DNA of 51,935 nt from a virus. Taxonomy: Duplodnaviria; Caudoviricetes. Shown here piece by piece: positions 1 through 51,935 of the stretch. The stretch lies in IMG/VR virus record IMGVR_UViG_3300017705_000711, positions 1-51,935 of that record; one strand, written 5' to 3'. Numbering within the stretch: the stretch's first letter is position 1; every line of letters begins with the position of its first letter. The translations under genes and the position numbers were made by a program. A model generated the notes under the pieces. It had not been told where the DNA came from, made no database searches, and saw only the letters and a program-made list of their open reading frames with translations.

Positions 1-894
1 CGTAAGTTCCGTGCGCTTTGGACTCTCGAAGCTGCTCAGGACCTGCGTGCGTACCACAACTTGGACCTTGAGCGTGAATTGACTGACTTGCTTGGCAAGG
101 AAGTTTCTTTGGAAATTGACCGTGAACTTTTAGAAGATATCCGTGGGCTTGCTTATGACTGGACTGCCAATGATGGCTGGAACCGTGATATGCTTTCTTT
201 GGGTAACTCTAACCGTTTCCCTGATGATGGCACTGGTAACTTTAACCCATCTGGTTTTTACTACGATTTGAATCAAGATACTCATGCTGACGTTTTAGGC
301 ACTAACCCTGCTGGTACTCGTAGAACTGCTGGTAACGTTTTCTTAGTTGATTTCGCTACTTCGGCTCTTGGTCTTGACCCACGTCACGTTGGTCAGGTAT
401 ATGCCAACTTGGTTGCAGTCCTAAACTTCGCTTCGCAAGACATCTACAAAACTACTTATCGTGGTGCTGGTAACTGGATTGTTACCTCTCCGATGGTAGC
501 TGCTATCCTTTCTTCGGCTTCTAAGCTTGAAGGGGGTGTGCGTCAAGGTGAATTCGACGGTCAGTTAGGTGCTAATATCCAATACAAAGGTAAGCTAATG
601 GGTCAGTTTGACGTTTATGTCGACCCACTTTGGCCGGAGGACGAAATCCTCATGGGTTACAAAGGCTCGTCTCCAATGGATTCTGGTTATATTTATTCTC
701 CATACATTCCGTTGCAGATGCTTCCAACCATTACCGACCCTGATACGTTCCAACCACGTAAAGGCTTGCTCACTCGCTACGGCAAAACAGCTTTATCACC
801 TGAGTCTCGCTTCTACAGAGTTATCCGTCTAATGGGTATTAATTCTAACTTTATGCAGCAGCCGTTCGCGACTGTAAGTAACAGTTCTGTCTAA
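1..894 (+). CDS. gp23: T4-like major capsid protein (gp23), 5'-truncated by the window edge
   Basis: Frame open from base 1 (RKFRALWTLEAAQDLRAYHNLDLERELTDLLGKEVSLEIDRE) and C-terminal GYIYSPYIPL...DPDTFQPRKGLLTRYG match gp23 hallmarks. Confidence 0.95.
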   Translation, partial: RKFRALWTLEAAQDLRAYHNLDLERELTDLLGKEVSLEIDRELLEDIRGLAYDWTANDGWNRDMLSLGNSNRFPDDGTGNFNPSGFYYDLNQDTHADVLGTNPAGTRRTAGNVFLVDFATSALGLDPRHVGQVYANLVAVLNFASQDIYKTTYRGAGNWIVTSPMVAAILSSASKLEGGVRQGEFDGQLGANIQYKGKLMGQFDVYVDPLWPEDEILMGYKGSSPMDSGYIYSPYIPLQMLPTITDPDTFQPRKGLLTRYGKTALSPESRFYRVIRLMGINSNFMQQPFATVSNSSV

Positions 895-917
895 CACAAG
901 TTAGAATAAACTGAATA

Positions 918-952
918 AAGAAGCCTATCCTTTTTACGAGGGTAGGCTTCTT
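918..952 (+). terminator. Stem-loop after the capsid gene, probable intrinsic terminator
   Basis: aagaagcctatcct / agggtaggcttctt 14-bp inverted repeat with one G-U pair; weak U tail. Confidence 0.65.
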
Positions 953-975
953 GCATTCCTATATAATGTGTAACT

Positions 976-1854
976 ATGTCTGCTTACCAACCAATTACCA
1001 AGTTCGGAAATACGTTCGCCCATAGAAAGGGGGTTTCGTACGATGCTTCGGCGTTTTCGGAAACCTTAGGGGACATCCAGTACGACTCTCTCAATAGAAG
1101 GCTTTTTGCCGAGCAAGTGGAGTTTAATAGGTTTTATACAATCATTAAAGATTTTATTAAAGCTAGACTGGGACACCCTGTAGTTCGTGTAGAGCTCTCA
1201 GACTTTCAAATCTTGACAGCAGTCGATGAGGCTATTGCAAAATTAGATTACCACGCCCCCGACTGGTGTCTACAATTTATGACGTTTCAAACTAAATTTG
1301 GTGAGGGTCTTTATGAACTCCCACAGTTTGTAATGAATAATTTCCGATACGCAGCTTATAAGAAAACCCTTCTATCCGTCGCTAGACAATCGAATACTTT
1401 AGAAAACGATTTCTTTATTAAGTACTTCCAAGAAAACTTCCTATTCAATCAGTTGGATATCGGTGAGTTCCTTTTGATGAAGATGCAACTAGAACAGATT
1501 AGAAAGGTTTTGAGTCGCGAAGGTACTTGGAGTGTAGTAAATGGTAAATATTTAGCAGTTTGGCCGATTCCCCAAGATGAAGCTGACCAAGAAGAAGTTG
1601 CTGTAGAATTTAAAGCGTTGGATACTGATACGTTACACCCTTACTTTGTTGGCTGGATTCAAAGATTTGCCACCGCGGTATGTAAAATAATCCTAGGTCA
1701 GATTCGAGGTAAGTTTGCACAACTACCGTCCCCTCAAGGAGGAGCTACGCTTAACGGACCCGCGTTGATTCAGGAAGGCACTGCCGAACAAGAAAAATTG
1801 ATTCAAGAGCTTTTAACCGAAATAGAGGAACCTCCTGTGTTTACAACATTCTAA
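976..1854 (+). CDS. gp13: Neck protein, gp13-like
   Basis: IKDFIKARLGHPVVRVELSDFQI and C-terminal GQIRGKF..PSPQGGATLNG..L typical of T4 gp13. Confidence 0.85.
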   Translation: MSAYQPITKFGNTFAHRKGVSYDASAFSETLGDIQYDSLNRRLFAEQVEFNRFYTIIKDFIKARLGHPVVRVELSDFQILTAVDEAIAKLDYHAPDWCLQFMTFQTKFGEGLYELPQFVMNNFRYAAYKKTLLSVARQSNTLENDFFIKYFQENFLFNQLDIGEFLLMKMQLEQIRKVLSREGTWSVVNGKYLAVWPIPQDEADQEEVAVEFKALDTDTLHPYFVGWIQRFATAVCKIILGQIRGKFAQLPSPQGGATLNGPALIQEGTAEQEKLIQELLTEIEEPPVFTTF

Positions 1855-2519
1855 TGGATAGCATTCTCTACTCAAAGATTCAGAAAGATATCAAATCTTA
1901 CGACGAATCACACCCAGCAACCACGGACTTTTATAGGAGCTACACTCAGTCTTTACTAGACCGTCTTATTATTGAAGTTGTGGACGATGAAGACAAAAGA
2001 TATAAAGTCCCTGTTATATATGCTAACCCGGAACGTGCGATAGCTAAGGTAAAAGAAGACCGAAATTTAAAACTTCCTTTAATTTCTATTGCAATTGGAG
2101 ATATTGAGGAGAATTTAAAAGCTAGACGACCTGATTTACAGCTCACGCACTATAAGTTTTTTGATGTGGAAAAGCAACGAGCTTACCGTGTTATCAAGAA
2201 AGCCTCAAAAGCAATTTCTTTACAATTTCAGCTTACTTTTTGGTCCAAGTACACGGAAGACATGAACCAAATGGTTGAAACTCTGCAAATGTTATTTCAA
2301 CCATCTTTAGCTTTACCCACCGCTCACGAAAAAGAAAATAAAGCTTTTTTGTTGGATATTTTAGATATGTCCTCCGTCCAGGCGGGAGATAAACAGGACC
2401 GAACGCTGCGGAAAAGAGCTACAATTAGGGTCGAATGTTACATTCCAGGAAGGGAGTACCTGTACTCAAACACAGGCAGAATCAAAGAATTTATTAATAC
2501 TGAAATTGAATCCAAATAA
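1854..2519 (+). CDS. gp15: Tail completion / sheath stabiliser, gp15-like
   Basis: KVPVIYANPER, LPLISI, DMNQMVETLQMLFQP motifs; position between neck and sheath genes. Confidence 0.75.
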   Translation: MDSILYSKIQKDIKSYDESHPATTDFYRSYTQSLLDRLIIEVVDDEDKRYKVPVIYANPERAIAKVKEDRNLKLPLISIAIGDIEENLKARRPDLQLTHYKFFDVEKQRAYRVIKKASKAISLQFQLTFWSKYTEDMNQMVETLQMLFQPSLALPTAHEKENKAFLLDILDMSSVQAGDKQDRTLRKRATIRVECYIPGREYLYSNTGRIKEFINTEIESK

Positions 2520-2554
2520 ATCTTGAAAAAAATACTATAATACTAGATTGGCGC

Positions 2555-2573
2555 CTCCTAAATAAGGTAGGAG
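2555..2573 (+). promoter_or_regulatory. Putative late promoter (CTAAATA) inside a hairpin that covers the Shine-Dalgarno
   Basis: ctccta-aataagg-taggag; resembles T4 late TATAAATA; AGGAG 9 nt upstream of ATG 2583. Confidence 0.5.
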
Positions 2574-2582
2574 AAATTTAGT

Positions 2583-2846
2583 ATGCCAACCTCTAAAAAG
2601 CCCGCAAAAAGTACAAAACGCGCCAAGACACCGTCTAGCGCTCGTACTCCTGTGCGCGAAAGAAAATATAGACTTTGTAATACTAGCTGCTCAGACTACG
2701 AATTAATCGTAGCGGACAAAGGCAGAATCCAACATGTTTGGATGACTCCCAATAAGACAATCGAAGTCCCTCTCGCACCCCTAACACCACAGGTGCTTGA
2801 GTTTCAAAGACGGCACATGCTGTCAGTCACTGAAGTCCATATTTAA
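2583..2846 (+). CDS. Hypothetical protein with basic N-terminus
   Basis: 87-aa ORF with AGGAG SD, directly ahead of the sheath gene. Confidence 0.75.
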   Translation: MPTSKKPAKSTKRAKTPSSARTPVRERKYRLCNTSCSDYELIVADKGRIQHVWMTPNKTIEVPLAPLTPQVLEFQRRHMLSVTEVHI

Positions 2847-2852
2847 TTTATT

Positions 2853-5249
2853 ATGCCTACCTACAATAGCCCCGGAGTTTACACTAGTGAGAATGATTTC
2901 TCTAATTTCGACCCTGCGTCAAGCCCAACTACCCCTGGTATTGTTGGTTTTGCTTCTCAAGGTCCTGTCGATAAGCCTATCCTTATCACCAATACAGTAG
3001 ACCTAGAAAGGTACTTTGGTACCCCTACTGAGGTTACTGGAGGTCAAGGGCTTTTAGCTGCGTACGAAATCATGAGGGAAACTAACCAACTTCAGTTTGT
3101 ACGCGCCCAAACTACAGCAGCGGCAAATGCTGAATGTGATTTGCTAATAGGAGCACTTCCAATGGTTGTTGCTGGAACTTCAGCGACTTACACACAATAC
3201 AGAACCCCTAACGTATTCAATACTGCAATGACTGGTAGTACTGCTAGTGGTTCGGCACACTTTATCGTTCAGGTTTATGATTCCAATGGAACAGCTACAA
3301 CAACTAAGCCTTACTTTTTATCGGTTTCCCACCCTAGTGGTGTAGATGTTGTGGTTTCAGGCTTCCAAAAGACCCTTTCTGATAACCCTGATTTTGTGGT
3401 TGAAAAACTTGACAACAGCTACTTGGCATTTGTAGGTCAGCATGCAGGAACATCTGCAAAAATCGAAGTAAGCGCTTTCTGTCCTCGTATTGAGACTACG
3501 GACGTTTTTTCAACAACTCAACTTTCAGGGCATGGGGCTATTGGAGGTGGGGGAAATCTACTGTCTAAGACAGATTCCGGTACCTACATTCAATTTGACG
3601 GAACTAAGATAGGCGTTAAAAACATGACACTCGGAGCCGACTCCAAACCTGGCTTGATAGACGGAACTGATATTGTGGCTGACACCGGCATGGATGTTAC
3701 AGGTATGATGTTCGTAAGCGCTATGTTTTACGACTCTGGCAATATCTATCCGTCCAACGCGCTTTCAGAAGTGTCCGCAACAAGCGCAATAGGTCAAGCG
3801 TACACACAAACCGCACCAGCAAATACTGGGTTGGGAGGCTCAGGGGTAACTCTAAGTCGTAATGAAGGCGCTGGCGGAGCGTACACGGTTCGAGCTCTGC
3901 ACCCTGGACTAGGCAATAATGCCGCTAGTTCTTATAACGGGAACGCTAACGTTATTAGAGGTCTTTCCGTGAAAGTCTCACCTCTCGGTAAGTACCAACA
4001 AGCTATTACCCTTTTACGTAACGGCGGCGTTGCAGAGTCTTACAAGGTTCAACTAATAGAAGATACTACTAACTCAGGTATTCCAACTTGGCCGAGTTCT
4101 GTTATTAACTCTAAGACTTACGGGAATGGGGAAACATCTGATTACATATACGGAGCTTTTGAGGACGTCGACGGTGATACCGCAGTAACGTGGACTGCCC
4201 CCACTACCGTAACATCCCCTGCTTACGTTAACTCTTTTGCTGCAGCCGGTAAAGATGAAGGTCAAATAGCCTATACTAGATTCTTTAAGTTTGTTGAAAA
4301 AACTTACGACATGTCTGGAGGGCTAAACGGAGACGCCGCTGACCACGGTGGAGATTTAACGCACTCCGAAGTAATTAACGCACTCGCAGGTCCTACAGGA
4401 ACATCTCGAGGTGTTAAAGCCTTTATGGCTGATAATGTTGAGGTGGACATTGTAGCGATTCCTGGAGTTCATGTTCAGGATGTACAAGCAGCAGCTATTG
4501 ACGCTGCCGCGAATACAGGTAAGTTCATTTATGTTACCTCTCCGCCAGAAGGGCTATCCCCACAGGAGGCAGTTGACTGGCATAACGGGAACTACCCAGG
4601 GAGAACCGTTTCTATAAACAGCTCTTACACCGCTTTATATTACCCTCATTGTAAATTCTTTAATACCTGGACAGGAGTAGACCAATACGCAGACCCCGCC
4701 ATTTTTGCTGTTAAGGCGATGGCTAAAGCAGACAACATTGCTGATGTGTGGGTTGCTACTGCGGGTGTTGGTAGAGGTAAAATCTCCCCTACGGTTAAAG
4801 AGCTTGAACGAGAGTTAAACCAAGGAGACCGTGATTATGTTTACGGGGGCGGGAACGCCCTTAACCCGATTGTTAACTTCCGTAGACACGGAATATGCAT
4901 CTGGGGTCAGAGAACCACACAAAGAACCGCGACAGCGTTAGACCGTATTAATGTTCGACGGCTAGCAATCGCAATCAGGCAGAAAGTTTCAGACCTAGGC
5001 ATGCCTTTCGTGTTTGAACCTAACGACCCAATTACCTGGTCACTAATCAAAGGAGAAGTAGAACCTATGTTAGAAGATATTTTAGCTAGACGAGGAATTC
5101 GCTCCTTCCGAGTATTCTGTGATGAAACCACAAATACACCTCTTCGAATTGATAGAGGTGAGTTGTGGATTAAGGTTGAAGTTGTTCCAACAAAATCTGC
5201 CGAATCGCTCATATTTGAGATTAACGTCTTAGGTCAAGAAGAAGCCTAA
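2853..5249 (+). CDS. gp18: Contractile tail sheath protein
   Basis: N-terminal SPGVYTSEND, GPVDKPILIT; C-terminal NPIVNF..GICIWGQRT, DRINVRRL, FVFEPND, CDETTNTP. Confidence 0.96.
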   Translation: MPTYNSPGVYTSENDFSNFDPASSPTTPGIVGFASQGPVDKPILITNTVDLERYFGTPTEVTGGQGLLAAYEIMRETNQLQFVRAQTTAAANAECDLLIGALPMVVAGTSATYTQYRTPNVFNTAMTGSTASGSAHFIVQVYDSNGTATTTKPYFLSVSHPSGVDVVVSGFQKTLSDNPDFVVEKLDNSYLAFVGQHAGTSAKIEVSAFCPRIETTDVFSTTQLSGHGAIGGGGNLLSKTDSGTYIQFDGTKIGVKNMTLGADSKPGLIDGTDIVADTGMDVTGMMFVSAMFYDSGNIYPSNALSEVSATSAIGQAYTQTAPANTGLGGSGVTLSRNEGAGGAYTVRALHPGLGNNAASSYNGNANVIRGLSVKVSPLGKYQQAITLLRNGGVAESYKVQLIEDTTNSGIPTWPSSVINSKTYGNGETSDYIYGAFEDVDGDTAVTWTAPTTVTSPAYVNSFAAAGKDEGQIAYTRFFKFVEKTYDMSGGLNGDAADHGGDLTHSEVINALAGPTGTSRGVKAFMADNVEVDIVAIPGVHVQDVQAAAIDAAANTGKFIYVTSPPEGLSPQEAVDWHNGNYPGRTVSINSSYTALYYPHCKFFNTWTGVDQYADPAIFAVKAMAKADNIADVWVATAGVGRGKISPTVKELERELNQGDRDYVYGGGNALNPIVNFRRHGICIWGQRTTQRTATALDRINVRRLAIAIRQKVSDLGMPFVFEPNDPITWSLIKGEVEPMLEDILARRGIRSFRVFCDETTNTPLRIDRGELWIKVEVVPTKSAESLIFEINVLGQEEA

Positions 5250-5267
5250 ATAATATAGAACAAACAA

Positions 5268-5849
5268 ATGGCATTCAACAATAACAAAATCACTAACGAA
5301 TATTTCGACCAATTTAGAAACGGTGGAGATGAGCGTCTCAATACTTTATCACAACAATACGATTCCCTTAGAACGTACAGTTGGCTGGTATCTATTGAAG
5401 GGCTTGGCAATAGCGCCGCAGGGGACAACCCAAGGGACCAAACTAACGCTTTAACTTTAGCTTGTAAACAAATCGGGGCAATTGGTTTTTCTGTAGAAGA
5501 TATTGCCGTCGACCGTGTTAATGATAAGTACTACTACCCTGGAAAATACTCCGCTGATGAAACTACATTCACGTTTGATAACCTGATTAAAGGTGACGCA
5601 GCGACCGCCTTGTTTGGTTGGATTTCGGAAACGTATGACCCTACAACTGGTACCTTAGGAACTTCTAGTATGAAGCGTAAAATTGTTATTACTCAATTGG
5701 ACGCAGACCACACCCCGAAGATGACTATAACCTTGTACGGAGCATACGCTAAGTTTTACCGTTTAGCTGAGTTGAATTACAGTACTAACGACTTTCATAC
5801 GATTGAGGTTGGAGTACGTTACGATTTCGCTGTACAAGAAAGGTTGTAA
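5268..5849 (+). CDS. gp19: Tail tube protein, gp19-like
   Basis: Follows sheath; YYPGK...TFTFD, ITQLD, LYGAY, ELNYS, VRYD fit T4-like tube family. Confidence 0.85.
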   Translation: MAFNNNKITNEYFDQFRNGGDERLNTLSQQYDSLRTYSWLVSIEGLGNSAAGDNPRDQTNALTLACKQIGAIGFSVEDIAVDRVNDKYYYPGKYSADETTFTFDNLIKGDAATALFGWISETYDPTTGTLGTSSMKRKIVITQLDADHTPKMTITLYGAYAKFYRLAELNYSTNDFHTIEVGVRYDFAVQERL

Positions 5850-5881
5850 AAAAAATCCCTATTTTTATTAAACTATTTTAC

Positions 5882-5920
5882 AGACCTCATTATAATAATA
5901 TATAATGGGGTCTTATTTTT
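5882..5920 (+). terminator. Intrinsic terminator after tail tube, overlapping two TATAAT hexamers
   Basis: agacctcattata / tataatggggtct 13-bp stem followed by tattttt. Confidence 0.7.
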
Positions 5921-5923
5921 ATC

Positions 5924-8341
5924 ATGAAACTTAACAGCAAATCACTTAACATTTTCGAAACATACCTGGACACAGTCCTTTCGGAAGCTGGCACATCGGG
6001 AAAACACAACCGGTGGTTCTATGGCGCCGAACAGGGGTCTATAGACACCCTGGCAACGTTTGCTAGAACACCAGATGGGTTTAATACACCAGAATCGGCA
6101 AAGCAAAAAACCGCAAATGGCGCCGCTTGGAGGGACTACGCCACTGACCAAGGTGGGGAACAGGGAGGGGAGCACAAAGTTTACTGGGTAAGCCTTTCAG
6201 GTCCACAAAGTGCAAGCGCGAGCACGTTGTTAGCTGCTATTGCAAAATGGAAGCCTGAAGAGGAGCCCGATGCTGAACAGTTTAAGAAAGAGGGGGAGGC
6301 GTTGCCTGCTCAGCAGGAATTCGACGCGGAACAGCAAGCACTCGCGGAGGAAGAAGCTGAAGTACAGCAGGAGAGGCAAACTGACCGCCAAACAGACGAA
6401 GAAACTGTAGAAAAGGTGGCTAACATTTTTGCTGAACGGTTAGAGTTAGATTCAAATAAAGCACGTAAGATGGCAGAGACTCTCGACGCTAATTGTAAAA
6501 AACCTACCGACCACAAGTTTGCAAAAGATTATAGAGCTCTCCTAGCCTATACCAGAACAGATGAGCACAAATTTGGACTTCCAGGAGAAGCCAACGCGGA
6601 AATGATGGATGCTTTTGTCGACCTGCTTGAAATTACGAAACATATTAAGCGAGACTCAGAAGGTGAGTATGTGTTAGAGGAAGATTTGACAGAACGACAA
6701 AAAGATATCCTAACAAGTGTTAGAGCAAGAGGGCAAAAAGGTCAGAACGGGGTCTACGTAGGATATGACGGCGATAGAGCCCATAGAGTTTTTCCAGACA
6801 TATCCCAAGCCCTCGTCGATATCCAAGCTTCTTTGGCTGGGCAAGCCTCTGAAGAAGCTCAGGAAGCTGCTGGTATTGCTTCCCCGGACCTCTTCAAATA
6901 TGGTGTATCTGTTAGAGGTTCAGAGCCTATTGGTGAGGCATTAGGAGGGGTAAAGCTTAGGAAAAAGGATGGAAGCGAGGAGTTAATGTTAAAGCTTACC
7001 TCTGCGGCAAAAACAACTGCCTCTAATAAATCTATAGGGGAGTTTTCCGAGAAGTCCTGGGTTGGCGTAGTTAATTTTATGACAACAGGTGCTGACGATG
7101 GAACCTTACAAGAGGGGATTCAATCCTTTGCTCAACACTGCCAACTTATGGCTCAAGTTGCAGCCTCTAACCCTGACAAACTCCGGAAACAGCTCCCGGA
7201 TGTCCCTTTTACCGCACAGGAGGAAGCCGAGCTTGAATGGTTTGATAGAGCCAATGATTTTTATAACACCCATGGACAGCCAAATGAGCTCGTTAAGGCT
7301 GTTTTTATGCAGAATGCAATGAACCTAGCAAGATTACTTCATCACGCTCAGGTGGCTCCTATAAGCGCCAGGGAACCTTCAGGGGACGAGCCTCGCGGAA
7401 ACGACTTAAAGTTTGGAGTTAAACGAGATATTGTGTTTGATTTCGCAAACAACAGTGATGCCGTAAAGTTTTGTAAATCATTAGGGTTAGGTCCTGAGTA
7501 CGCACATGAGACAGAGGTAGACCTTTCTTTAAAACAACTAACGAAGACAACAGGAAAAGTAAACAACGAAGGAGCAACTCTCCCCGTAGCTTTAGGTCAA
7601 AGCACAAACTCATCTAAGCAGCAACAGTTTGAAAACCATAAGGAAAGTACTTATGACAAAATTCGTGGGATGAATCTGCCAAGTGGACGCAGTGAAAAGC
7701 TTATAACAGCCATGGACAAATCCCGAGACTGGGACACGGAACAATGGTCTACCATTTTTTCTGCCCTACACCCCAAAAACGGGAAAGTGCAAGGGTCTAT
7801 GAGTACTCTTTTTAATAGTGTGTTAGATAAAAACTGCCCACCAACACCTGAAGGGTTGAAAAGGCGTGAGGGGTTTAATCAGTTGTGGAAGGATTACAAG
7901 GCTTCCATGGAGGGTTCCATAAACCCAACTAAAGAATCATGGGTTTTAGCGCAAAAACTATTTGGCGCGTTAAAACATCATAGGTCTGAAACAAACGTGC
8001 AATACAGGCATGGTTCTTCCTTGAACGAGACAATGGGGTGCCTAACATCTTCTCACTCAGAAGCTTTAGTAAGGATGCACCAGGATAAAGTAGCCGTGTA
8101 TGGTGCTGATGGGGCTCTTGCTGATACAATAGACGCGTGTATGAATGGTAATTTGGTCTCAAAACCTAATGGAGGATTTTACATCACGGACGACTCAGGA
8201 AATCGCATAAGCGAGACTAGTTATGTTGTTGCTGTAGGTTCAAATGGTCAACCTTTTATAAGGCTTCGAGGGGGTTTTGAAGGGAAACGCTTCAATGAAG
8301 AATCCTTTCATGTGCCTTCAGATATGAAACCTACTCCATAA
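5924..8341 (+). CDS. Large hypothetical protein (805 aa), possibly a virion internal protein
   Basis: Long ORF after tail genes; acidic Q/E-rich linker; no family recognised. Confidence 0.8.
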   Translation: MKLNSKSLNIFETYLDTVLSEAGTSGKHNRWFYGAEQGSIDTLATFARTPDGFNTPESAKQKTANGAAWRDYATDQGGEQGGEHKVYWVSLSGPQSASASTLLAAIAKWKPEEEPDAEQFKKEGEALPAQQEFDAEQQALAEEEAEVQQERQTDRQTDEETVEKVANIFAERLELDSNKARKMAETLDANCKKPTDHKFAKDYRALLAYTRTDEHKFGLPGEANAEMMDAFVDLLEITKHIKRDSEGEYVLEEDLTERQKDILTSVRARGQKGQNGVYVGYDGDRAHRVFPDISQALVDIQASLAGQASEEAQEAAGIASPDLFKYGVSVRGSEPIGEALGGVKLRKKDGSEELMLKLTSAAKTTASNKSIGEFSEKSWVGVVNFMTTGADDGTLQEGIQSFAQHCQLMAQVAASNPDKLRKQLPDVPFTAQEEAELEWFDRANDFYNTHGQPNELVKAVFMQNAMNLARLLHHAQVAPISAREPSGDEPRGNDLKFGVKRDIVFDFANNSDAVKFCKSLGLGPEYAHETEVDLSLKQLTKTTGKVNNEGATLPVALGQSTNSSKQQQFENHKESTYDKIRGMNLPSGRSEKLITAMDKSRDWDTEQWSTIFSALHPKNGKVQGSMSTLFNSVLDKNCPPTPEGLKRREGFNQLWKDYKASMEGSINPTKESWVLAQKLFGALKHHRSETNVQYRHGSSLNETMGCLTSSHSEALVRMHQDKVAVYGADGALADTIDACMNGNLVSKPNGGFYITDDSGNRISETSYVVAVGSNGQPFIRLRGGFEGKRFNEESFHVPSDMKPTP

Positions 8342-8837
8342 AGTTTGTAGTATCCAAAGACAAAAAGTCCGTAAGCTTGTATATGTAGTATTCCTTGTTT
8401 ACAACCACGACGGTCCCTAGGTTATAAGGTTTACTCGTAATAACGAATGGTTTGTGTCTAGTTTTTTTGTAAACCACCAACCAATCTCTATCCGCTTTTT
8501 CAGCATCCCGTTTTGCTTGAGCTATAAACTTGTATAAATCACTCTTAGGTTTAAAAATGTCTTCGAAGGTTACATCGTACCCTGATTTACATTCTAAAAT
8601 AAACTTAAAATTTTGTGGAGTTATTAGGTCACCGTGTACTTTAATATGTTGTGGTAATTCGTGAGTAGTAGCAAAAGCTCCCGACCCCGGTGACCGACAA
8701 AAATCTGTTGTGTTAAATCGAGTGTTTAGAAGTTTAGCGATTTCTCTTTCAAACGCGTTACCTTTTCTACGGCTATTAACCCTTTTCTTTTTTTTGAAGT
8801 CGCCGTGGTTCAAAATATCATTTAGCTTATCACCCAT
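8331..8837 (-). CDS. PD-(D/E)XK nuclease, Holliday junction resolvase-like
   Basis: NSRRKGNAFEREIAK...SGA...GDLITP...ILECK. Confidence 0.85.
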   Translation of the reverse strand: MGDKLNDILNHGDFKKKKRVNSRRKGNAFEREIAKLLNTRFNTTDFCRSPGSGAFATTHELPQHIKVHGDLITPQNFKFILECKSGYDVTFEDIFKPKSDLYKFIAQAKRDAEKADRDWLVVYKKTRHKPFVITSKPYNLGTVVVVNKEYYIYKLTDFLSLDTTNFME

Positions 8838-8854
8838 AAAGTATAATAGTAAAG
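8838..8854. promoter_or_regulatory. 17-bp divergent intergenic with overlapping -10 boxes
   Basis: TATAAT at 8842-8847, 7 nt before ATG 8855; TATTAT on the minus strand before ATG 8837. Confidence 0.55.
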
Positions 8855-9181
8855 ATGAAAGAAAAGATAATCATTAATCCTGAAAACACAAAGTGTAAAA
8901 TAGATAACACTGGAAGACGCATGAAAATTTATATTAAACTAAACAAAGAAGAGACCGCCGGTTGGCAAAACATTAAAAAAGGCTTTGAGGGCTTTCCCGG
9001 AACTGAGGACGAGCTTGTAAAGATGATGTTTTTCCGAGGCGTGAATGCCTTCATGGATGACCTTAAAAATCAAGTGGACAACTTGTCCGATGATGAAAAG
9101 GAAAAAATCCTAGAAGAAGTTGAAGCTGAGAAAAACTCTAAGGTTTCCGAAACGGAAGCGGCTGATGAGACAAATAGTTAA
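8855..9181 (+). CDS. Hypothetical protein
   Basis: 108-aa ORF with acidic tail. Confidence 0.75.
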   Translation: MKEKIIINPENTKCKIDNTGRRMKIYIKLNKEETAGWQNIKKGFEGFPGTEDELVKMMFFRGVNAFMDDLKNQVDNLSDDEKEKILEEVEAEKNSKVSETEAADETNS

Positions 9182-9479
9182 AATCACTTCAGAAAAGGAC
9201 CTTTCAGGGTTGTACCTTAAAAAGAAAAAGGGGACGTTTCATATCCTCTACACTTCTCTTTGGGACTTCACTTGTAAAAGGCTTCAAAAAAAGGTGGAGA
9301 AATGGTCTAAGCAGGAAGGGAATGAGACGCTTTACGTCATCAATAGTTGGGACACCCCGGCAGCCTTCTCTATGTTTATGATTACTTCTACACCTTCTTT
9401 GGTGTCGATTAAGAAAGGAAAGGTCCGGGTCAACGTGGAATTCCCTACGATTTATCGTTTTTTTGATTCCGAGGGGTAG
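9165..9479 (+). CDS. Thioredoxin-fold protein lacking CxxC
   Basis: ILYTSLWDFTC at the WCxxC position, LYVINSWD, ITSTPSLV cis-Pro motif; ATG at 9165. Confidence 0.55.
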   Translation: MRQIVKITSEKDLSGLYLKKKKGTFHILYTSLWDFTCKRLQKKVEKWSKQEGNETLYVINSWDTPAAFSMFMITSTPSLVSIKKGKVRVNVEFPTIYRFFDSEG

Positions 9480-9843
9480 CGTACTCCTCGGAGAACCTCT
9501 CCTCCATCATAGTTTGATACTTTTGAATCTTTTGGCGGTACTTTTTATTCTTAGTAAAGATTAGCTTTAAGTTATTTACAATAACTGTAGTAAAATAGTT
9601 GAACGCCGCGCCATTATCTGGGTTAAAATTCTTTAATGTTCTGAATGCCAACAAAAAACACTCTTGCTTGGCATCGTCAAAATCAACATTAAACTTAAAG
9701 GACATTAAAATGTTAGTAATTAACAAGTCCAGAAGCTCTATCAATCTCGCCTCATGTTTTTTAGGGTTTTTTAGGTACCCCTTGATTACCTTTTCAAACT
9801 CGGCATTGTCAATGTAATGGGTTTGTTTTTTCTTTTTAACCAT
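9445..9843 (-). CDS. gp55: Late-transcription sigma factor, gp55-like
   Basis: HYIDNAEF, DDAKQEC, NFNPD..AFNYFTTVIVN resemble T4 gp55; ATG at 9843 preceded by TATAAT. Confidence 0.8.
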   Translation of the reverse strand: MVKKKKQTHYIDNAEFEKVIKGYLKNPKKHEARLIELLDLLITNILMSFKFNVDFDDAKQECFLLAFRTLKNFNPDNGAAFNYFTTVIVNNLKLIFTKNKKYRQKIQKYQTMMEERFSEEYATPRNQKNDKS

Positions 9844-9858
9844 AACCAATTATAGCCC

Positions 9859-10839
9859 ATGAGTTTAGATAGTTTACTTAATTCTTTTGAAAATGATGAA
9901 AAAAAACAAGTACATCGCGAAGATGTTGGGGAGGAGAGTATTGTATTTATACACGACTCGTACCGTCAAAAGTACGGCAAGACTTACAACTTCGACGATG
10001 AAGAGTATGGTATACTGTCTACCTTACTTGCTAAGACCAATATCCCGCCTGGCTCTTACCAGTTTATACCTGCAATTGGTGGGTTTAATATGCGCGAGGA
10101 TGATGTAACCACGGATATCTTACATGTCCACAGGGAAAGTTTAGAGGAAGACCTTAAAAATATTGAGCCTACTTTAATTATCCCCTTAGGAAACTTAGCG
10201 TTTAAAACCCTTACTAAAAAGTCCGGAGTGTCGTCAAAGAGAGGTAAAGAGTTTCATATAGACATTAACGGAAAGGTCATTCCCGTCGTCCCTACGCTCC
10301 ATCCGTTTTCCTTGTATTCTGAGCCCAAGTTGCGGAGATTGTTCGTCCAGGACGTCGACAACGCGTATGACAAGTTCGTGCTTAATGTAAACAAGTTCGA
10401 CTCCAGCCCATACGAGTTAGTAACTGAGGTAGACAGGTTTGAGGATTTGATTAAGGAGTCTTTAACCTGTGATGCCGTGGCTATAGACATAGAAACCAAT
10501 GGCTTGGATTACAAACTAGGAAAGATTATGACGTTAGGGTTTTCGTTTGGAGAACGCCAAGGGTTCGTCATTCCTATATATCATAGTGAGTCTCAGTTTA
10601 TAGAAAAGGACATAGAACGCATTAAAGGTTTAACCCAAGAACTCATCTCAGATGAGAACGTCGTCAAAATTTTTCATAATTCAAAATTTGATATAAAGTT
10701 TTTGCTTAATTGGGGAATCTCCGACTTTAATAACATAGAGGATACGCAAATTATGCATGCCCTCGTAGATGAGAACTTACCACACTCCTTAATGGACTTG
10801 GTAAAACAATATTTCCCTCATGAATTAGAAAAGTTTTAA
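9859..10839 (+). CDS. Family A DNA polymerase part 1: UDG-like domain plus ExoI/ExoII of the 3'-5' exonuclease
   Basis: IIPLGNLA...VVPTLHP (UDG fold); AIDIETNGLD (ExoI); FHNSKFD (ExoII); DTQIMHALVDE..HSL. Confidence 0.85.
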   Translation: MSLDSLLNSFENDEKKQVHREDVGEESIVFIHDSYRQKYGKTYNFDDEEYGILSTLLAKTNIPPGSYQFIPAIGGFNMREDDVTTDILHVHRESLEEDLKNIEPTLIIPLGNLAFKTLTKKSGVSSKRGKEFHIDINGKVIPVVPTLHPFSLYSEPKLRRLFVQDVDNAYDKFVLNVNKFDSSPYELVTEVDRFEDLIKESLTCDAVAIDIETNGLDYKLGKIMTLGFSFGERQGFVIPIYHSESQFIEKDIERIKGLTQELISDENVVKIFHNSKFDIKFLLNWGISDFNNIEDTQIMHALVDENLPHSLMDLVKQYFPHELEKF

Positions 10840-11312
10840 TGCTAACAGTAACTAACGGAGCGAAGCACGATTGGGGCAGTATGCCTTTGGATGAAATGGC
10901 AATTGGTAATGCTATGGATTGTGATTTTACATTACGATTCTGGCACATCCTACGTAAAGAAATGCGCGAGAAGCAACTGAATCATGTATACGACAATCTC
11001 CTCAAAGACATCGCACTGGAACTCGCAAATGTTGAAAACTTTGGAATCTCTGTGGACACCGAGTACCTAGATGAGTTAGAGGTTAAACTAGAGAAAGAGA
11101 TTGGCATTCTCGAGAAAGAGTTGCAGGAGTTATCACCTATTAAAGAGGTAAACGTCAACTCTAACGTAGATTTACAACGAATTTTATTTACAGAGGACGA
11201 AGGGTTAAACCTTTACCCTGTAACCTTTACCAAGAAAACCAAAAAACCATCAGTGACTGACGCTGACCTCCAATTAATCTTGGAGGAAATAGACAAAACG
11301 CTAGCAGGATGA
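10839..11312 (+). CDS. Family A DNA polymerase part 2: ExoIII plus thumb
   Basis: GNAMDCDFTLRFW (ExoIII-like), LANVENFGISVD, NVNSNVDLQRILF, TKKTKKPSVT. Confidence 0.85.
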   Translation: MLTVTNGAKHDWGSMPLDEMAIGNAMDCDFTLRFWHILRKEMREKQLNHVYDNLLKDIALELANVENFGISVDTEYLDELEVKLEKEIGILEKELQELSPIKEVNVNSNVDLQRILFTEDEGLNLYPVTFTKKTKKPSVTDADLQLILEEIDKTLAG

Positions 11313-12424
11313 AGAAAGAAATATACCAAAAAGTAATCGCTGGGAAGGAAAAAGCAGAACTACAAGAAGCCAAAGAGTTTATTGAAAAGCTTGTTGAGTA
11401 CAAGAAAAAATGTAAGCAACATAAAACATATGTTAAAGGTGTTAAGGAAGCAATTGCGTACAACGAGGAGGACCGCATTTACTCAAGTTATAATTTCTCA
11501 CAAACTGTTACGGGGAGACTTAGTTGCTCTACATATGTGTGCGGTCCAAAGATGAAGAAAGGGGTTTCCTTTCACACGCTACCACGACCTACGGAGGACA
11601 ATGTAAATATTAGACGGCTTATGAAAGCCGACGGGGATAAGGCATTTATCGCTGCGGACTTTTCCCAAGCTGAACTACGGGTTTTGGCGCAATGCTGCAA
11701 AGATAAAAATTTAATTAAGGCATTCACGTCAGGTCAAGACCTCCATAGCTTTACCGCGTCTTTGGTGTTCGGTAAAAAAGTTGAAGACGTCACGAAGGCT
11801 GAGCGACAGATTGCGAAAAGCGTCAGCTTCCTTATCGTATACGGCGGGGGTCCTAACAAGTTGGCACAGCAAATTAATAAACCCGTTTCTTACTGTAAGG
11901 GCATTTTCAAAGCGTATCAAGACTCATTTCCAAATGTGTTTAAATGGATTAGTGTTATACATAAAAGCGTCAAAGAGAACGGTCATGCCGTTAGCCTTTT
12001 CGGCAGGCGCCGTAACCTGCCAAATGTTAATAGCCCTATTAAACGATTCCAGTTTAGGGCTTTGAGGCAAGGTTTAAACTTCGTTATCCAAAGTTCAGCT
12101 TCTGACCTTATGCTACACTCAATCACGCGCCTATGTGAAGACTTAAAGAAGGCGGGGATTGAGTACGATTTACTAGCTACTGTTCACGACTCCGTGGAGT
12201 TGCAATGTGAAATCAAGGATGTAGAGAGGTGTGTTGAGATTATGCGAGAGAGCCTAACCTCTACCTCTGATTTAAAATCCTACTATGGCTTGGATTTTGT
12301 AGTACCTTTTGAGGTGGACATCGAGGTTGGCACTTCTTTCGGAGACGGAATAGAAGTAGATTTTGATTCTGCGGGAGGTTCTCTAAATACAAGTGAAATT
12401 ATAAATTATGTCCAAAACAACTAG
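11309..12424 (+). CDS. polA: Family A DNA polymerase part 3: palm and fingers
   Basis: TVTGRLS; motif A ADFSQAELR; motif B RQIAKSVSFLIVYG; NFVIQSSASD; motif C VHDS. Confidence 0.95.
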   Translation: MKKEIYQKVIAGKEKAELQEAKEFIEKLVEYKKKCKQHKTYVKGVKEAIAYNEEDRIYSSYNFSQTVTGRLSCSTYVCGPKMKKGVSFHTLPRPTEDNVNIRRLMKADGDKAFIAADFSQAELRVLAQCCKDKNLIKAFTSGQDLHSFTASLVFGKKVEDVTKAERQIAKSVSFLIVYGGGPNKLAQQINKPVSYCKGIFKAYQDSFPNVFKWISVIHKSVKENGHAVSLFGRRRNLPNVNSPIKRFQFRALRQGLNFVIQSSASDLMLHSITRLCEDLKKAGIEYDLLATVHDSVELQCEIKDVERCVEIMRESLTSTSDLKSYYGLDFVVPFEVDIEVGTSFGDGIEVDFDSAGGSLNTSEIINYVQNN

Positions 12425-13427
12425 AGCTGTACTCCTTACGGACCTTCATTTACGAAGCGACTATGTTCCTGGGTATCTTGAAGCCCAAATGTCGACTTTA
12501 ATAAAATTAGTTAACCAAAAACCTACTGACGTCGTTATTATTAATGGAGACATCTTCCACAAGAGAAATCCACGTGGAGCCGAATTGCTTGCATTCCGTA
12601 CGCTTTTAGAGAGTTTTAAATGCTCAAAAATCTACATTAACAGGGGAAACCACGATACAGTAGCCAAAGACGGGTCTACCAACACTACGTTATCTCTGTA
12701 CGGTGATATCGCTACTGTTTTTTCAGAAGTAGGTTCTGCACATATTGGAGGGGTCGATTTTGATTTCATTCCCCATTTCGAAGATGAACGTCAAATTGTA
12801 CGTGCGGTCAAGTCCTCAAAAAACCACCTTTTTGGGCATTTTGGTTTTGATGGTTGTGTAGCTAATGGCAATTATAAGTATGATTCCTACCTTAAACGGT
12901 CTCATTTTCCTAAAGGTAAATTATCCTTTTTGGGGCACATACACAAACCACAACAACATAAAAACCTCTACATCCTAGGGACACAATATTCTACATCGTA
13001 CGGGGAAGCCAATGCCCAGAAGTACATTCATGAATTAATAATAAGGGACGGTAAAGTAGATGTCGTTAAAAAGCCAATTGATTTCGGCATCCGGCATATC
13101 GTTTCTCGAATTGATGAGCTTCCACTAATGGCGAGCAGGTTTAGGTTTGATAGTTTTTTTACTATTTTAAGATTAAAGCTAGATTATTTGGATTCCTCTA
13201 CAGAGCAAGCACTCCGTGATGATGTTTTAGAGAAGTACCCTTTAAACCATTTAGAGTTTGCCTTTGACGATATCCTCCCAAAGTTTGATTCACAATACAC
13301 GCCTTCTGGGGACGTATTTCGTATAGACGATGATATTATTTCGAAGTACTTAAATGAAGCTGATACGGTGTTTAGCCATAAAGAGCTTAGAGGTGCACTA
13401 GAGGAGATTAGAAATCATGAAAATTAA
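12408..13427 (+). CDS. gp47: Mre11/SbcD-like recombination nuclease (gp47)
   Basis: DLH, GDIFH, GNHD, GH, GHIH metallophosphoesterase motifs; next to Rad50-like gene. Confidence 0.9.
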   Translation: MSKTTRAVLLTDLHLRSDYVPGYLEAQMSTLIKLVNQKPTDVVIINGDIFHKRNPRGAELLAFRTLLESFKCSKIYINRGNHDTVAKDGSTNTTLSLYGDIATVFSEVGSAHIGGVDFDFIPHFEDERQIVRAVKSSKNHLFGHFGFDGCVANGNYKYDSYLKRSHFPKGKLSFLGHIHKPQQHKNLYILGTQYSTSYGEANAQKYIHELIIRDGKVDVVKKPIDFGIRHIVSRIDELPLMASRFRFDSFFTILRLKLDYLDSSTEQALRDDVLEKYPLNHLEFAFDDILPKFDSQYTPSGDVFRIDDDIISKYLNEADTVFSHKELRGALEEIRNHEN

Positions 13428-15024
13428 TAAGATTAGAATAAAAAACTTTTTATCGATTAAAGATGCGGAGATTGATTTTGAATCCTATAGCAATATTGTC
13501 CGTATCATAGGTATTAACAAAGACACCAAACCCAACAGTTCTAATGGGGCAGGGAAAAGCTCTGTGATAGAAGCTATAGTCTTTTCACTGTTTGGGAAAA
13601 CTATACGAAAGACTACAGATAAAAGTTTAAAAAACCACTACACGAAAGGGAAATGTGAGGTTGAGATTGTCGTAAACGACAACATTACTATCAACCGGGT
13701 TAAAAAACCGCCAATGCTTACTGTATCTGTGGACGGGGAAAACGTAACTCAAGATTCAATACAAGCCACCCAGAAGTACCTTGATAAGATTTTAAACACA
13801 AACTTTTCGGTATTTCTTGCTTCAATGGTGTTTGGGCAATCAAACAAAATGAACTTCCTTACTGCTTCCGCGGAAGAAAAGAGAAATATTATCCAAAGCT
13901 TTTTGGACATTGGGGATGTATTCCAGTACCGAAAGGCTATCAAATCGAAAAAGGCTAAGGCATATTCTAATAAGAAGATTGCAGAGACGTTATGTTCTGA
14001 AGTGTTGTCCAAGAAAGAAAAGCTCGAAAAACAAATCAAAGAATCAAAAACAAACAAAAAGGCAGCAAAGGTTTTGATGGACTCGAAAGTTGCTAAAGAG
14101 TTTATAAAACATACCATTTCAGAACTACAAGAAAACGAACAATTAAGATACGCCGCAGGTGTAGAGTATGAGTCCGCAAGCCATTCATTAAGCAGGACAA
14201 CAACGCGTATGTTTGAAGTTCGCGAAAAGTTAAAAAGTTTTAAAATTTCCGAATGTGAGTTTTGTGGGGAAGCTCCAACAAAAGAAAGAAGTTTAATCTC
14301 TGGATGGCAAACAGAGCTATCTCTTTTAGGGGAGGAGCTCATATCAAAACAAGGATTCATTAAAAAGCAAGGACAATTGCTCGAGAACTTTGGTCCTGTT
14401 ATATCCCCTGAGGACTTCGATTTGTTTGAGAAATATAAAACATTCGATACCGAGTATAAAATATTAACAGCCCAAAGGCGCGAACATACCAAGTTTTTAA
14501 AGAAGCATCAGAAGCAAGTGGAGATATCCCAAAGATATTATGACATGATGAGGTTTTGGGAGCAAGCATTTTCTGAACAAGGGCTTATAAGGTTCGTTAT
14601 TAGAAACATTCTTTCGTTTTTTAATGACCGAGTAAATTACTATCTCAAGTTTTTAAGTTCTTCAAATTTTTCTGTAACTTTTGATGAAACTTTGAAGGAA
14701 AAAATCTATAATAAAGGGACCCTAACTTTCTTCGATGCTCTCTCCGGAGGGGAAAAAAGGAAAATTTCTGTAGCCATCATGTTAGGTCTTAACGACTTAC
14801 TATTATTGTCGGGCAAAGAGAGGTCTAACCTTATCTTTTTTGATGAGGTTGCCGATTCTCTAGACGAAGGTGGTGTGAAGGGTTTATACGAGTTAGTTAT
14901 GGATATTTCAAACACTAAAAAAGTGTTCGTTATAACCCATAACGACTATCTAACATCGCTACTTGAAGACGAGTCTGAAAATCTTCATGTAACCAAAAAA
15001 GCAAACATAACCACAATAAAATGA
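13417..15024 (+). CDS. gp46: Rad50/SbcC-like ATPase (gp46)
   Basis: NGAGKSS Walker A, CEFCG zinc hook, LSGGE signature, FFDEVADSLD, ITH. Confidence 0.93.
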   Translation: MKINKIRIKNFLSIKDAEIDFESYSNIVRIIGINKDTKPNSSNGAGKSSVIEAIVFSLFGKTIRKTTDKSLKNHYTKGKCEVEIVVNDNITINRVKKPPMLTVSVDGENVTQDSIQATQKYLDKILNTNFSVFLASMVFGQSNKMNFLTASAEEKRNIIQSFLDIGDVFQYRKAIKSKKAKAYSNKKIAETLCSEVLSKKEKLEKQIKESKTNKKAAKVLMDSKVAKEFIKHTISELQENEQLRYAAGVEYESASHSLSRTTTRMFEVREKLKSFKISECEFCGEAPTKERSLISGWQTELSLLGEELISKQGFIKKQGQLLENFGPVISPEDFDLFEKYKTFDTEYKILTAQRREHTKFLKKHQKQVEISQRYYDMMRFWEQAFSEQGLIRFVIRNILSFFNDRVNYYLKFLSSSNFSVTFDETLKEKIYNKGTLTFFDALSGGEKRKISVAIMLGLNDLLLLSGKERSNLIFFDEVADSLDEGGVKGLYELVMDISNTKKVFVITHNDYLTSLLEDESENLHVTKKANITTIK

Positions 15025-15326
15025 CACAAGAACAATTTAATTTAGAACCCATCGGAACCAATTTAGTGGTTCGTAGGGCTACCGTAGAGCTCACTTCAGA
15101 CTCAGGGATTATTATGCCTGATTCCGTAACTTCCCAAAAACTAAATGAGGGTGTTGTAATGGCGGTAGGAAAAGGCTCCCGCGATTCTAATGGAAATAGA
15201 GTCCCTTGTGACGTGGAAGTTGGAGATGAGATTTTGTGGGGGGATTACACCGGCAACGATATTGTCCGAGGTGAGGAAACTTTCTGTATTTTAGGCGAAG
15301 CTGACATTTTGGTCATTTTACGATAA
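15021..15326 (+). CDS. groES: Co-chaperonin GroES
   Basis: EPIG..LVVRR, SGIIMPD, GVVMAVGKG, VEVGDEIL..Y.G, EADIL. Confidence 0.92.
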   Translation: MTQEQFNLEPIGTNLVVRRATVELTSDSGIIMPDSVTSQKLNEGVVMAVGKGSRDSNGNRVPCDVEVGDEILWGDYTGNDIVRGEETFCILGEADILVILR

Positions 15327-17230
15327 TGGGGTTCGTCATTCCTGAAAACTCCTTAGGGGAGACTATCTTCATGGATAAGTACGCTTATCCAGGCGAGAAT
15401 TCGTGGAAAGAGCTGTCCAAGCGTGTCGCTAAAGCAGCAGCCGACCCTGAGTTCCCTGACAAAAGAGAAAAGACCGAAGCAAAGTTTTTTGAGGCTATCA
15501 ACTCAGGGGACTTCTGCCCAGGAGGTCGTATTTTGTTTGGCTCAGGGAGAAGTAAGCAAAACATGTTAAATTGTTATGTTTTAGACCCTGAGGATTCTGT
15601 CGACAGTATTGGTAAAGTAATCTCAGACATGTATAAGATTTCTTGTGGAGGAGGAGGGATTGGGTTTAATTTCTCTAAGATTCGCCCAAAAGGAGACAAC
15701 ATCCAAAACATTAAAAACTCAGCGCCTGGGTCTATTAGTGTGATGCGTATGATTAACGAGATTGGCAACCACGTGCGCGCCGGAAAAAATCGTCGTACCG
15801 CGCTCATGTCTATTCTAGATATAACTCACCCGGACTTCCTAGAGTTTCTCCACGTTAAATTAGATAGAAACGAGTTAACCAACTTTAACATTTCGGTAGC
15901 TATCACCAAACGCTTTACCGAAGCTGTTGAAAAAGACGAAGAGTGGCACTTTACGTTTGGGGGCAGACAAAACAAATACTATGTTTATCAAGTTGAACGC
16001 ACCTCTGAGGAGGGCAACGACACCGTTGAGGTTGTGGCTAAAGATGAGGAGGACGCTTTAAGTAGAGCCCGCCTTCATCACCTAAAACACTACTCGGATA
16101 CTTTTAATACGGCAACGAAGAAAGAAATCCGAGCCCGAGAACTCTGGGAACGTATTATCGATAATGCTATCGAATCTGGGGAACCGGGAATTTTTAATAT
16201 TGATTTCGCTAACGAATACACTAATGTTTCTTATTTTGAACACATGCCTTCTACTAATCCATGCGGTGAGGAAGTTCTTCCTGCCTTCGGCAATTGTTGT
16301 TTGGGTCACGTTAATCTTGCTAACATGGTTGACCTTGAGGGTAACATCGATTGGCGTAGAATGGCTCGTACTGTCCGCACGGGCGTGCGGTTCTTGGACA
16401 ATATCCTTACTACGAATCATTTCCCCATTCCCGAATGCGAAGAAGCAGGGATGCGCTCAAGACGAATTGGACTGGGGATTACGGGATTACACTACTTCCT
16501 TATTAAAGCCGGATACCGATATGGCTCAGAGTCATGTTTGGAGTTCTTGGAACGGCTATTCGCTACAATAAGAAACGAAGCCTTTAAGGCGTCCATGTAC
16601 CTTGCTAGGGAGAAGGGAAGCTTCTCCGCTTACGACTGGAATAAGTTAAAAGACGAAAAGTATTTTAAAACTCTCCCATCCCGCATAAGGTCGGATATTA
16701 AAAAGATGGGGTTGCGCAATGCCGTACTACTTACGGTTGCCCCCACGGGAACTATTAGTATGGTATTAGGGGTTTCAACAGGTCTCGAGCCCATCTTTGC
16801 CCCAGTATACAAACGTCGCTGGCGTACAGGAACGGATGGTGTTTGGAACGAGACTGTCGTTATAGACCCTCTATTTAAACAGCTGTATCTCCGAGGTCGT
16901 GACGTCTCGCATTGTGTTGGCGCATACGATGTTACCCCTGAGGAACATATTAAAGTCCAAGCAGTGGTACAGTCGTACATTGATTCGGCTGTTTCTAAAA
17001 CGTGCAACCTCCCACCGGAATTCCAACCCTCTAGCCTTTACGATGACCTTCTGATGTACGCAAACGACATGAAAGGATTTACTTTTTATAGGGCAGGCTC
17101 AAGAGGTAACGAACCCCTTGAAGCAGTCAACCACGAAGAATTAAATTTAGACACTCTTATATCAGAAGGAAAATTAGAAGAGCAAGCTCAGTCTATTGAA
17201 ACCTGCGTAAACGGGGTATGTGAGCTGTAA
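15326..17230 (+). CDS. nrdJ: Ribonucleotide reductase, probably class II (B12-dependent)
   Basis: PGGRIL, NCYV, GGGIG.NFS, TNPCGE, CCLG.VNL, APTGTIS, C-terminal CVNGVC; no small subunit in window. Confidence 0.88.
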   Translation: MGFVIPENSLGETIFMDKYAYPGENSWKELSKRVAKAAADPEFPDKREKTEAKFFEAINSGDFCPGGRILFGSGRSKQNMLNCYVLDPEDSVDSIGKVISDMYKISCGGGGIGFNFSKIRPKGDNIQNIKNSAPGSISVMRMINEIGNHVRAGKNRRTALMSILDITHPDFLEFLHVKLDRNELTNFNISVAITKRFTEAVEKDEEWHFTFGGRQNKYYVYQVERTSEEGNDTVEVVAKDEEDALSRARLHHLKHYSDTFNTATKKEIRARELWERIIDNAIESGEPGIFNIDFANEYTNVSYFEHMPSTNPCGEEVLPAFGNCCLGHVNLANMVDLEGNIDWRRMARTVRTGVRFLDNILTTNHFPIPECEEAGMRSRRIGLGITGLHYFLIKAGYRYGSESCLEFLERLFATIRNEAFKASMYLAREKGSFSAYDWNKLKDEKYFKTLPSRIRSDIKKMGLRNAVLLTVAPTGTISMVLGVSTGLEPIFAPVYKRRWRTGTDGVWNETVVIDPLFKQLYLRGRDVSHCVGAYDVTPEEHIKVQAVVQSYIDSAVSKTCNLPPEFQPSSLYDDLLMYANDMKGFTFYRAGSRGNEPLEAVNHEELNLDTLISEGKLEEQAQSIETCVNGVCEL

Positions 17231-17700
17231 TGCCTACGTACGTGTATTTTTGTGAGAAGTGCGATAAAAACTTCGACGACCTATGTACTTATGAGCAAAG
17301 TAAGGAGGATAAATCCTGCCCTAACTGCGAAACTGAGAAGTGTGAACGCACCTATGATTTAAGCAAGAGTGACTCTAAATCAGGAGTCGTTGTACACAGC
17401 ACAGGGCAGATGAACTACTATGATGTTACCAGCAGGAAAGCCCAAGAGAAAGAGTGGATGGAGAGTGAAGTTAAAAATACTAAACAAGCTCTTAAATACG
17501 AAACCGGAGCCTCTCCGTACTCTCGTGTAAAAATCCCATATGAAAAATTAGAAAAGGAAGGTGTTTTGAAAAAAGCATCTGAAGATAACAAACGACTAAG
17601 AGTTAAAGGCGCGCAACATGTAGTTAATGAAGCCGCTAAAAACATGAGCAAAGAAGATGCAGACAGAACAATCAAAGGAAACCGTAACGATGCAGGTTAA
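17230..17700 (+). CDS. FmdB-family zinc-ribbon protein
   Basis: MPTYVYFCEKC...CPNC. Confidence 0.8.
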   Translation: MPTYVYFCEKCDKNFDDLCTYEQSKEDKSCPNCETEKCERTYDLSKSDSKSGVVVHSTGQMNYYDVTSRKAQEKEWMESEVKNTKQALKYETGASPYSRVKIPYEKLEKEGVLKKASEDNKRLRVKGAQHVVNEAAKNMSKEDADRTIKGNRNDAG

Positions 17701-18136
17701 AATTTTAAATAAAAGTGACAACCCTACTCCTGAGTATAAAAGCGAGGGAGCAGCAGGGTTTGATATTTCAATCAATGAAGAAGTGAATTTAACAGCCAGG
17801 GAAGCAAAACTGGTTGGTACTGGGCTGTATGTAATTATACCTAAGGGGTATGAAGGGCAGTTAAGGCTAAGAAGTTCTATGTACAAAACAAACATCATTA
17901 TGCCTAATGCCCCCGGCACTATAGACAGTGACTATAGAGGGGAGGTTAAAATCGCCCTTTTAAATACTAACCCTTATTGCTCCCGTAAAATTGAAAAAGG
18001 AGAAAGAGTTGCGCAAATGGTGATTAATAAGATTCCCGAGGTAGGCATAGAAGAAATTTCCGAAAAGGAGTTCAAAATGCCCCAAAATTTTACTATAAGA
18101 AATAGTAAAGGTTTTGGTTCTACAGGAAAAAATTAA
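17690..18136 (+). CDS. dut: Trimeric dUTPase
   Basis: AAGFDI, RSS, GTIDSDYRGE, GERVAQ, R..KGFGSTG. Confidence 0.96.
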   Translation: MQVKILNKSDNPTPEYKSEGAAGFDISINEEVNLTAREAKLVGTGLYVIIPKGYEGQLRLRSSMYKTNIIMPNAPGTIDSDYRGEVKIALLNTNPYCSRKIEKGERVAQMVINKIPEVGIEEISEKEFKMPQNFTIRNSKGFGSTGKN

Positions 18137-19413
18137 TGACATACTCATTTTCAGACAATATCCAGCGAGGGATAATCTATCTCGCAAAAAGCAACATTGA
18201 ATTTTTAGTACAGTGTGACCCTATTGTAAAAGGTACGTACTTCGAGTTCCCCCAACATCAACGTATGTGGGGAGTTCTTACCAACTACTACAAAACGTAC
18301 GGAACTCTCCCGACGGATGAGGCTATCTTAGAAGAAATTCGTCAGGTTAAAAACCAAAATGAGCTGATGTCCGATTATAAGGAAGAGCTGTCTAATATTA
18401 ACACGCTAGACGAAAGCTCCATCGATAATAGTCAGTATTACTTAGATAAAGCAGAGGAGTTTGCGCGAGAACAATCTTTAAAAGAAGCCATTCTTGAGTC
18501 TGTGGATTTTATAAAGAATAAACAATTTTCCAAAGTTGAAGATTCGATTAAGTCCGCTTTGTCTGTTTCTCGTAATGTAGACCTGGGGGTTGATTACTTT
18601 CTAGGTATTGGTGATAGATGGGCAAAACTTAAGGACCAAAAATTGGTACCTAAGTATAAAACCCCTTTCGACGCTATTAACACCTCCCTTGAGGGAGGAT
18701 TGTGTGGCAAAGAGCTGGCTATGGTAGTTGCACCTCCTGGCGTAGGCAAATCCCTGTTTCTAGCTAATCAGGCGGTAACGTCAGTTATTGACGGGCACGA
18801 CGTGTTGTACATTTCGTTAGAGATGTCCGAGGACAGAGTAGCTCAACGCCTAGACAGTATTTTTACTCGCATCAAACAAAAAGAATTGCCAAACAGAGTA
18901 CCCGATGTGGAATCCCGTATTGGGCAGATATCTAAAGCAACAAAGCTGGGGAGGTTAAGAATTAAAGAGTTCCCAACCAAAAGAGCGAGCGTCACACAGC
19001 TTAGAGCTTTTATTAATCAGCTCCAAAGCCACGAGGATTTTCATCCAAGTGTTGTGATTATCGATTACTTAGAGCTTATGTCTAGCGATACCAACAGTCC
19101 GGAGTACCAAAACCAAGAACGACAAGCACAAGAGCTTCGGGGGTTGGCAATTGAACTGAACTGTTTGGTGTGGACTGCCACCCAAACAAACAGAGAAGGT
19201 AAACGTGTTAAAATTATTACAGACGCTGAACTCGCAGATTCGTACGGAAAGACGAGAGTTTGTGATTTAGTTTTTTCTGTAAACCAAACTGAGGAGGAAT
19301 TCGATGAAGGATTAGCGCGCTTGTTTATTATTAAATCAAGAAATGGAAAAGCACGATTCATTATCCCTGCAAAAATAAACTACTCAACCTTAGTATTATC
19401 GGAGGGAGCATGA
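18136..19413 (+). CDS. gp41: Replicative DnaB-like helicase (gp41)
   Basis: APPGVGKS, ISLEMSE, IKEFPT, IIDY, WTATQTNR, KSRNG. Confidence 0.93.
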   Translation: MTYSFSDNIQRGIIYLAKSNIEFLVQCDPIVKGTYFEFPQHQRMWGVLTNYYKTYGTLPTDEAILEEIRQVKNQNELMSDYKEELSNINTLDESSIDNSQYYLDKAEEFAREQSLKEAILESVDFIKNKQFSKVEDSIKSALSVSRNVDLGVDYFLGIGDRWAKLKDQKLVPKYKTPFDAINTSLEGGLCGKELAMVVAPPGVGKSLFLANQAVTSVIDGHDVLYISLEMSEDRVAQRLDSIFTRIKQKELPNRVPDVESRIGQISKATKLGRLRIKEFPTKRASVTQLRAFINQLQSHEDFHPSVVIIDYLELMSSDTNSPEYQNQERQAQELRGLAIELNCLVWTATQTNREGKRVKIITDAELADSYGKTRVCDLVFSVNQTEEEFDEGLARLFIIKSRNGKARFIIPAKINYSTLVLSEGA

Positions 19414-19754
19414 CACCAAAAAAAGAATTATATAAACACCCTTTAACTGTTTACACGGGAATTAAAACATTTACTATCGCCCAGAAGTCTTTAGCTAAAG
19501 ACAGTCTGTATGGTTGTGTAGAATTCCCAAAAGCATTACTCACTATCGACCCAAACCAAAGTATTGAAGATTATAAAAGCACTTTGCTTCATGAAATTTG
19601 CCACATTGGTTATGAAATGTTCGGGCTTAACGACGACGATGAGATGCCTACGATAGGTAATGAGTACCTAACCACAGTAACCTCTAATATGATTTTTCAA
19701 TTAGCAGGATTAAACCCGGAATTATTCCAATACATTTTTAAAAGCAATGAGTGA
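19410..19754 (+). CDS. Small HEXXH metallopeptidase-like protein
   Basis: STLLHEICH followed by a downstream E. Confidence 0.6.
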   Translation: MTPKKELYKHPLTVYTGIKTFTIAQKSLAKDSLYGCVEFPKALLTIDPNQSIEDYKSTLLHEICHIGYEMFGLNDDDEMPTIGNEYLTTVTSNMIFQLAGLNPELFQYIFKSNE

Positions 19755-20187
19755 TATTCAAAACACATACGAAACTCTACCCTCAGAGTATTTAAGTCTT
19801 ACCAAATCATACCTATCGGTAGACGAGTCGTCTATGGATTTGGCAATCAAGCGCCACCCTTCAGTATACGCTTTCTTTGGCTCTGTCTTATCTTACGCCA
19901 AAAGAACTAGTGATGGGTTAAGCTCTAAGTTAGAAATGCTTGAAGCAAAGCATATGGAATTAAGACGAGCTGAGTTGGCAGGGAAAGGTACAAAAGCAAC
20001 ACAAGGAGCCTTGAACGCGTATGTTCTTACAGTTCAAGAACTTATAGACTTGCGCGAAGAACTTTTAGATTCCCAGCACAGGTACAACCTTGCTAGAAAC
20101 ATCGTAACCTCCTTGGACCATCAAAAAGATATGTTGGTACAAATGTCTGCAAATAAACGTGCAGAAGTGAGGCTTCACGAACTATAA
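19747..20187 (+). CDS. uvsY: Recombination mediator UvsY-like
   Basis: Helical ~146 aa, C-terminal LDHQKDMLVQMSANKRAE; sits before gp32. Confidence 0.6.
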   Translation: MSDIQNTYETLPSEYLSLTKSYLSVDESSMDLAIKRHPSVYAFFGSVLSYAKRTSDGLSSKLEMLEAKHMELRRAELAGKGTKATQGALNAYVLTVQELIDLREELLDSQHRYNLARNIVTSLDHQKDMLVQMSANKRAEVRLHEL

Positions 20188-20192
20188 TATCT

Positions 20193-20269
20193 TGTGGGGG
20201 ACAAAGGTCCGGAGAGGAGAAAGGGTTTGACGTACTTGGTGTGCTGTAAATCCCGCTACATCCCCCACA
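20193..20269 (+). ncRNA. Structured RNA leader upstream of gp32
   Basis: TATAAT 20183-20188; closing stem tgtggggga/tcccccaca; inner bulged hairpin gggtttgacgtac...gtgctgtaaatcc. Confidence 0.55.
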
Positions 20270-20296
20270 TTTCACAAACAAACAACAAATAAAACT

Positions 20297-21049
20297 ATGG
20301 TAAACTTAGACGAACTACGTAAAAAATATGAGGAAGTTACTCAAACCAACAATGGCGGTAACAAGGACTTTCTTAGTAAATTTTTAATCACGAAAGAAGG
20401 CACTTCTCTTGTACGAATTCTTCCTGCGAAGAATGAGGACGAGAACTTCTATGCGGAAACTGCTATCCATCGACTAGAAAACGATGGACAGTTTAGAAAC
20501 TATCACTGCCCCCGGGTTAAAGGAGACAAATGCCCACTCTGTGATTTGTACTACGCTCTCTGGAAGACAGATAGCGAGGACAACCACAACTTAGCACGAA
20601 GTATTAAAGCTCGCAAGCGTTACTACTTGAATGCTGTAGAACGGGAGTCTGGAGATGTAAAAATTCTATCTATAGGTATGAAACTATTTGGCAAGATTCT
20701 AGATTGCTTCTTTGATGATGATTACGGTGACATTACTGACCTTAAAGAAGGTTACGATTTCAAAGTTGTTAAAGACACTAATGGCGCATTCCCGAACTAC
20801 GATAAGTCTGCACCGAAGCCTCGCGCTACAGAGGCAGGGACCGGTCAGGAAGTTGCAGTTTGGATGGACTCGCTACACGATATCCAGAATCTGGTAAAGG
20901 TTGCTGACTATGATGACTTGAAGCAATTGGCTATGAATTATGAAATTGCCGCTCAAGGTATGGGCGTATCTAAAGGTTCGTCTGAAGGCGCGAAGCAGTC
21001 TGATGATGACTACTTGTCGCACCTTAAAAACTTAAATCCTAACGGCTAA
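20297..21049 (+). CDS. gp32: Single-stranded DNA-binding protein (gp32)
   Basis: VRILP, H..C...CPLC zinc site, RKRYYLN, DITDLKEGYDF, NYDKS, acidic tail. Confidence 0.9.
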   Translation: MVNLDELRKKYEEVTQTNNGGNKDFLSKFLITKEGTSLVRILPAKNEDENFYAETAIHRLENDGQFRNYHCPRVKGDKCPLCDLYYALWKTDSEDNHNLARSIKARKRYYLNAVERESGDVKILSIGMKLFGKILDCFFDDDYGDITDLKEGYDFKVVKDTNGAFPNYDKSAPKPRATEAGTGQEVAVWMDSLHDIQNLVKVADYDDLKQLAMNYEIAAQGMGVSKGSSEGAKQSDDDYLSHLKNLNPNG

Positions 21050-22270
21050 GTGAGCGGAAAGAAGAAGCTTAAGATTTTGGCGTGCCCTGCTAATAAAGGA
21101 GGGTGCGCCTATTACCGTATTATTATGCCGATGGAGAAACTACAAGAACTCTATCCGGATGACGTTGAGGTTAGATTCAACTATGACCCTTTGGACGCTA
21201 GTGGCGCCCCAAATAGAAACGGTAAGCTAGCAGACCCCAAGGACTGTGAAGACCTTAATTGGTGTGATATTGTTTTCTTTCAAAACATCCATAATTTTGG
21301 AGGACCTTATACTGTTGATATTTTAAGGGCAGCTAAGGAGTTAGGAAAGTTTACGCACTATGATACTGATGATTTGCTTACGGAATTGTACGAAGGGCAC
21401 CGACTTGTGTCTGTGTATCAAGAGCAAAAACTGGATGAAATGACGAAGGTTATCTACGCCAATTCAGACATGGTATCAGTTACACAAAGAAAGTTTGCGG
21501 AACGAATCCAACCTTTTACAACCAAAGCGTTGGTTATTATCAAGAACGCCGTCGACTATAATCTTCCATGTTGGAATATGCCTCGCGTAGAAGTTCCCAA
21601 CCGAATGAAGAAACACACTCGAATAGGGTGGGCTGGGGGTATCCACCATGAGGAAGATGTTAAAGAGTTTCGCTCAGTAGCCATGGGCGTTAACACGAAA
21701 GTAGGAATGCCTAATGTGACATGGAACTTTTTTGGGAGACCCCCGAAAGGAGATAAAAAAGATGAGTGGCAGCAGGACGTTTGGAATAATTATGAAAAAA
21801 GTTTATCCTTTGGGGTAAAAGGAAATCGTAACGTGTTATTTCATGGGGCTGCCCCTTCGCACGATTATGGTCACTTTTTTAGAGGATTAGATATTGTGAT
21901 TGCTCCTCTCCAAATGAACGCCTTTAATGATTCAAAATCTGAAATTAAAGCCATGGAGGCAGGAAGGTATGGCATACCTTTAGTCGCGTCCGATGTTGGT
22001 TGTTATGATGAGATTATTAAAAATGGCAAAACAGGGTTTCTTATCTCTAAGGATAACCCTCGCTCCGAGTGGGTTAGAGTTTTAACAAAGCTTTGTAAGG
22101 ATAGAGATATGAGAAAAGAATTAGGGAAAAACCTTAAAGAGATTACCGATGAATACTACGACATAAACAAAGTAGTCGGCGGGAGGTTAGAGTTGTATGA
22201 GCAAGTAATGGAGATTAAAAAGAAAGCACTCGCAAACTCAAAGTATAAGGAGTTGCCGGGAAATGAGTAA
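21050..22270 (+). CDS. GT-B glycosyltransferase (GT4-like)
   Basis: GCAYYRI, YDTDD, IGWAGG..H, FNDSKSEIKAMEAG..GIPLVASD. Confidence 0.88.
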   Translation: MSGKKKLKILACPANKGGCAYYRIIMPMEKLQELYPDDVEVRFNYDPLDASGAPNRNGKLADPKDCEDLNWCDIVFFQNIHNFGGPYTVDILRAAKELGKFTHYDTDDLLTELYEGHRLVSVYQEQKLDEMTKVIYANSDMVSVTQRKFAERIQPFTTKALVIIKNAVDYNLPCWNMPRVEVPNRMKKHTRIGWAGGIHHEEDVKEFRSVAMGVNTKVGMPNVTWNFFGRPPKGDKKDEWQQDVWNNYEKSLSFGVKGNRNVLFHGAAPSHDYGHFFRGLDIVIAPLQMNAFNDSKSEIKAMEAGRYGIPLVASDVGCYDEIIKNGKTGFLISKDNPRSEWVRVLTKLCKDRDMRKELGKNLKEITDEYYDINKVVGGRLELYEQVMEIKKKALANSKYKELPGNE

Positions 22271-22868
22271 TATAAGCGCACTTATTAAAACTATAGGAAG
22301 ACCGACTCTACAAAACGCTATCGATAGCGCTATAAGGGAAGGGATTAAACCTATTGTCGTTTCTGACGGACACCCTTTGTACGACCCAGAAACAGATGAG
22401 ATGATTGTTGGTGGAGCGTACTCCGCTATTGAATTGAAAAGGAATTGGGGTTGTTACGGTGCCGTAGCGGCAAACGCAGGGGTTGCTTTATGCGACACTG
22501 ATTGGTTAATGATTTTAGATGATGATGATGAATTGGCAGAAGGTGCAGGGGATTTTATTAGAAAGCAGATACATAGCAGTCCTAATATTGATATATGGAT
22601 TCCGGGTCTGGTGTTTAATAATGGGATGGTTTTGTGTGATGGCTCTGATAAAACAGTTCGCCCAGGGAACGTAGCAGTCCCTATCGCAAAGGTTGAGTGT
22701 TTCACGGAATCCCCATTTAGGACTAAGGTACCAGAGGAATATAAAGACTACGCAGATTTCTTTCAAATACAGGAAATGCACAAGGAAGGACATAATATTG
22801 AGTGGTTAGGTAAAGCTACTTACTTGGTTCGTCCACATCTAGAGGGTACAAACGGGAGAGGAAAATGA
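22263..22868 (+). CDS. GT-A glycosyltransferase (GT2-like)
   Basis: TIGRPTL..AIDS, VVSDG, N.G, MILDDDD. Confidence 0.8.
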   Translation: MSNISALIKTIGRPTLQNAIDSAIREGIKPIVVSDGHPLYDPETDEMIVGGAYSAIELKRNWGCYGAVAANAGVALCDTDWLMILDDDDELAEGAGDFIRKQIHSSPNIDIWIPGLVFNNGMVLCDGSDKTVRPGNVAVPIAKVECFTESPFRTKVPEEYKDYADFFQIQEMHKEGHNIEWLGKATYLVRPHLEGTNGRGK

Positions 22869-23542
22869 TTACATTAATATGTTCTACCTTTAATTCCGCT
22901 GAGTGGATTGATGAGTACCTGGAATCAGTTAATAACCAAACACTTCCTTATTTTAATATTCATTTTATTGATGCTGGGTCTACCGATGGGTCTTGGTTGA
23001 AGATTTCGAACTTTAAATTTAGAGTAGGTATATCAGTAAAATACACATTGGAACCTAAGTGTTCAGTGTACGACGCTTGGAATATCGGGTACTCACAAGC
23101 TGACACCCCATACTGTATGAATTACAACACGGACGACCGACTGTTCCCAACAGCCTTAACAGTAATGTTAGCACACGCAAATGAAAACAAGGACGTGGAT
23201 GTTTTATACTCATCTTGTTTTCTTGTAAATGACCCTACACACAAAAGTATCGTAGGGTATCATAACTGGGCTGAGTTTTCCAAGGAAGCGCTACTCGCAA
23301 ATTGTATTATAGGACCGTTTCCTTTAGTAAAGACAAAGTCTATTGAGAAGTTTAACCCCGCCTTTAGTATTTCAGGTGATTACGAAATGTGGTTACGTAT
23401 GGAATCAAAAGGGCGAAAGTTTAAAAAGATTGAAGAACCTATTGGAAAGTATTATAGTAACCCAAAAGGTATTAGTTCCAATGCTGATACGTTTAAAGAG
23501 CACGTATTACAAGATACTAAGATTAGGGAGATGTATAAGTGA
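22865..23542 (+). CDS. GT2 glycosyltransferase
   Basis: STFN, IDAGSTDGS, YDAWNIG, NTDD, GDYEMWLR. Confidence 0.9.
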   Translation: MITLICSTFNSAEWIDEYLESVNNQTLPYFNIHFIDAGSTDGSWLKISNFKFRVGISVKYTLEPKCSVYDAWNIGYSQADTPYCMNYNTDDRLFPTALTVMLAHANENKDVDVLYSSCFLVNDPTHKSIVGYHNWAEFSKEALLANCIIGPFPLVKTKSIEKFNPAFSISGDYEMWLRMESKGRKFKKIEEPIGKYYSNPKGISSNADTFKEHVLQDTKIREMYK

Positions 23543-24219
23543 AGGTAATTTCCTTTAGTTTATGGGGCGATGACCCAACTTATACGGTGGGAGCTATTAA
23601 GAACGCAGAGCTTGCGAAAAAAATATTCCCGGGGTGGGAGTGCTGGTACTATGTAGGCAAAAGTGTTCCTGAGGAGATAACTATCGCCTTGAGTGGTATG
23701 GACAACTGTCGTGTTTTTGAAATGGAGTCTGAGGGAAACTGGGATTCTATGTTTTGGAGATTTGAAGCTGCCGCGCATGAGGGTGTGGAGGTTATGCTTT
23801 CCCGTGACACCGATTCTAGACTGAATCACAGAGAGAAAGCTGCCGTTGATGAATGGTTAAACCACCCTCAAGCTGAGTTCCACATTATGCGAGACCATCC
23901 ATGGCATACTACTGAGATTTTGGGGGGTATGTGGGGTGCAAGAGACGGCGTGGTTAAACACATGCCACACTGGATTAAGTCGTTTATAACCTCAATCGAA
24001 AGTAGGGGCTCTAATTATTGGCAAGTAGACCAAGACTTCTTAAAAGAAGTTGTGTATCCAAAGGTAAAGGATACCGCATTGGTACACGACGCCGGAGTTT
24101 ACCAGTATAACCCTTTCCCAACACCTCGTAAAGGAAAGTATTTCGTAGGGCAAGCGTTTGACGAACACGACAACCCGTTATACCCTGAACACATGGAGAT
24201 GATACGTGAAAACTTTTAG
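23539..24219 (+). CDS. Putative glycosyltransferase (DxD protein)
   Basis: ISFSLWG, MFWRF, SRDTDSR, HIMRDHP.H, GGMWG, DQDFL. Confidence 0.6.
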   Translation: MKVISFSLWGDDPTYTVGAIKNAELAKKIFPGWECWYYVGKSVPEEITIALSGMDNCRVFEMESEGNWDSMFWRFEAAAHEGVEVMLSRDTDSRLNHREKAAVDEWLNHPQAEFHIMRDHPWHTTEILGGMWGARDGVVKHMPHWIKSFITSIESRGSNYWQVDQDFLKEVVYPKVKDTALVHDAGVYQYNPFPTPRKGKYFVGQAFDEHDNPLYPEHMEMIRENF

Positions 24220-24751
24220 ATTTGATGATATTTGTATAAATGCCGACATGGAGAAGGCGAACGAAATGGCTAGGATTCTTCGTAATAAGTTTCCCAACTG
24301 TACCATCTTATTTTGTATCTCTCCTTTAGTACACGAGATGAACACAGGAGATTCTACCACAGACGAACGAATCTTCCCTAAGATTATGAATGCTTATAGT
24401 GATTTTAGGAAATTTTACAACGTCGATAAGTGTGGAGTACCTGATATCATTCCTGAGGTTACAAGAGCCAGCCACGGGTTAATCCATGTGGACCATCGAT
24501 TACTAAGTAAGGAAGCACAAGAGATGAGTATCCTTGTAAGTTGCAGTTTGTCCGACTCCAAGATTTTTGTCCCCCCTTTTAATAAGTGGGATAAGGACAC
24601 AGAAGCTATCTGCGAGGAGCAAGGGATTACCCTTGTTAAGTTTGAAGATGGTTGGTTATGTATGGAGTACAATGATTTCGATGTAGACCACGACCTGTGG
24701 TATGTTCATAGTAGAGAGTTTGAATTAGAGGAGTTTAAAAAATGGCTGTAG
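24206..24751 (+). CDS. Polysaccharide deacetylase-like (NodB fold) protein
   Basis: FRFDD, ASHGLIH, FVPPFN. Confidence 0.65.
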   Translation: MKTFRFDDICINADMEKANEMARILRNKFPNCTILFCISPLVHEMNTGDSTTDERIFPKIMNAYSDFRKFYNVDKCGVPDIIPEVTRASHGLIHVDHRLLSKEAQEMSILVSCSLSDSKIFVPPFNKWDKDTEAICEEQGITLVKFEDGWLCMEYNDFDVDHDLWYVHSREFELEEFKKWL

Positions 24752-25467
24752 ATATAAATCGTAATGGTGTGAAGTTCAAGGTGTCGCATGCCTGTAACGA
24801 AGGTTTAGGTTGGTGGGAAAATAATTATCTTGGCTGGGAACTTCATACCTTTAAAGTGTTTGATAAACTGCTTAAAGAAGACATGGTATACTTCGATATA
24901 GGCACTTTTACTGGGCACACTCTTCTTTACACAGCCCAAAAGGTTAATAGTGTTTATGGGGTAGAATTGGACCCACGCGCCGTTGAAGCATGTAAGCAAA
25001 ATGTTACAACCAACGGTTACTCTAATGTTAAACTTTCTCACGCTGCAATTTCCGATAAGGATGGTGAAGTAGGAATTCATACAGGAAGAATAGGCTCTAG
25101 TGGATGCTATATGATGGAGCGTTCTCTCTCCGAGATAGGGGTGAGGTCTCTGACCATAGAATCTTTAATGAATGAGTGGGAAGTTAAAACCTGTGATTTT
25201 GTTAAAATGGATATTGAAGGGGGAGAAGAAAATTGTCTCCCAGCCATGCAAAACTTTTTTGAAACTCATAAACCTATACTGTATCTCTCTGTGCACAAAC
25301 ACTTAGGAGCTACCTCAAAAACGGTCGTTGAGTCCACAAACTGTTTTAATTATGTGTATGATAAAAACTTTAATAATGTAAAAGATTCTTTGGGAGAAAT
25401 TATCGATAGCGCTGGTTCAGACCACGGGGAACAAGATTATTTGTTTACGTTTGATGAAGTAAATTGA
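24742..25467 (+). CDS. FkbM-family SAM-dependent methyltransferase
   Basis: FDIGTFTG, VELDP, AAISD, FVKMDIEGGE. Confidence 0.9.
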   Translation: MAVDINRNGVKFKVSHACNEGLGWWENNYLGWELHTFKVFDKLLKEDMVYFDIGTFTGHTLLYTAQKVNSVYGVELDPRAVEACKQNVTTNGYSNVKLSHAAISDKDGEVGIHTGRIGSSGCYMMERSLSEIGVRSLTIESLMNEWEVKTCDFVKMDIEGGEENCLPAMQNFFETHKPILYLSVHKHLGATSKTVVESTNCFNYVYDKNFNNVKDSLGEIIDSAGSDHGEQDYLFTFDEVN

Positions 25468-25471
25468 AAAG

Positions 25472-26035
25472 GTGATTGTTGCTATACACCAACCTAACTT
25501 TATGCCGTGGTACCCTTTTTTCCAAAAGATAGCTTCGGTTGATGTTTTTTGTATACTCACTAAATGCCAGTTCGAAAAAAATAATTTTCAAAACAGGTTT
25601 AACTTGGAAGGGGTGTGGAATACGATGAGTACTAATAAAGGTTTGACCCCTATAGAAACTAAAGAGTATTTAAACCCTCAAAAGGATTGGGCTAAGATAA
25701 AAGAAAAGTTAAAAGATTATAGTTCCATCCTTGATGAATTTGACGACTGTATTAGTAGTAGCCTGTCCGACACGAATATTTGTATAATAAAAAAGGCGTG
25801 CAAACTTTTAAAAATAAAGACCAAGATTGTAACTGACTGGGATACTAGCTTAACCTCTACAGAACGACTGGTAGATATTTGTAACACTTTAGAAGCAACA
25901 ACTTACCTTTCAGGACCTAGCGGGAATGCCTATTTGGATATGGATTTATTTCATAGTAAGAATATTGAGGTTAAATTTCAACCGCCTGAGACTATAATAA
26001 AGAGACCGTTAATAGAGGTTTTAAAATATGGATAG
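25472..26035 (+). CDS. WbqC-family protein
   Basis: AIHQPNFMPW, FQNR, ERLVDIC, YLSGPSG..YLD. Confidence 0.88.
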   Translation: MIVAIHQPNFMPWYPFFQKIASVDVFCILTKCQFEKNNFQNRFNLEGVWNTMSTNKGLTPIETKEYLNPQKDWAKIKEKLKDYSSILDEFDDCISSSLSDTNICIIKKACKLLKIKTKIVTDWDTSLTSTERLVDICNTLEATTYLSGPSGNAYLDMDLFHSKNIEVKFQPPETIIKRPLIEVLKYG

Positions 26036-26810
26036 AGTTATACTAAGTACCGACGACAACGACACATATCTCAATTTTTTTCCAATCGTAGCTAAGGCTT
26101 GGAAAAAGTTTTTTGACGTACCTGTGTCTTTAGCTTATGTTACGAATAGAACTGAAGATGACCCTTTAGTTAGTCGTATGAGAGAGTATGGGGAGGTACG
26201 CCTATACCCGAGGGTGTCTGATGTCCCCCCCGGTAATCAGGCGAAAATGGCTAGATTTTTCCTAGCAACTGAATACCCGGATGAAGTGTGTATGGTTAAT
26301 GATATAGATACTGCTCCTTTATCTATTCCTTATTTTGAGAGAGTCCTTTCTCAGTACGAGGACGGGAAAATCTTGGCGGTAGGGGCAGAAGTTTATGAAG
26401 GTTCTCCTCATGAAGGCAAGTTTCCTATTGGGGAGATTACAGCAACTGGGAAAGTATTCGGAGATTTGGTAAATCCAAATGGATTTAATTTTACCACTTT
26501 TATAAAATCTTTTAGAAGTATGAGGTTGTTCGACCATAAGGAAACTATCTTAAGCCCCGAATTCTCGGACGAGTCCCTTCTTAGGGCACTCATTGCGATT
26601 ACGGGAGTACCTGTGGTTCACGCTAGGAGAGACGTAAACATCCATTCAGATTGGGTAGACCGTTCATGGTGGAATATAGATGAGACTAAATTAAAGTCTG
26701 CTGGGTATGTACTTGTTAACTTTCTACGACCTCTTATGGGGTCCTTTGAAGAAACTAAACCGATTATCGATTATATTTATGGGGAGGAAGACTTTGAAGA
26801 CATCTTTTAA
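26028..26810 (+). CDS. Putative GT-A glycosyltransferase
   Basis: Y..FFPIV..AW, CMVNDID, SDE; embedded in the glycan cluster. Confidence 0.55.
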   Translation: MDRVILSTDDNDTYLNFFPIVAKAWKKFFDVPVSLAYVTNRTEDDPLVSRMREYGEVRLYPRVSDVPPGNQAKMARFFLATEYPDEVCMVNDIDTAPLSIPYFERVLSQYEDGKILAVGAEVYEGSPHEGKFPIGEITATGKVFGDLVNPNGFNFTTFIKSFRSMRLFDHKETILSPEFSDESLLRALIAITGVPVVHARRDVNIHSDWVDRSWWNIDETKLKSAGYVLVNFLRPLMGSFEETKPIIDYIYGEEDFEDIF

Positions 26811-27513
26811 ACACATAGGGATTATAGGTTACGGGGAGATAGGACAAGCTTTAGATGCTATTTACATTGAAGAAGGGTACATGCCTCTTATTCGGGACCT
26901 CGACAGAGATGATTGTTTAGGCGGGGTAGATGTTTTAAACATTTGCATACCTTATGGTTACCATTTCCTTGCGGACGTATCACGCTACATTGAAGAGATA
27001 GACCCTGAGTTGGTAATCATTCACTCTACTATACCCCCCGGAACAACGGAGAAGTTCAGCCATAGTAATATAGTACACTCCCCAGTTAGAGGCATCCATC
27101 CAAATTTAAAAGAGGGTATAAGGACCTTTGTTAAGGTTATAGGGGGTTCAGGGTGGGAAGACGCAAAGGCTCACATCGAATCCTTAGGTATTGAAGTAGA
27201 GGTTTACGAAGACTCTACAACTACAGAAGTGGCTAAACTTTTAGATACCTCTTACTACGGAGTATGTATCGCCTGGCACGACTATGCTAAGAAACTATGC
27301 GAACAGTTTGGGGTAGACTTTGAGGAAGCCCAAACCCATTATAACCTGACATACAATGAAGGGTACGAAGACCTTGGGCAAAGTAACGTGGTCCGACCCA
27401 CCCTTACACCTCCTAAAGGTTTTATTGGGGGTCATTGCGTAGTCTCTAATGCTGAGCTTCTGCGGGTAGAACTCGACTCTAAACTTCTTCAAGCGATTAC
27501 AGATTTATCATGA
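26794..27513 (+). CDS. NDP-sugar dehydrogenase (UDP-glucose/GDP-mannose DH family), short form
   Basis: GIIGYGEIG, IHSTIPPGTT, TEVAKL, GFIGGHCV; TTG start after GGAGG. Confidence 0.82.
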   Translation: MKTSFKHIGIIGYGEIGQALDAIYIEEGYMPLIRDLDRDDCLGGVDVLNICIPYGYHFLADVSRYIEEIDPELVIIHSTIPPGTTEKFSHSNIVHSPVRGIHPNLKEGIRTFVKVIGGSGWEDAKAHIESLGIEVEVYEDSTTTEVAKLLDTSYYGVCIAWHDYAKKLCEQFGVDFEEAQTHYNLTYNEGYEDLGQSNVVRPTLTPPKGFIGGHCVVSNAELLRVELDSKLLQAITDLS

Positions 27514-28367
27514 AAGTTTTAATCATTCAAGAGAACGGTAGGCATGAAAAGAATAAACATCTTCGGGAGTGCAACTCTATGCAAAGGGCGTTTGCCTCCG
27601 AAGGTGTTGAATGTGATGTTTGGGGTTTAGGGCATGAAACTCCCGACCCTGATTTTGATTCATATGATTTGATTATTAACTTAGAAAACTATGATGAGTC
27701 CGGATGGGTTCCTGATTTGTCTGAGTTTAGAAGCCCTGTTAAATTTCTCTGGGCTATAGACGCGCATTTCAGAGGCACAGCAGTTTACGAAAGAGAGTTC
27801 AATAGAGGAGAGTACGACTTAATACTTCAAGCAACTAATTCTTTCGTTGACGACAATTCTATTTGGATGCCAAACGCCTACGATGACGAGTATTTAACTC
27901 CCGGAGATTCAGAAGATAAAACATACGATGTAGGTTTTTGTGGAAATATTCTAAACAGAGGTTCATTACTTAACAGCACAGACTCCATGTTTGGGTTGAA
28001 AAAAGATATTTTTGTTATAGGGCAAGATATGGTGGATGCGATTAGGTCTTACAAGGTTCACATAAACGCAAATATATCTCAGGATATGAACTATAGAAAT
28101 TTCGAAACTATCGGCTGCGGTACTATACTAGCAGCACCCAACACAACCGACCAGTATGATTTACTTGGTTTTAAAGACAATGTAAATTGTATATTATTTA
28201 AAAATATGGAAGAGTTTGAAGAAAAAGTGAGAAAGGTCCTGGAGGATGATTCCTACAGGGATAAAATGAGTAAAGAGGCGAAAAAGCTTGCCAAAAAACA
28301 CACATACAAAGAAAGAGCAAAAACTATTATAGCACAATGGAAAACAATAAAGAAAGAACAACAGTAG
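27510..28367 (+). CDS. GT-B glycosyltransferase (CgeB-like)
   Basis: YDVGFCG...R, NYRNFETIGCG, HTYKERA. Confidence 0.82.
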   Translation: MKVLIIQENGRHEKNKHLRECNSMQRAFASEGVECDVWGLGHETPDPDFDSYDLIINLENYDESGWVPDLSEFRSPVKFLWAIDAHFRGTAVYEREFNRGEYDLILQATNSFVDDNSIWMPNAYDDEYLTPGDSEDKTYDVGFCGNILNRGSLLNSTDSMFGLKKDIFVIGQDMVDAIRSYKVHINANISQDMNYRNFETIGCGTILAAPNTTDQYDLLGFKDNVNCILFKNMEEFEEKVRKVLEDDSYRDKMSKEAKKLAKKHTYKERAKTIIAQWKTIKKEQQ

Positions 28368-29263
28368 TATTCGGAGGTACGGGTCTTGTAGGCTCACACC
28401 TAAAGGCAGACCTTAAGCCAACAAGGGCTGAAGTAGACTTACGCAACATTGACGAGGTTCGTGAATTTTTTAACAAGAATGAGTTTGATACCATTGTTAA
28501 TTGCGCAGGCAACGTAGGAGGGCTTGGTAAAAACTTGGAACAGAATTTGGAAATGTTCACTTCTAATATGGAGATGAACTATAATCTGTTGAAGGTTATA
28601 ATGGAGAACCCTAAAAAGATTAAGAAGGCGGTAGTCTTCCTGTCTACTTGCGTGTTTCCCGCTGATGTAGAGTACCCGTTAACCGAAGATAAACTGCACC
28701 TAGGTCCACCCCACTTCTCTAACAGCGGCTACGCATATGCCAAACGTATGACTCAGGTAATGGCTGACCTGATGAATGATTCGGGGGAGTATGGTAAAAT
28801 TATTACCGTAATTCCTACCAATCTGTATGGTCCTCACGACAATTTTAGTATCGAGGACGGGCATGTTATCCCTTCTCTGATTGCTAAAGCGTATAACTCC
28901 GCACAGTTCGGGGAGCCCCTCAAAGTGTGGGGCGATGGTAGCCCTTTGCGAGAGTTTTTATACGTGGAAGATGTAGCTGATATCATCGAGATTATTTTAG
29001 ATAAATATAATTCTACGAAGCCTCTGATTTTATCGCACGGGGAGGAGGTCCCCATCGAAGAAGCGGTACGGGCAGTTGTTAACCACAGTAACGTTCTAAA
29101 CGTTTCCTTTGATTCGGAGAAACCCAACGGTCAGCACCGTAAGCCGTCGGACCCTTCTGAGTTATTAAAGCTTATTGGAGATTATAAGTTTACACCTTTA
29201 AACGACGGAATCAAAAAATCCGTATCCTTTTACGTGGAGAACTACCCAAATGTCCGAAACTAA
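28337..29263 (+). CDS. fcl: GDP-L-fucose synthase
   Basis: GGTGLVGS, LSTCVFP, YAYAKR, PTNLYGPHDNF, HVIPSLI, WGDGSPLREFLY. Confidence 0.95.
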   Translation: MENNKERTTVVFGGTGLVGSHLKADLKPTRAEVDLRNIDEVREFFNKNEFDTIVNCAGNVGGLGKNLEQNLEMFTSNMEMNYNLLKVIMENPKKIKKAVVFLSTCVFPADVEYPLTEDKLHLGPPHFSNSGYAYAKRMTQVMADLMNDSGEYGKIITVIPTNLYGPHDNFSIEDGHVIPSLIAKAYNSAQFGEPLKVWGDGSPLREFLYVEDVADIIEIILDKYNSTKPLILSHGEEVPIEEAVRAVVNHSNVLNVSFDSEKPNGQHRKPSDPSELLKLIGDYKFTPLNDGIKKSVSFYVENYPNVRN

Positions 29264-30245
29264 GACAGCATTCATTACAGGTATTAATGGGCAGGACGGC
29301 TCGTACTTAACAGAGTTTTTGTTAGATAAAGGTTATACTGTAGTTGGGTTAGTTAGACGGTTATCTGTACCTGAAAGCCAAACCTCACGGTTAGAAGAAG
29401 CCGGCGTATACCCCCACCCAAGACTTCACTTGGAGTACGGGGACCTCACGGACCAATCCTCATTGTATAGGATTTTAAGTAAATACCGCCCCGATGAGAT
29501 TTATAATCTCGGAGCTCAGTCGCACGTTAGGGTTAGTTTTGACGCCCCACAACACACTACTGATGTTATAGCTATGGGAACGTTAAATTTGTTAGAAGCA
29601 ATGAAAGAAATTGTACCACGGGCTCGCATGTATCAAGCCGGTTCTTCCGAAATGTTTGGAAACTCCATTGACAAAGATGGGTACCAACGGGAGACAACCC
29701 CGATGAAGCCTGTAAGTCCTTACGGTTGCGCCAAACTGTATGCGTATACCTTGTGTAGAACATACCGGGAGTCTTATAAAATGTTTATTTCTAACGGCAT
29801 TCTGTTCAATCATGAATCTCCTCGTAGAGGGGGTACTTTTGTAACTAATAAAATTGTAAAAGGAGCGTTGGATATTTACGAACACAAGACAAAAAGGTTA
29901 AGTTTGGGAAATCTAAAAGCAACCAGGGACTGGGGACATGCCAGAGATTACACGCGTGCCATGTGGCTGATGCTTCAGGCACCCACAGCAGATGATTTCG
30001 TTTGCGCCACGGGGGTATCCCATAGCGTGGGTGATGTCGTAGATTTTGTATTTGGGGAGTTAGGGTTAGTACGTGACCAACATGTAGGCTGCGACCCAAG
30101 GTATTTCAGACCAAATGAATTGAATCATCTAAAAGGCGATTGCTCTAAATTGAAGGAGAGATTAGGCTGGGAACCGTTCATTGGTTTCGAGGCACTTTTA
30201 ACAGAGATGATTGGCGTGGAAAAAAACAAACGAAATATTTCTTAG
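29250..30245 (+). CDS. gmd: GDP-mannose 4,6-dehydratase
   Basis: ITGINGQDGSYL, AQSHVRVSF, SPYGCAK, LFNHESPRRG, RDWGHA. Confidence 0.97.
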   Translation: MSETKTAFITGINGQDGSYLTEFLLDKGYTVVGLVRRLSVPESQTSRLEEAGVYPHPRLHLEYGDLTDQSSLYRILSKYRPDEIYNLGAQSHVRVSFDAPQHTTDVIAMGTLNLLEAMKEIVPRARMYQAGSSEMFGNSIDKDGYQRETTPMKPVSPYGCAKLYAYTLCRTYRESYKMFISNGILFNHESPRRGGTFVTNKIVKGALDIYEHKTKRLSLGNLKATRDWGHARDYTRAMWLMLQAPTADDFVCATGVSHSVGDVVDFVFGELGLVRDQHVGCDPRYFRPNELNHLKGDCSKLKERLGWEPFIGFEALLTEMIGVEKNKRNIS

Positions 30246-30300
30246 AGTGTCTAGGTGATAAATATTTTACGTTAACATTTATTTCAAGGGTAAATACTGT

Positions 30301-30417
30301 ATGAACATCAAAAAACTGATTAAAAGGGGTCGCATTGCTGACCCTGCCGCTGTTGAAGAAGCTCCTGAAGCCAAAAAAGCTCCAAAAAAGAAAACTTCTA
30401 AGAAGAAAAGTAGTTAA
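30301..30417 (+). CDS. 38-aa lysine-rich peptide (not in the ORF track)
   Basis: MNIKKLIKRGRIADPAAVEEAPEAKKAPKKKTSKKKSS; TAAATA 4 nt upstream. Confidence 0.6.
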   Translation: MNIKKLIKRGRIADPAAVEEAPEAKKAPKKKTSKKKSS

Positions 30418-30448
30418 TACTTAAGCCTTGCCTTCTATAATAGAAGGT

Positions 30449-31411
30449 ATGGTAAGTTTTCTAGACGACATTTGTAAGGAGCTGGACGGAGCGTCCCTTC
30501 TTTCCACCGAGAGCCAAGTTTTCGGGTACGTAGACTCAGGCTCTAAAGTTCTTAATAAGATTATATCAGGAGAATTCGACGGAGGTTACCCGATTGGCTC
30601 AATCACAGAAATCTATGGCGAGAGTAGCACGGCGAAGACTGTGTTTCTCACTCATGCGTTCATTGGGGCGCAAAAGAAAGGGTACTATACCGTCATGGTT
30701 GATAACGAACATGCGTACTCCCCTGCTTTCGCGTCAAAGTTGGGTCTGGACTCTGAGAAGCTAATTTACGCCGAGCCTGAATCAATAGAAGACTGTTTTG
30801 CGACTATTGAGAATGTAATCCTGGCAATTAGGAAAAAGGATAAAGACACTCCCATTTTGATTGGTTACGACTCTATCGGAACATCGCCTACACGAAAGGA
30901 ATTGGATGACGATTTCGGCAAGAATTCAGAAATGGGTGGAGCTTTACGTGCTAAAGTTGCAGGTCAATGCCTTAGAAGGGTTAACCCTCTGTTGAGGAAA
31001 TATAAAGCTGGTTTGATTATCATCAACCAAGTGCGTAGTAAGGTTGGCGTGATGTTTGGAGACCCACGAACTAGAGCTGGGGGTGGGAAAGCCCTTCTGT
31101 ACTACTGTGGGACGTCTCTAGAAGCCGCTTCTGGAAAAAATGATGCGTTGTACGATGAGAGAAAGAATCCGTTAGGGATTACAGGAACCATTAAAGCAGT
31201 AAAGAACAAGATTACCAAGCCATTTCAGTCATGTGAGTTCAAACTCTTGTATGACCGTGGTCTAATGCCTGAGTTCGGATTAACGCTTGAATACTACAAA
31301 CAAGGTTTGGCGACCGTTCCTGCGAAGGGGTGGTACTCAATCGATGGTGGGAAGACTAAAAGCCGCTCCGCAGACCTAGACAAGAAAATTATGGGGGAGT
31401 TAAGTGAGTAG
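30449..31411 (+). CDS. recA: RecA/UvsX recombinase
   Basis: GGYPIGSITEIYGESSTAKT, DNEHA, YDS, INQVRSKVGVMFGDP..GGKAL.YY, VKNK; ATG 30449. Confidence 0.95.
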   Translation: MVSFLDDICKELDGASLLSTESQVFGYVDSGSKVLNKIISGEFDGGYPIGSITEIYGESSTAKTVFLTHAFIGAQKKGYYTVMVDNEHAYSPAFASKLGLDSEKLIYAEPESIEDCFATIENVILAIRKKDKDTPILIGYDSIGTSPTRKELDDDFGKNSEMGGALRAKVAGQCLRRVNPLLRKYKAGLIIINQVRSKVGVMFGDPRTRAGGGKALLYYCGTSLEAASGKNDALYDERKNPLGITGTIKAVKNKITKPFQSCEFKLLYDRGLMPEFGLTLEYYKQGLATVPAKGWYSIDGGKTKSRSADLDKKIMGELSE

Positions 31412-31856
31412 GGTTCATAGGTTAGATAAGTTTGTGGACGCTAGAGGGTGGAGCCTTAACGATATCTATAACGTAGTCCCTCAAACCCCAGATTCAAATT
31501 GGCAAATCAACTATTCAATTTTGTACCCAGGAATCATTAAAGCATGGCATAGACACAAACACCAAGATGATTATTTTTGTGTGCTTAAAGGTAACGCCCA
31601 AGTCGGTATTTTTTCAGACAAGCCTGACTCCGAAGGGAGGCTAAAGGCTCCTGAAAAACACTTTATAGGGGAGATGAACCCCCAAGTAATACATATTAAA
31701 GCGGGGGAATGGCACGGTCTAACGTGTGTGGGAGATGAACCTTGTGGTCTCCTGTATCTTGTTACTAATAAGTACAACCCTGAAGAGCCCGACGAAGAGC
31801 GCGCATCCTGGGAAAACTTTGCGCCAGAAGGCTTTTGGCTTCCTGAAAACAAATAA
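31404..31856 (+). CDS. rmlC: dTDP-4-dehydrorhamnose 3,5-epimerase-like cupin
   Basis: FVDARG, PGIIKAWHRH, GEWHG, Y.VTNKYNP. Confidence 0.82.
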   Translation: MSRVHRLDKFVDARGWSLNDIYNVVPQTPDSNWQINYSILYPGIIKAWHRHKHQDDYFCVLKGNAQVGIFSDKPDSEGRLKAPEKHFIGEMNPQVIHIKAGEWHGLTCVGDEPCGLLYLVTNKYNPEEPDEERASWENFAPEGFWLPENK

Positions 31857-31901
31857 AACCTACCGAGTGACCCTGCTATATACTTTAGAGGATAAAAATA
31901 A

Positions 31902-32240
31902 ATGAAATTCACTCCACCATCAGATACCGCAGAAAAGCATGGAAGAACTACTTCTATGAAAGCAAAGGTTAAATCCTTTCCGTTTATTCGCGTAGCGCTG
32001 CAACAGGCTGACTTTGGAACTATTTTCACAACTCCTCAATCCGACGATATTTACGTTATTACCCATGGTTCATGGGGAGATAAGTCCGCAAATAAAGTCG
32101 TTAAAAGCTTCAAACCTGACACACCCTTTGCAGATATCAAAGGGTATTCAAAAAGAACAAAAGTTAAACATGGGCGTTCAAGCACTAAGCATAAAGGAGA
32201 AGAATCTGGCGGCTACAGTGTAAAAACAAATAAAGATTAA
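31902..32240 (+). CDS. Hypothetical basic protein
   Basis: 112-aa ORF with GAGG SD and upstream CTATATA. Confidence 0.7.
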   Translation: MKFTPPSDTAEKHGRTTSMKAKVKSFPFIRVALQQADFGTIFTTPQSDDIYVITHGSWGDKSANKVVKSFKPDTPFADIKGYSKRTKVKHGRSSTKHKGEESGGYSVKTNKD

Positions 32241-32563
32241 TGTATACTCCAAAGACTTCCTATTTCTCATCAACGAGGGTTCAGAAATTAGCCAAAGAGG
32301 TTATTTCTGACTGTCGATGTGATAGAGACAGGGCGTTAGAGGCGTTTGATTACTTTAAAACTATGGTTGAGTCTAATCCGGATGACCACAAAGCGAAGAC
32401 GGAAATGAATAAAGCTTTACAACTATCACAGGATTCTAACGATAAAGTAGTTAGGATTTTAGATATGATGTTGAAGATGACTCAAACAGAAATGAAAACT
32501 GCTCCCCCAAAAAGCAATAATGATGAACTAACTTTTGCATCTTTACGAAATGGTAAAAAATAA
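32240..32563 (+). CDS. Hypothetical helical protein
   Basis: 107-aa ORF, TAATG coupling to upstream gene. Confidence 0.7.
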   Translation: MYTPKTSYFSSTRVQKLAKEVISDCRCDRDRALEAFDYFKTMVESNPDDHKAKTEMNKALQLSQDSNDKVVRILDMMLKMTQTEMKTAPPKSNNDELTFASLRNGKK

Positions 32564-33812
32564 TAAAAAAACTGAAGACTTTGTAGTCTATAGCTCTAAC
32601 ATAGACGAATTTTTAAGGCTGAGAAACTTTTCAGACGAACAGCTGGACAAATGTATCGAGAAGATTAAAGCTCTCGTTATGTCCAAGAAAAGCACAATCA
32701 GAGACTATATCAAACTACTGGTTGAGTGTATTGTTTATAATTACAAAAAGCATGTCTCTGATGGGGGTGACGAACAATATGACGCATTATTTGAAGCCGT
32801 ATTAGAAGCATACCCGATGTTCCAAATCGATTCTATCTGTGAAATGTTGAATACTCAGGCTATCGCAGACCAAATAGAGCTTAGGTCTTTAAAAGATTTA
32901 AGCCCTGCCACCTCTGTTATAAACTTGAAGGAGTTAAAGGCGATTGAGAAAGGTTTAAGTACTCGTGTGATAGGACAAGACCTCGCTATTAAAGAAGTTG
33001 TTGATACATTGAAGTTGAGGGCTGCTGGATTTTCTAGTTTTTCATCGTTCTTTTTTATTGGTCCTACGGGGGTCGGCAAGACTGAGTTGGCTCGTGCTTT
33101 AGCTGAGGGTTACTTAGGGTCTAAACGAAAGCTACTAAAGATTAATTGTGGAGAATACTCCAACCCACACGAGTATGCAAAATTGATAGGTTCCCCTCCC
33201 GGGTATATCGGGTTTAATGAGAAAGGTATTTTAAGTGAGAAAGCGGGGGAGTCTTCAGAATGGGTCATTCTTTTCGATGAAATAGAAAAGGCTAGTGGAA
33301 AGCTCCACAATCTTTTACTAGGCTTCCTAGACGATGGTACCATTCAAGACAACCACGGCACCGAACTTAATTTTAGGGACTCGGTTGTCGTGTTTACCAG
33401 TAATGTAGGCATGGAGCATGTAGGCAAAAAAACATTAGGGTTTTCTTCGTCGGAGTTGTCGTATGAGGATGTTAAATGTGATGTTATGTCTGCATTTAAA
33501 GGTAAATTTCCGCCTGAGTTCATCAACCGAATAGACCAAGTTGTACATTTTAACCAACTCACGCGAAAAGATACCGCTAAGATTGCAAAACTAAACCTTG
33601 GAGGGTTGCCTATTAAACCTACTAAGAAACTAGTTGATTGGGTTGTAGAAGGCGGGTACTCGAAAGAGTACGGGGCTCGTAATTTGAAGAGATTCATTAG
33701 AAAAAATGTAACGCTGAAACTAGCTGAAGCAATTTTGGAAGGTCCAAAACATAAACAATATATCCCTATACTTTCAAAGGGAGTTTTAAATGTGTCTGGA
33801 ATTAGCGATTAA
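32550..33812 (+). CDS. ClpA/ClpB-type AAA+ ATPase with only the second ATPase module
   Basis: RVIGQD, GPTGVGKTELA, LIGSPPGYIG, LFDEIEKA, FPPEFINRID, YGARNLKR. Confidence 0.9.
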   Translation: MVKNNKKTEDFVVYSSNIDEFLRLRNFSDEQLDKCIEKIKALVMSKKSTIRDYIKLLVECIVYNYKKHVSDGGDEQYDALFEAVLEAYPMFQIDSICEMLNTQAIADQIELRSLKDLSPATSVINLKELKAIEKGLSTRVIGQDLAIKEVVDTLKLRAAGFSSFSSFFFIGPTGVGKTELARALAEGYLGSKRKLLKINCGEYSNPHEYAKLIGSPPGYIGFNEKGILSEKAGESSEWVILFDEIEKASGKLHNLLLGFLDDGTIQDNHGTELNFRDSVVVFTSNVGMEHVGKKTLGFSSSELSYEDVKCDVMSAFKGKFPPEFINRIDQVVHFNQLTRKDTAKIAKLNLGGLPIKPTKKLVDWVVEGGYSKEYGARNLKRFIRKNVTLKLAEAILEGPKHKQYIPILSKGVLNVSGISD

Positions 33813-33840
33813 TTTTTAATATCTTTTACTATAATAAATT

Positions 33841-34572
33841 ATGAAAGGTATTGTACTCGCTGGAGGGTTAGGTTCGCGGCTAAAACCGCTGACTGACGCT
33901 ACCAATAAACATTTACTCCCTATCTACGATAGACCAATGGTGTATTACCCCATACAGACATTGGTGGATGCCGGCGTTACCGACATTATGGTCGTTACTG
34001 GCGGACCACACGCAGGGGATTTTATTAGAGTATTAAAAAATGGAGAAACGTTCGGATTACAAAAACTACACTACGCGTACCAAGAAGGGGAAGGGGGAAT
34101 CGCCCAAGCCCTCAGCATGGCGGAGACTTTTGTCGGAGGGGATAACTGTGTTGTCGTATTGGGGGATAATATTATTGCTGACGATATACGTTGCCATGTT
34201 AGGAGTTTTGATTCTATCGGTGGTTGCATGGTCTTCTCTAAAGAGGTGGGTGACCCGGAAAGATTCGGCGTGATTGAGTGGGAAGAAGGTCCTGAAGCGA
34301 AGGTTAAGGATATTATAGAAAAACCTACGTCTCCCCCTTCTAACGATGCTGTAATTGGTTTGTATATGTATGATAGTACCGTGTTCTCCAAAATTAAATC
34401 ACTTTCTCCTTCCGCGAGAGGAGAACTAGAAGTTACAGACCTAAACAGGATGTACCTTAAAGAAAAACAACTTGAAGTTCGTAGAATAACCGGCACATGG
34501 TTAGACTGTGGAACTCCTGATTCTCTGGCAGAAGCCACTTCTAAATTTTATAATGACTCAAAAGGACTCTAA
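33841..34572 (+). CDS. rmlA: Glucose-1-phosphate thymidylyltransferase
   Basis: GIVLAGGLGSRL.PLT..NKHLLPIYD, LGDN, EKP, SARGELEVTD, WLDCGT. Confidence 0.95.
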   Translation: MKGIVLAGGLGSRLKPLTDATNKHLLPIYDRPMVYYPIQTLVDAGVTDIMVVTGGPHAGDFIRVLKNGETFGLQKLHYAYQEGEGGIAQALSMAETFVGGDNCVVVLGDNIIADDIRCHVRSFDSIGGCMVFSKEVGDPERFGVIEWEEGPEAKVKDIIEKPTSPPSNDAVIGLYMYDSTVFSKIKSLSPSARGELEVTDLNRMYLKEKQLEVRRITGTWLDCGTPDSLAEATSKFYNDSKGL

Positions 34573-35515
34573 ATTAATTGTTGTTACAGGTGGGTGGGGT
34601 TTTATCGGCTCCCGGTTTGTAAAAGCGATACTCGAAAACACATCTTACAACGTAAAAGTTATTGATAAACTAACGTATGCCGGGAAGCGTACGAGAGTTT
34701 ACAACCATATAGACCCGAAATACAGGGTTCGCGTGGAGGAGGTTCGGAAAGATATTACTGACGTATCGTATGTTGATGTTTTAAACGCCGACTATATTGT
34801 AAACTTTGCCGCTGAGAGCCATGTAGATAACTCTATTAAAGACGGCAAGCCTTTTATTCGTAGTAATATTGAAGGGGTTTTTAACCTGCTAGAACAAGCG
34901 AGGAAGCTCCCTAAGCTAAAGAAGTTTGTTCAAATATCAACAGACGAAGTGTACGGGGATATGGCTGACCTAAGAGGGCGACAGGCTGCAGACGAATCCT
35001 TTAAACTTCGCCCGAGTTCTTATTACTCCGCGTCCAAAGCCTCTGCTGACCTCTTAGTAGAATCAGCGGCTAGAACGTTCGGGGTGCCTTACATTATCAC
35101 CAGAAGCTGTAATAATTTTGGACCAAACCAAGACCCTGAGAAGCTTATCCCTAAAATCTTTAAATCAATTAAGCAAGGTGAACAAGTCCCTATCTATGGA
35201 GATGGTCTCCAATCACGGGAATGGATTCACGTTGACGACAACGCCCAGGTTATTTTAGAACTAACGCTTTCCTTTGCGAAAAATGAGATTTTTAATATAG
35301 GTTCCGGGTTTCATTATAAAAATATTGAGATTGTAAACTACATAGGGGAAGCTTTAGGTAAGAAAGTTTTAAGGGAACGCGTTGATGACCGCTTAGGGCA
35401 TGATAAAGTATACCGTATAAATAATAGGAAGGTTGAACGATTGTTAGGAGAGAAAGTTTACCAAACCTTAGAAGGGTTTCTAAAGGACGAGGTTAATGAA
35501 TCTATCACAATGTAG
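34553..35515 (+). CDS. rmlB: dTDP-glucose 4,6-dehydratase
   Basis: TGGWGFIGS, DKLTYAG, FAAESHVDNSI, STDEVYG, YSASKA, EKLIP. Confidence 0.95.
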   Translation: MTQKDSKLIVVTGGWGFIGSRFVKAILENTSYNVKVIDKLTYAGKRTRVYNHIDPKYRVRVEEVRKDITDVSYVDVLNADYIVNFAAESHVDNSIKDGKPFIRSNIEGVFNLLEQARKLPKLKKFVQISTDEVYGDMADLRGRQAADESFKLRPSSYYSASKASADLLVESAARTFGVPYIITRSCNNFGPNQDPEKLIPKIFKSIKQGEQVPIYGDGLQSREWIHVDDNAQVILELTLSFAKNEIFNIGSGFHYKNIEIVNYIGEALGKKVLRERVDDRLGHDKVYRINNRKVERLLGEKVYQTLEGFLKDEVNESITM

Positions 35516-36224
35516 AGTCGTTGTTACTGGAGGAACGGGAACGTTGGGGTCTGCGTTAGTCCCTCTGTTGGAAGAAAAAGGAGCTTTCGTTATTGCTCCA
35601 ACCCGAAAAGAGATGAATATAACCGATGGACATTCCGTAGGCTCATTTTTTTCAAAAGGAAGAGGCTCTGGATGTGATATTGTTATACATTGCGCCGCTT
35701 ACACTAATGTTCCCGACGCGCAGTTGCCTGCGAACCACCGTAAAGTTATTAATACCAATATCTTAGGTACTGGGTATATTTCATCCTGGGCTAAGCAAAA
35801 CCACTTTAAAATGGCTTATATATCCACAGATTACGTTTACGAAGGGGTTAAAGGAAATTATGAAATAACGGATATCCCAAAACCGTTTTGCTTCTATGGT
35901 TATAGTAAGTTAGCAGGAGAAAGTTTCGTTCCAAGTAATGGTTTAGTGCTTAGAACTTCATTTTTGCCACGTGGGTACTGGGGGGAAGATGCTTTAAAAA
36001 TGGTGTTTTCGGACGTTTATACCTCCAAAGATTGGGTAGATGTAATTGCAGCAAAGATTATTGAAAGGCTTGGTGACCGGGGAGTATATACTATTGGAAC
36101 CGAGAGAAAGCTTCTAAAAGACCTCGCAATCCAGGAATACCCAGAAGTAGAAGAGGTAGAGGTGGGCACATTAAATTTTGTGTATAAATATCCAAAAGAT
36201 TCTTCTATGAGGGTAGATACTTAA
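35496..36224 (+). CDS. rmlD: dTDP-4-dehydrorhamnose reductase-like
   Basis: TGGTGTLG, HCAAYT, ISTDYVY, YGYSKLAGE, LRTS. Confidence 0.88.
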   Translation: MNLSQCRVVVTGGTGTLGSALVPLLEEKGAFVIAPTRKEMNITDGHSVGSFFSKGRGSGCDIVIHCAAYTNVPDAQLPANHRKVINTNILGTGYISSWAKQNHFKMAYISTDYVYEGVKGNYEITDIPKPFCFYGYSKLAGESFVPSNGLVLRTSFLPRGYWGEDALKMVFSDVYTSKDWVDVIAAKIIERLGDRGVYTIGTERKLLKDLAIQEYPEVEEVEVGTLNFVYKYPKDSSMRVDT

Positions 36225-36234
36225 GAGAACCACC

Positions 36235-36633
36235 ATGACAAACTTACACATCAACCCTCGAGCACACCATCCTGAGACCCAAAGAGGTCTTATGCCTCTT
36301 GACGTAACCAGCGTAACGCTTTCTGATTCCGCAACAATGATTCTAGACACCTCTATCGGGGATACTGAACAGTTGTACCTGTGGGGAGTTTGCTTTCAAA
36401 CCTCCTCTACTGGTTTAGTGGTAGCGTCTATCAAGAGCCATGACGAAGCGTATGAGTACATGAAGGTCGCTGCTACAGCGAACGCCGCGTTTAACGTTAT
36501 GTTCCCAATGCCTGTTAAGATAACGAGGGGAGAGGGTATACAAGCGGTGAAGGTAAATACCGGCTTGGGCAACAACCAATTAGACGACACCGTCAGCCAG
36601 TTAACCTTATTCTATACACGAATTAACCAATAA
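36235..36633 (+). CDS. Hypothetical beta-rich protein, possibly virion-associated
   Basis: 132 aa; resembles the C-terminal domain of the next gene. Confidence 0.7.
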   Translation: MTNLHINPRAHHPETQRGLMPLDVTSVTLSDSATMILDTSIGDTEQLYLWGVCFQTSSTGLVVASIKSHDEAYEYMKVAATANAAFNVMFPMPVKITRGEGIQAVKVNTGLGNNQLDDTVSQLTLFYTRINQ

Positions 36634-36636
36634 GGT

Positions 36637-37470
36637 ATGGCAGATAGCGTTGTAAATGTATCAGGGTATGACACATCGTACGGTATAGACGCGTATTTGG
36701 TACATGCTACACCCACCACATCTGATTACCGGCAAATCGTATCTATTGGTGGAGACTCTTCTGGCGCAGGTAGTACAGCTACGGTTACCGGGGGCTCCCT
36801 AACCACGTCTAGCCATGATGCCACGGTGTATACCAAGCTTACAGAAATAGATACAGCTATAGACACGATTGACGGGGTGTTAGATAATATTTTAACAAAG
36901 AATACAGAGATTGATACTGTGTTAGACACCATTAAAATAGACACTGCCGCAGTTAAGTTAGACATGAATGCTATTAAGGTAGACACAGCTGCTAACGAAG
37001 TGTTACTTACAGCTATCGATACTGTACTGGATACTATTAAAATAGATACAGAAGCTATTGAAACAGCTGTAGAGGGAACTTTAGATGTCGCAGTCCAACC
37101 TTCTACCTCAGCATACTTGAGCCATGTATACATTGATTTAGATTCCAACGGGGATAACCCTGCAACTAACACCGAAGTGGTAGCTGCTCCTGGCGCAAGT
37201 AATAAGTTGGTCATCTATGGGGTACAGGGGAGTTTGGTCGCAGGAGGGGCTAGTGATTATGGCAATTGGTATCTATCTGACGGGAATACGTCTGCTGCGA
37301 CAACTTTATGGACAGGAAGAGCTCAGGGAATTACTAACACACATTTTGAGCTAACATTCCCTTATGGGGTAGCACTAACTGCTAATACAGCCTTAAAGCT
37401 TACATCCACGGAAGGCTCAGGTAATATCTTTATAAACGCTACAATTTACTACAGAACTGAAGCCACATAA
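36637..37470 (+). CDS. Hypothetical fibre/spike-like protein with heptad repeats
   Basis: IDTVLDTIKIDT repeated; Ser/Thr/Gly-rich; beta-rich C-terminal domain. Confidence 0.7.
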   Translation: MADSVVNVSGYDTSYGIDAYLVHATPTTSDYRQIVSIGGDSSGAGSTATVTGGSLTTSSHDATVYTKLTEIDTAIDTIDGVLDNILTKNTEIDTVLDTIKIDTAAVKLDMNAIKVDTAANEVLLTAIDTVLDTIKIDTEAIETAVEGTLDVAVQPSTSAYLSHVYIDLDSNGDNPATNTEVVAAPGASNKLVIYGVQGSLVAGGASDYGNWYLSDGNTSAATTLWTGRAQGITNTHFELTFPYGVALTANTALKLTSTEGSGNIFINATIYYRTEAT

Positions 37471-37483
37471 ACTATAATAACGT

Positions 37484-37828
37484 ATGCTTACATCATTAAT
37501 TCTAACATTCTTCATGAATGTATACATAAACCCGGACTTGGTTAGGTACGGGGACTTTCATACGTTTAAAGAAGGAGATAAGGTTGCGGTTGTAGATAGT
37601 AAAAAGGTATATGAAAGTTTTAAAGAATATAAAATCATTCTGAAAGAGAACTTAAAGCCAGGAACCGCTAGGTATACCCATTTGATGAGTACTTGTACCA
37701 CAAAATATAAGAATTTATTAAAAAAGCACGCCTACGGTCAGTACGTGTTGGTTGTAGAGCTTGGTGGCGTTAAAGATTACAAAACAACAAACATTACTCA
37801 TTCAATTATAGGCACCAAAGTACTATAA
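37484..37828 (+). CDS. Hypothetical protein with hydrophobic N-terminus
   Basis: 114 aa; TATAAT 5 nt before ATG. Confidence 0.7.
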   Translation: MLTSLILTFFMNVYINPDLVRYGDFHTFKEGDKVAVVDSKKVYESFKEYKIILKENLKPGTARYTHLMSTCTTKYKNLLKKHAYGQYVLVVELGGVKDYKTTNITHSIIGTKVL

Positions 37829-37834
37829 TAGTAT

Positions 37835-38035
37835 ATGGAAGGTAAAAAGTTTAAAGTACGCGTGAACGGAGATTTAACTACCGACACATTTAATAGTCTA
37901 CAAGAAGCTATGACATGGGTAGAAGCGTTCGCTGTAGGGGTTAAAGAAGTAGTAATCGAAACTATTGATGTACCCCCCTCCAACGTCGGAATCCACGATG
38001 TGAATCAGGATGATGACAACCTTTTACTGGGCTAA
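37835..38035 (+). CDS. Hypothetical protein
   Basis: 66 aa; TATAAT 5 nt before ATG. Confidence 0.7.
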   Translation: MEGKKFKVRVNGDLTTDTFNSLQEAMTWVEAFAVGVKEVVIETIDVPPSNVGIHDVNQDDDNLLLG

Positions 38036-38112
38036 GCACTCGTAGCTCAGCTGGATAGAGCATCGGACTTCTAATCCGACGGTCAGAGGTTCAAATCCTC
38101 TCGAGTGTGCCA
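38036..38112 (+). tRNA. tRNA-Arg(UCU) with encoded CCA
   Basis: Acceptor gcactcg/cgagtgt, D-arm agctcagctggatagagc, anticodon arm tcgga-ctTCTaa-tccga, T-loop ggttcaaatcc, 3' CCA. Confidence 0.97.
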
Positions 38113-38132
38113 AAACAACTAAATACATAACT

Positions 38133-38348
38133 ATGTGGAAAACAATTCTAAATAATATCAATACTCTCATCTTAGCGAACTGGAAAGCTCTTTTCATGTT
38201 TGTACTGGGAGCTCTCGTAGGAACATTCCTAATTTCATGTGCCATGACCAACAAAATCGTTGACGGAACCCAAGAGGTTCTAACTGACGGGGTTGAGTGG
38301 GTTATGGAAGGACATGCTGACGAAGTTGAGACACCAACTAGCGATTAA
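38133..38348 (+). CDS. Small membrane or lipoprotein-like protein
   Basis: Hydrophobic stretch ending LISC; CTAAATA upstream. Confidence 0.65.
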   Translation: MWKTILNNINTLILANWKALFMFVLGALVGTFLISCAMTNKIVDGTQEVLTDGVEWVMEGHADEVETPTSD

Positions 38349-38350
38349 GC

Positions 38351-38530
38351 ATGCCTCAAATCAGAGAAACCGATAAATTCGAGTTTCATGGCGTTAAATG
38401 TGCCGTGTGTGCGCTTAACAAAGATATAAAAATCCCAAAGGGTACTCTTGGCACACATAAATCCTTCACTAAAAAAGGAGAATATGTGTGCCCCGAGTGT
38501 ATTAAAGACAGTAAAAAGAAGAAACCTTAA
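38351..38530 (+). CDS. 59-aa zinc-finger protein (not in the ORF track)
   Basis: MPQIRETDKFEFHGVKCAVC...YVCPECIKDSKKKKP; fills the gap between neighbours. Confidence 0.65.
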   Translation: MPQIRETDKFEFHGVKCAVCALNKDIKIPKGTLGTHKSFTKKGEYVCPECIKDSKKKKP

Positions 38531-38532
38531 AT

Positions 38533-39474
38533 ATGGAATATCAAGACAGCCCGTTTATTAGATATCTTGTACCTGTAGTGAAAGAGTCAAAACTCATGAG
38601 CTCTCGGACTAATAGGAAGTTTTTTGATGCGATGTGGAATAATTTAAATGAGGTAGGTCTTCCTTGTGGAGGTATAGAACTAACCCTTAAAAAGGAAGGA
38701 TTCCACTTAGACCAAGCAACTGTATGTCTAGGTAAAGTGGACACACAGGTTGCTGTCGCCGAACATGGTTTTAAAAAAGTCAAACCTAAGGACGAGGTAT
38801 GGCACAGCCATTCCCCTGGACTATTTAAAAAGTTTGTGGGGCTTGCGATAGACCGTTCTAAGCGGGCGTATACAAAAGAGCAGGTTGAAGGGGATATTAA
38901 TTCACTTACATATGTATCTAAAAAAGTCAAAACTCAGGCTATAAAGTTTGCGAATAAAGTTATTGAAAACGGACACAAGGTTTTATGTTTAGGAATGCCT
39001 GTATCTTGGAACCCTTTTGGGAACAAGATTAAAGTTTACTGTCTTCCAAAAACACACAAAAAAGGCGCAGTTTACTATTCTGATGTAGTATCCTTCGCAA
39101 AAGAAATGGGCTGTTCCGAGAACTTGGAAATACTTTCTGATTTGTATGATTTAGAAGATGCGCAAACCCGTTATATATCTTTCGATATAGACAATAAAGG
39201 GGTAAAGAACAAAATTGGAGTAGAGGTCTGCTCCGAACACACGGATTTCTGTTTTAGCATTGTAGACTGGCTGAAAGTCAAAAACTTCACTAATGAATCC
39301 CACTCTATAAAATCCCCTAACGGGTTTCACCACTTAAAACTCACATTCTCCAAGGGGAGAATAACACCCAAACTGTATTTCAGCATAGGATATGAAAGAT
39401 TTAAAGCACAACAACCCAAAGTCGTTAACAGCAACACAGGTCGTCCTGTCAACATCTCAAAAAGTCAAAACTAA
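38533..39474 (+). CDS. Hypothetical protein (313 aa)
   Basis: Long ORF; C-terminal HHLKLTF...PKLYF. Confidence 0.75.
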   Translation: MEYQDSPFIRYLVPVVKESKLMSSRTNRKFFDAMWNNLNEVGLPCGGIELTLKKEGFHLDQATVCLGKVDTQVAVAEHGFKKVKPKDEVWHSHSPGLFKKFVGLAIDRSKRAYTKEQVEGDINSLTYVSKKVKTQAIKFANKVIENGHKVLCLGMPVSWNPFGNKIKVYCLPKTHKKGAVYYSDVVSFAKEMGCSENLEILSDLYDLEDAQTRYISFDIDNKGVKNKIGVEVCSEHTDFCFSIVDWLKVKNFTNESHSIKSPNGFHHLKLTFSKGRITPKLYFSIGYERFKAQQPKVVNSNTGRPVNISKSQN

Positions 39475-40095
39475 TTTAACCCTAGTCGGCTACCCTAATT
39501 TAAAAGTAATAACCCACAAAGGGACGACTTATTATTATAGTTTTGAGTCTGATGATTATGGTAGACCTATATACATTGAAAAGTCAAATGTCACAGACCC
39601 CGTTACACCAAATCTACTTTACGCCTAACACGATTAGGGAAGATGAAGAGTCAAAAGTCAAAACTCCAATCGAACGTGCGGAGGCTTTGTCTAAACGCCT
39701 GAAAAAATTGGCTAATACGGAAATGTCAAAAGGTATTTACTTAGGTCCAAAAGTCAAAAACTCTGTTAAGGTCGCAGGTATTCTGGCGAGACTAAAAGTA
39801 AGACAAAAACACCAAGACTGGAAAAGTCAAAAGGTTAATGAAACCTTTACGACCAAAAAAGATGCTTGGCGAAAAGGGATTATAACTAACATACCTGATA
39901 AAAAGACAATGTATTTTACGGGTAAACAAACCTCTTACGATACGGCTGTTGTTTTCCGACAAGCCATAAAAGTCAAATAATGTCGTATTTTCAAGGTAAC
40001 CTTTTCCAACTCAAGTTATCCAAAAAAGAACTTCTTCCTTTTCTGTCTATGTTACCCATAGTTGAACTTGGGGCTAACGAGGTAGAAAAGTCAAA
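38775..40095 (+). repeat. Cluster 1 of polar motif AAAAGTCAAA (9 exact copies)
   Basis: Starts 38775, 38922, 39460, 39579, 39653, 39749, 39822, 39968, 40086. Confidence 0.85.
39588..39980 (+). CDS. Hypothetical basic protein
   Basis: ORF 39543-39980; ATG 39588 chosen, start uncertain. Confidence 0.6.
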   Translation: MSQTPLHQIYFTPNTIREDEESKVKTPIERAEALSKRLKKLANTEMSKGIYLGPKVKNSVKVAGILARLKVRQKHQDWKSQKVNETFTTKKDAWRKGIITNIPDKKTMYFTGKQTSYDTAVVFRQAIKVK

Positions 40096-40396
40096 AGCGA
40101 TGAAAGTTATAGGCTTGGACAATGAACTTGTTTTTGACTTATTGAAACACCATGACCTCGATTTGCTAAACGCTTATCGTATTGTGTTATTTGTGTTAAG
40201 CCTAAAAGAGTTTCCTTCTGACCTCAATCCGTTTCTACGAAGAATAAAGTTCCTCGACAAGGGATTTGAGACACGCTTTAAGAGAATGCTTGGACGCACA
40301 TCTGTTTCTGAGAATAATATTTCTGTGAAAGAACTTAATAGTTGGTGGGAATTAAAATCCAAATACGATGATGGTGGTAAACCAATAACAGAATAG
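39980..40396 (+). CDS. Hypothetical protein
   Basis: 138 aa, TAATG coupling. Confidence 0.7.
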   Translation: MSYFQGNLFQLKLSKKELLPFLSMLPIVELGANEVEKSKAMKVIGLDNELVFDLLKHHDLDLLNAYRIVLFVLSLKEFPSDLNPFLRRIKFLDKGFETRFKRMLGRTSVSENNISVKELNSWWELKSKYDDGGKPITE

Positions 40397-40436
40397 GTAT
40401 AACCCAAATCATGTTAATCGTAGCACTACACGCCGT

Positions 40437-40451
40437 CTGCCATTTTGGCAG
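40437..40451 (+). promoter_or_regulatory. Palindromic operator-like site CTGCCA-TTT-TGGCAG
   Basis: Reverse complement of four copies at 50.1-51.7 kb. Confidence 0.7.
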
Positions 40452-40616
40452 GGTTGAGTTCCGCTATGCGAAGAAAGGCGAAACCCAATAATCCCTACAT
40501 TCTATTATAGAAAAGGTTTAAGGAATAACGACCTATTTTCGCCTATACAAGTTATCGTTATTCTGTAATTCAAGGAACGGTAAGGAGTTATGTCCAAAAT
40601 ATTTCATAAATAGTTG

Positions 40617-40645
40617 TTCAAAACTTGCCCCCCCATGACTATAAT
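40617..40645 (+). promoter_or_regulatory. Sigma70-like promoter
   Basis: TTCAAA-17 nt-TATAAT. Confidence 0.55.
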
Positions 40646-40648
40646 AAT

Positions 40649-40736
40649 ATGTAGGGAATGGAAGTAAGACGCTGAACCATAATAATAACCTAAGTGAGAT
40701 ACTTGAAAAATACTTTGGTGCGTTCCTTCCCTACAT
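40649..40736 (+). ncRNA. Structured 5' leader or small RNA
   Basis: atgtagggaa(t)ggaa pairs with ttccttccctacat; inner gacgc..acca / tggtgcgtt. Confidence 0.5.
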
Positions 40737-40771
40737 TAACCCACTCTAATAACAATAATAGAAAAAACCAA

Positions 40772-41059
40772 ATGCGAAGCACCTATATTTCAGAACGAAA
40801 GTTCACTTATGATAATGGTAAGAAAACAGAACGCCATGTTCTCTCTACCGCCCACAACCAAAATACTCTGCGTGGATTCGATGTGAGTAACCTTACAAAA
40901 GGACAAATCACTCGTATCCGTAATGCTTGGGAGAAAATCCAAAACCAAAATTGGAAGTTGGAAACCAAAGAACGCAAAGTTATGGACGCTGTTGGAAGTC
41001 CTGCGAAAAGTAATTTCCGCACCTTCAAGACGGCAAGTATTAAATCATTTGATATGTAA
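40772..41059 (+). CDS. Small protein, WYL/Sm-like fold suspected
   Basis: FTY...ERHV...LRGFD...FRTFK..SI pattern. Confidence 0.55.
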   Translation: MRSTYISERKFTYDNGKKTERHVLSTAHNQNTLRGFDVSNLTKGQITRIRNAWEKIQNQNWKLETKERKVMDAVGSPAKSNFRTFKTASIKSFDM

Positions 41060-41096
41060 TTATAGATATATTTAATGTAAAAACTTAAAGTTTTTT

Positions 41097-41132
41097 AGCC
41101 TTCTAGCGATTATGTTGGAAGGCTTTTTTTTT
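41097..41132 (+). terminator. Intrinsic terminator
   Basis: agccttctagc / gttggaaggct stem followed by a T run. Confidence 0.88.
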
Positions 41133-41154
41133 GCCCATTTTGTTCCTTTTTCGC

Positions 41155-41183
41155 TTGACATCGAGGGGGGGATATGTTATAAT
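41155..41183 (+). promoter_or_regulatory. Consensus sigma70 early promoter
   Basis: TTGACA-17 nt-TATAAT with extended TG. Confidence 0.92.
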
Positions 41184-41247
41184 ATACGCCTAATAGGGCA
41201 AGAACTACCTTACCAAATTAACCATAAACTCGTTGGAGCAAAACCAA

Positions 41248-42057
41248 ATGTCTAATAACTTTGTAATTGACAATACAAAAAAAGAAGTCTTGACCACTCT
41301 TATCAAAGGTGGCAAATCATGTTTAATCACAGGCGCAACAGGTGCGGGTAAAACCACTTTCTGTTACTCACTTGCTGATGAACTTAATATGAATCCTGTT
41401 GTTATCAACTGTGGTTCAACCCAAGATGCTAGAACAAGTTTACTTGGGTATTTTACTTTGGAGGACGGAAACACAAAGTTTCAACAATCTGATTTTCTAA
41501 GTGCTATTCAAAAACCGAATACACTTATTATCCTTGATGAATTATCAAGAGCAAGTGATGATGCTTACAACATCATCTTTCCTATTTTAGATTTCCGCCG
41601 TAACATTCGTGTTGATGAAGTTGCGGAAGGGCATGAAATAGAAGTTGATGGCTCAGTTAGGTTTGTCGCTACCGCAAATGTTGGTATTGAATACTCGGCT
41701 ACTAGAACTATTGACCGAGCGTTACAAGACCGTTTTATGGTTTTCAACTTGCCATACTTAAACAAAAAACAATTAAAGTCTTACATTAGGAAGCAACACG
41801 ATAAGGAAACTGCGGAAGCAGTATCTCCGTTGCTTGATGTTTACTCTTACACCCACAAAATGTTTGCTGACGGCAAAATTGGAAGTCGTTTGTCCACGAG
41901 GGCTGTTCTTGATGTTTTACCTTTGGTAAAAACTTTCTCGACGAAAGACATTATGGAAACTGTTATCTTATCTCAGTTTTCACAAGATTCATCTAGCATT
42001 ATCAACGATGCTAATATCATTCGTGAATATGCCGATAGCATTGGGATTTATAACTAA
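41248..42057 (+). CDS. MoxR-type AAA+ ATPase (CbbQ/NorQ/CobS-like)
   Basis: GATGAGKT, ILDELSRA, ATAN.G.EY, DRALQDRF, STR. Confidence 0.9.
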   Translation: MSNNFVIDNTKKEVLTTLIKGGKSCLITGATGAGKTTFCYSLADELNMNPVVINCGSTQDARTSLLGYFTLEDGNTKFQQSDFLSAIQKPNTLIILDELSRASDDAYNIIFPILDFRRNIRVDEVAEGHEIEVDGSVRFVATANVGIEYSATRTIDRALQDRFMVFNLPYLNKKQLKSYIRKQHDKETAEAVSPLLDVYSYTHKMFADGKIGSRLSTRAVLDVLPLVKTFSTKDIMETVILSQFSQDSSSIINDANIIREYADSIGIYN

Positions 42058-43268
42058 TGAGCAAGAAAGTTTTTCAGCCTAACGAAGATGTTAAGATTGA
42101 CGCTGAGTATATGGAACGATGGCTTGGTGGGGTAAAGATTCATTCTTTATCCCCTAAGACCCTGTTTGATTTACAAACTTTGTTATCACACTACAGGGAT
42201 ATTATTGTTCCTATGGACAATGTAAAAGTTTCGTTTCCTGTAGAGGGTTTTGATACTGCCTGTGCTTCTGTTGATGAAAAAAAGATTTTCATTCCAACTC
42301 AAGTGTTACAGGAGGGTAAAATAGATGAAACCATTGGTTTGGTTATTCACGAATTAAACCATATCAAACACTCGGAAAAGGAATCGACTTTGTTAAAGGT
42401 CTGCGCTAACTTTATTATGGTGTGTTTAGATTCTATCTTTGTGGAAACTAGCGTAGAAGGAGAATATCTTTCATTGAAAGAAATAGTGTATCAAGGAGGT
42501 TTTAATTTTGCGCATATTCAGCAAGGTTATCCCCAAACACCTATGGAAGAATTTTTCTCAATGTGTATTAAAGATGTTATGCTTTTGTTAAACTCGGTTG
42601 AGGATATTCGGATTGACGCTATATGCCCACATAACTTGAAAAAATACATAGACAAGATAGACACTAACTCGTTTGAGAATTTCAAAGAACATTATGAAAA
42701 TGGAGCGTTAGACGATGAATCTTTAATGAACATCGTTTACCGTATGCTGTATCATCATAAAGGTTTTATTCACGACCCTACTATCTCCAAGCGTTATGGG
42801 GATACAGAATACATCAAAAGCAGTTTACCTAAAACTTATGTTCCTACTTTGTTAAAAAGTTTTAAGAATGAAATTAAAGAACATTGCGAGGAGATTTACA
42901 ATAGTTTTAGTCCATCTCAACCGCAAGGAAAATCTCAAACTGATGAATACCTAACGCTTATGGAAACATCATCAAATGAAGAAAGTTTCAACAAAATGTT
43001 GGGAGAAGATAAATCTTTTTCTGATGAATGTGTTGAGGGTGTTGAGTTCGAGGATTCTGAGTTAGACCCTAACTCAAACTTGGAAAACCGAAAAACTGAA
43101 TACCAAAAACAAGAAGAAGATAACCGAGAACTGGCAGAAATGCCTTCTTACATGGAAGCATCTATAAATGTTTTCAAGAATGTCGATGTTGTAGATTGTT
43201 CAGAACAATTTACAGACAGATACGGCGATACTAACCAAATAAATTACAAAACACTACTAATAGGATAA
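42057..43268 (+). CDS. HEXXH metallopeptidase-like protein (CobT N-terminal-like)
   Basis: IHELNHIKHS and NSVEDIRID; acidic C-terminal region. Confidence 0.75.
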   Translation: MSKKVFQPNEDVKIDAEYMERWLGGVKIHSLSPKTLFDLQTLLSHYRDIIVPMDNVKVSFPVEGFDTACASVDEKKIFIPTQVLQEGKIDETIGLVIHELNHIKHSEKESTLLKVCANFIMVCLDSIFVETSVEGEYLSLKEIVYQGGFNFAHIQQGYPQTPMEEFFSMCIKDVMLLLNSVEDIRIDAICPHNLKKYIDKIDTNSFENFKEHYENGALDDESLMNIVYRMLYHHKGFIHDPTISKRYGDTEYIKSSLPKTYVPTLLKSFKNEIKEHCEEIYNSFSPSQPQGKSQTDEYLTLMETSSNEESFNKMLGEDKSFSDECVEGVEFEDSELDPNSNLENRKTEYQKQEEDNRELAEMPSYMEASINVFKNVDVVDCSEQFTDRYGDTNQINYKTLLIG

Positions 43269-43975
43269 TGCCTCAAACCACAACTAAAAAACTACACCTT
43301 TACCAACCAAAATCACCACTTGCTTACGCTGACACCATGAACGAGGAATTGCTTTCTGAGTTTGATTCTACGGACATCGAAGCATACGAAAAAGAAGAAG
43401 TCGTTATGTTCGGTTTCCGTAAGGAAGATATTACTTCCACTCAAACTGTAATTGAAGAAGTTTCACAAGGATTAAAATTTTTGTTCGGCGACCAATCTAA
43501 ACAATTAAAATACATTGAGAGAGCCTTAACTAAAGGCGAAACTATTTGTGATTCACATTACGATAAGTTTGTGAGAGCAGAAAGGGTTGAAAAACTAATA
43601 GATAGTGCTAAGTTAAAACACAAAGGACAGGCAACCCAAGTTGGTTTGTCTGAAACTAATGTTGAGGAACTTAACTCTGCTATCGCATACCTTACCGAAA
43701 AAGGTTTTACATTTGGGCGAGATTTTACTGCCCATAATGCTATTGACATATCAAAGGCGCACTACCTTGAACAATGCCATCTCGATGAGGATTTAGTAAG
43801 CCTATCAAACGATGTTGCGGATTGTAAAGAATGCGAGTTGGAATATGAAAAAGGCAATGTAAACTTATCAGCATACTCTTTAAGTTGTCGCTGTTACGAG
43901 GATAAGCCTCTTGATATTAACTTTAAGGATAACGCACCTCAGTTTTATGTATATGGAGAAACGCCTAATGCCTAA
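43268..43975 (+). CDS. Hypothetical protein
   Basis: 235 aa; CKEC and CRC near C-terminus. Confidence 0.75.
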   Translation: MPQTTTKKLHLYQPKSPLAYADTMNEELLSEFDSTDIEAYEKEEVVMFGFRKEDITSTQTVIEEVSQGLKFLFGDQSKQLKYIERALTKGETICDSHYDKFVRAERVEKLIDSAKLKHKGQATQVGLSETNVEELNSAIAYLTEKGFTFGRDFTAHNAIDISKAHYLEQCHLDEDLVSLSNDVADCKECELEYEKGNVNLSAYSLSCRCYEDKPLDINFKDNAPQFYVYGETPNA

Positions 43976-44861
43976 ACCGAGAGTAACGATAGACAAAGAA
44001 GTGATGTTTGACGAGGATAAGTTTTCTCGTCGTTTTGATGTGTTAGGTTTTCGTGATAACTTATACCACAAGTTTTCACGCAACATAATGTTATTACTTG
44101 ATAGCAAAAAACCTAGAACTACCTTTACAAATAAGGGTAGACTAGAACCTCGCAGAGCATACCGTTATAACTTTTCTGACCAACTGTTTAAGCAAAACCA
44201 ATCTACCCCAACAGGAGATACTACCATTCTATTTTTGATTGACGGTAGTGGTAGTATGGAAAGTTCCGATAGAATTGAAAAATGTAGTGCTATTTGCTCT
44301 GCGTTTGGAAAAGCAATAAACGATGTTACTAAAAACCAAATTAAGTTTGAGTGTTTTGTAAAACACGCACCTCCTACGGACGATGTTGAATACGGAGGTA
44401 GGTTTGTTACCCTTACAAAAATACTTTCCAACACTAAGAGTTCTATAAAAGATTTCGATAAAATTTTAAGGCTTACCACCCTTAGCCCTTTGAAAGTAAC
44501 TGACACAAATCGACCTATTGGTAGTTATACTGCTGAGTTTGCTGTGTTACCTGCTTTGCGGAAATACATGGCAAAAAATCTTACGACTAAAAATGCGATT
44601 GTAGTAAACCTTACTGATGGTGGGGCTTACTGCGAATTGGGAAAAGATGGCACTTACAGTTTTCGTGATAAGGAAAACGGACAGATGAGAATTAAATACT
44701 TATCTCAAGTTCCTCATGTAACTGTTATGGTAGGAAATGATTTGGACGAAAAGGAATTAGCCGAAGTGTATGGCAATAATGTAGTAGAGTGCGCAGATGA
44801 TAATTTTGTGCCTAATCTTTTTAAGATGTTTATGGGATTTTTGGAGGATACTTATGAGTAA
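43968..44861 (+). CDS. von Willebrand factor A domain protein (CobT C-terminal-like)
   Basis: GRL..RR...LFKQ, LIDGSGSM MIDAS, LTDG. Confidence 0.88.
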   Translation: MPKPRVTIDKEVMFDEDKFSRRFDVLGFRDNLYHKFSRNIMLLLDSKKPRTTFTNKGRLEPRRAYRYNFSDQLFKQNQSTPTGDTTILFLIDGSGSMESSDRIEKCSAICSAFGKAINDVTKNQIKFECFVKHAPPTDDVEYGGRFVTLTKILSNTKSSIKDFDKILRLTTLSPLKVTDTNRPIGSYTAEFAVLPALRKYMAKNLTTKNAIVVNLTDGGAYCELGKDGTYSFRDKENGQMRIKYLSQVPHVTVMVGNDLDEKELAEVYGNNVVECADDNFVPNLFKMFMGFLEDTYE

Positions 44862-45426
44862 TAAACTAACAGCAAAACAATGGAATACTCTTTGGGAAAA
44901 ATACAAAAACTTAATGTATAGTATTTCTTACCGAATAGGTGGCGATAGGATTTGTAATAGTCTTGAGGATAGCGTTCAAGAGTTATCCATTACTGCTATG
45001 GACGCTTGCCTAGCATACGAAAAGAAAACAGGAAAAAAGTTTGATGAATACATAAATACTACCCCATTTAACAAATACATTAAAACTTGTTTATGGAATA
45101 GGAAAAACAACAACGGCTTGAAGATTGAAAAGAAAAGAGCAATCAACAGTCATTGTAGTTTAGATGAACAAATAGCGGAAACAAATATAAATCTCAATAC
45201 TGATGTTTGCCCTGTTTCTGCTTTGGTAGATGATGTATGTCTTACAGACGAACTGATTTCTGTAAGAGATGTAATCCTTACCGACACAAACATGATTAAG
45301 CCTAACGGCAGAATCAACATCTCAAGATTATCAAAATATCTTGGGAAAAGTAAACCAAATACACAAAAGGCACTCGCCGAACTAAAAGAAAAATACAAAG
45401 ATTTTGAGGAAATGAATAATGTCTAA
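44854..45426 (+). CDS. Phage sigma70/ECF-like sigma factor
   Basis: KYKNLMYSISYR, EDSVQE, FNKYIKTCLWNR region-2 pattern; C-terminal HTH-like ISRLSKYLGKS. Confidence 0.65.
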   Translation: MSNKLTAKQWNTLWEKYKNLMYSISYRIGGDRICNSLEDSVQELSITAMDACLAYEKKTGKKFDEYINTTPFNKYIKTCLWNRKNNNGLKIEKKRAINSHCSLDEQIAETNINLNTDVCPVSALVDDVCLTDELISVRDVILTDTNMIKPNGRINISRLSKYLGKSKPNTQKALAELKEKYKDFEEMNNV

Positions 45427-46171
45427 GTTTAGAAAAAATAAAACAACACCAAAGATTGAGGTCTGCGGAAAAACACCTGTCTCTCCTGTTTTCGCAGGAT
45501 TCAAAGATGTTATGGAGAATTTAACATACGGCATACGAAACAATAGTGCTATTTTGGATTCTGAATTGCGAGTGTTAATTGAAAACTACGAAAAGTTCCG
45601 CTACTTAAATAGTGGCGAAGCATTTTTTAGCGTAACCAAAGAGCATGAACCAAAATCGAATTTCGTCGAGCAACCACATAAAAGTGGTTTAATTGTTTCT
45701 GTTGGTATGTTGCGTTTACTGATAACTACTATCCTCCCTGTAATGTTAAAAGACCGTTATACTCATACTCATAGGGGCGATAAGCGTAAAAAGGAAACTA
45801 AAAGTATGGATTGGGTAAAACCAGATTTCAAAAGTATGAAGCATTGGTTCAAGTTGTTGGATACAATTTGGTTTGTGAAAGAAAGCCCTTGCGATATTAT
45901 TGAAGCAACAGGACGAATAAAAGTATTCAACCAATGTAACACAAAAACAAGATACGGTTATCGTATGAGTGGTATGCCAAGCCCCTTAACTAACATTTTC
46001 ATGTCGAAAAGATATGAACCAACATCATGGTATAATACTTGTAGAAAGTGTTATTACAATGACCATGCCGACCATGTTTGGAGGGCAAATTACAAAAATG
46101 ATTACGCACCTCTAAGAGACTACGGAATGTCTTATGACACCATTTTGTCTGAAACAGCAATGTCGCTATAA
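45419..46171 (+). CDS. Hypothetical protein
   Basis: 250-aa ORF with GAGG SD. Confidence 0.75.
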   Translation: MSKFRKNKTTPKIEVCGKTPVSPVFAGFKDVMENLTYGIRNNSAILDSELRVLIENYEKFRYLNSGEAFFSVTKEHEPKSNFVEQPHKSGLIVSVGMLRLLITTILPVMLKDRYTHTHRGDKRKKETKSMDWVKPDFKSMKHWFKLLDTIWFVKESPCDIIEATGRIKVFNQCNTKTRYGYRMSGMPSPLTNIFMSKRYEPTSWYNTCRKCYYNDHADHVWRANYKNDYAPLRDYGMSYDTILSETAMSL

Positions 46172-46190
46172 CCTTAACCCTAATAATAAA

Positions 46191-46649
46191 ATGAAATTAT
46201 CAAAGAATAAAATAACCTTTTTAGCAATAGCATCTGTGGTATTGACTATCTCCTGTGTTATGTCGTGCGTAACCCCTACGCCAAAAACAAAAACGCCTAA
46301 CGCTTTACTGTTAGAGTGGAATGAAATTTACGAAACCCTCGATACCACGATTGACGAATCAGTTGATATGGAAGTTTGGGGGTTGCGTGAGAAACTAGAA
46401 CCTCATGGTATTACTGTGTTTCGTGTAGACCCAAATAATGTTGAACACCAACGCCGATACCAAAGACATCTTTTGGGTAACTTAAACCCAAGAATGGAAA
46501 TGACGGATTGGCAAATACATAAAGCGCACTCGTATCCTGTAAATGGAACAATGTATGATGAGAGTTGCCCTCATTGTAGAAAAGAAATGGTGGAATATAT
46601 AAATGTAGGAATACAAAGATACAAAGCCGAAGTGGAGATGGGTGTATGA
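46191..46649 (+). CDS. Exported/lipoprotein-like hypothetical protein
   Basis: Signal-like N-terminus ending ISC/MSC; HKAH and CPHC. Confidence 0.65.
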   Translation: MKLSKNKITFLAIASVVLTISCVMSCVTPTPKTKTPNALLLEWNEIYETLDTTIDESVDMEVWGLREKLEPHGITVFRVDPNNVEHQRRYQRHLLGNLNPRMEMTDWQIHKAHSYPVNGTMYDESCPHCRKEMVEYINVGIQRYKAEVEMGV

Positions 46650-46819
46650 GAAAAACAAGTAAATACAGAATGTTAAAACGCTTTAGCCACAAATCAAAGG
46701 CTGAAGCGTTTATGGAAAAACTAGGCAGGGATAACTTGTCTATATTTACAAGAAAGTTTAAGGACAAGGATAAGACTCGTGTCTATGTAAGAGAACTTGT
46801 AAGGAAGGGAAGTAAATGA
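46646..46819 (+). CDS. 57-aa basic protein (not in the ORF track)
   Basis: MRKTSKYRMLKRFSHK...; ATGA overlaps at both ends. Confidence 0.65.
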   Translation: MRKTSKYRMLKRFSHKSKAEAFMEKLGRDNLSIFTRKFKDKDKTRVYVRELVRKGSK

Positions 46820-47037
46820 AGTTTTTAGAAAATTATTTTAGAAAAGGGTTTTACACAATGGCTTTCCTTAGAACGCTTGCGTGTATTATCCTTTTGATAC
46901 TTGCGTTATGCTCATGCGGAACTATAGAATATGCTTACTCAGAAGCATCTTGGGTATCACATCAAATTCACTTTCAAGAGAACATGGATATGCCTAACTG
47001 CCATTGGTGTTTTGAATACAACAGACAAATACCTTAA
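46816..47037 (+). CDS. Small lipoprotein-like protein
   Basis: Hydrophobic stretch ending LCSC; HQIH and CHWC. Confidence 0.6.
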   Translation: MKFLENYFRKGFYTMAFLRTLACIILLILALCSCGTIEYAYSEASWVSHQIHFQENMDMPNCHWCFEYNRQIP

Positions 47038-47039
47038 TT

Positions 47040-47531
47040 ATGCCAAATCATTGTAACACAACTTTACATCTTGACGGAGAAGAAATCCACCGCCAAGAGT
47101 TTGTAGATAAGAATAAAGGTTTTTCATGTTGGGATACTAAGCAAGAGAATGAATATAAAGATTTATCCTTTCACGCACAAGTGCCTATGCCTAAAAAACA
47201 TATCAACAGCCATAAGAAAAAAACATCAAATAGTGATTGGTATGGTTGGGCTAATAAACAATGGGGAACTAAATGGGAAGCCTACGAGGTTTGTCTTGAC
47301 CATCATAAAAACTACACTACATATAACTTTGATACTGCTTGGTGTATTCCCGAAGCATGGTTGAAAAAGGTTTCTAAGAAGTTTCCAAATATAAAGTTTA
47401 ATGTTGAGTGGGCTGAAGAAGGAGGTTGTGGTGGCAGATTTATGTTACACAATGGATTCTTTTTTCATGTCCATGAGTTTAACGAAAAAGAATGGAAAGA
47501 GTTTATGGGGTATGATGATGACGAAGAATAA
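47040..47531 (+). CDS. DUF1281/YubB ferredoxin-like domain protein
   Basis: MPNHC, WYGWANKQWGTKW, FDTAW..P. Confidence 0.85.
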   Translation: MPNHCNTTLHLDGEEIHRQEFVDKNKGFSCWDTKQENEYKDLSFHAQVPMPKKHINSHKKKTSNSDWYGWANKQWGTKWEAYEVCLDHHKNYTTYNFDTAWCIPEAWLKKVSKKFPNIKFNVEWAEEGGCGGRFMLHNGFFFHVHEFNEKEWKEFMGYDDDEE

Positions 47532-47676
47532 AAAGAAACCAAAAGCAAAATTAACCAAACTTCCTCCATGTATTATATGTGGGGGAACAGGTATTCACGA
47601 GGAAAAAATTAAAGGTTACAGACGATACAAATGTTGGTCGTGTAACGGAACAAAAACACAACAACTAAACACATGA
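47512..47676 (+). CDS. Small DnaJ-type zinc-finger protein
   Basis: CIICGGTG...CWSCNGT. Confidence 0.65.
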   Translation: MMMTKNKKKPKAKLTKLPPCIICGGTGIHEEKIKGYRRYKCWSCNGTKTQQLNT

Positions 47677-47996
47677 AAAAAATAAACACACTAACACTAA
47701 TATCGGTTATCCTGTTATACACAACAACCGTAATGTTTGCTTTTAGTATCCCTAGAGCAACATACCCAAAGAACTTTATACCTTTTTGGTCGCAACCAAG
47801 AGGTGGACACGAAACAACATTGTTGAATACAGCACAGATTGTTCGTATCGTTCCTGTTTTCGACCCAAATGAAGAAGAACCCAATCATAAAGATATTCAA
47901 CACTTAGAAGTGTATATGACTGATGGAAAGGTTCTAACAGTAAACGAGAATTTCGCAGAGTTTTACCAAAGAGTAAGAGTATCACAGGCAAAGTAA
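47673..47996 (+). CDS. Hypothetical membrane-anchored protein
   Basis: N-terminal hydrophobic helix; ATGA coupling. Confidence 0.7.
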   Translation: MKKINTLTLISVILLYTTTVMFAFSIPRATYPKNFIPFWSQPRGGHETTLLNTAQIVRIVPVFDPNEEEPNHKDIQHLEVYMTDGKVLTVNENFAEFYQRVRVSQAK

Positions 47997-48301
47997 TGAA
48001 AGATGATTACAAAGTAACACCAATACCCAAAGAACTATGGGGAGCATTAAATCTTGTTACTCACGAAGTAAGAATGGCATTGGCTATAACTCGTTCAAGA
48101 GATACTCGTTTAGCCAAAGCAGTAGCATTACTTGATGAATATGCTTCTTGCTTTGGTGCTGATGGTAGAGTTTCACAAAGAGGAGAAATACCACAATGTT
48201 GGAACGCAGAAACTATTTTCACACCACACAGAGAGTTTGGTAAAGAAGAAGTTTGTAGAGAACAATTAACATTTAATTTTGAGAACAATGAAACTGAGTA
48301 A
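47996..48301 (+). CDS. Hypothetical protein
   Basis: 101 aa, TAATG coupling. Confidence 0.7.
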   Translation: MKDDYKVTPIPKELWGALNLVTHEVRMALAITRSRDTRLAKAVALLDEYASCFGADGRVSQRGEIPQCWNAETIFTPHREFGKEEVCREQLTFNFENNETE

Positions 48302-48581
48302 AAGAGAAGCAGACGCAAAAATATTAAACACCCCATTGAAGTGGGGAAAATATGCTGTCATTAAATGGTATGCCAAATCATCACTCGCTTATCGGTCAGC
48401 CGACTTTGCTATTATGAACACAGCAAGCGGAGGTTATATGTATTCAGAAATTTGGTCAGCGAAAGCCTTTGGCATAATAAACAAAGGACTCGAAACGCCA
48501 AACAAAAACAATGATTGGTGTTATAGTGCTGTAGTAAATGTACAAACAGGCAAAATAGAGTGGAGAAACTACGCTGATTAA
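48288..48581 (+). CDS. Hypothetical protein
   Basis: 97 aa from ATG 48288. Confidence 0.7.
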   Translation: MKLSKREADAKILNTPLKWGKYAVIKWYAKSSLAYRSADFAIMNTASGGYMYSEIWSAKAFGIINKGLETPNKNNDWCYSAVVNVQTGKIEWRNYAD

Positions 48582-48595
48582 GACTATAATAAAGT

Positions 48596-48937
48596 ATGAG
48601 TAATACACTAGAACACAAAATTACAGAAGATGGAACACATGAGTTCGATTTTCAAAACCTTAAAATCCATCTAACAGATATTAGCGGTGCTAATATTGGT
48701 TCAGAAGGAGGACTGCGCTTTACGATGAGCCTAAAAGAATCTATGAAAGGTAAAGAAGTTTTAACCAAAGTAGATGAGTTCATCGTATATCCCGATGCTA
48801 TAGATTGGAAAAACGGCGGTAAGATGAAGCCAGAGTTTGAAAAAAGAATTAAGGAAGCACATGAATCTCGTGGAGAATCCTTAGCAGACGAAGCAGACCC
48901 TCAAAACGAAGAAAAAGAACAATCAGTAGATGAGTAA
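48596..48937 (+). CDS. Hypothetical protein
   Basis: 113 aa; TATAAT 5 nt before ATG. Confidence 0.72.
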   Translation: MSNTLEHKITEDGTHEFDFQNLKIHLTDISGANIGSEGGLRFTMSLKESMKGKEVLTKVDEFIVYPDAIDWKNGGKMKPEFEKRIKEAHESRGESLADEADPQNEEKEQSVDE

Positions 48938-49154
48938 AGAAACATATATCGTAAACAAAAGATGCTTTGCCAATGAGTTCGTATCTGTTAAAGCAAACTC
49001 TAAAGCAGACGCAATAGCAAAGGCAAAAGAAAACGAGGGGAATACCCTGTATGGACATCTTGAGTATAACGGTTATCTTCCATCTAATATGTGGTCTGTC
49101 GAAAAGATGAAAGAGACAAACGAGCATTATCGTGAAAACCCATCAAAAAATTGA
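48930..49154 (+). CDS. Hypothetical protein
   Basis: 74 aa; VKANSKADAIAKA. Confidence 0.65.
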   Translation: MSKETYIVNKRCFANEFVSVKANSKADAIAKAKENEGNTLYGHLEYNGYLPSNMWSVEKMKETNEHYRENPSKN

Positions 49155-49378
49155 AGGAGAAACAAAAACCCATGGACACAGAAAACAATACAAGTGGTAG
49201 TGAAGGAGGACACCCATACTTTACTACAGCACATAAACAATCACTAAGACTAAGACTAATGAATAAGTATAACCTATGGTCTACAATACTAAACTATAAG
49301 TTAGGTAGCCCTCTATTATCAGACCTCTATAGTCTAATCAAATGTGGTGTTATTATTAAGATTTTATTCTTTTTATAA
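49151..49378 (+). CDS. Hypothetical protein with hydrophobic C-terminus
   Basis: Last ORF of the + strand run; start uncertain. Confidence 0.5.
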   Translation: MKEKQKPMDTENNTSGSEGGHPYFTTAHKQSLRLRLMNKYNLWSTILNYKLGSPLLSDLYSLIKCGVIIKILFFL

Positions 49379-49725
49379 CCCAAAACGGATTAAAAGAAGA
49401 TTAAAACTCGGCACATACTTGGTAAAACTAATATAATTTGGTTGCTCACATAGACTTGATGCTCGTGTTCCTGTTCCAAATATGTGCCGTTTCTTTTATT
49501 CTTTTTTGTATAAACTAATACAATCTTGTTATAACTTGATGGTTTTTTTATTTCAGTTAGGGGGCTTGCCCAAAACATTAAAAAAAACAATAGCCATAAC
49601 GCCCCCCATTTAATCCGATTTCATGTGATTTCTTAACCATTAAAAGTCAAAAACTATTTAATATATTCTATTAAACTAAGAAAAGTCAAAACTATATCCC
49701 ATTTAATTTTTTTATTAAATACACG

Positions 49726-49765
49726 AACCTCGCACGGTAGCAATACTATGCGAGGTTATTTTTTT
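49726..49765 (+). terminator. Strong intrinsic terminator in the convergence zone
   Basis: aacctcgca..ggta-GCAA-tact..tgcgaggtt then a T run. Confidence 0.85.
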
Positions 49766-49976
49766 GTTCTAAGAAAAGTCAAAAGTAATATAGCACTAAC
49801 ACACACATAAGGAAAAGTCAAAAACACAATAAAGTTGGCACGTTCAAGAGCCACGACCGCTAACCTGAGATATCTATTGATTATATTATGTAATTTGTTC
49901 CGCTGTGTTAAACCATGTTATACCTATTTTACTTTAACTAAATCCCATAAGGATACAATCCCCATAAGAGCCTAAT

Positions 49977-50005
49977 ATTATACCACAGCCTAAGCATATA
50001 GTCAA
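49977..50005 (-). promoter_or_regulatory. Sigma70 promoter
   Basis: Minus strand TTGACT-17 nt-TATAAT with extended TG. Confidence 0.75.
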
Positions 50006-50144
50006 GTGTTATGTCCTTTATATTAAAGCACTTACGCGCGCCCGTTCTTTTTATTCTTTTTTACTCACAACTTTTCGCATTTAAAACCTGCGGAGCAAAG
50101 GACTTAGGGGCGTGGCGGTGCACTCGGTCTGCCAAAATGGCATA

Positions 50145-50378
50145 CTAAGCCCCTTCTTCTAAGTAAAGAGGCTTAATGTTATCAAAAGTTATTCGCGTAA
50201 GCGTCCTGTCCTTATTCGCAACCCATTTCCCTTTACAATGGGAACAAGTTACACTTGTGGTAGAACGCTCATCAAGGTGTAGAGAGAAAGTATCACACTC
50301 TACACACTTTAGACAGCCGAGAGAGAGGCTTTCTAATAACCTCTCCCTCTTGCTTTTAGATATGCCGTATTTACTCAC
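50145..50378 (-). CDS. Small zinc-ribbon protein
   Basis: CVEC...CSHC. Confidence 0.65.
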   Translation of the reverse strand: MSKYGISKSKRERLLESLSLGCLKCVECDTFSLHLDERSTTSVTCSHCKGKWVANKDRTLTRITFDNIKPLYLEEGA

Positions 50379-50754
50379 TTAATTCTTGCTCAAGTAAAGC
50401 GTCAATATCAATATCTTGGGAAGCAAGAATCTCTTGAGCCTTTTCCATACGGTCAGCCTTTAGAGATGCTATTTCCTGCTCTAAACTTGCTTGGGTTTCG
50501 TTAGCATTAGCCAAGTTTACATGGCATTCTTCAATTTGTGCTTGAAGTTTAGCGATACGAGCGTCCAAGCCGTTATCTGAATTAGTCCAACGACGAACTT
50601 TGGTCAATTCTTTCTGAACATTCTTAATAGAAAAGTCAAAAGCCTTAATCTCTTTGTGGTCTGATACTACCTCACGAGCGACACGCTCTTTGAGTTTAGA
50701 AATCTTCTTCTGAGCGTCTTGAAGTAGTTGAAATGCGGAACGATGTTTTGCCAT
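50371..50754 (-). CDS. Coiled-coil hypothetical protein
   Basis: 127 aa heptad pattern; AAGGAG SD; own promoter. Confidence 0.8.
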   Translation of the reverse strand: MAKHRSAFQLLQDAQKKISKLKERVAREVVSDHKEIKAFDFSIKNVQKELTKVRRWTNSDNGLDARIAKLQAQIEECHVNLANANETQASLEQEIASLKADRMEKAQEILASQDIDIDALLEQELSE

Positions 50755-50802
50755 GTGTATAATCTCCTTGATTTGGGTAATGGACTTGATTTGTGAATGT
50801 AT

Positions 50803-50831
50803 ATTATACCGTCGCCTATAGCGTTTGTCAA
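50803..50831 (-). promoter_or_regulatory. Consensus sigma70 early promoter
   Basis: TTGACA-17 nt-TATAAT with upstream T tract. Confidence 0.9.
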
Positions 50832-50959
50832 GTAAAAAAAGTCAAAAACATTGATTTTTCTAAAAGTATTTAAAAAATAATACCCCAGCCCCAGCCGCAG
50901 CCGCCAGGGAAAAGTCAAAAGTCAATACTGCCAAAATGGCAGCCGCGGTGCAGGCTCTG

Positions 50960-51190
50960 CTAATTTCCCATAGCATACCCATGGTCAGTAAAGCAACGCT
51001 CTGCGTGAGAGTATGCTCTATCCTCTTCTTCACAGTGCCAAGAGCGCTGACCCTCCTCACAATCACAGAGGACACGGTCAGACCATGCGACATTTTCGGG
51101 AAGTTCCCAGATTTCAGAGCTAAGCCAAGTAGCACCGACATATCCAGTATCCGAGCATTTAGAACAATCAAAAGAGGTGGTAGATTTCAT
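50960..51190 (-). CDS. Small Cys-rich protein, leaderless
   Basis: MKSTTSFDCSKCSDTG...CDCEEG; ATG 7 nt after TATAAT. Confidence 0.72.
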   Translation of the reverse strand: MKSTTSFDCSKCSDTGYVGATWLSSEIWELPENVAWSDRVLCDCEEGQRSWHCEEEDRAYSHAERCFTDHGYAMGN

Positions 51191-51197
51191 TATACAT

Positions 51198-51226
51198 ATT
51201 ATAACATAACCGTAACACGCTGTCAA
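51198..51226 (-). promoter_or_regulatory. Consensus sigma70 early promoter
   Basis: TTGACA-17 nt-TATAAT. Confidence 0.92.
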
Positions 51227-51361
51227 GTAAAAAACAATAAAAATTCGGGCGGGGTGCAGGTGACTGCCAAAATGGCAGGGTTTTTTGTGAGAAACCCTAG
51301 AAAAACTCCCTCCCTAATTTACTTTACACGCCGTGAGGTTAGCGAGATATAATCAATCAAT

Positions 51362-51580
51362 CTACATATCAAATGAATCAAAATAAGGGTCAGAGCCATC
51401 GCAGATATCATCGACATCTTCCACAGCCTTGTCCATTGCCTTATCCCCTTGAGGACAGTCGCAATATATTTGACCGTCAATTAGACCGTCATCATAACAC
51501 GCACCGCAGTTAGGCATATTAGTAGCCTCACACGCCTCATTAGGCGAGTAAGAAGAATCATAGTAGTTGATTGATTTCAT
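51362..51580 (-). CDS. Small Cys-rich acidic protein, leaderless
   Basis: MKSINYY...CGACYDDG...CDCPQG; ATG 7 nt after TATAAT. Confidence 0.72.
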   Translation of the reverse strand: MKSINYYDSSYSPNEACEATNMPNCGACYDDGLIDGQIYCDCPQGDKAMDKAVEDVDDICDGSDPYFDSFDM

Positions 51581-51587
51581 TATACAT

Positions 51588-51616
51588 ATTATATCATCGC
51601 CGAAGCCTCCTGTCAA
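51588..51616 (-). promoter_or_regulatory. Consensus sigma70 early promoter
   Basis: TTGACA-17 nt-TATAAT. Confidence 0.92.
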
Positions 51617-51721
51617 GTAAAAAACAATAAAACTTTTAAAAACAGGGTAAAATGACCGGACTGCCAAAATGGCAGCCGGGGTGCAGCTCCCTTGATTTTT
51701 TCAAGGGGAAAGTGGGGTTTA

Positions 51722-51935
51722 TTATATAAACCATTTTTCCTTGACCTTATGCCCATGAAGCGCGTATTTTATAACCTTAACCGATTTTGACCAACACGCG
51801 CGACATGACGCACATTTTCCTTTCCGCGTAAACGCTCGGCATAAACTTTCACCCTTGCTCGGCTTAAACTCATCGGCGGATTGTATAATGGTGGAAGTAG
51901 GCGCAGAGTTGCTCATTACAATAGCACCGTTAATA
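51722..51935 (-). CDS. C-terminus of a GP88-like Cys-rich phage protein, 5'-truncated
   Basis: C.A...GKCASCRACWSKSVKVIKY..H; frame open to the window edge. Confidence 0.7.
   Translation of the reverse strand, partial: INGAIVMSNSAPTSTIIQSADEFKPSKGESLCRAFTRKGKCASCRACWSKSVKVIKYALHGHKVKEKWFI

Follow-up and report, generated by a model that had tools for sequence, protein, structure and literature searches.

The window, by which we mean the whole stretch of 51,935 nucleotides analysed here, comes from an uncultured marine T4-like phage; the virus record is linear, with a completeness of about 48%. Its plus strand carries three consecutive genes that together cover the parts of a family A DNA polymerase (PolA). 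Gene A (9859..10839, 326 aa) encodes a degenerate family-4 UDG-like fold and most of the 3'-5' exonuclease domain, gene B (10839..11312, 157 aa) the ExoIII helix and the thumb as far as its tip, ending in a C-terminal helical extension, and gene C (11309..12424, 371 aa) an N-terminal helical extension, the rest of the thumb, the palm and the fingers. The genes overlap by TAATG at junction 1 (10837..10841, plus strand), which cuts the exonuclease domain between ExoII and ExoIII, and by ATGA at junction 2 (11309..11312, plus strand), a cut at the turn that leads from the helix of the thumb tip into the long descending one. The earlier note on this DNA had claimed three separate ORFs joined in this manner, and their coordinates and lengths proved correct, as did the domain assignment: PHROG 17 is matched consecutively and almost without gaps by A (555-785), B (794-930) and C (926-1240), and the Pfam DNA_pol_A profile is shared between B (positions 2-64) and C (positions 67-380). 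Other listed plus-strand gene pairs of the window overlap in the same way, nine by 1 nt and five by 4 nt, as the note had also stated; the coupling of A, B and C is thus ordinary for this genome. Shine-Dalgarno-like words were found at 1 of 63 A starts and 20 of 67 B starts. The further claim that no gap of intron or intein size separates the pieces is borne out, since no Rfam intron was detected in the window or in six loci (seven sources) and the distance from the DT motif after ExoII to the ExoIII Tyr position, 54 residues in A+B, compares with a median of 55 in single-chain relatives (35 of 57 proteins parsed), so that no sequence is missing at the first cut.

A UDG fold is present at the N-terminus of gene A according to both profile match and Foldseek. 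The Pfam UDG match (residues 84-156) scores 22.1 bits, under the cut-off of 24.3, within a fold spanning about residues 25-175; PDB profile matches were to family-4 UDG and Klenow, with 4zbx at E 4e-8, and Foldseek with the gene A model returned UdgX and family-4 UDG, the top match being 9qhs, of the SP15-like group. The catalytic motif of this domain is lost as judged by pattern: motif A, which we take to be G-E-x-P, occurs in none of 63 stand-alone A proteins versus 23 of 69 longer ones. Residues 1-180 of the window's A contain no Cys, and the N-terminal CxxC is kept in 52 of the 63 stand-alone proteins; the Fe-S-type cysteines of the UDG-like domain (window 9859-10400) are lost in the window's sub-lineage and kept by the majority of the distant split relatives (P0143-P0181). 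The domain would be non-catalytic and probably serve in gripping DNA or as a structural element, a processivity role for such UDG-like domains being a published hypothesis (PMC3201878, PMC10201439). The exonuclease part matches DNA_pol_A_exo1 over residues 185-324 (profile 1-133 of 173), with ExoI residues D210 and E212 and ExoII residue D278; in the close groups the ExoI D/E pair was parsed in 65 of 67 and the ExoII Asp in 62 of 67. Gene A ends at a conserved aromatic or hydrophobic position after the helix that follows ExoII, its last residue being L, F or I in 44 of 63 stand-alone proteins, and its last 20 codons have a pN/pS of 0.01. This last residue may correspond to F473 of Klenow, whose stacking on the 3' base is described in PMC8867116. 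Model confidence is low at A 300-326 and at B 1-34 when the chains are folded apart, which fits a mutual dependence of the two and also shallow alignments.

Aligned to single-chain homologues, gene B starts in the loop after the end position of A. Its W12 aligns with Klenow chain residue 163, and D27 would presumably fall on Klenow D501 if the alignment is gapless. D27 aligns with the ExoIII Asp of the single-chain homologues, which is present in 60 of 60 parsed close groups, and the four DEDDy carboxylates are all found in the window (D210, E212 and D278 of A, D27 of B). On the same helix, G23 replaces the ExoIII Tyr: the position is Gly in 107 of 115 rows of the split lineage, six rows being unparsed and two showing other letters, whereas 52 of 69 longer relatives have Tyr there. 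The Y180A substitution of the matching Tyr in Tt72 PolA left 4% of exonuclease activity (PMC9324360), so proofreading may be weak in the split lineage; in the T4 and T7 polymerases the ExoIII Tyr is directed away from the site (PMC8867116). The statement that the catalytic motifs are intact therefore stands for the exonuclease carboxylates and fails for the ExoIII Tyr and for the UDG catalytic motif.

Gene C is a family A DNA polymerase by profile (PF00476 DNA_pol_A, 250 bits against a cut-off of 34.3) and by its motifs, namely D117 in motif A, R166, K170, F174 and Y178 in motif B, and H293 and D294 in motif C. These residues are invariant in eight of eight sequences, and the protein aligns to Bst polymerase. 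Its N-terminal helical extension measures about 19 aa, and C as a stand-alone 371-aa protein is represented by seven clusters.

Shared breakpoints in related contigs, named as a check in the earlier note, were found for both cuts, some relatives carrying whole genes in the gaps. The comparison rested on 235 sequences, made up of the window and of loci from overlapping scans in which contigs recur; 197 of them span A|B and form 67 groups at 95% identity over B. The position of the A|B cut is identical in all 67 close groups and no A-B fusion occurs in any of them. The two genes are separated by -1, +1 or +2 nt or by 162-3732 nt, and most groups carry whole unrelated genes in the gap; among the inserted ORFs are 39 of glutamine synthetase, 24 of a small unknown type, eight of ThyX, four of a PD-(D/E)XK nuclease and four of saccharopine dehydrogenase. 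One locus holds a 659-aa protein without Pfam match in this slot, beside glutamine synthetase and ThyX (L024:3549-5528). The slot glutamine synthetase starts with Met-Ile-Thr-Val (L001:4480-4500, L010:4536-4555) and gene B with Met-Leu-Thr-Val (window 10839-10860); such nearly identical starts could, via short homology, aid the gain and loss of inserts.

The first cut extends far beyond these close relatives. An A profile run against a library at 50% identity gave 10,813 matches, the best 150 of which comprise 63 stand-alone A proteins with the same end, 69 proteins that continue past it and 18 partial ones, the first continuing protein ranking 62nd. The 63 stand-alone proteins, 25-58% identical to the window's A, fall with it on one side of a branch opposite 46 longer proteins (FastTree, support 99). 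The simplest reading of this tree is that one ancient fission made the A|B cut, and that the three-gene split is old and, at A|B, lineage-wide. A search for longer forms, aimed at fused A+B among close relatives, gave 11 matches, none above 31% identity, and the best 120 matches of a B+C profile were all 327-519 aa long. By BLAST against catalogued phages, C reaches about 32% identity and A at most about 30%; no close catalogued phage was found.

The second cut has a more complex distribution. In close relatives 215 loci span B|C, and their 74 groups divide into 62 with B and C fused only, 11 split and one mixed, the last owing to a single error-like contig (L028/L168); with B+C as a single chain in 62 of 74 groups, three chains are not required. 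The 11 split groups share a GG-ATGA site, with C identity down to 66%. A scan for distant A confirmed at least 415 loci, and among the best 80, loci of a sister group, which were examined, 68 have three genes and eight have no B in reach, a contig end cuts two, and the last two are one with B by itself and one in which B and C are fused; L315, the one distant locus listed in full, is syntenic with the window. The distant B|C offsets, with starts taken as the nearest in-frame calls, are -4, -8, -11, -14, -17, -20, -23, -26, -44, +14, +16 and +537. In L277 and L278, B and C are separated by a nucleotide-kinase-like gene of 184 aa (L277:9493-10047), whose P-mevalo_kinase and DNMK matches are weak and under cut-off. 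In the single fused distant locus, L294, one extra base at B|C relative to L292 joins the genes while both extensions are kept, which is either a very recent re-fusion or an error of one contig.

In a model of a natural B+C fusion (pLDDT 73), junction 2 falls at a two-residue turn, residues 150-151, where three-gene forms add 22-35 residues. Compared between close and distant three-gene groups, the C extensions are alike, with a mean score of 19.4, where fused forms reach -6.3 over those positions; for the B tails the corresponding scores are 18.6 and -3.3. The core sequence instead unites the close three-gene forms with fused forms, and this pattern as a whole favours one old cut followed by re-fusion. 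The thumb spacing of 68-70 in fused forms, close to the 66-69 of two single-chain outgroups, counts against re-fusion. When the junction columns are removed, the window's group nests among fused forms, so that several re-fusions would be needed; an AU test marginally rejects the union of all three-gene forms in a single clade (p-AU 0.04), and the 58 fused groups form one clade in one of two trees. On these alignments and trees we lean slightly towards an old cut with later re-fusion; an independent re-split seems rather doubtful, and recombination of the junction a little more so.

The gene content around the locus is largely of T4 type. Directly downstream of C, and syntenic in relatives, lies an SbcD/SbcC-like (gp47/gp46) pair (12408..15024), followed by a DnaB/gp41-like helicase (18136-19413) and a gp32-like SSB (20297-21049); the virion genes gp23, gp15, sheath and gp19 stand at 61..5849, all of these on the plus strand and assigned by Pfam or PHROG. 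UvsX completes the T4-type set of the window. As partners of the polymerase, gp41, gp32 and UvsY had been proposed: the first two have counterparts in the helicase and the SSB, and UvsY could not be confirmed, its candidate being a 146-aa plus-strand gene (19747-20187) that matches unnamed PHROGs only, with no Pfam or PDB match. Five long relatives (linear, 82-100% estimated completeness, one of the two-gene form) each contain one PolA match, plus B. Family B polymerase (PF00136) gave no match in any of the five, nor in any of six searched; with one PolA match and no family B match, the split enzyme is the only polymerase detected. Matches to gp43, gp45 and gp44 were likewise lacking in four long relatives, three of them at least 90% complete, with a positive T4 control, at a sensitivity that could miss a distant clamp.

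A, B and C are three conserved genes of a UDG-fused family A polymerase, and taken together these data suggest that their products form a working multi-chain enzyme, a reading to which we give a probability of roughly 0.85. The three products would likely be made one after another by translational coupling and assemble 1:1:1 into one replicative enzyme. Of the exonuclease carboxylates, three would come from chain A and the fourth from the ExoIII helix of chain B, which would make docking of A on B a requirement for proofreading; the thumb would be put together from B and C by means of their two added terminal helices, and chain C would bear the polymerase site. Prediction of the A+B+C complex gave 0.87 with B as partner and 0.81 in a control in which chain C was replaced, the two interfaces being inseparable in this three-chain design, and the scores weigh neither for nor against binding. 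The first cut would have a single origin in the distant past and have become a slot for accessory genes, and the second would have opened or closed more than once. A bolder version, for which we would give clearly less than even odds, is that of a large and ancient clamp-less T4-type lineage with a three-subunit PolA whose proofreading site exists solely across a subunit interface, where the change from Tyr to Gly makes room for the conserved C-terminus of A, fidelity is tunable by the amount of chain A and the thumb junction has been re-fused repeatedly. If true, this junction would offer a natural, reversible fission-fusion series in a replicase.

The best surviving alternative, which we hold to be unlikely, is that B+C is a working polymerase and the two-chain exonuclease weak or dead, A having mainly a structural role or one in processivity, or being a nuclease that binds loosely. 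It draws on the replacement of the ExoIII Tyr by Gly across the lineage, given the weight of this residue in Tt72 PolA, and on the absence of UDG motif A from every stand-alone A. Against it stand the retention of the carboxylates in nearly all close groups parsed, the extreme constraint on the end of A and the orientation of the Tyr in the T4 and T7 enzymes. Such a scheme alters the function of A and leaves the three-gene structure untouched. On the conserved residues, proofreading by the split enzyme, whatever its strength, is likely, and a substantially active two-chain exonuclease is reasonably probable.

It is very improbable that a programmed frameshift or a ribosomal bypass in translation, or else splicing, joins the pieces into one chain. 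Both junctions of the window are -1 shifts without spacer, and the GG-ATGA at B|C, kept in all 11 close split groups, recalls what we take to be the take-off codon of T4 gene 60; however, relatives carry whole genes inside both gaps, and the adjacent forms vary in frame at A|B as at B|C, so recoding is unlikely and neither a frameshift nor a bypass of the gene-60 type was retained. Moreover, the junction DNA has no conserved slippery site or landing codon, and selection on the C extension acts in the frame of C, starting at the Met of C. Splicing lacks an Rfam intron, and interruption by an intron or intein was rejected on the same ground as well as on the normal A+B spacing and on the metabolic and variable nature of the inserted genes.

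Three separately made chains thus remain the preferred reading, and the pieces behave as genes under constraint. Among 8-9 close three-gene genotypes, pN/pS was 0.15 for A, 0.12 for B and 0.10 for C, with 0.15 for both the B tail and the C extension and a range of 0.10-0.17 over all pieces; these are raw ratios with synonymous sites near saturation, and by them all pieces are under purifying selection. The check for indels over the junctions, made on assembled contigs and leaving out contig records with fewer than 31 letters on one side of a junction, revealed none in the contigs that cross them. A contig from run X1, perhaps the window's source and hence not counted as independent, covers both junctions unchanged; junction 1 also reads the same in a contig from a second study (X4 record 28, depth 2.7), and at junction 2 two contigs from related phages (X2 record 4, X4 record 6) differ by substitutions but show no gap, while X5 gave no cover of the junctions. 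Assembly error or decay of a former single gene, conceivable for an uncultured contig in a data set where error-like shifts do occur (as in the contig behind L028/L168), is refuted by cut sites that are the same in proteins with identity as low as 25-35%, as well as being at odds with the selection and with the crossing contigs. Sequence comparison accordingly confirms A, B and C as separate genes rather than errors.

Divided polymerases are known from other phages. Some T4-like Aeromonas phages have a split family B polymerase, gp43A/B. PhiKZ also has separately encoded family B chains, DNAP-N and DNAP-C, whose assembly has been solved (PMC13648687); it differs from the window in family and in having two chains instead of three genes. 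The closest parallel is that of the S-SBP1/S-TIP37-like (clade B) T7-like cyanophages, whose PolA is split into two overlapping genes (PMC10201439, PMC12695635) and for which, in S-SBP1, reassembly was predicted and frameshifting argued against (Czernecki 2023, PMC10201439). Family A, gene fission and overlapping genes are common to both cases; as described in these sources, the cyanophages are podoviruses with two genes, for the exo and pol domains, and no UDG domain, whereas the window's lineage has three genes cut before ExoIII and in the thumb, a UDG-like domain, a T4-type myovirus setting and accessory genes in the gaps. The same UDG-exo-pol order is found in the UDG-PolAs of SPO1-like phages, SP15-like phages (YerA41, phiLo) and N4-like cluster 17 (PMC10201439, PMC13697223), which these papers describe as single chains, in contrast to the split lineage; the N4-like enzymes have lost the catalytic UDG residues, as has the window's lineage. 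The CCPol-MP system recalls chain B in that its polymerase chain opens with the last exonuclease helices, with partner binding predicted there (PMC10201439). According to the same source CCPol has no complementary exonuclease gene and binds MP, and it is a primase of mobile elements, whereas in the window the missing exonuclease part is the neighbouring gene A.

A three-gene layout of PolA was not found in the literature searched, including PMC12619734, PMC8115048 and bioRxiv 2024.04.26.591309, a search that covered main texts and few subscription papers; the supplements of PMC10201439 list more UDG-PolAs and may bear on novelty. A polymerase of the window's type does not appear either in the consulted portions of the Moraphage and oxygen-minimum-zone papers. 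Family A polymerases are normally single-chain, and the one published split found in these texts separates exo from pol in two genes. With an active site shared by chains, a widespread three-gene form would show where the PolA fold tolerates cuts and would provide natural split points for engineering, and the three-chain, two-chain and single-chain forms constitute a matched set for the effects of splitting on fidelity and processivity. The lineage also pairs T4-type virions with a PolA, with no clamp detected. Annotation pipelines and surveys based on the polA marker would take A, B and C for fragments.

The surroundings of the locus present several other features. Upstream, the minus strand encodes a RusA-like PD-(D/E)XK nuclease (8331-8837) and a small sigma-70-region-2 protein (9445-9849), a gene order that is the same in L315, the sigma-like gene being found in L166 too. 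GTDB gave a single match (L181), to a contig of 6 kb that is assigned to a bin of uncultured Planctomycetales and may be phage DNA placed in the wrong bin; as a host hint it is too little for a host call. The window further contains GroES (15021-15326), one tRNA gene (38036-38109) and the ATPase subunit of an ATP-dependent protease, ClpX-like by reading (32535-33812). Right after gp32, the region 21050-36224 groups glycosyltransferases, an FkbM methyltransferase, nucleotide-sugar epimerases and RmlA/RmlC-like genes, a cluster that could modify DNA or the virion.

Follow-up and report, generated by a model that had tools for sequence, protein, structure and literature searches.

In P22, the pac site lies inside the gene for the small terminase (TerS), and TerS proteins of the T4 type are described as simple helical hairpins (PMC9611059). 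A unique pac site is said to be lacking in T4-like phages (PMC9611059, PMC9958956); the pac site of T4 itself is undemonstrated, and the model of synapsis between twin sites rests, in the same accounts, on indirect data (PMC9958956, PMC9611059). For HK97, TerS is described as recognising a 15-mer that is asymmetric, contains an A-tract and has a single critical G (PMC11331095). In T5, the first-step segment of the genome is reported to stop near 9.6 kb, in a region rich in repeats (bioRxiv 10.1101/866236), and the phi29 protein p6 is described as binding the minor groove at the ends of a protein-primed genome, with 12-bp contacts and with roles at the origins and in the early-to-late switch (PMC10899789). 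The phage family considered here bears on how T4-type terminases pick their own DNA.

The window, i.e., the whole stretch of 51,935 nucleotides that was analysed, comes from a marine T4-like myovirus, recognised by its Gp23 capsid and its family A polymerase and apparently lytic. Literature searches found nothing on the family and, among the papers listed and judged by title or start of abstract, nothing on a feature such as the one described here for AAAAGTCAAA in phage. The only known RNA family to reach threshold in the window is a tRNA-Arg at 38036. The 10-mer AAAAGTCAAA occurs 16 times exactly in the window, always on the + strand, when 100 shuffles give a chance mean of 0.59 and a maximum of 3. 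The exact copies are confined to two zones, the second with two sub-clusters (2a and 2b), on either side of a rightward early operon:

38582..40096, + strand: cluster 1, with nine exact copies of AAAAGTCAAA(A) and four near-copies
38775, 38922, 39460, 39579, 39653, 39749, 39822, 39968 and 40086, + strand: the 9 exact copies of cluster 1
49642, 49681, 49774, 49813, 50631, 50837 and 50910, + strand: the 7 exact copies of cluster 2
38582, 39273, 39646, 39721 and 50917: near-copies
40133..40142, - strand: the single imperfect reverse copy, not kept in the related locus L107
40438..40450, no strand assigned: TGCCA-NNN-TGGCA palindrome to the right of cluster 1, which only some relatives have
40503..40510, - strand: leftward CTATAATA, a putative middle/late promoter facing cluster 1
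41155..41183, + strand: consensus sigma-70 promoter (12/12 match) for the rightward early operon
41233..49378, + strand: early operon between the clusters, with an AAA ATPase, a sigma-like gene (44797-45426) and small ORFs
49642..49823, + strand: cluster 2a, non-coding and AT-rich, with 4 exact copies
49977..50005, - strand: leftward sigma-70 promoter TTGACT-17-TATAAT facing cluster 2a (11/12 match), kept in L107
50631..50926, + strand: cluster 2b, with a tandem pair at 50910/50917

These counts and positions agree with the preliminary description, which had nine and seven exact copies, saw none in 1-38.5 or 40.2-49.6 kb, and listed all the near-copies except the one at 39646; it was right that an imperfect reverse copy exists, and had placed it at 40131. 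The core of 7 bases, AAGTCAA, is present 18 times on the + strand and once on the - strand, every time within the zones, and the four one-mismatch copies of AAAAGTCAAA outside them (607, 14225, 25704, 32159) are within chance. The copies are thus found in two zones and on one strand, at far above the expected number, rather than evenly over both strands at a frequency explained by composition, and chance or base composition as cause of the clusters was rejected by the shuffle counts and by the depletion tests below. An amino acid repeat was rejected as well, because the copies use three frames and non-coding DNA: in the rightward ORFs of 11 loci, cluster-1 copies divide 14/13/11 between the frames, which bears out the earlier remark that they fall in different ones.

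The copies of cluster 1 lie within and between ORFs 38533-39474, 39543-39980 and 39980-40396, and no relatives of the cluster-1 ORF were found in viral contigs. Further copies of the palindrome occur at 50130, 50929, 51265 and 51662. The leftward CTATAATA to the right of cluster 1 is exact in 8 of 16 loci, when 0.93 is expected, and no long minus-strand ORF stands directly behind it in the window; its putative role as promoter is suggested by the position of CTATAATA upstream of genes. In the early operon, AAGTCAA is absent from both strands. Cluster 2a is placed at the convergence of the rightward with the leftward early units, in a region with a GC content of 0.33 (49-50 kb), and has hairpins and direct repeats. 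The copies of cluster 2b fall within the minus-strand ORF 50371-50754 and just upstream of that ORF's promoter (50803-50831), and among relatives several of them double as, or abut, the -35 box of leftward promoters. A leftward promoter-like site stands at the right edge of each array, which the preliminary description had missed. That every copy is itself a sigma-70 promoter was rejected, since cluster 1 is without the -10 box: a match of 5-6/6 at 16-18 bases past TTGACT accompanies 3 of 109 cluster-1 copies, which is background, and 15 of 83 in cluster 2.

The same layout recurs among relatives, as the preliminary description had proposed to check. When a zone is covered by the contig, a same-strand cluster is found in 28 of 28 loci for zone 1 and in 13 of 14 for zone 2, several of these loci being near-duplicates. 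Zone 1 has 162 forward copies and 1 reverse, zone 2 has 101 and 3 (263 and 4 in all), and no forward copy lies between the zones, whose first sites are 8.4-11.0 kb apart. Each zone holds 5-12 copies, dispersed over 0.3-1.5 kb; the genes that contain them are variable, and terL is far away. The sites occur in unrelated genes and are gained and lost within orthologous ORFs (e.g., L107 compared with cluster 1). Across the family the word, AWAAGTCAAR, makes up two arrays on one strand, at fixed places in the genome. The 10-15 bases around AAGTCAA are specific to the lineage (AAAAGTCAAAA, GCTATAAGTCAA, AAAAAGTCAAAGTTT, AAAAGTCAAATTA). The word also tags the early region in fragments of this marine group. 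Cell records with contigs of the family are labelled Planctomycetales (L257, L259) and Prochlorococcus (L258), which are candidate hosts only.

Outside the zones the reversed word is purged about 14-fold, with 4 occurrences against 58.8 expected in 806 kb from 12 records, and only one of 11,064 heptamers is depleted more strongly; the control TTGACA-N has ratios of observed to expected of 0.53-0.77. In rightward genes, 4 reversed words stand against 55 in synonymous-codon shuffles. Together with the family-wide position and the turnover of sites, this purge argues for a selected, directional signal at the DNA level, as first proposed. Whether the purge follows the genome or the transcript depends on the mask. 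With tight masks, sense-strand TTGACTT is depleted in + genes (6 versus 63) and in - genes (1 versus 7.0 expected), which favours a transcription-relative purge by about 4:1; an earlier, looser mask (0 versus 4.5 in - genes) favoured genome-fixed polarity, by an estimated 6:1 or so, and the test is unstable because the two answers are opposite. The claim that the signal is independent of transcription direction holds for the clusters, but for the purge over the whole genome it may be the transcribed strand that counts.

From the sequence, AWAAGTCAAR is likely to be a docking site for a phage-encoded protein. That its reader comes from the phage is probable, because the flanks vary by lineage and there is no strong Chi-like excess in two candidate host records. 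For the function of the arrays, the reading that we put first, with a probability of roughly 0.35, is that they are oriented packaging-start sites for a small terminase. RNA polymerase that sets out from the facing promoter would meet an occupied array and stall there, and so mark the zone for loading and cutting by terminase and for one-way packaging along the concatemer. Reversed sites would be purged since they would halt RNA polymerase on the main rightward units or set off packaging in the wrong direction. The arrays would form a pair of pac-like sites, comparable with the putative pair of T4, which lies in genes 16 and 19. The packaging genes comprise a gp17-type large terminase (in the relative G001, 31-35% identical to T4-type gp17 over most of its length), a T4-type portal (phrog_213) and a gp2 end protector, and their kinship suggests the headful mode. 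No small-terminase match was found beside TerL. The relative L090 has an additional cluster, of 6 exact cores in a span of 410 bases, on a gene for a hairpin protein, one of two family-wide proteins that are candidate readers:

32240..32563, + strand: 107-aa two-helix hairpin protein
8855..9181, + strand: 108-aa protein with a strand-helix-helix pattern

The identity of the hairpin protein with gp16 is not supported: hhalign gives a probability of 0.1% against gp16-like proteins, Foldseek has no match at E<=0.001, and 0 of 25 distant relatives match a terminase family. A weak gp16 profile built on 3 sequences finds two homologues of the hairpin protein only at E 3-4, and a structure search has a chain of the T6 TerS complex 9oox at rank 47 (E 1.3). 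For the 108-aa protein, a ribbon-helix-helix assignment is no more than a lead, a MetJ-like one in the atlas (score 0.91, 137 features), and fold searches gave an unrelated best chain (Z 5.3), with MazE at Z 3.9. Several observations speak against packaging start. The purge seen with tight masks is better explained by a transcription barrier, the promoter opposite cluster 2a is of early type when packaging is a late event, the cluster sits on the hairpin gene in only 1 of 34 loci, and the published accounts give T4-like phages no unique pac site (PMC9611059, PMC9958956). The material consists of contigs, in which neither a molecule end nor a depth step is seen.

The close rival of packaging start, possible but held more tentatively, is a stoperator-like one-way barrier, where a phage protein bound to the sites would stop any RNA polymerase that meets TTGACTT on the coding strand. 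Cluster 2 would then shield the rightward early operon, and cluster 1 the long middle/late unit, from the many strong leftward early promoters, the last of which would be silenced by the 2b copies. This agrees with the sense-strand depletion under tight masks, with the 2b copies that are or abut -35 boxes, with the place of cluster 2a at or near the convergence of early units, as many as 16 leftward sigma-70 matches (in G002) standing to its right, and with the 23 of 67 cluster-1 sites at <=20 bases from a gene end, when the background is 15%. The stoperators of L5 are likewise described as asymmetric 13-mers in promoters and short intergenic spaces, with a single working orientation (PMC9283540). 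The looser mask points the other way, however, a pure insulator would hardly be expected to have a conserved leftward promoter-like site firing straight at cluster 1, the cluster of G011 lies 1.7 kb left of the convergence, and Pfam and PHROG scans of the window and of parts of G001, G006 and G012 find neither a repressor-like HTH protein nor an integrase.

That the arrays are iterons of two promoter-primed replication origins, with the leftward transcript forming an R-loop and the word binding a phage initiator or helicase loader, is unlikely, even though promoter, AT-rich non-coding DNA, hairpins and direct repeats all meet at cluster 2a. T4 origins pair promoters with iterons. Single reversed iterons should be harmless and are nevertheless purged, and cluster 1 is spread over variable coding DNA. 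Phage strand skews can be weak; here the GC skew at fourfold sites is -0.085 in + genes and -0.102 in - genes of the bulk, and -0.072 between the clusters, so that, being equal for + and - genes, it gives no sign of a fixed fork direction as source of the polarity, and no switch at the sites. The skew check counts against an origin. A possible 12.2-bp phase among 133 spacings of a discovery set (R 0.345; p 0.005 with 11 lineages, p 0.028 with an alternative 11) resembles the 12-bp spacing of p6 at phi29 origins (PMC10899789), but does not replicate, independent sets being not significant (n 18, p 0.19; n 24, p 0.076; n 21, p 0.17); taken singly, the two clusters have spacing peaks at 13.7 and 6.0, and at 10.5 bp, in the helical range for iterons (~10.5-11 bp), there is no signal. 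It is very improbable that the arrays bound a terminal repeat of fixed position and some 10 kb in length, or direct a T5-type staged ejection in which the early operon enters first, although the distance between the zones resembles the T5 first-step segment. T7 heptamer arrays flank its terminal repeat. Contig depth is not doubled between the zones and the packaging genes are of the T4 headful type, which disfavours both. This depth, which is no measure of copy number, comes from runs of unspecified size fraction and covers the window from 20 kb onwards; run X1 has 29.6 to the left of cluster 1 against 30.6 between the clusters, and X2 has 4.9-5.2 and 5.7-7.3 (X3 and X4 are too shallow), and all 15 long records are classed as linear without end repeats. 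Least probable of all is a Chi-like signal for a host nuclease, or a site for another host protein. Polar clustering near early genes would suit it; lineage-specific flanks and a purge of the reversed word would not, and the candidate host records have 19 matches against 22 for the control (G016) and 42 against 20, with 11 of the 42 on a phage contig (G017). The literature search on this reading returned unrelated papers only. Of the functions offered originally, packaging initiation remains likeliest, though unproven, an origin is possible, and staged ejection is disfavoured.

For packaging start, the parts may be combined into one picture: a T4-type headful family in which packaging would start at twin arrays, a non-coding transcript from the facing side would activate each of them, and the reader would be an HTH-less small terminase, the 107-aa hairpin, in a filament phased at about 12.2 bp that also acts as a one-way block to RNA polymerase. 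As a whole this is quite unlikely. A sharp, conserved, one-way word in two zones, with lineage variants and a 14-fold purge, supplies defined sequences and two candidate proteins for binding and swap experiments, and if the reader is a transcription barrier, the arrays would be one-way insulators between the convergent early units of an apparently lytic phage.

When the locus is set beside the described systems, the stoperators of cluster A mycobacteriophages (L5 gp71, TipsytheTRex repressor) share with it many asymmetric, orientation-dependent sites of 10-15 bases, placed at gene junctions and over promoters and with lineage-specific words (PMC9283540). Multiple asymmetric sites of ~13 bp are present here too, but they keep to two zones and to one strand regardless of gene direction, rather than being genome-wide and oriented with transcription; they are purged elsewhere, no repressor or integrase appears in the scans, and cluster 1 faces antisense, not sense, transcription. 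The T5 injection stop signal also has repeats at ~9.6 kb from a landmark with early genes between (bioRxiv 10.1101/866236), whereas here contig depth shows no doubling, no DnaA boxes were noted, and the packaging genes are T4-type. The 12-bp contacts of phi29 p6 come close to the discovery-set phase, but p6 is described as a minor-groove protein of the ends of a protein-primed genome (PMC10899789), and the phase here did not replicate. The HK97 TerS site resembles the present word in being short and asymmetric with an A-tract and a central G, and differs as one 15-bp site beside the cos cut (PMC11331095) from arrays in a T4-type phage with no known cut site. From the pac sites of P22 and SPP1, and from the putative ones of T4, the arrays differ by their dispersal in variable genes far from terL; with them and with the putative twin sites of T4 (PMC9611059, PMC9958956) they share asymmetry, a headful-type phage and two sites kilobases apart, and in one relative the cluster lies on the gene of a small hairpin protein.

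The 10-mer AAAAGTCAAA occurs in 16 exact copies in the window where 0.59 are expected, all on the + strand and exactly where the preliminary description had placed them, and its core AAGTCAA occurs 18 times on the + strand and once on the − strand, always within 38.6-40.1 kb or 49.6-50.9 kb. AAAAGTC is repeated in tandem 7-base steps at 39646/39653 and 50910/50917, with triples in the related locus L011. The copies, forward on the + strand, are arranged as follows:

Cluster 1 (zone 1), 38582-40096, +: end of a long rightward unit, with a consensus sigma-70 promoter at 41155 just to its right
Cluster 2a (zone 2), 49642-49823, +: non-coding DNA where the rightward early operon meets the leftward early genes
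Cluster 2b (zone 2), 50631-50926, +: overlaps both the first leftward gene and that gene's promoter

Right of cluster 2a, each leftward early gene of the window has its own sigma-70 match. Between 2a and 2b lies a conserved non-coding block (50005-50143), common to the window and the related locus L107. In sequencing run X2 other strains contribute deep contigs that overlap it; related GTAAGT-type elements come after the cluster in the distant records G011 and G012. TGCCA-NNN-TGGCA palindromes at 40438, 50130, 50929, 51265 and 51662 adjoin early promoters and arrays in the window; they are found in the long relatives G003-G006 and G008, and are rare or missing in the others. Immediately after the strongest early promoter, 41233-44861 encodes an AAA ATPase and three uncharacterised partners, kept in the close family and missing from G011-G014.

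The window is a complete virus record of 51,935 bases with genes for Gp23 capsid, T4-type tail proteins, a split family A polymerase, DnaB, gp32, UvsX and many sugar-pathway enzymes, and the runs that best hold its sequence are labelled marine metagenomes. Large sets of glycosyltransferase, methyltransferase and nucleotide-sugar genes (GDP-mannose and dTDP-rhamnose pathway types) occupy 21050-30245 and 33841-36224, and the polymerase at 9859-12424 consists of three ORFs (UDG-like plus 3'-5' exonuclease, middle piece, polymerase), with similar splits in every long relative. The long relatives, of 100-130 kb, encode a gp17-type large terminase, a T4-type portal and a gp2 end protector. No close relative turned up among cultured phages, and a literature search that reached a minority of subscription papers, and main texts rather than supplements, returned no description of the word or the phage family.

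Conservation in relatives, a check proposed in the preliminary description, is borne out by 29 loci anchored at the AAA gene, i.e., the window and 28 relatives of 57-91% identity, several of them near-duplicates (L106 and L108-L114 were excluded as weak or too short). Zone 1 has at least two forward cores in 28 of 28 covering loci (162 forward, 1 reverse) and zone 2 at least three in 13 of 14 (101 forward, 3 reverse), and the DNA between them has 0 forward and 4 reverse cores, three of the latter being the -35 box of the rightward promoter. The distant records G011, G012 and G013, which lack the AAA gene, still have a cluster where the rightward early unit ends; in G014 the forward copies are four and scattered, and there are none in G015, whose sequence stops short of the zone. 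The relatives share the consensus AWAAGTCAAR, with lineage-specific flanks reaching about 15 bases. The genes beneath cluster 1 vary by lineage, and the orthologous ORF of L107 has lost two window sites and gained two new ones, so that selection acts on site number and zone rather than on precise position. The polar arrays are real, selected and family-wide. Forward copies, single or paired, also stand upstream of a uvsX-like gene (G009 6091, G012 25243/25280, G014 100581, oriented coordinates), and the early operon of G011 (97.2-100.5 kb, oriented) has a second clustered one-strand word, (GGGTGC)TGACCTT, in about 13-15 copies within 2 kb.

Outside the zones the reversed word is nearly forbidden. 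Across 806 kb from 12 records, zones masked, 58.8 reversed cores are expected and 4 are present, which ranks second for depletion among 11,064 heptamers; forward cores number 28 where 53 are expected. Codon shuffles concur with the reversed-core depletion. TTGACA-N words have observed/expected ratios of 0.53-0.77 in the same set, so that avoidance of -35 boxes accounts for just part of the purge. With wide masks, minus-strand genes have 0 reversed copies against 4.5 expected, but these masks concealed two such copies; when 24 records and loci are masked tightly, a transcription-relative purge is favoured over one fixed to the genome strand by about 4:1, a ratio that depends on three sites, and we trust this test more. 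GAGCTC, CAGCTG, CTGCAG and ACCWGGT-type words are also strongly avoided in the pooled relatives, which suggests host restriction sites and could aid host finding.

The same anatomy is seen twice, in that a promoter is aimed into a one-way array. CTATAATA stands before many window genes and is taken as a putative middle/late promoter. Of 16 loci, 8 have it in leftward orientation to the right of cluster 1 (0.93 expected), and near matches occupy the equivalent place in three others; right of cluster 2a, the window and several relatives have a leftward sigma-70 match. A -10 box accompanies 15 of 83 copies in cluster 2 and just 3 of 109 in cluster 1, whose copies thus lack one of their own.

We tentatively read the arrays as oriented packaging-start sites, with a probability of roughly 0.35, because a headful-type motor travels one way over the whole genome. 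In T7, packaging is coupled to a paused polymerase. Nearly as probable is a one-way transcription barrier resembling stoperators (PMC9283540), and such a barrier could be a second effect of the protein bound at packaging arrays. A replication origin, also offered in the preliminary description, is unlikely: fourfold-site GC skew, which it had suggested as a check, is the same for + and − genes in the bulk genome, so that no fixed fork direction is visible. Bounds of a terminal repeat, or staged ejection (bioRxiv 10.1101/866236), are quite improbable. In run X1, contigs reach a depth of 29.6 to the left of cluster 1, 24.6 over it, 30.6 in the stretch separating the two clusters and 32-33 over cluster 2; X2 is comparably flat. 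These depths lend no support to a fixed 10-kb terminal repeat, although contigs do not reveal ends and come from samples of unstated fraction. Least probable of all is a Chi function, since the word has no Chi-like excess in two cell records containing family contigs. Family contigs L257, L258 and L259 lie inside cell records titled Planctomycetales and Prochlorococcus, and contigs C193 and C264 of cell record G016 carry motif clusters. Site spacings peak at 12.2 bp rather than 10.5 in the discovery set, a lead only, as the peak is not significant in independent sets.

A protein reading the word could be one of two family-wide small proteins, and no small-terminase match lies beside terL. The candidate at 32240 is 107 residues long, with the fold of a two-helix hairpin and relatives in 154 clusters; searches by profile and by fold gave no link to gp16. 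In L090 its gene carries six exact cores inside 410 bases, one of which overlaps the start codon, and in 33 other loci no core lies within 1.5 kb of it. The L090 cluster (970-2384), a third one, runs from this gene into a Clp-type ATPase gene and includes two reverse copies; the usual zone 1 of L090 has just two cores. The hairpin gene always adjoins the Clp-type ATPase gene, so its product may instead partner that enzyme. The 108-residue candidate at 8855 is MetJ-like as a lead only.

The packaging-start reading also draws on known systems: P22 has pac inside its small-terminase gene, the small terminase of the T4 type is a bare hairpin, two putative pac sites are placed in T4 (PMC9611059, PMC9958956), and the HK97 small-terminase site is an A-tract with a single key G (PMC11331095). 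The arrays work like a multi-copy oriented recognition site, which we assign to none of the pac, stoperator, origin, terminal-repeat and Chi families.
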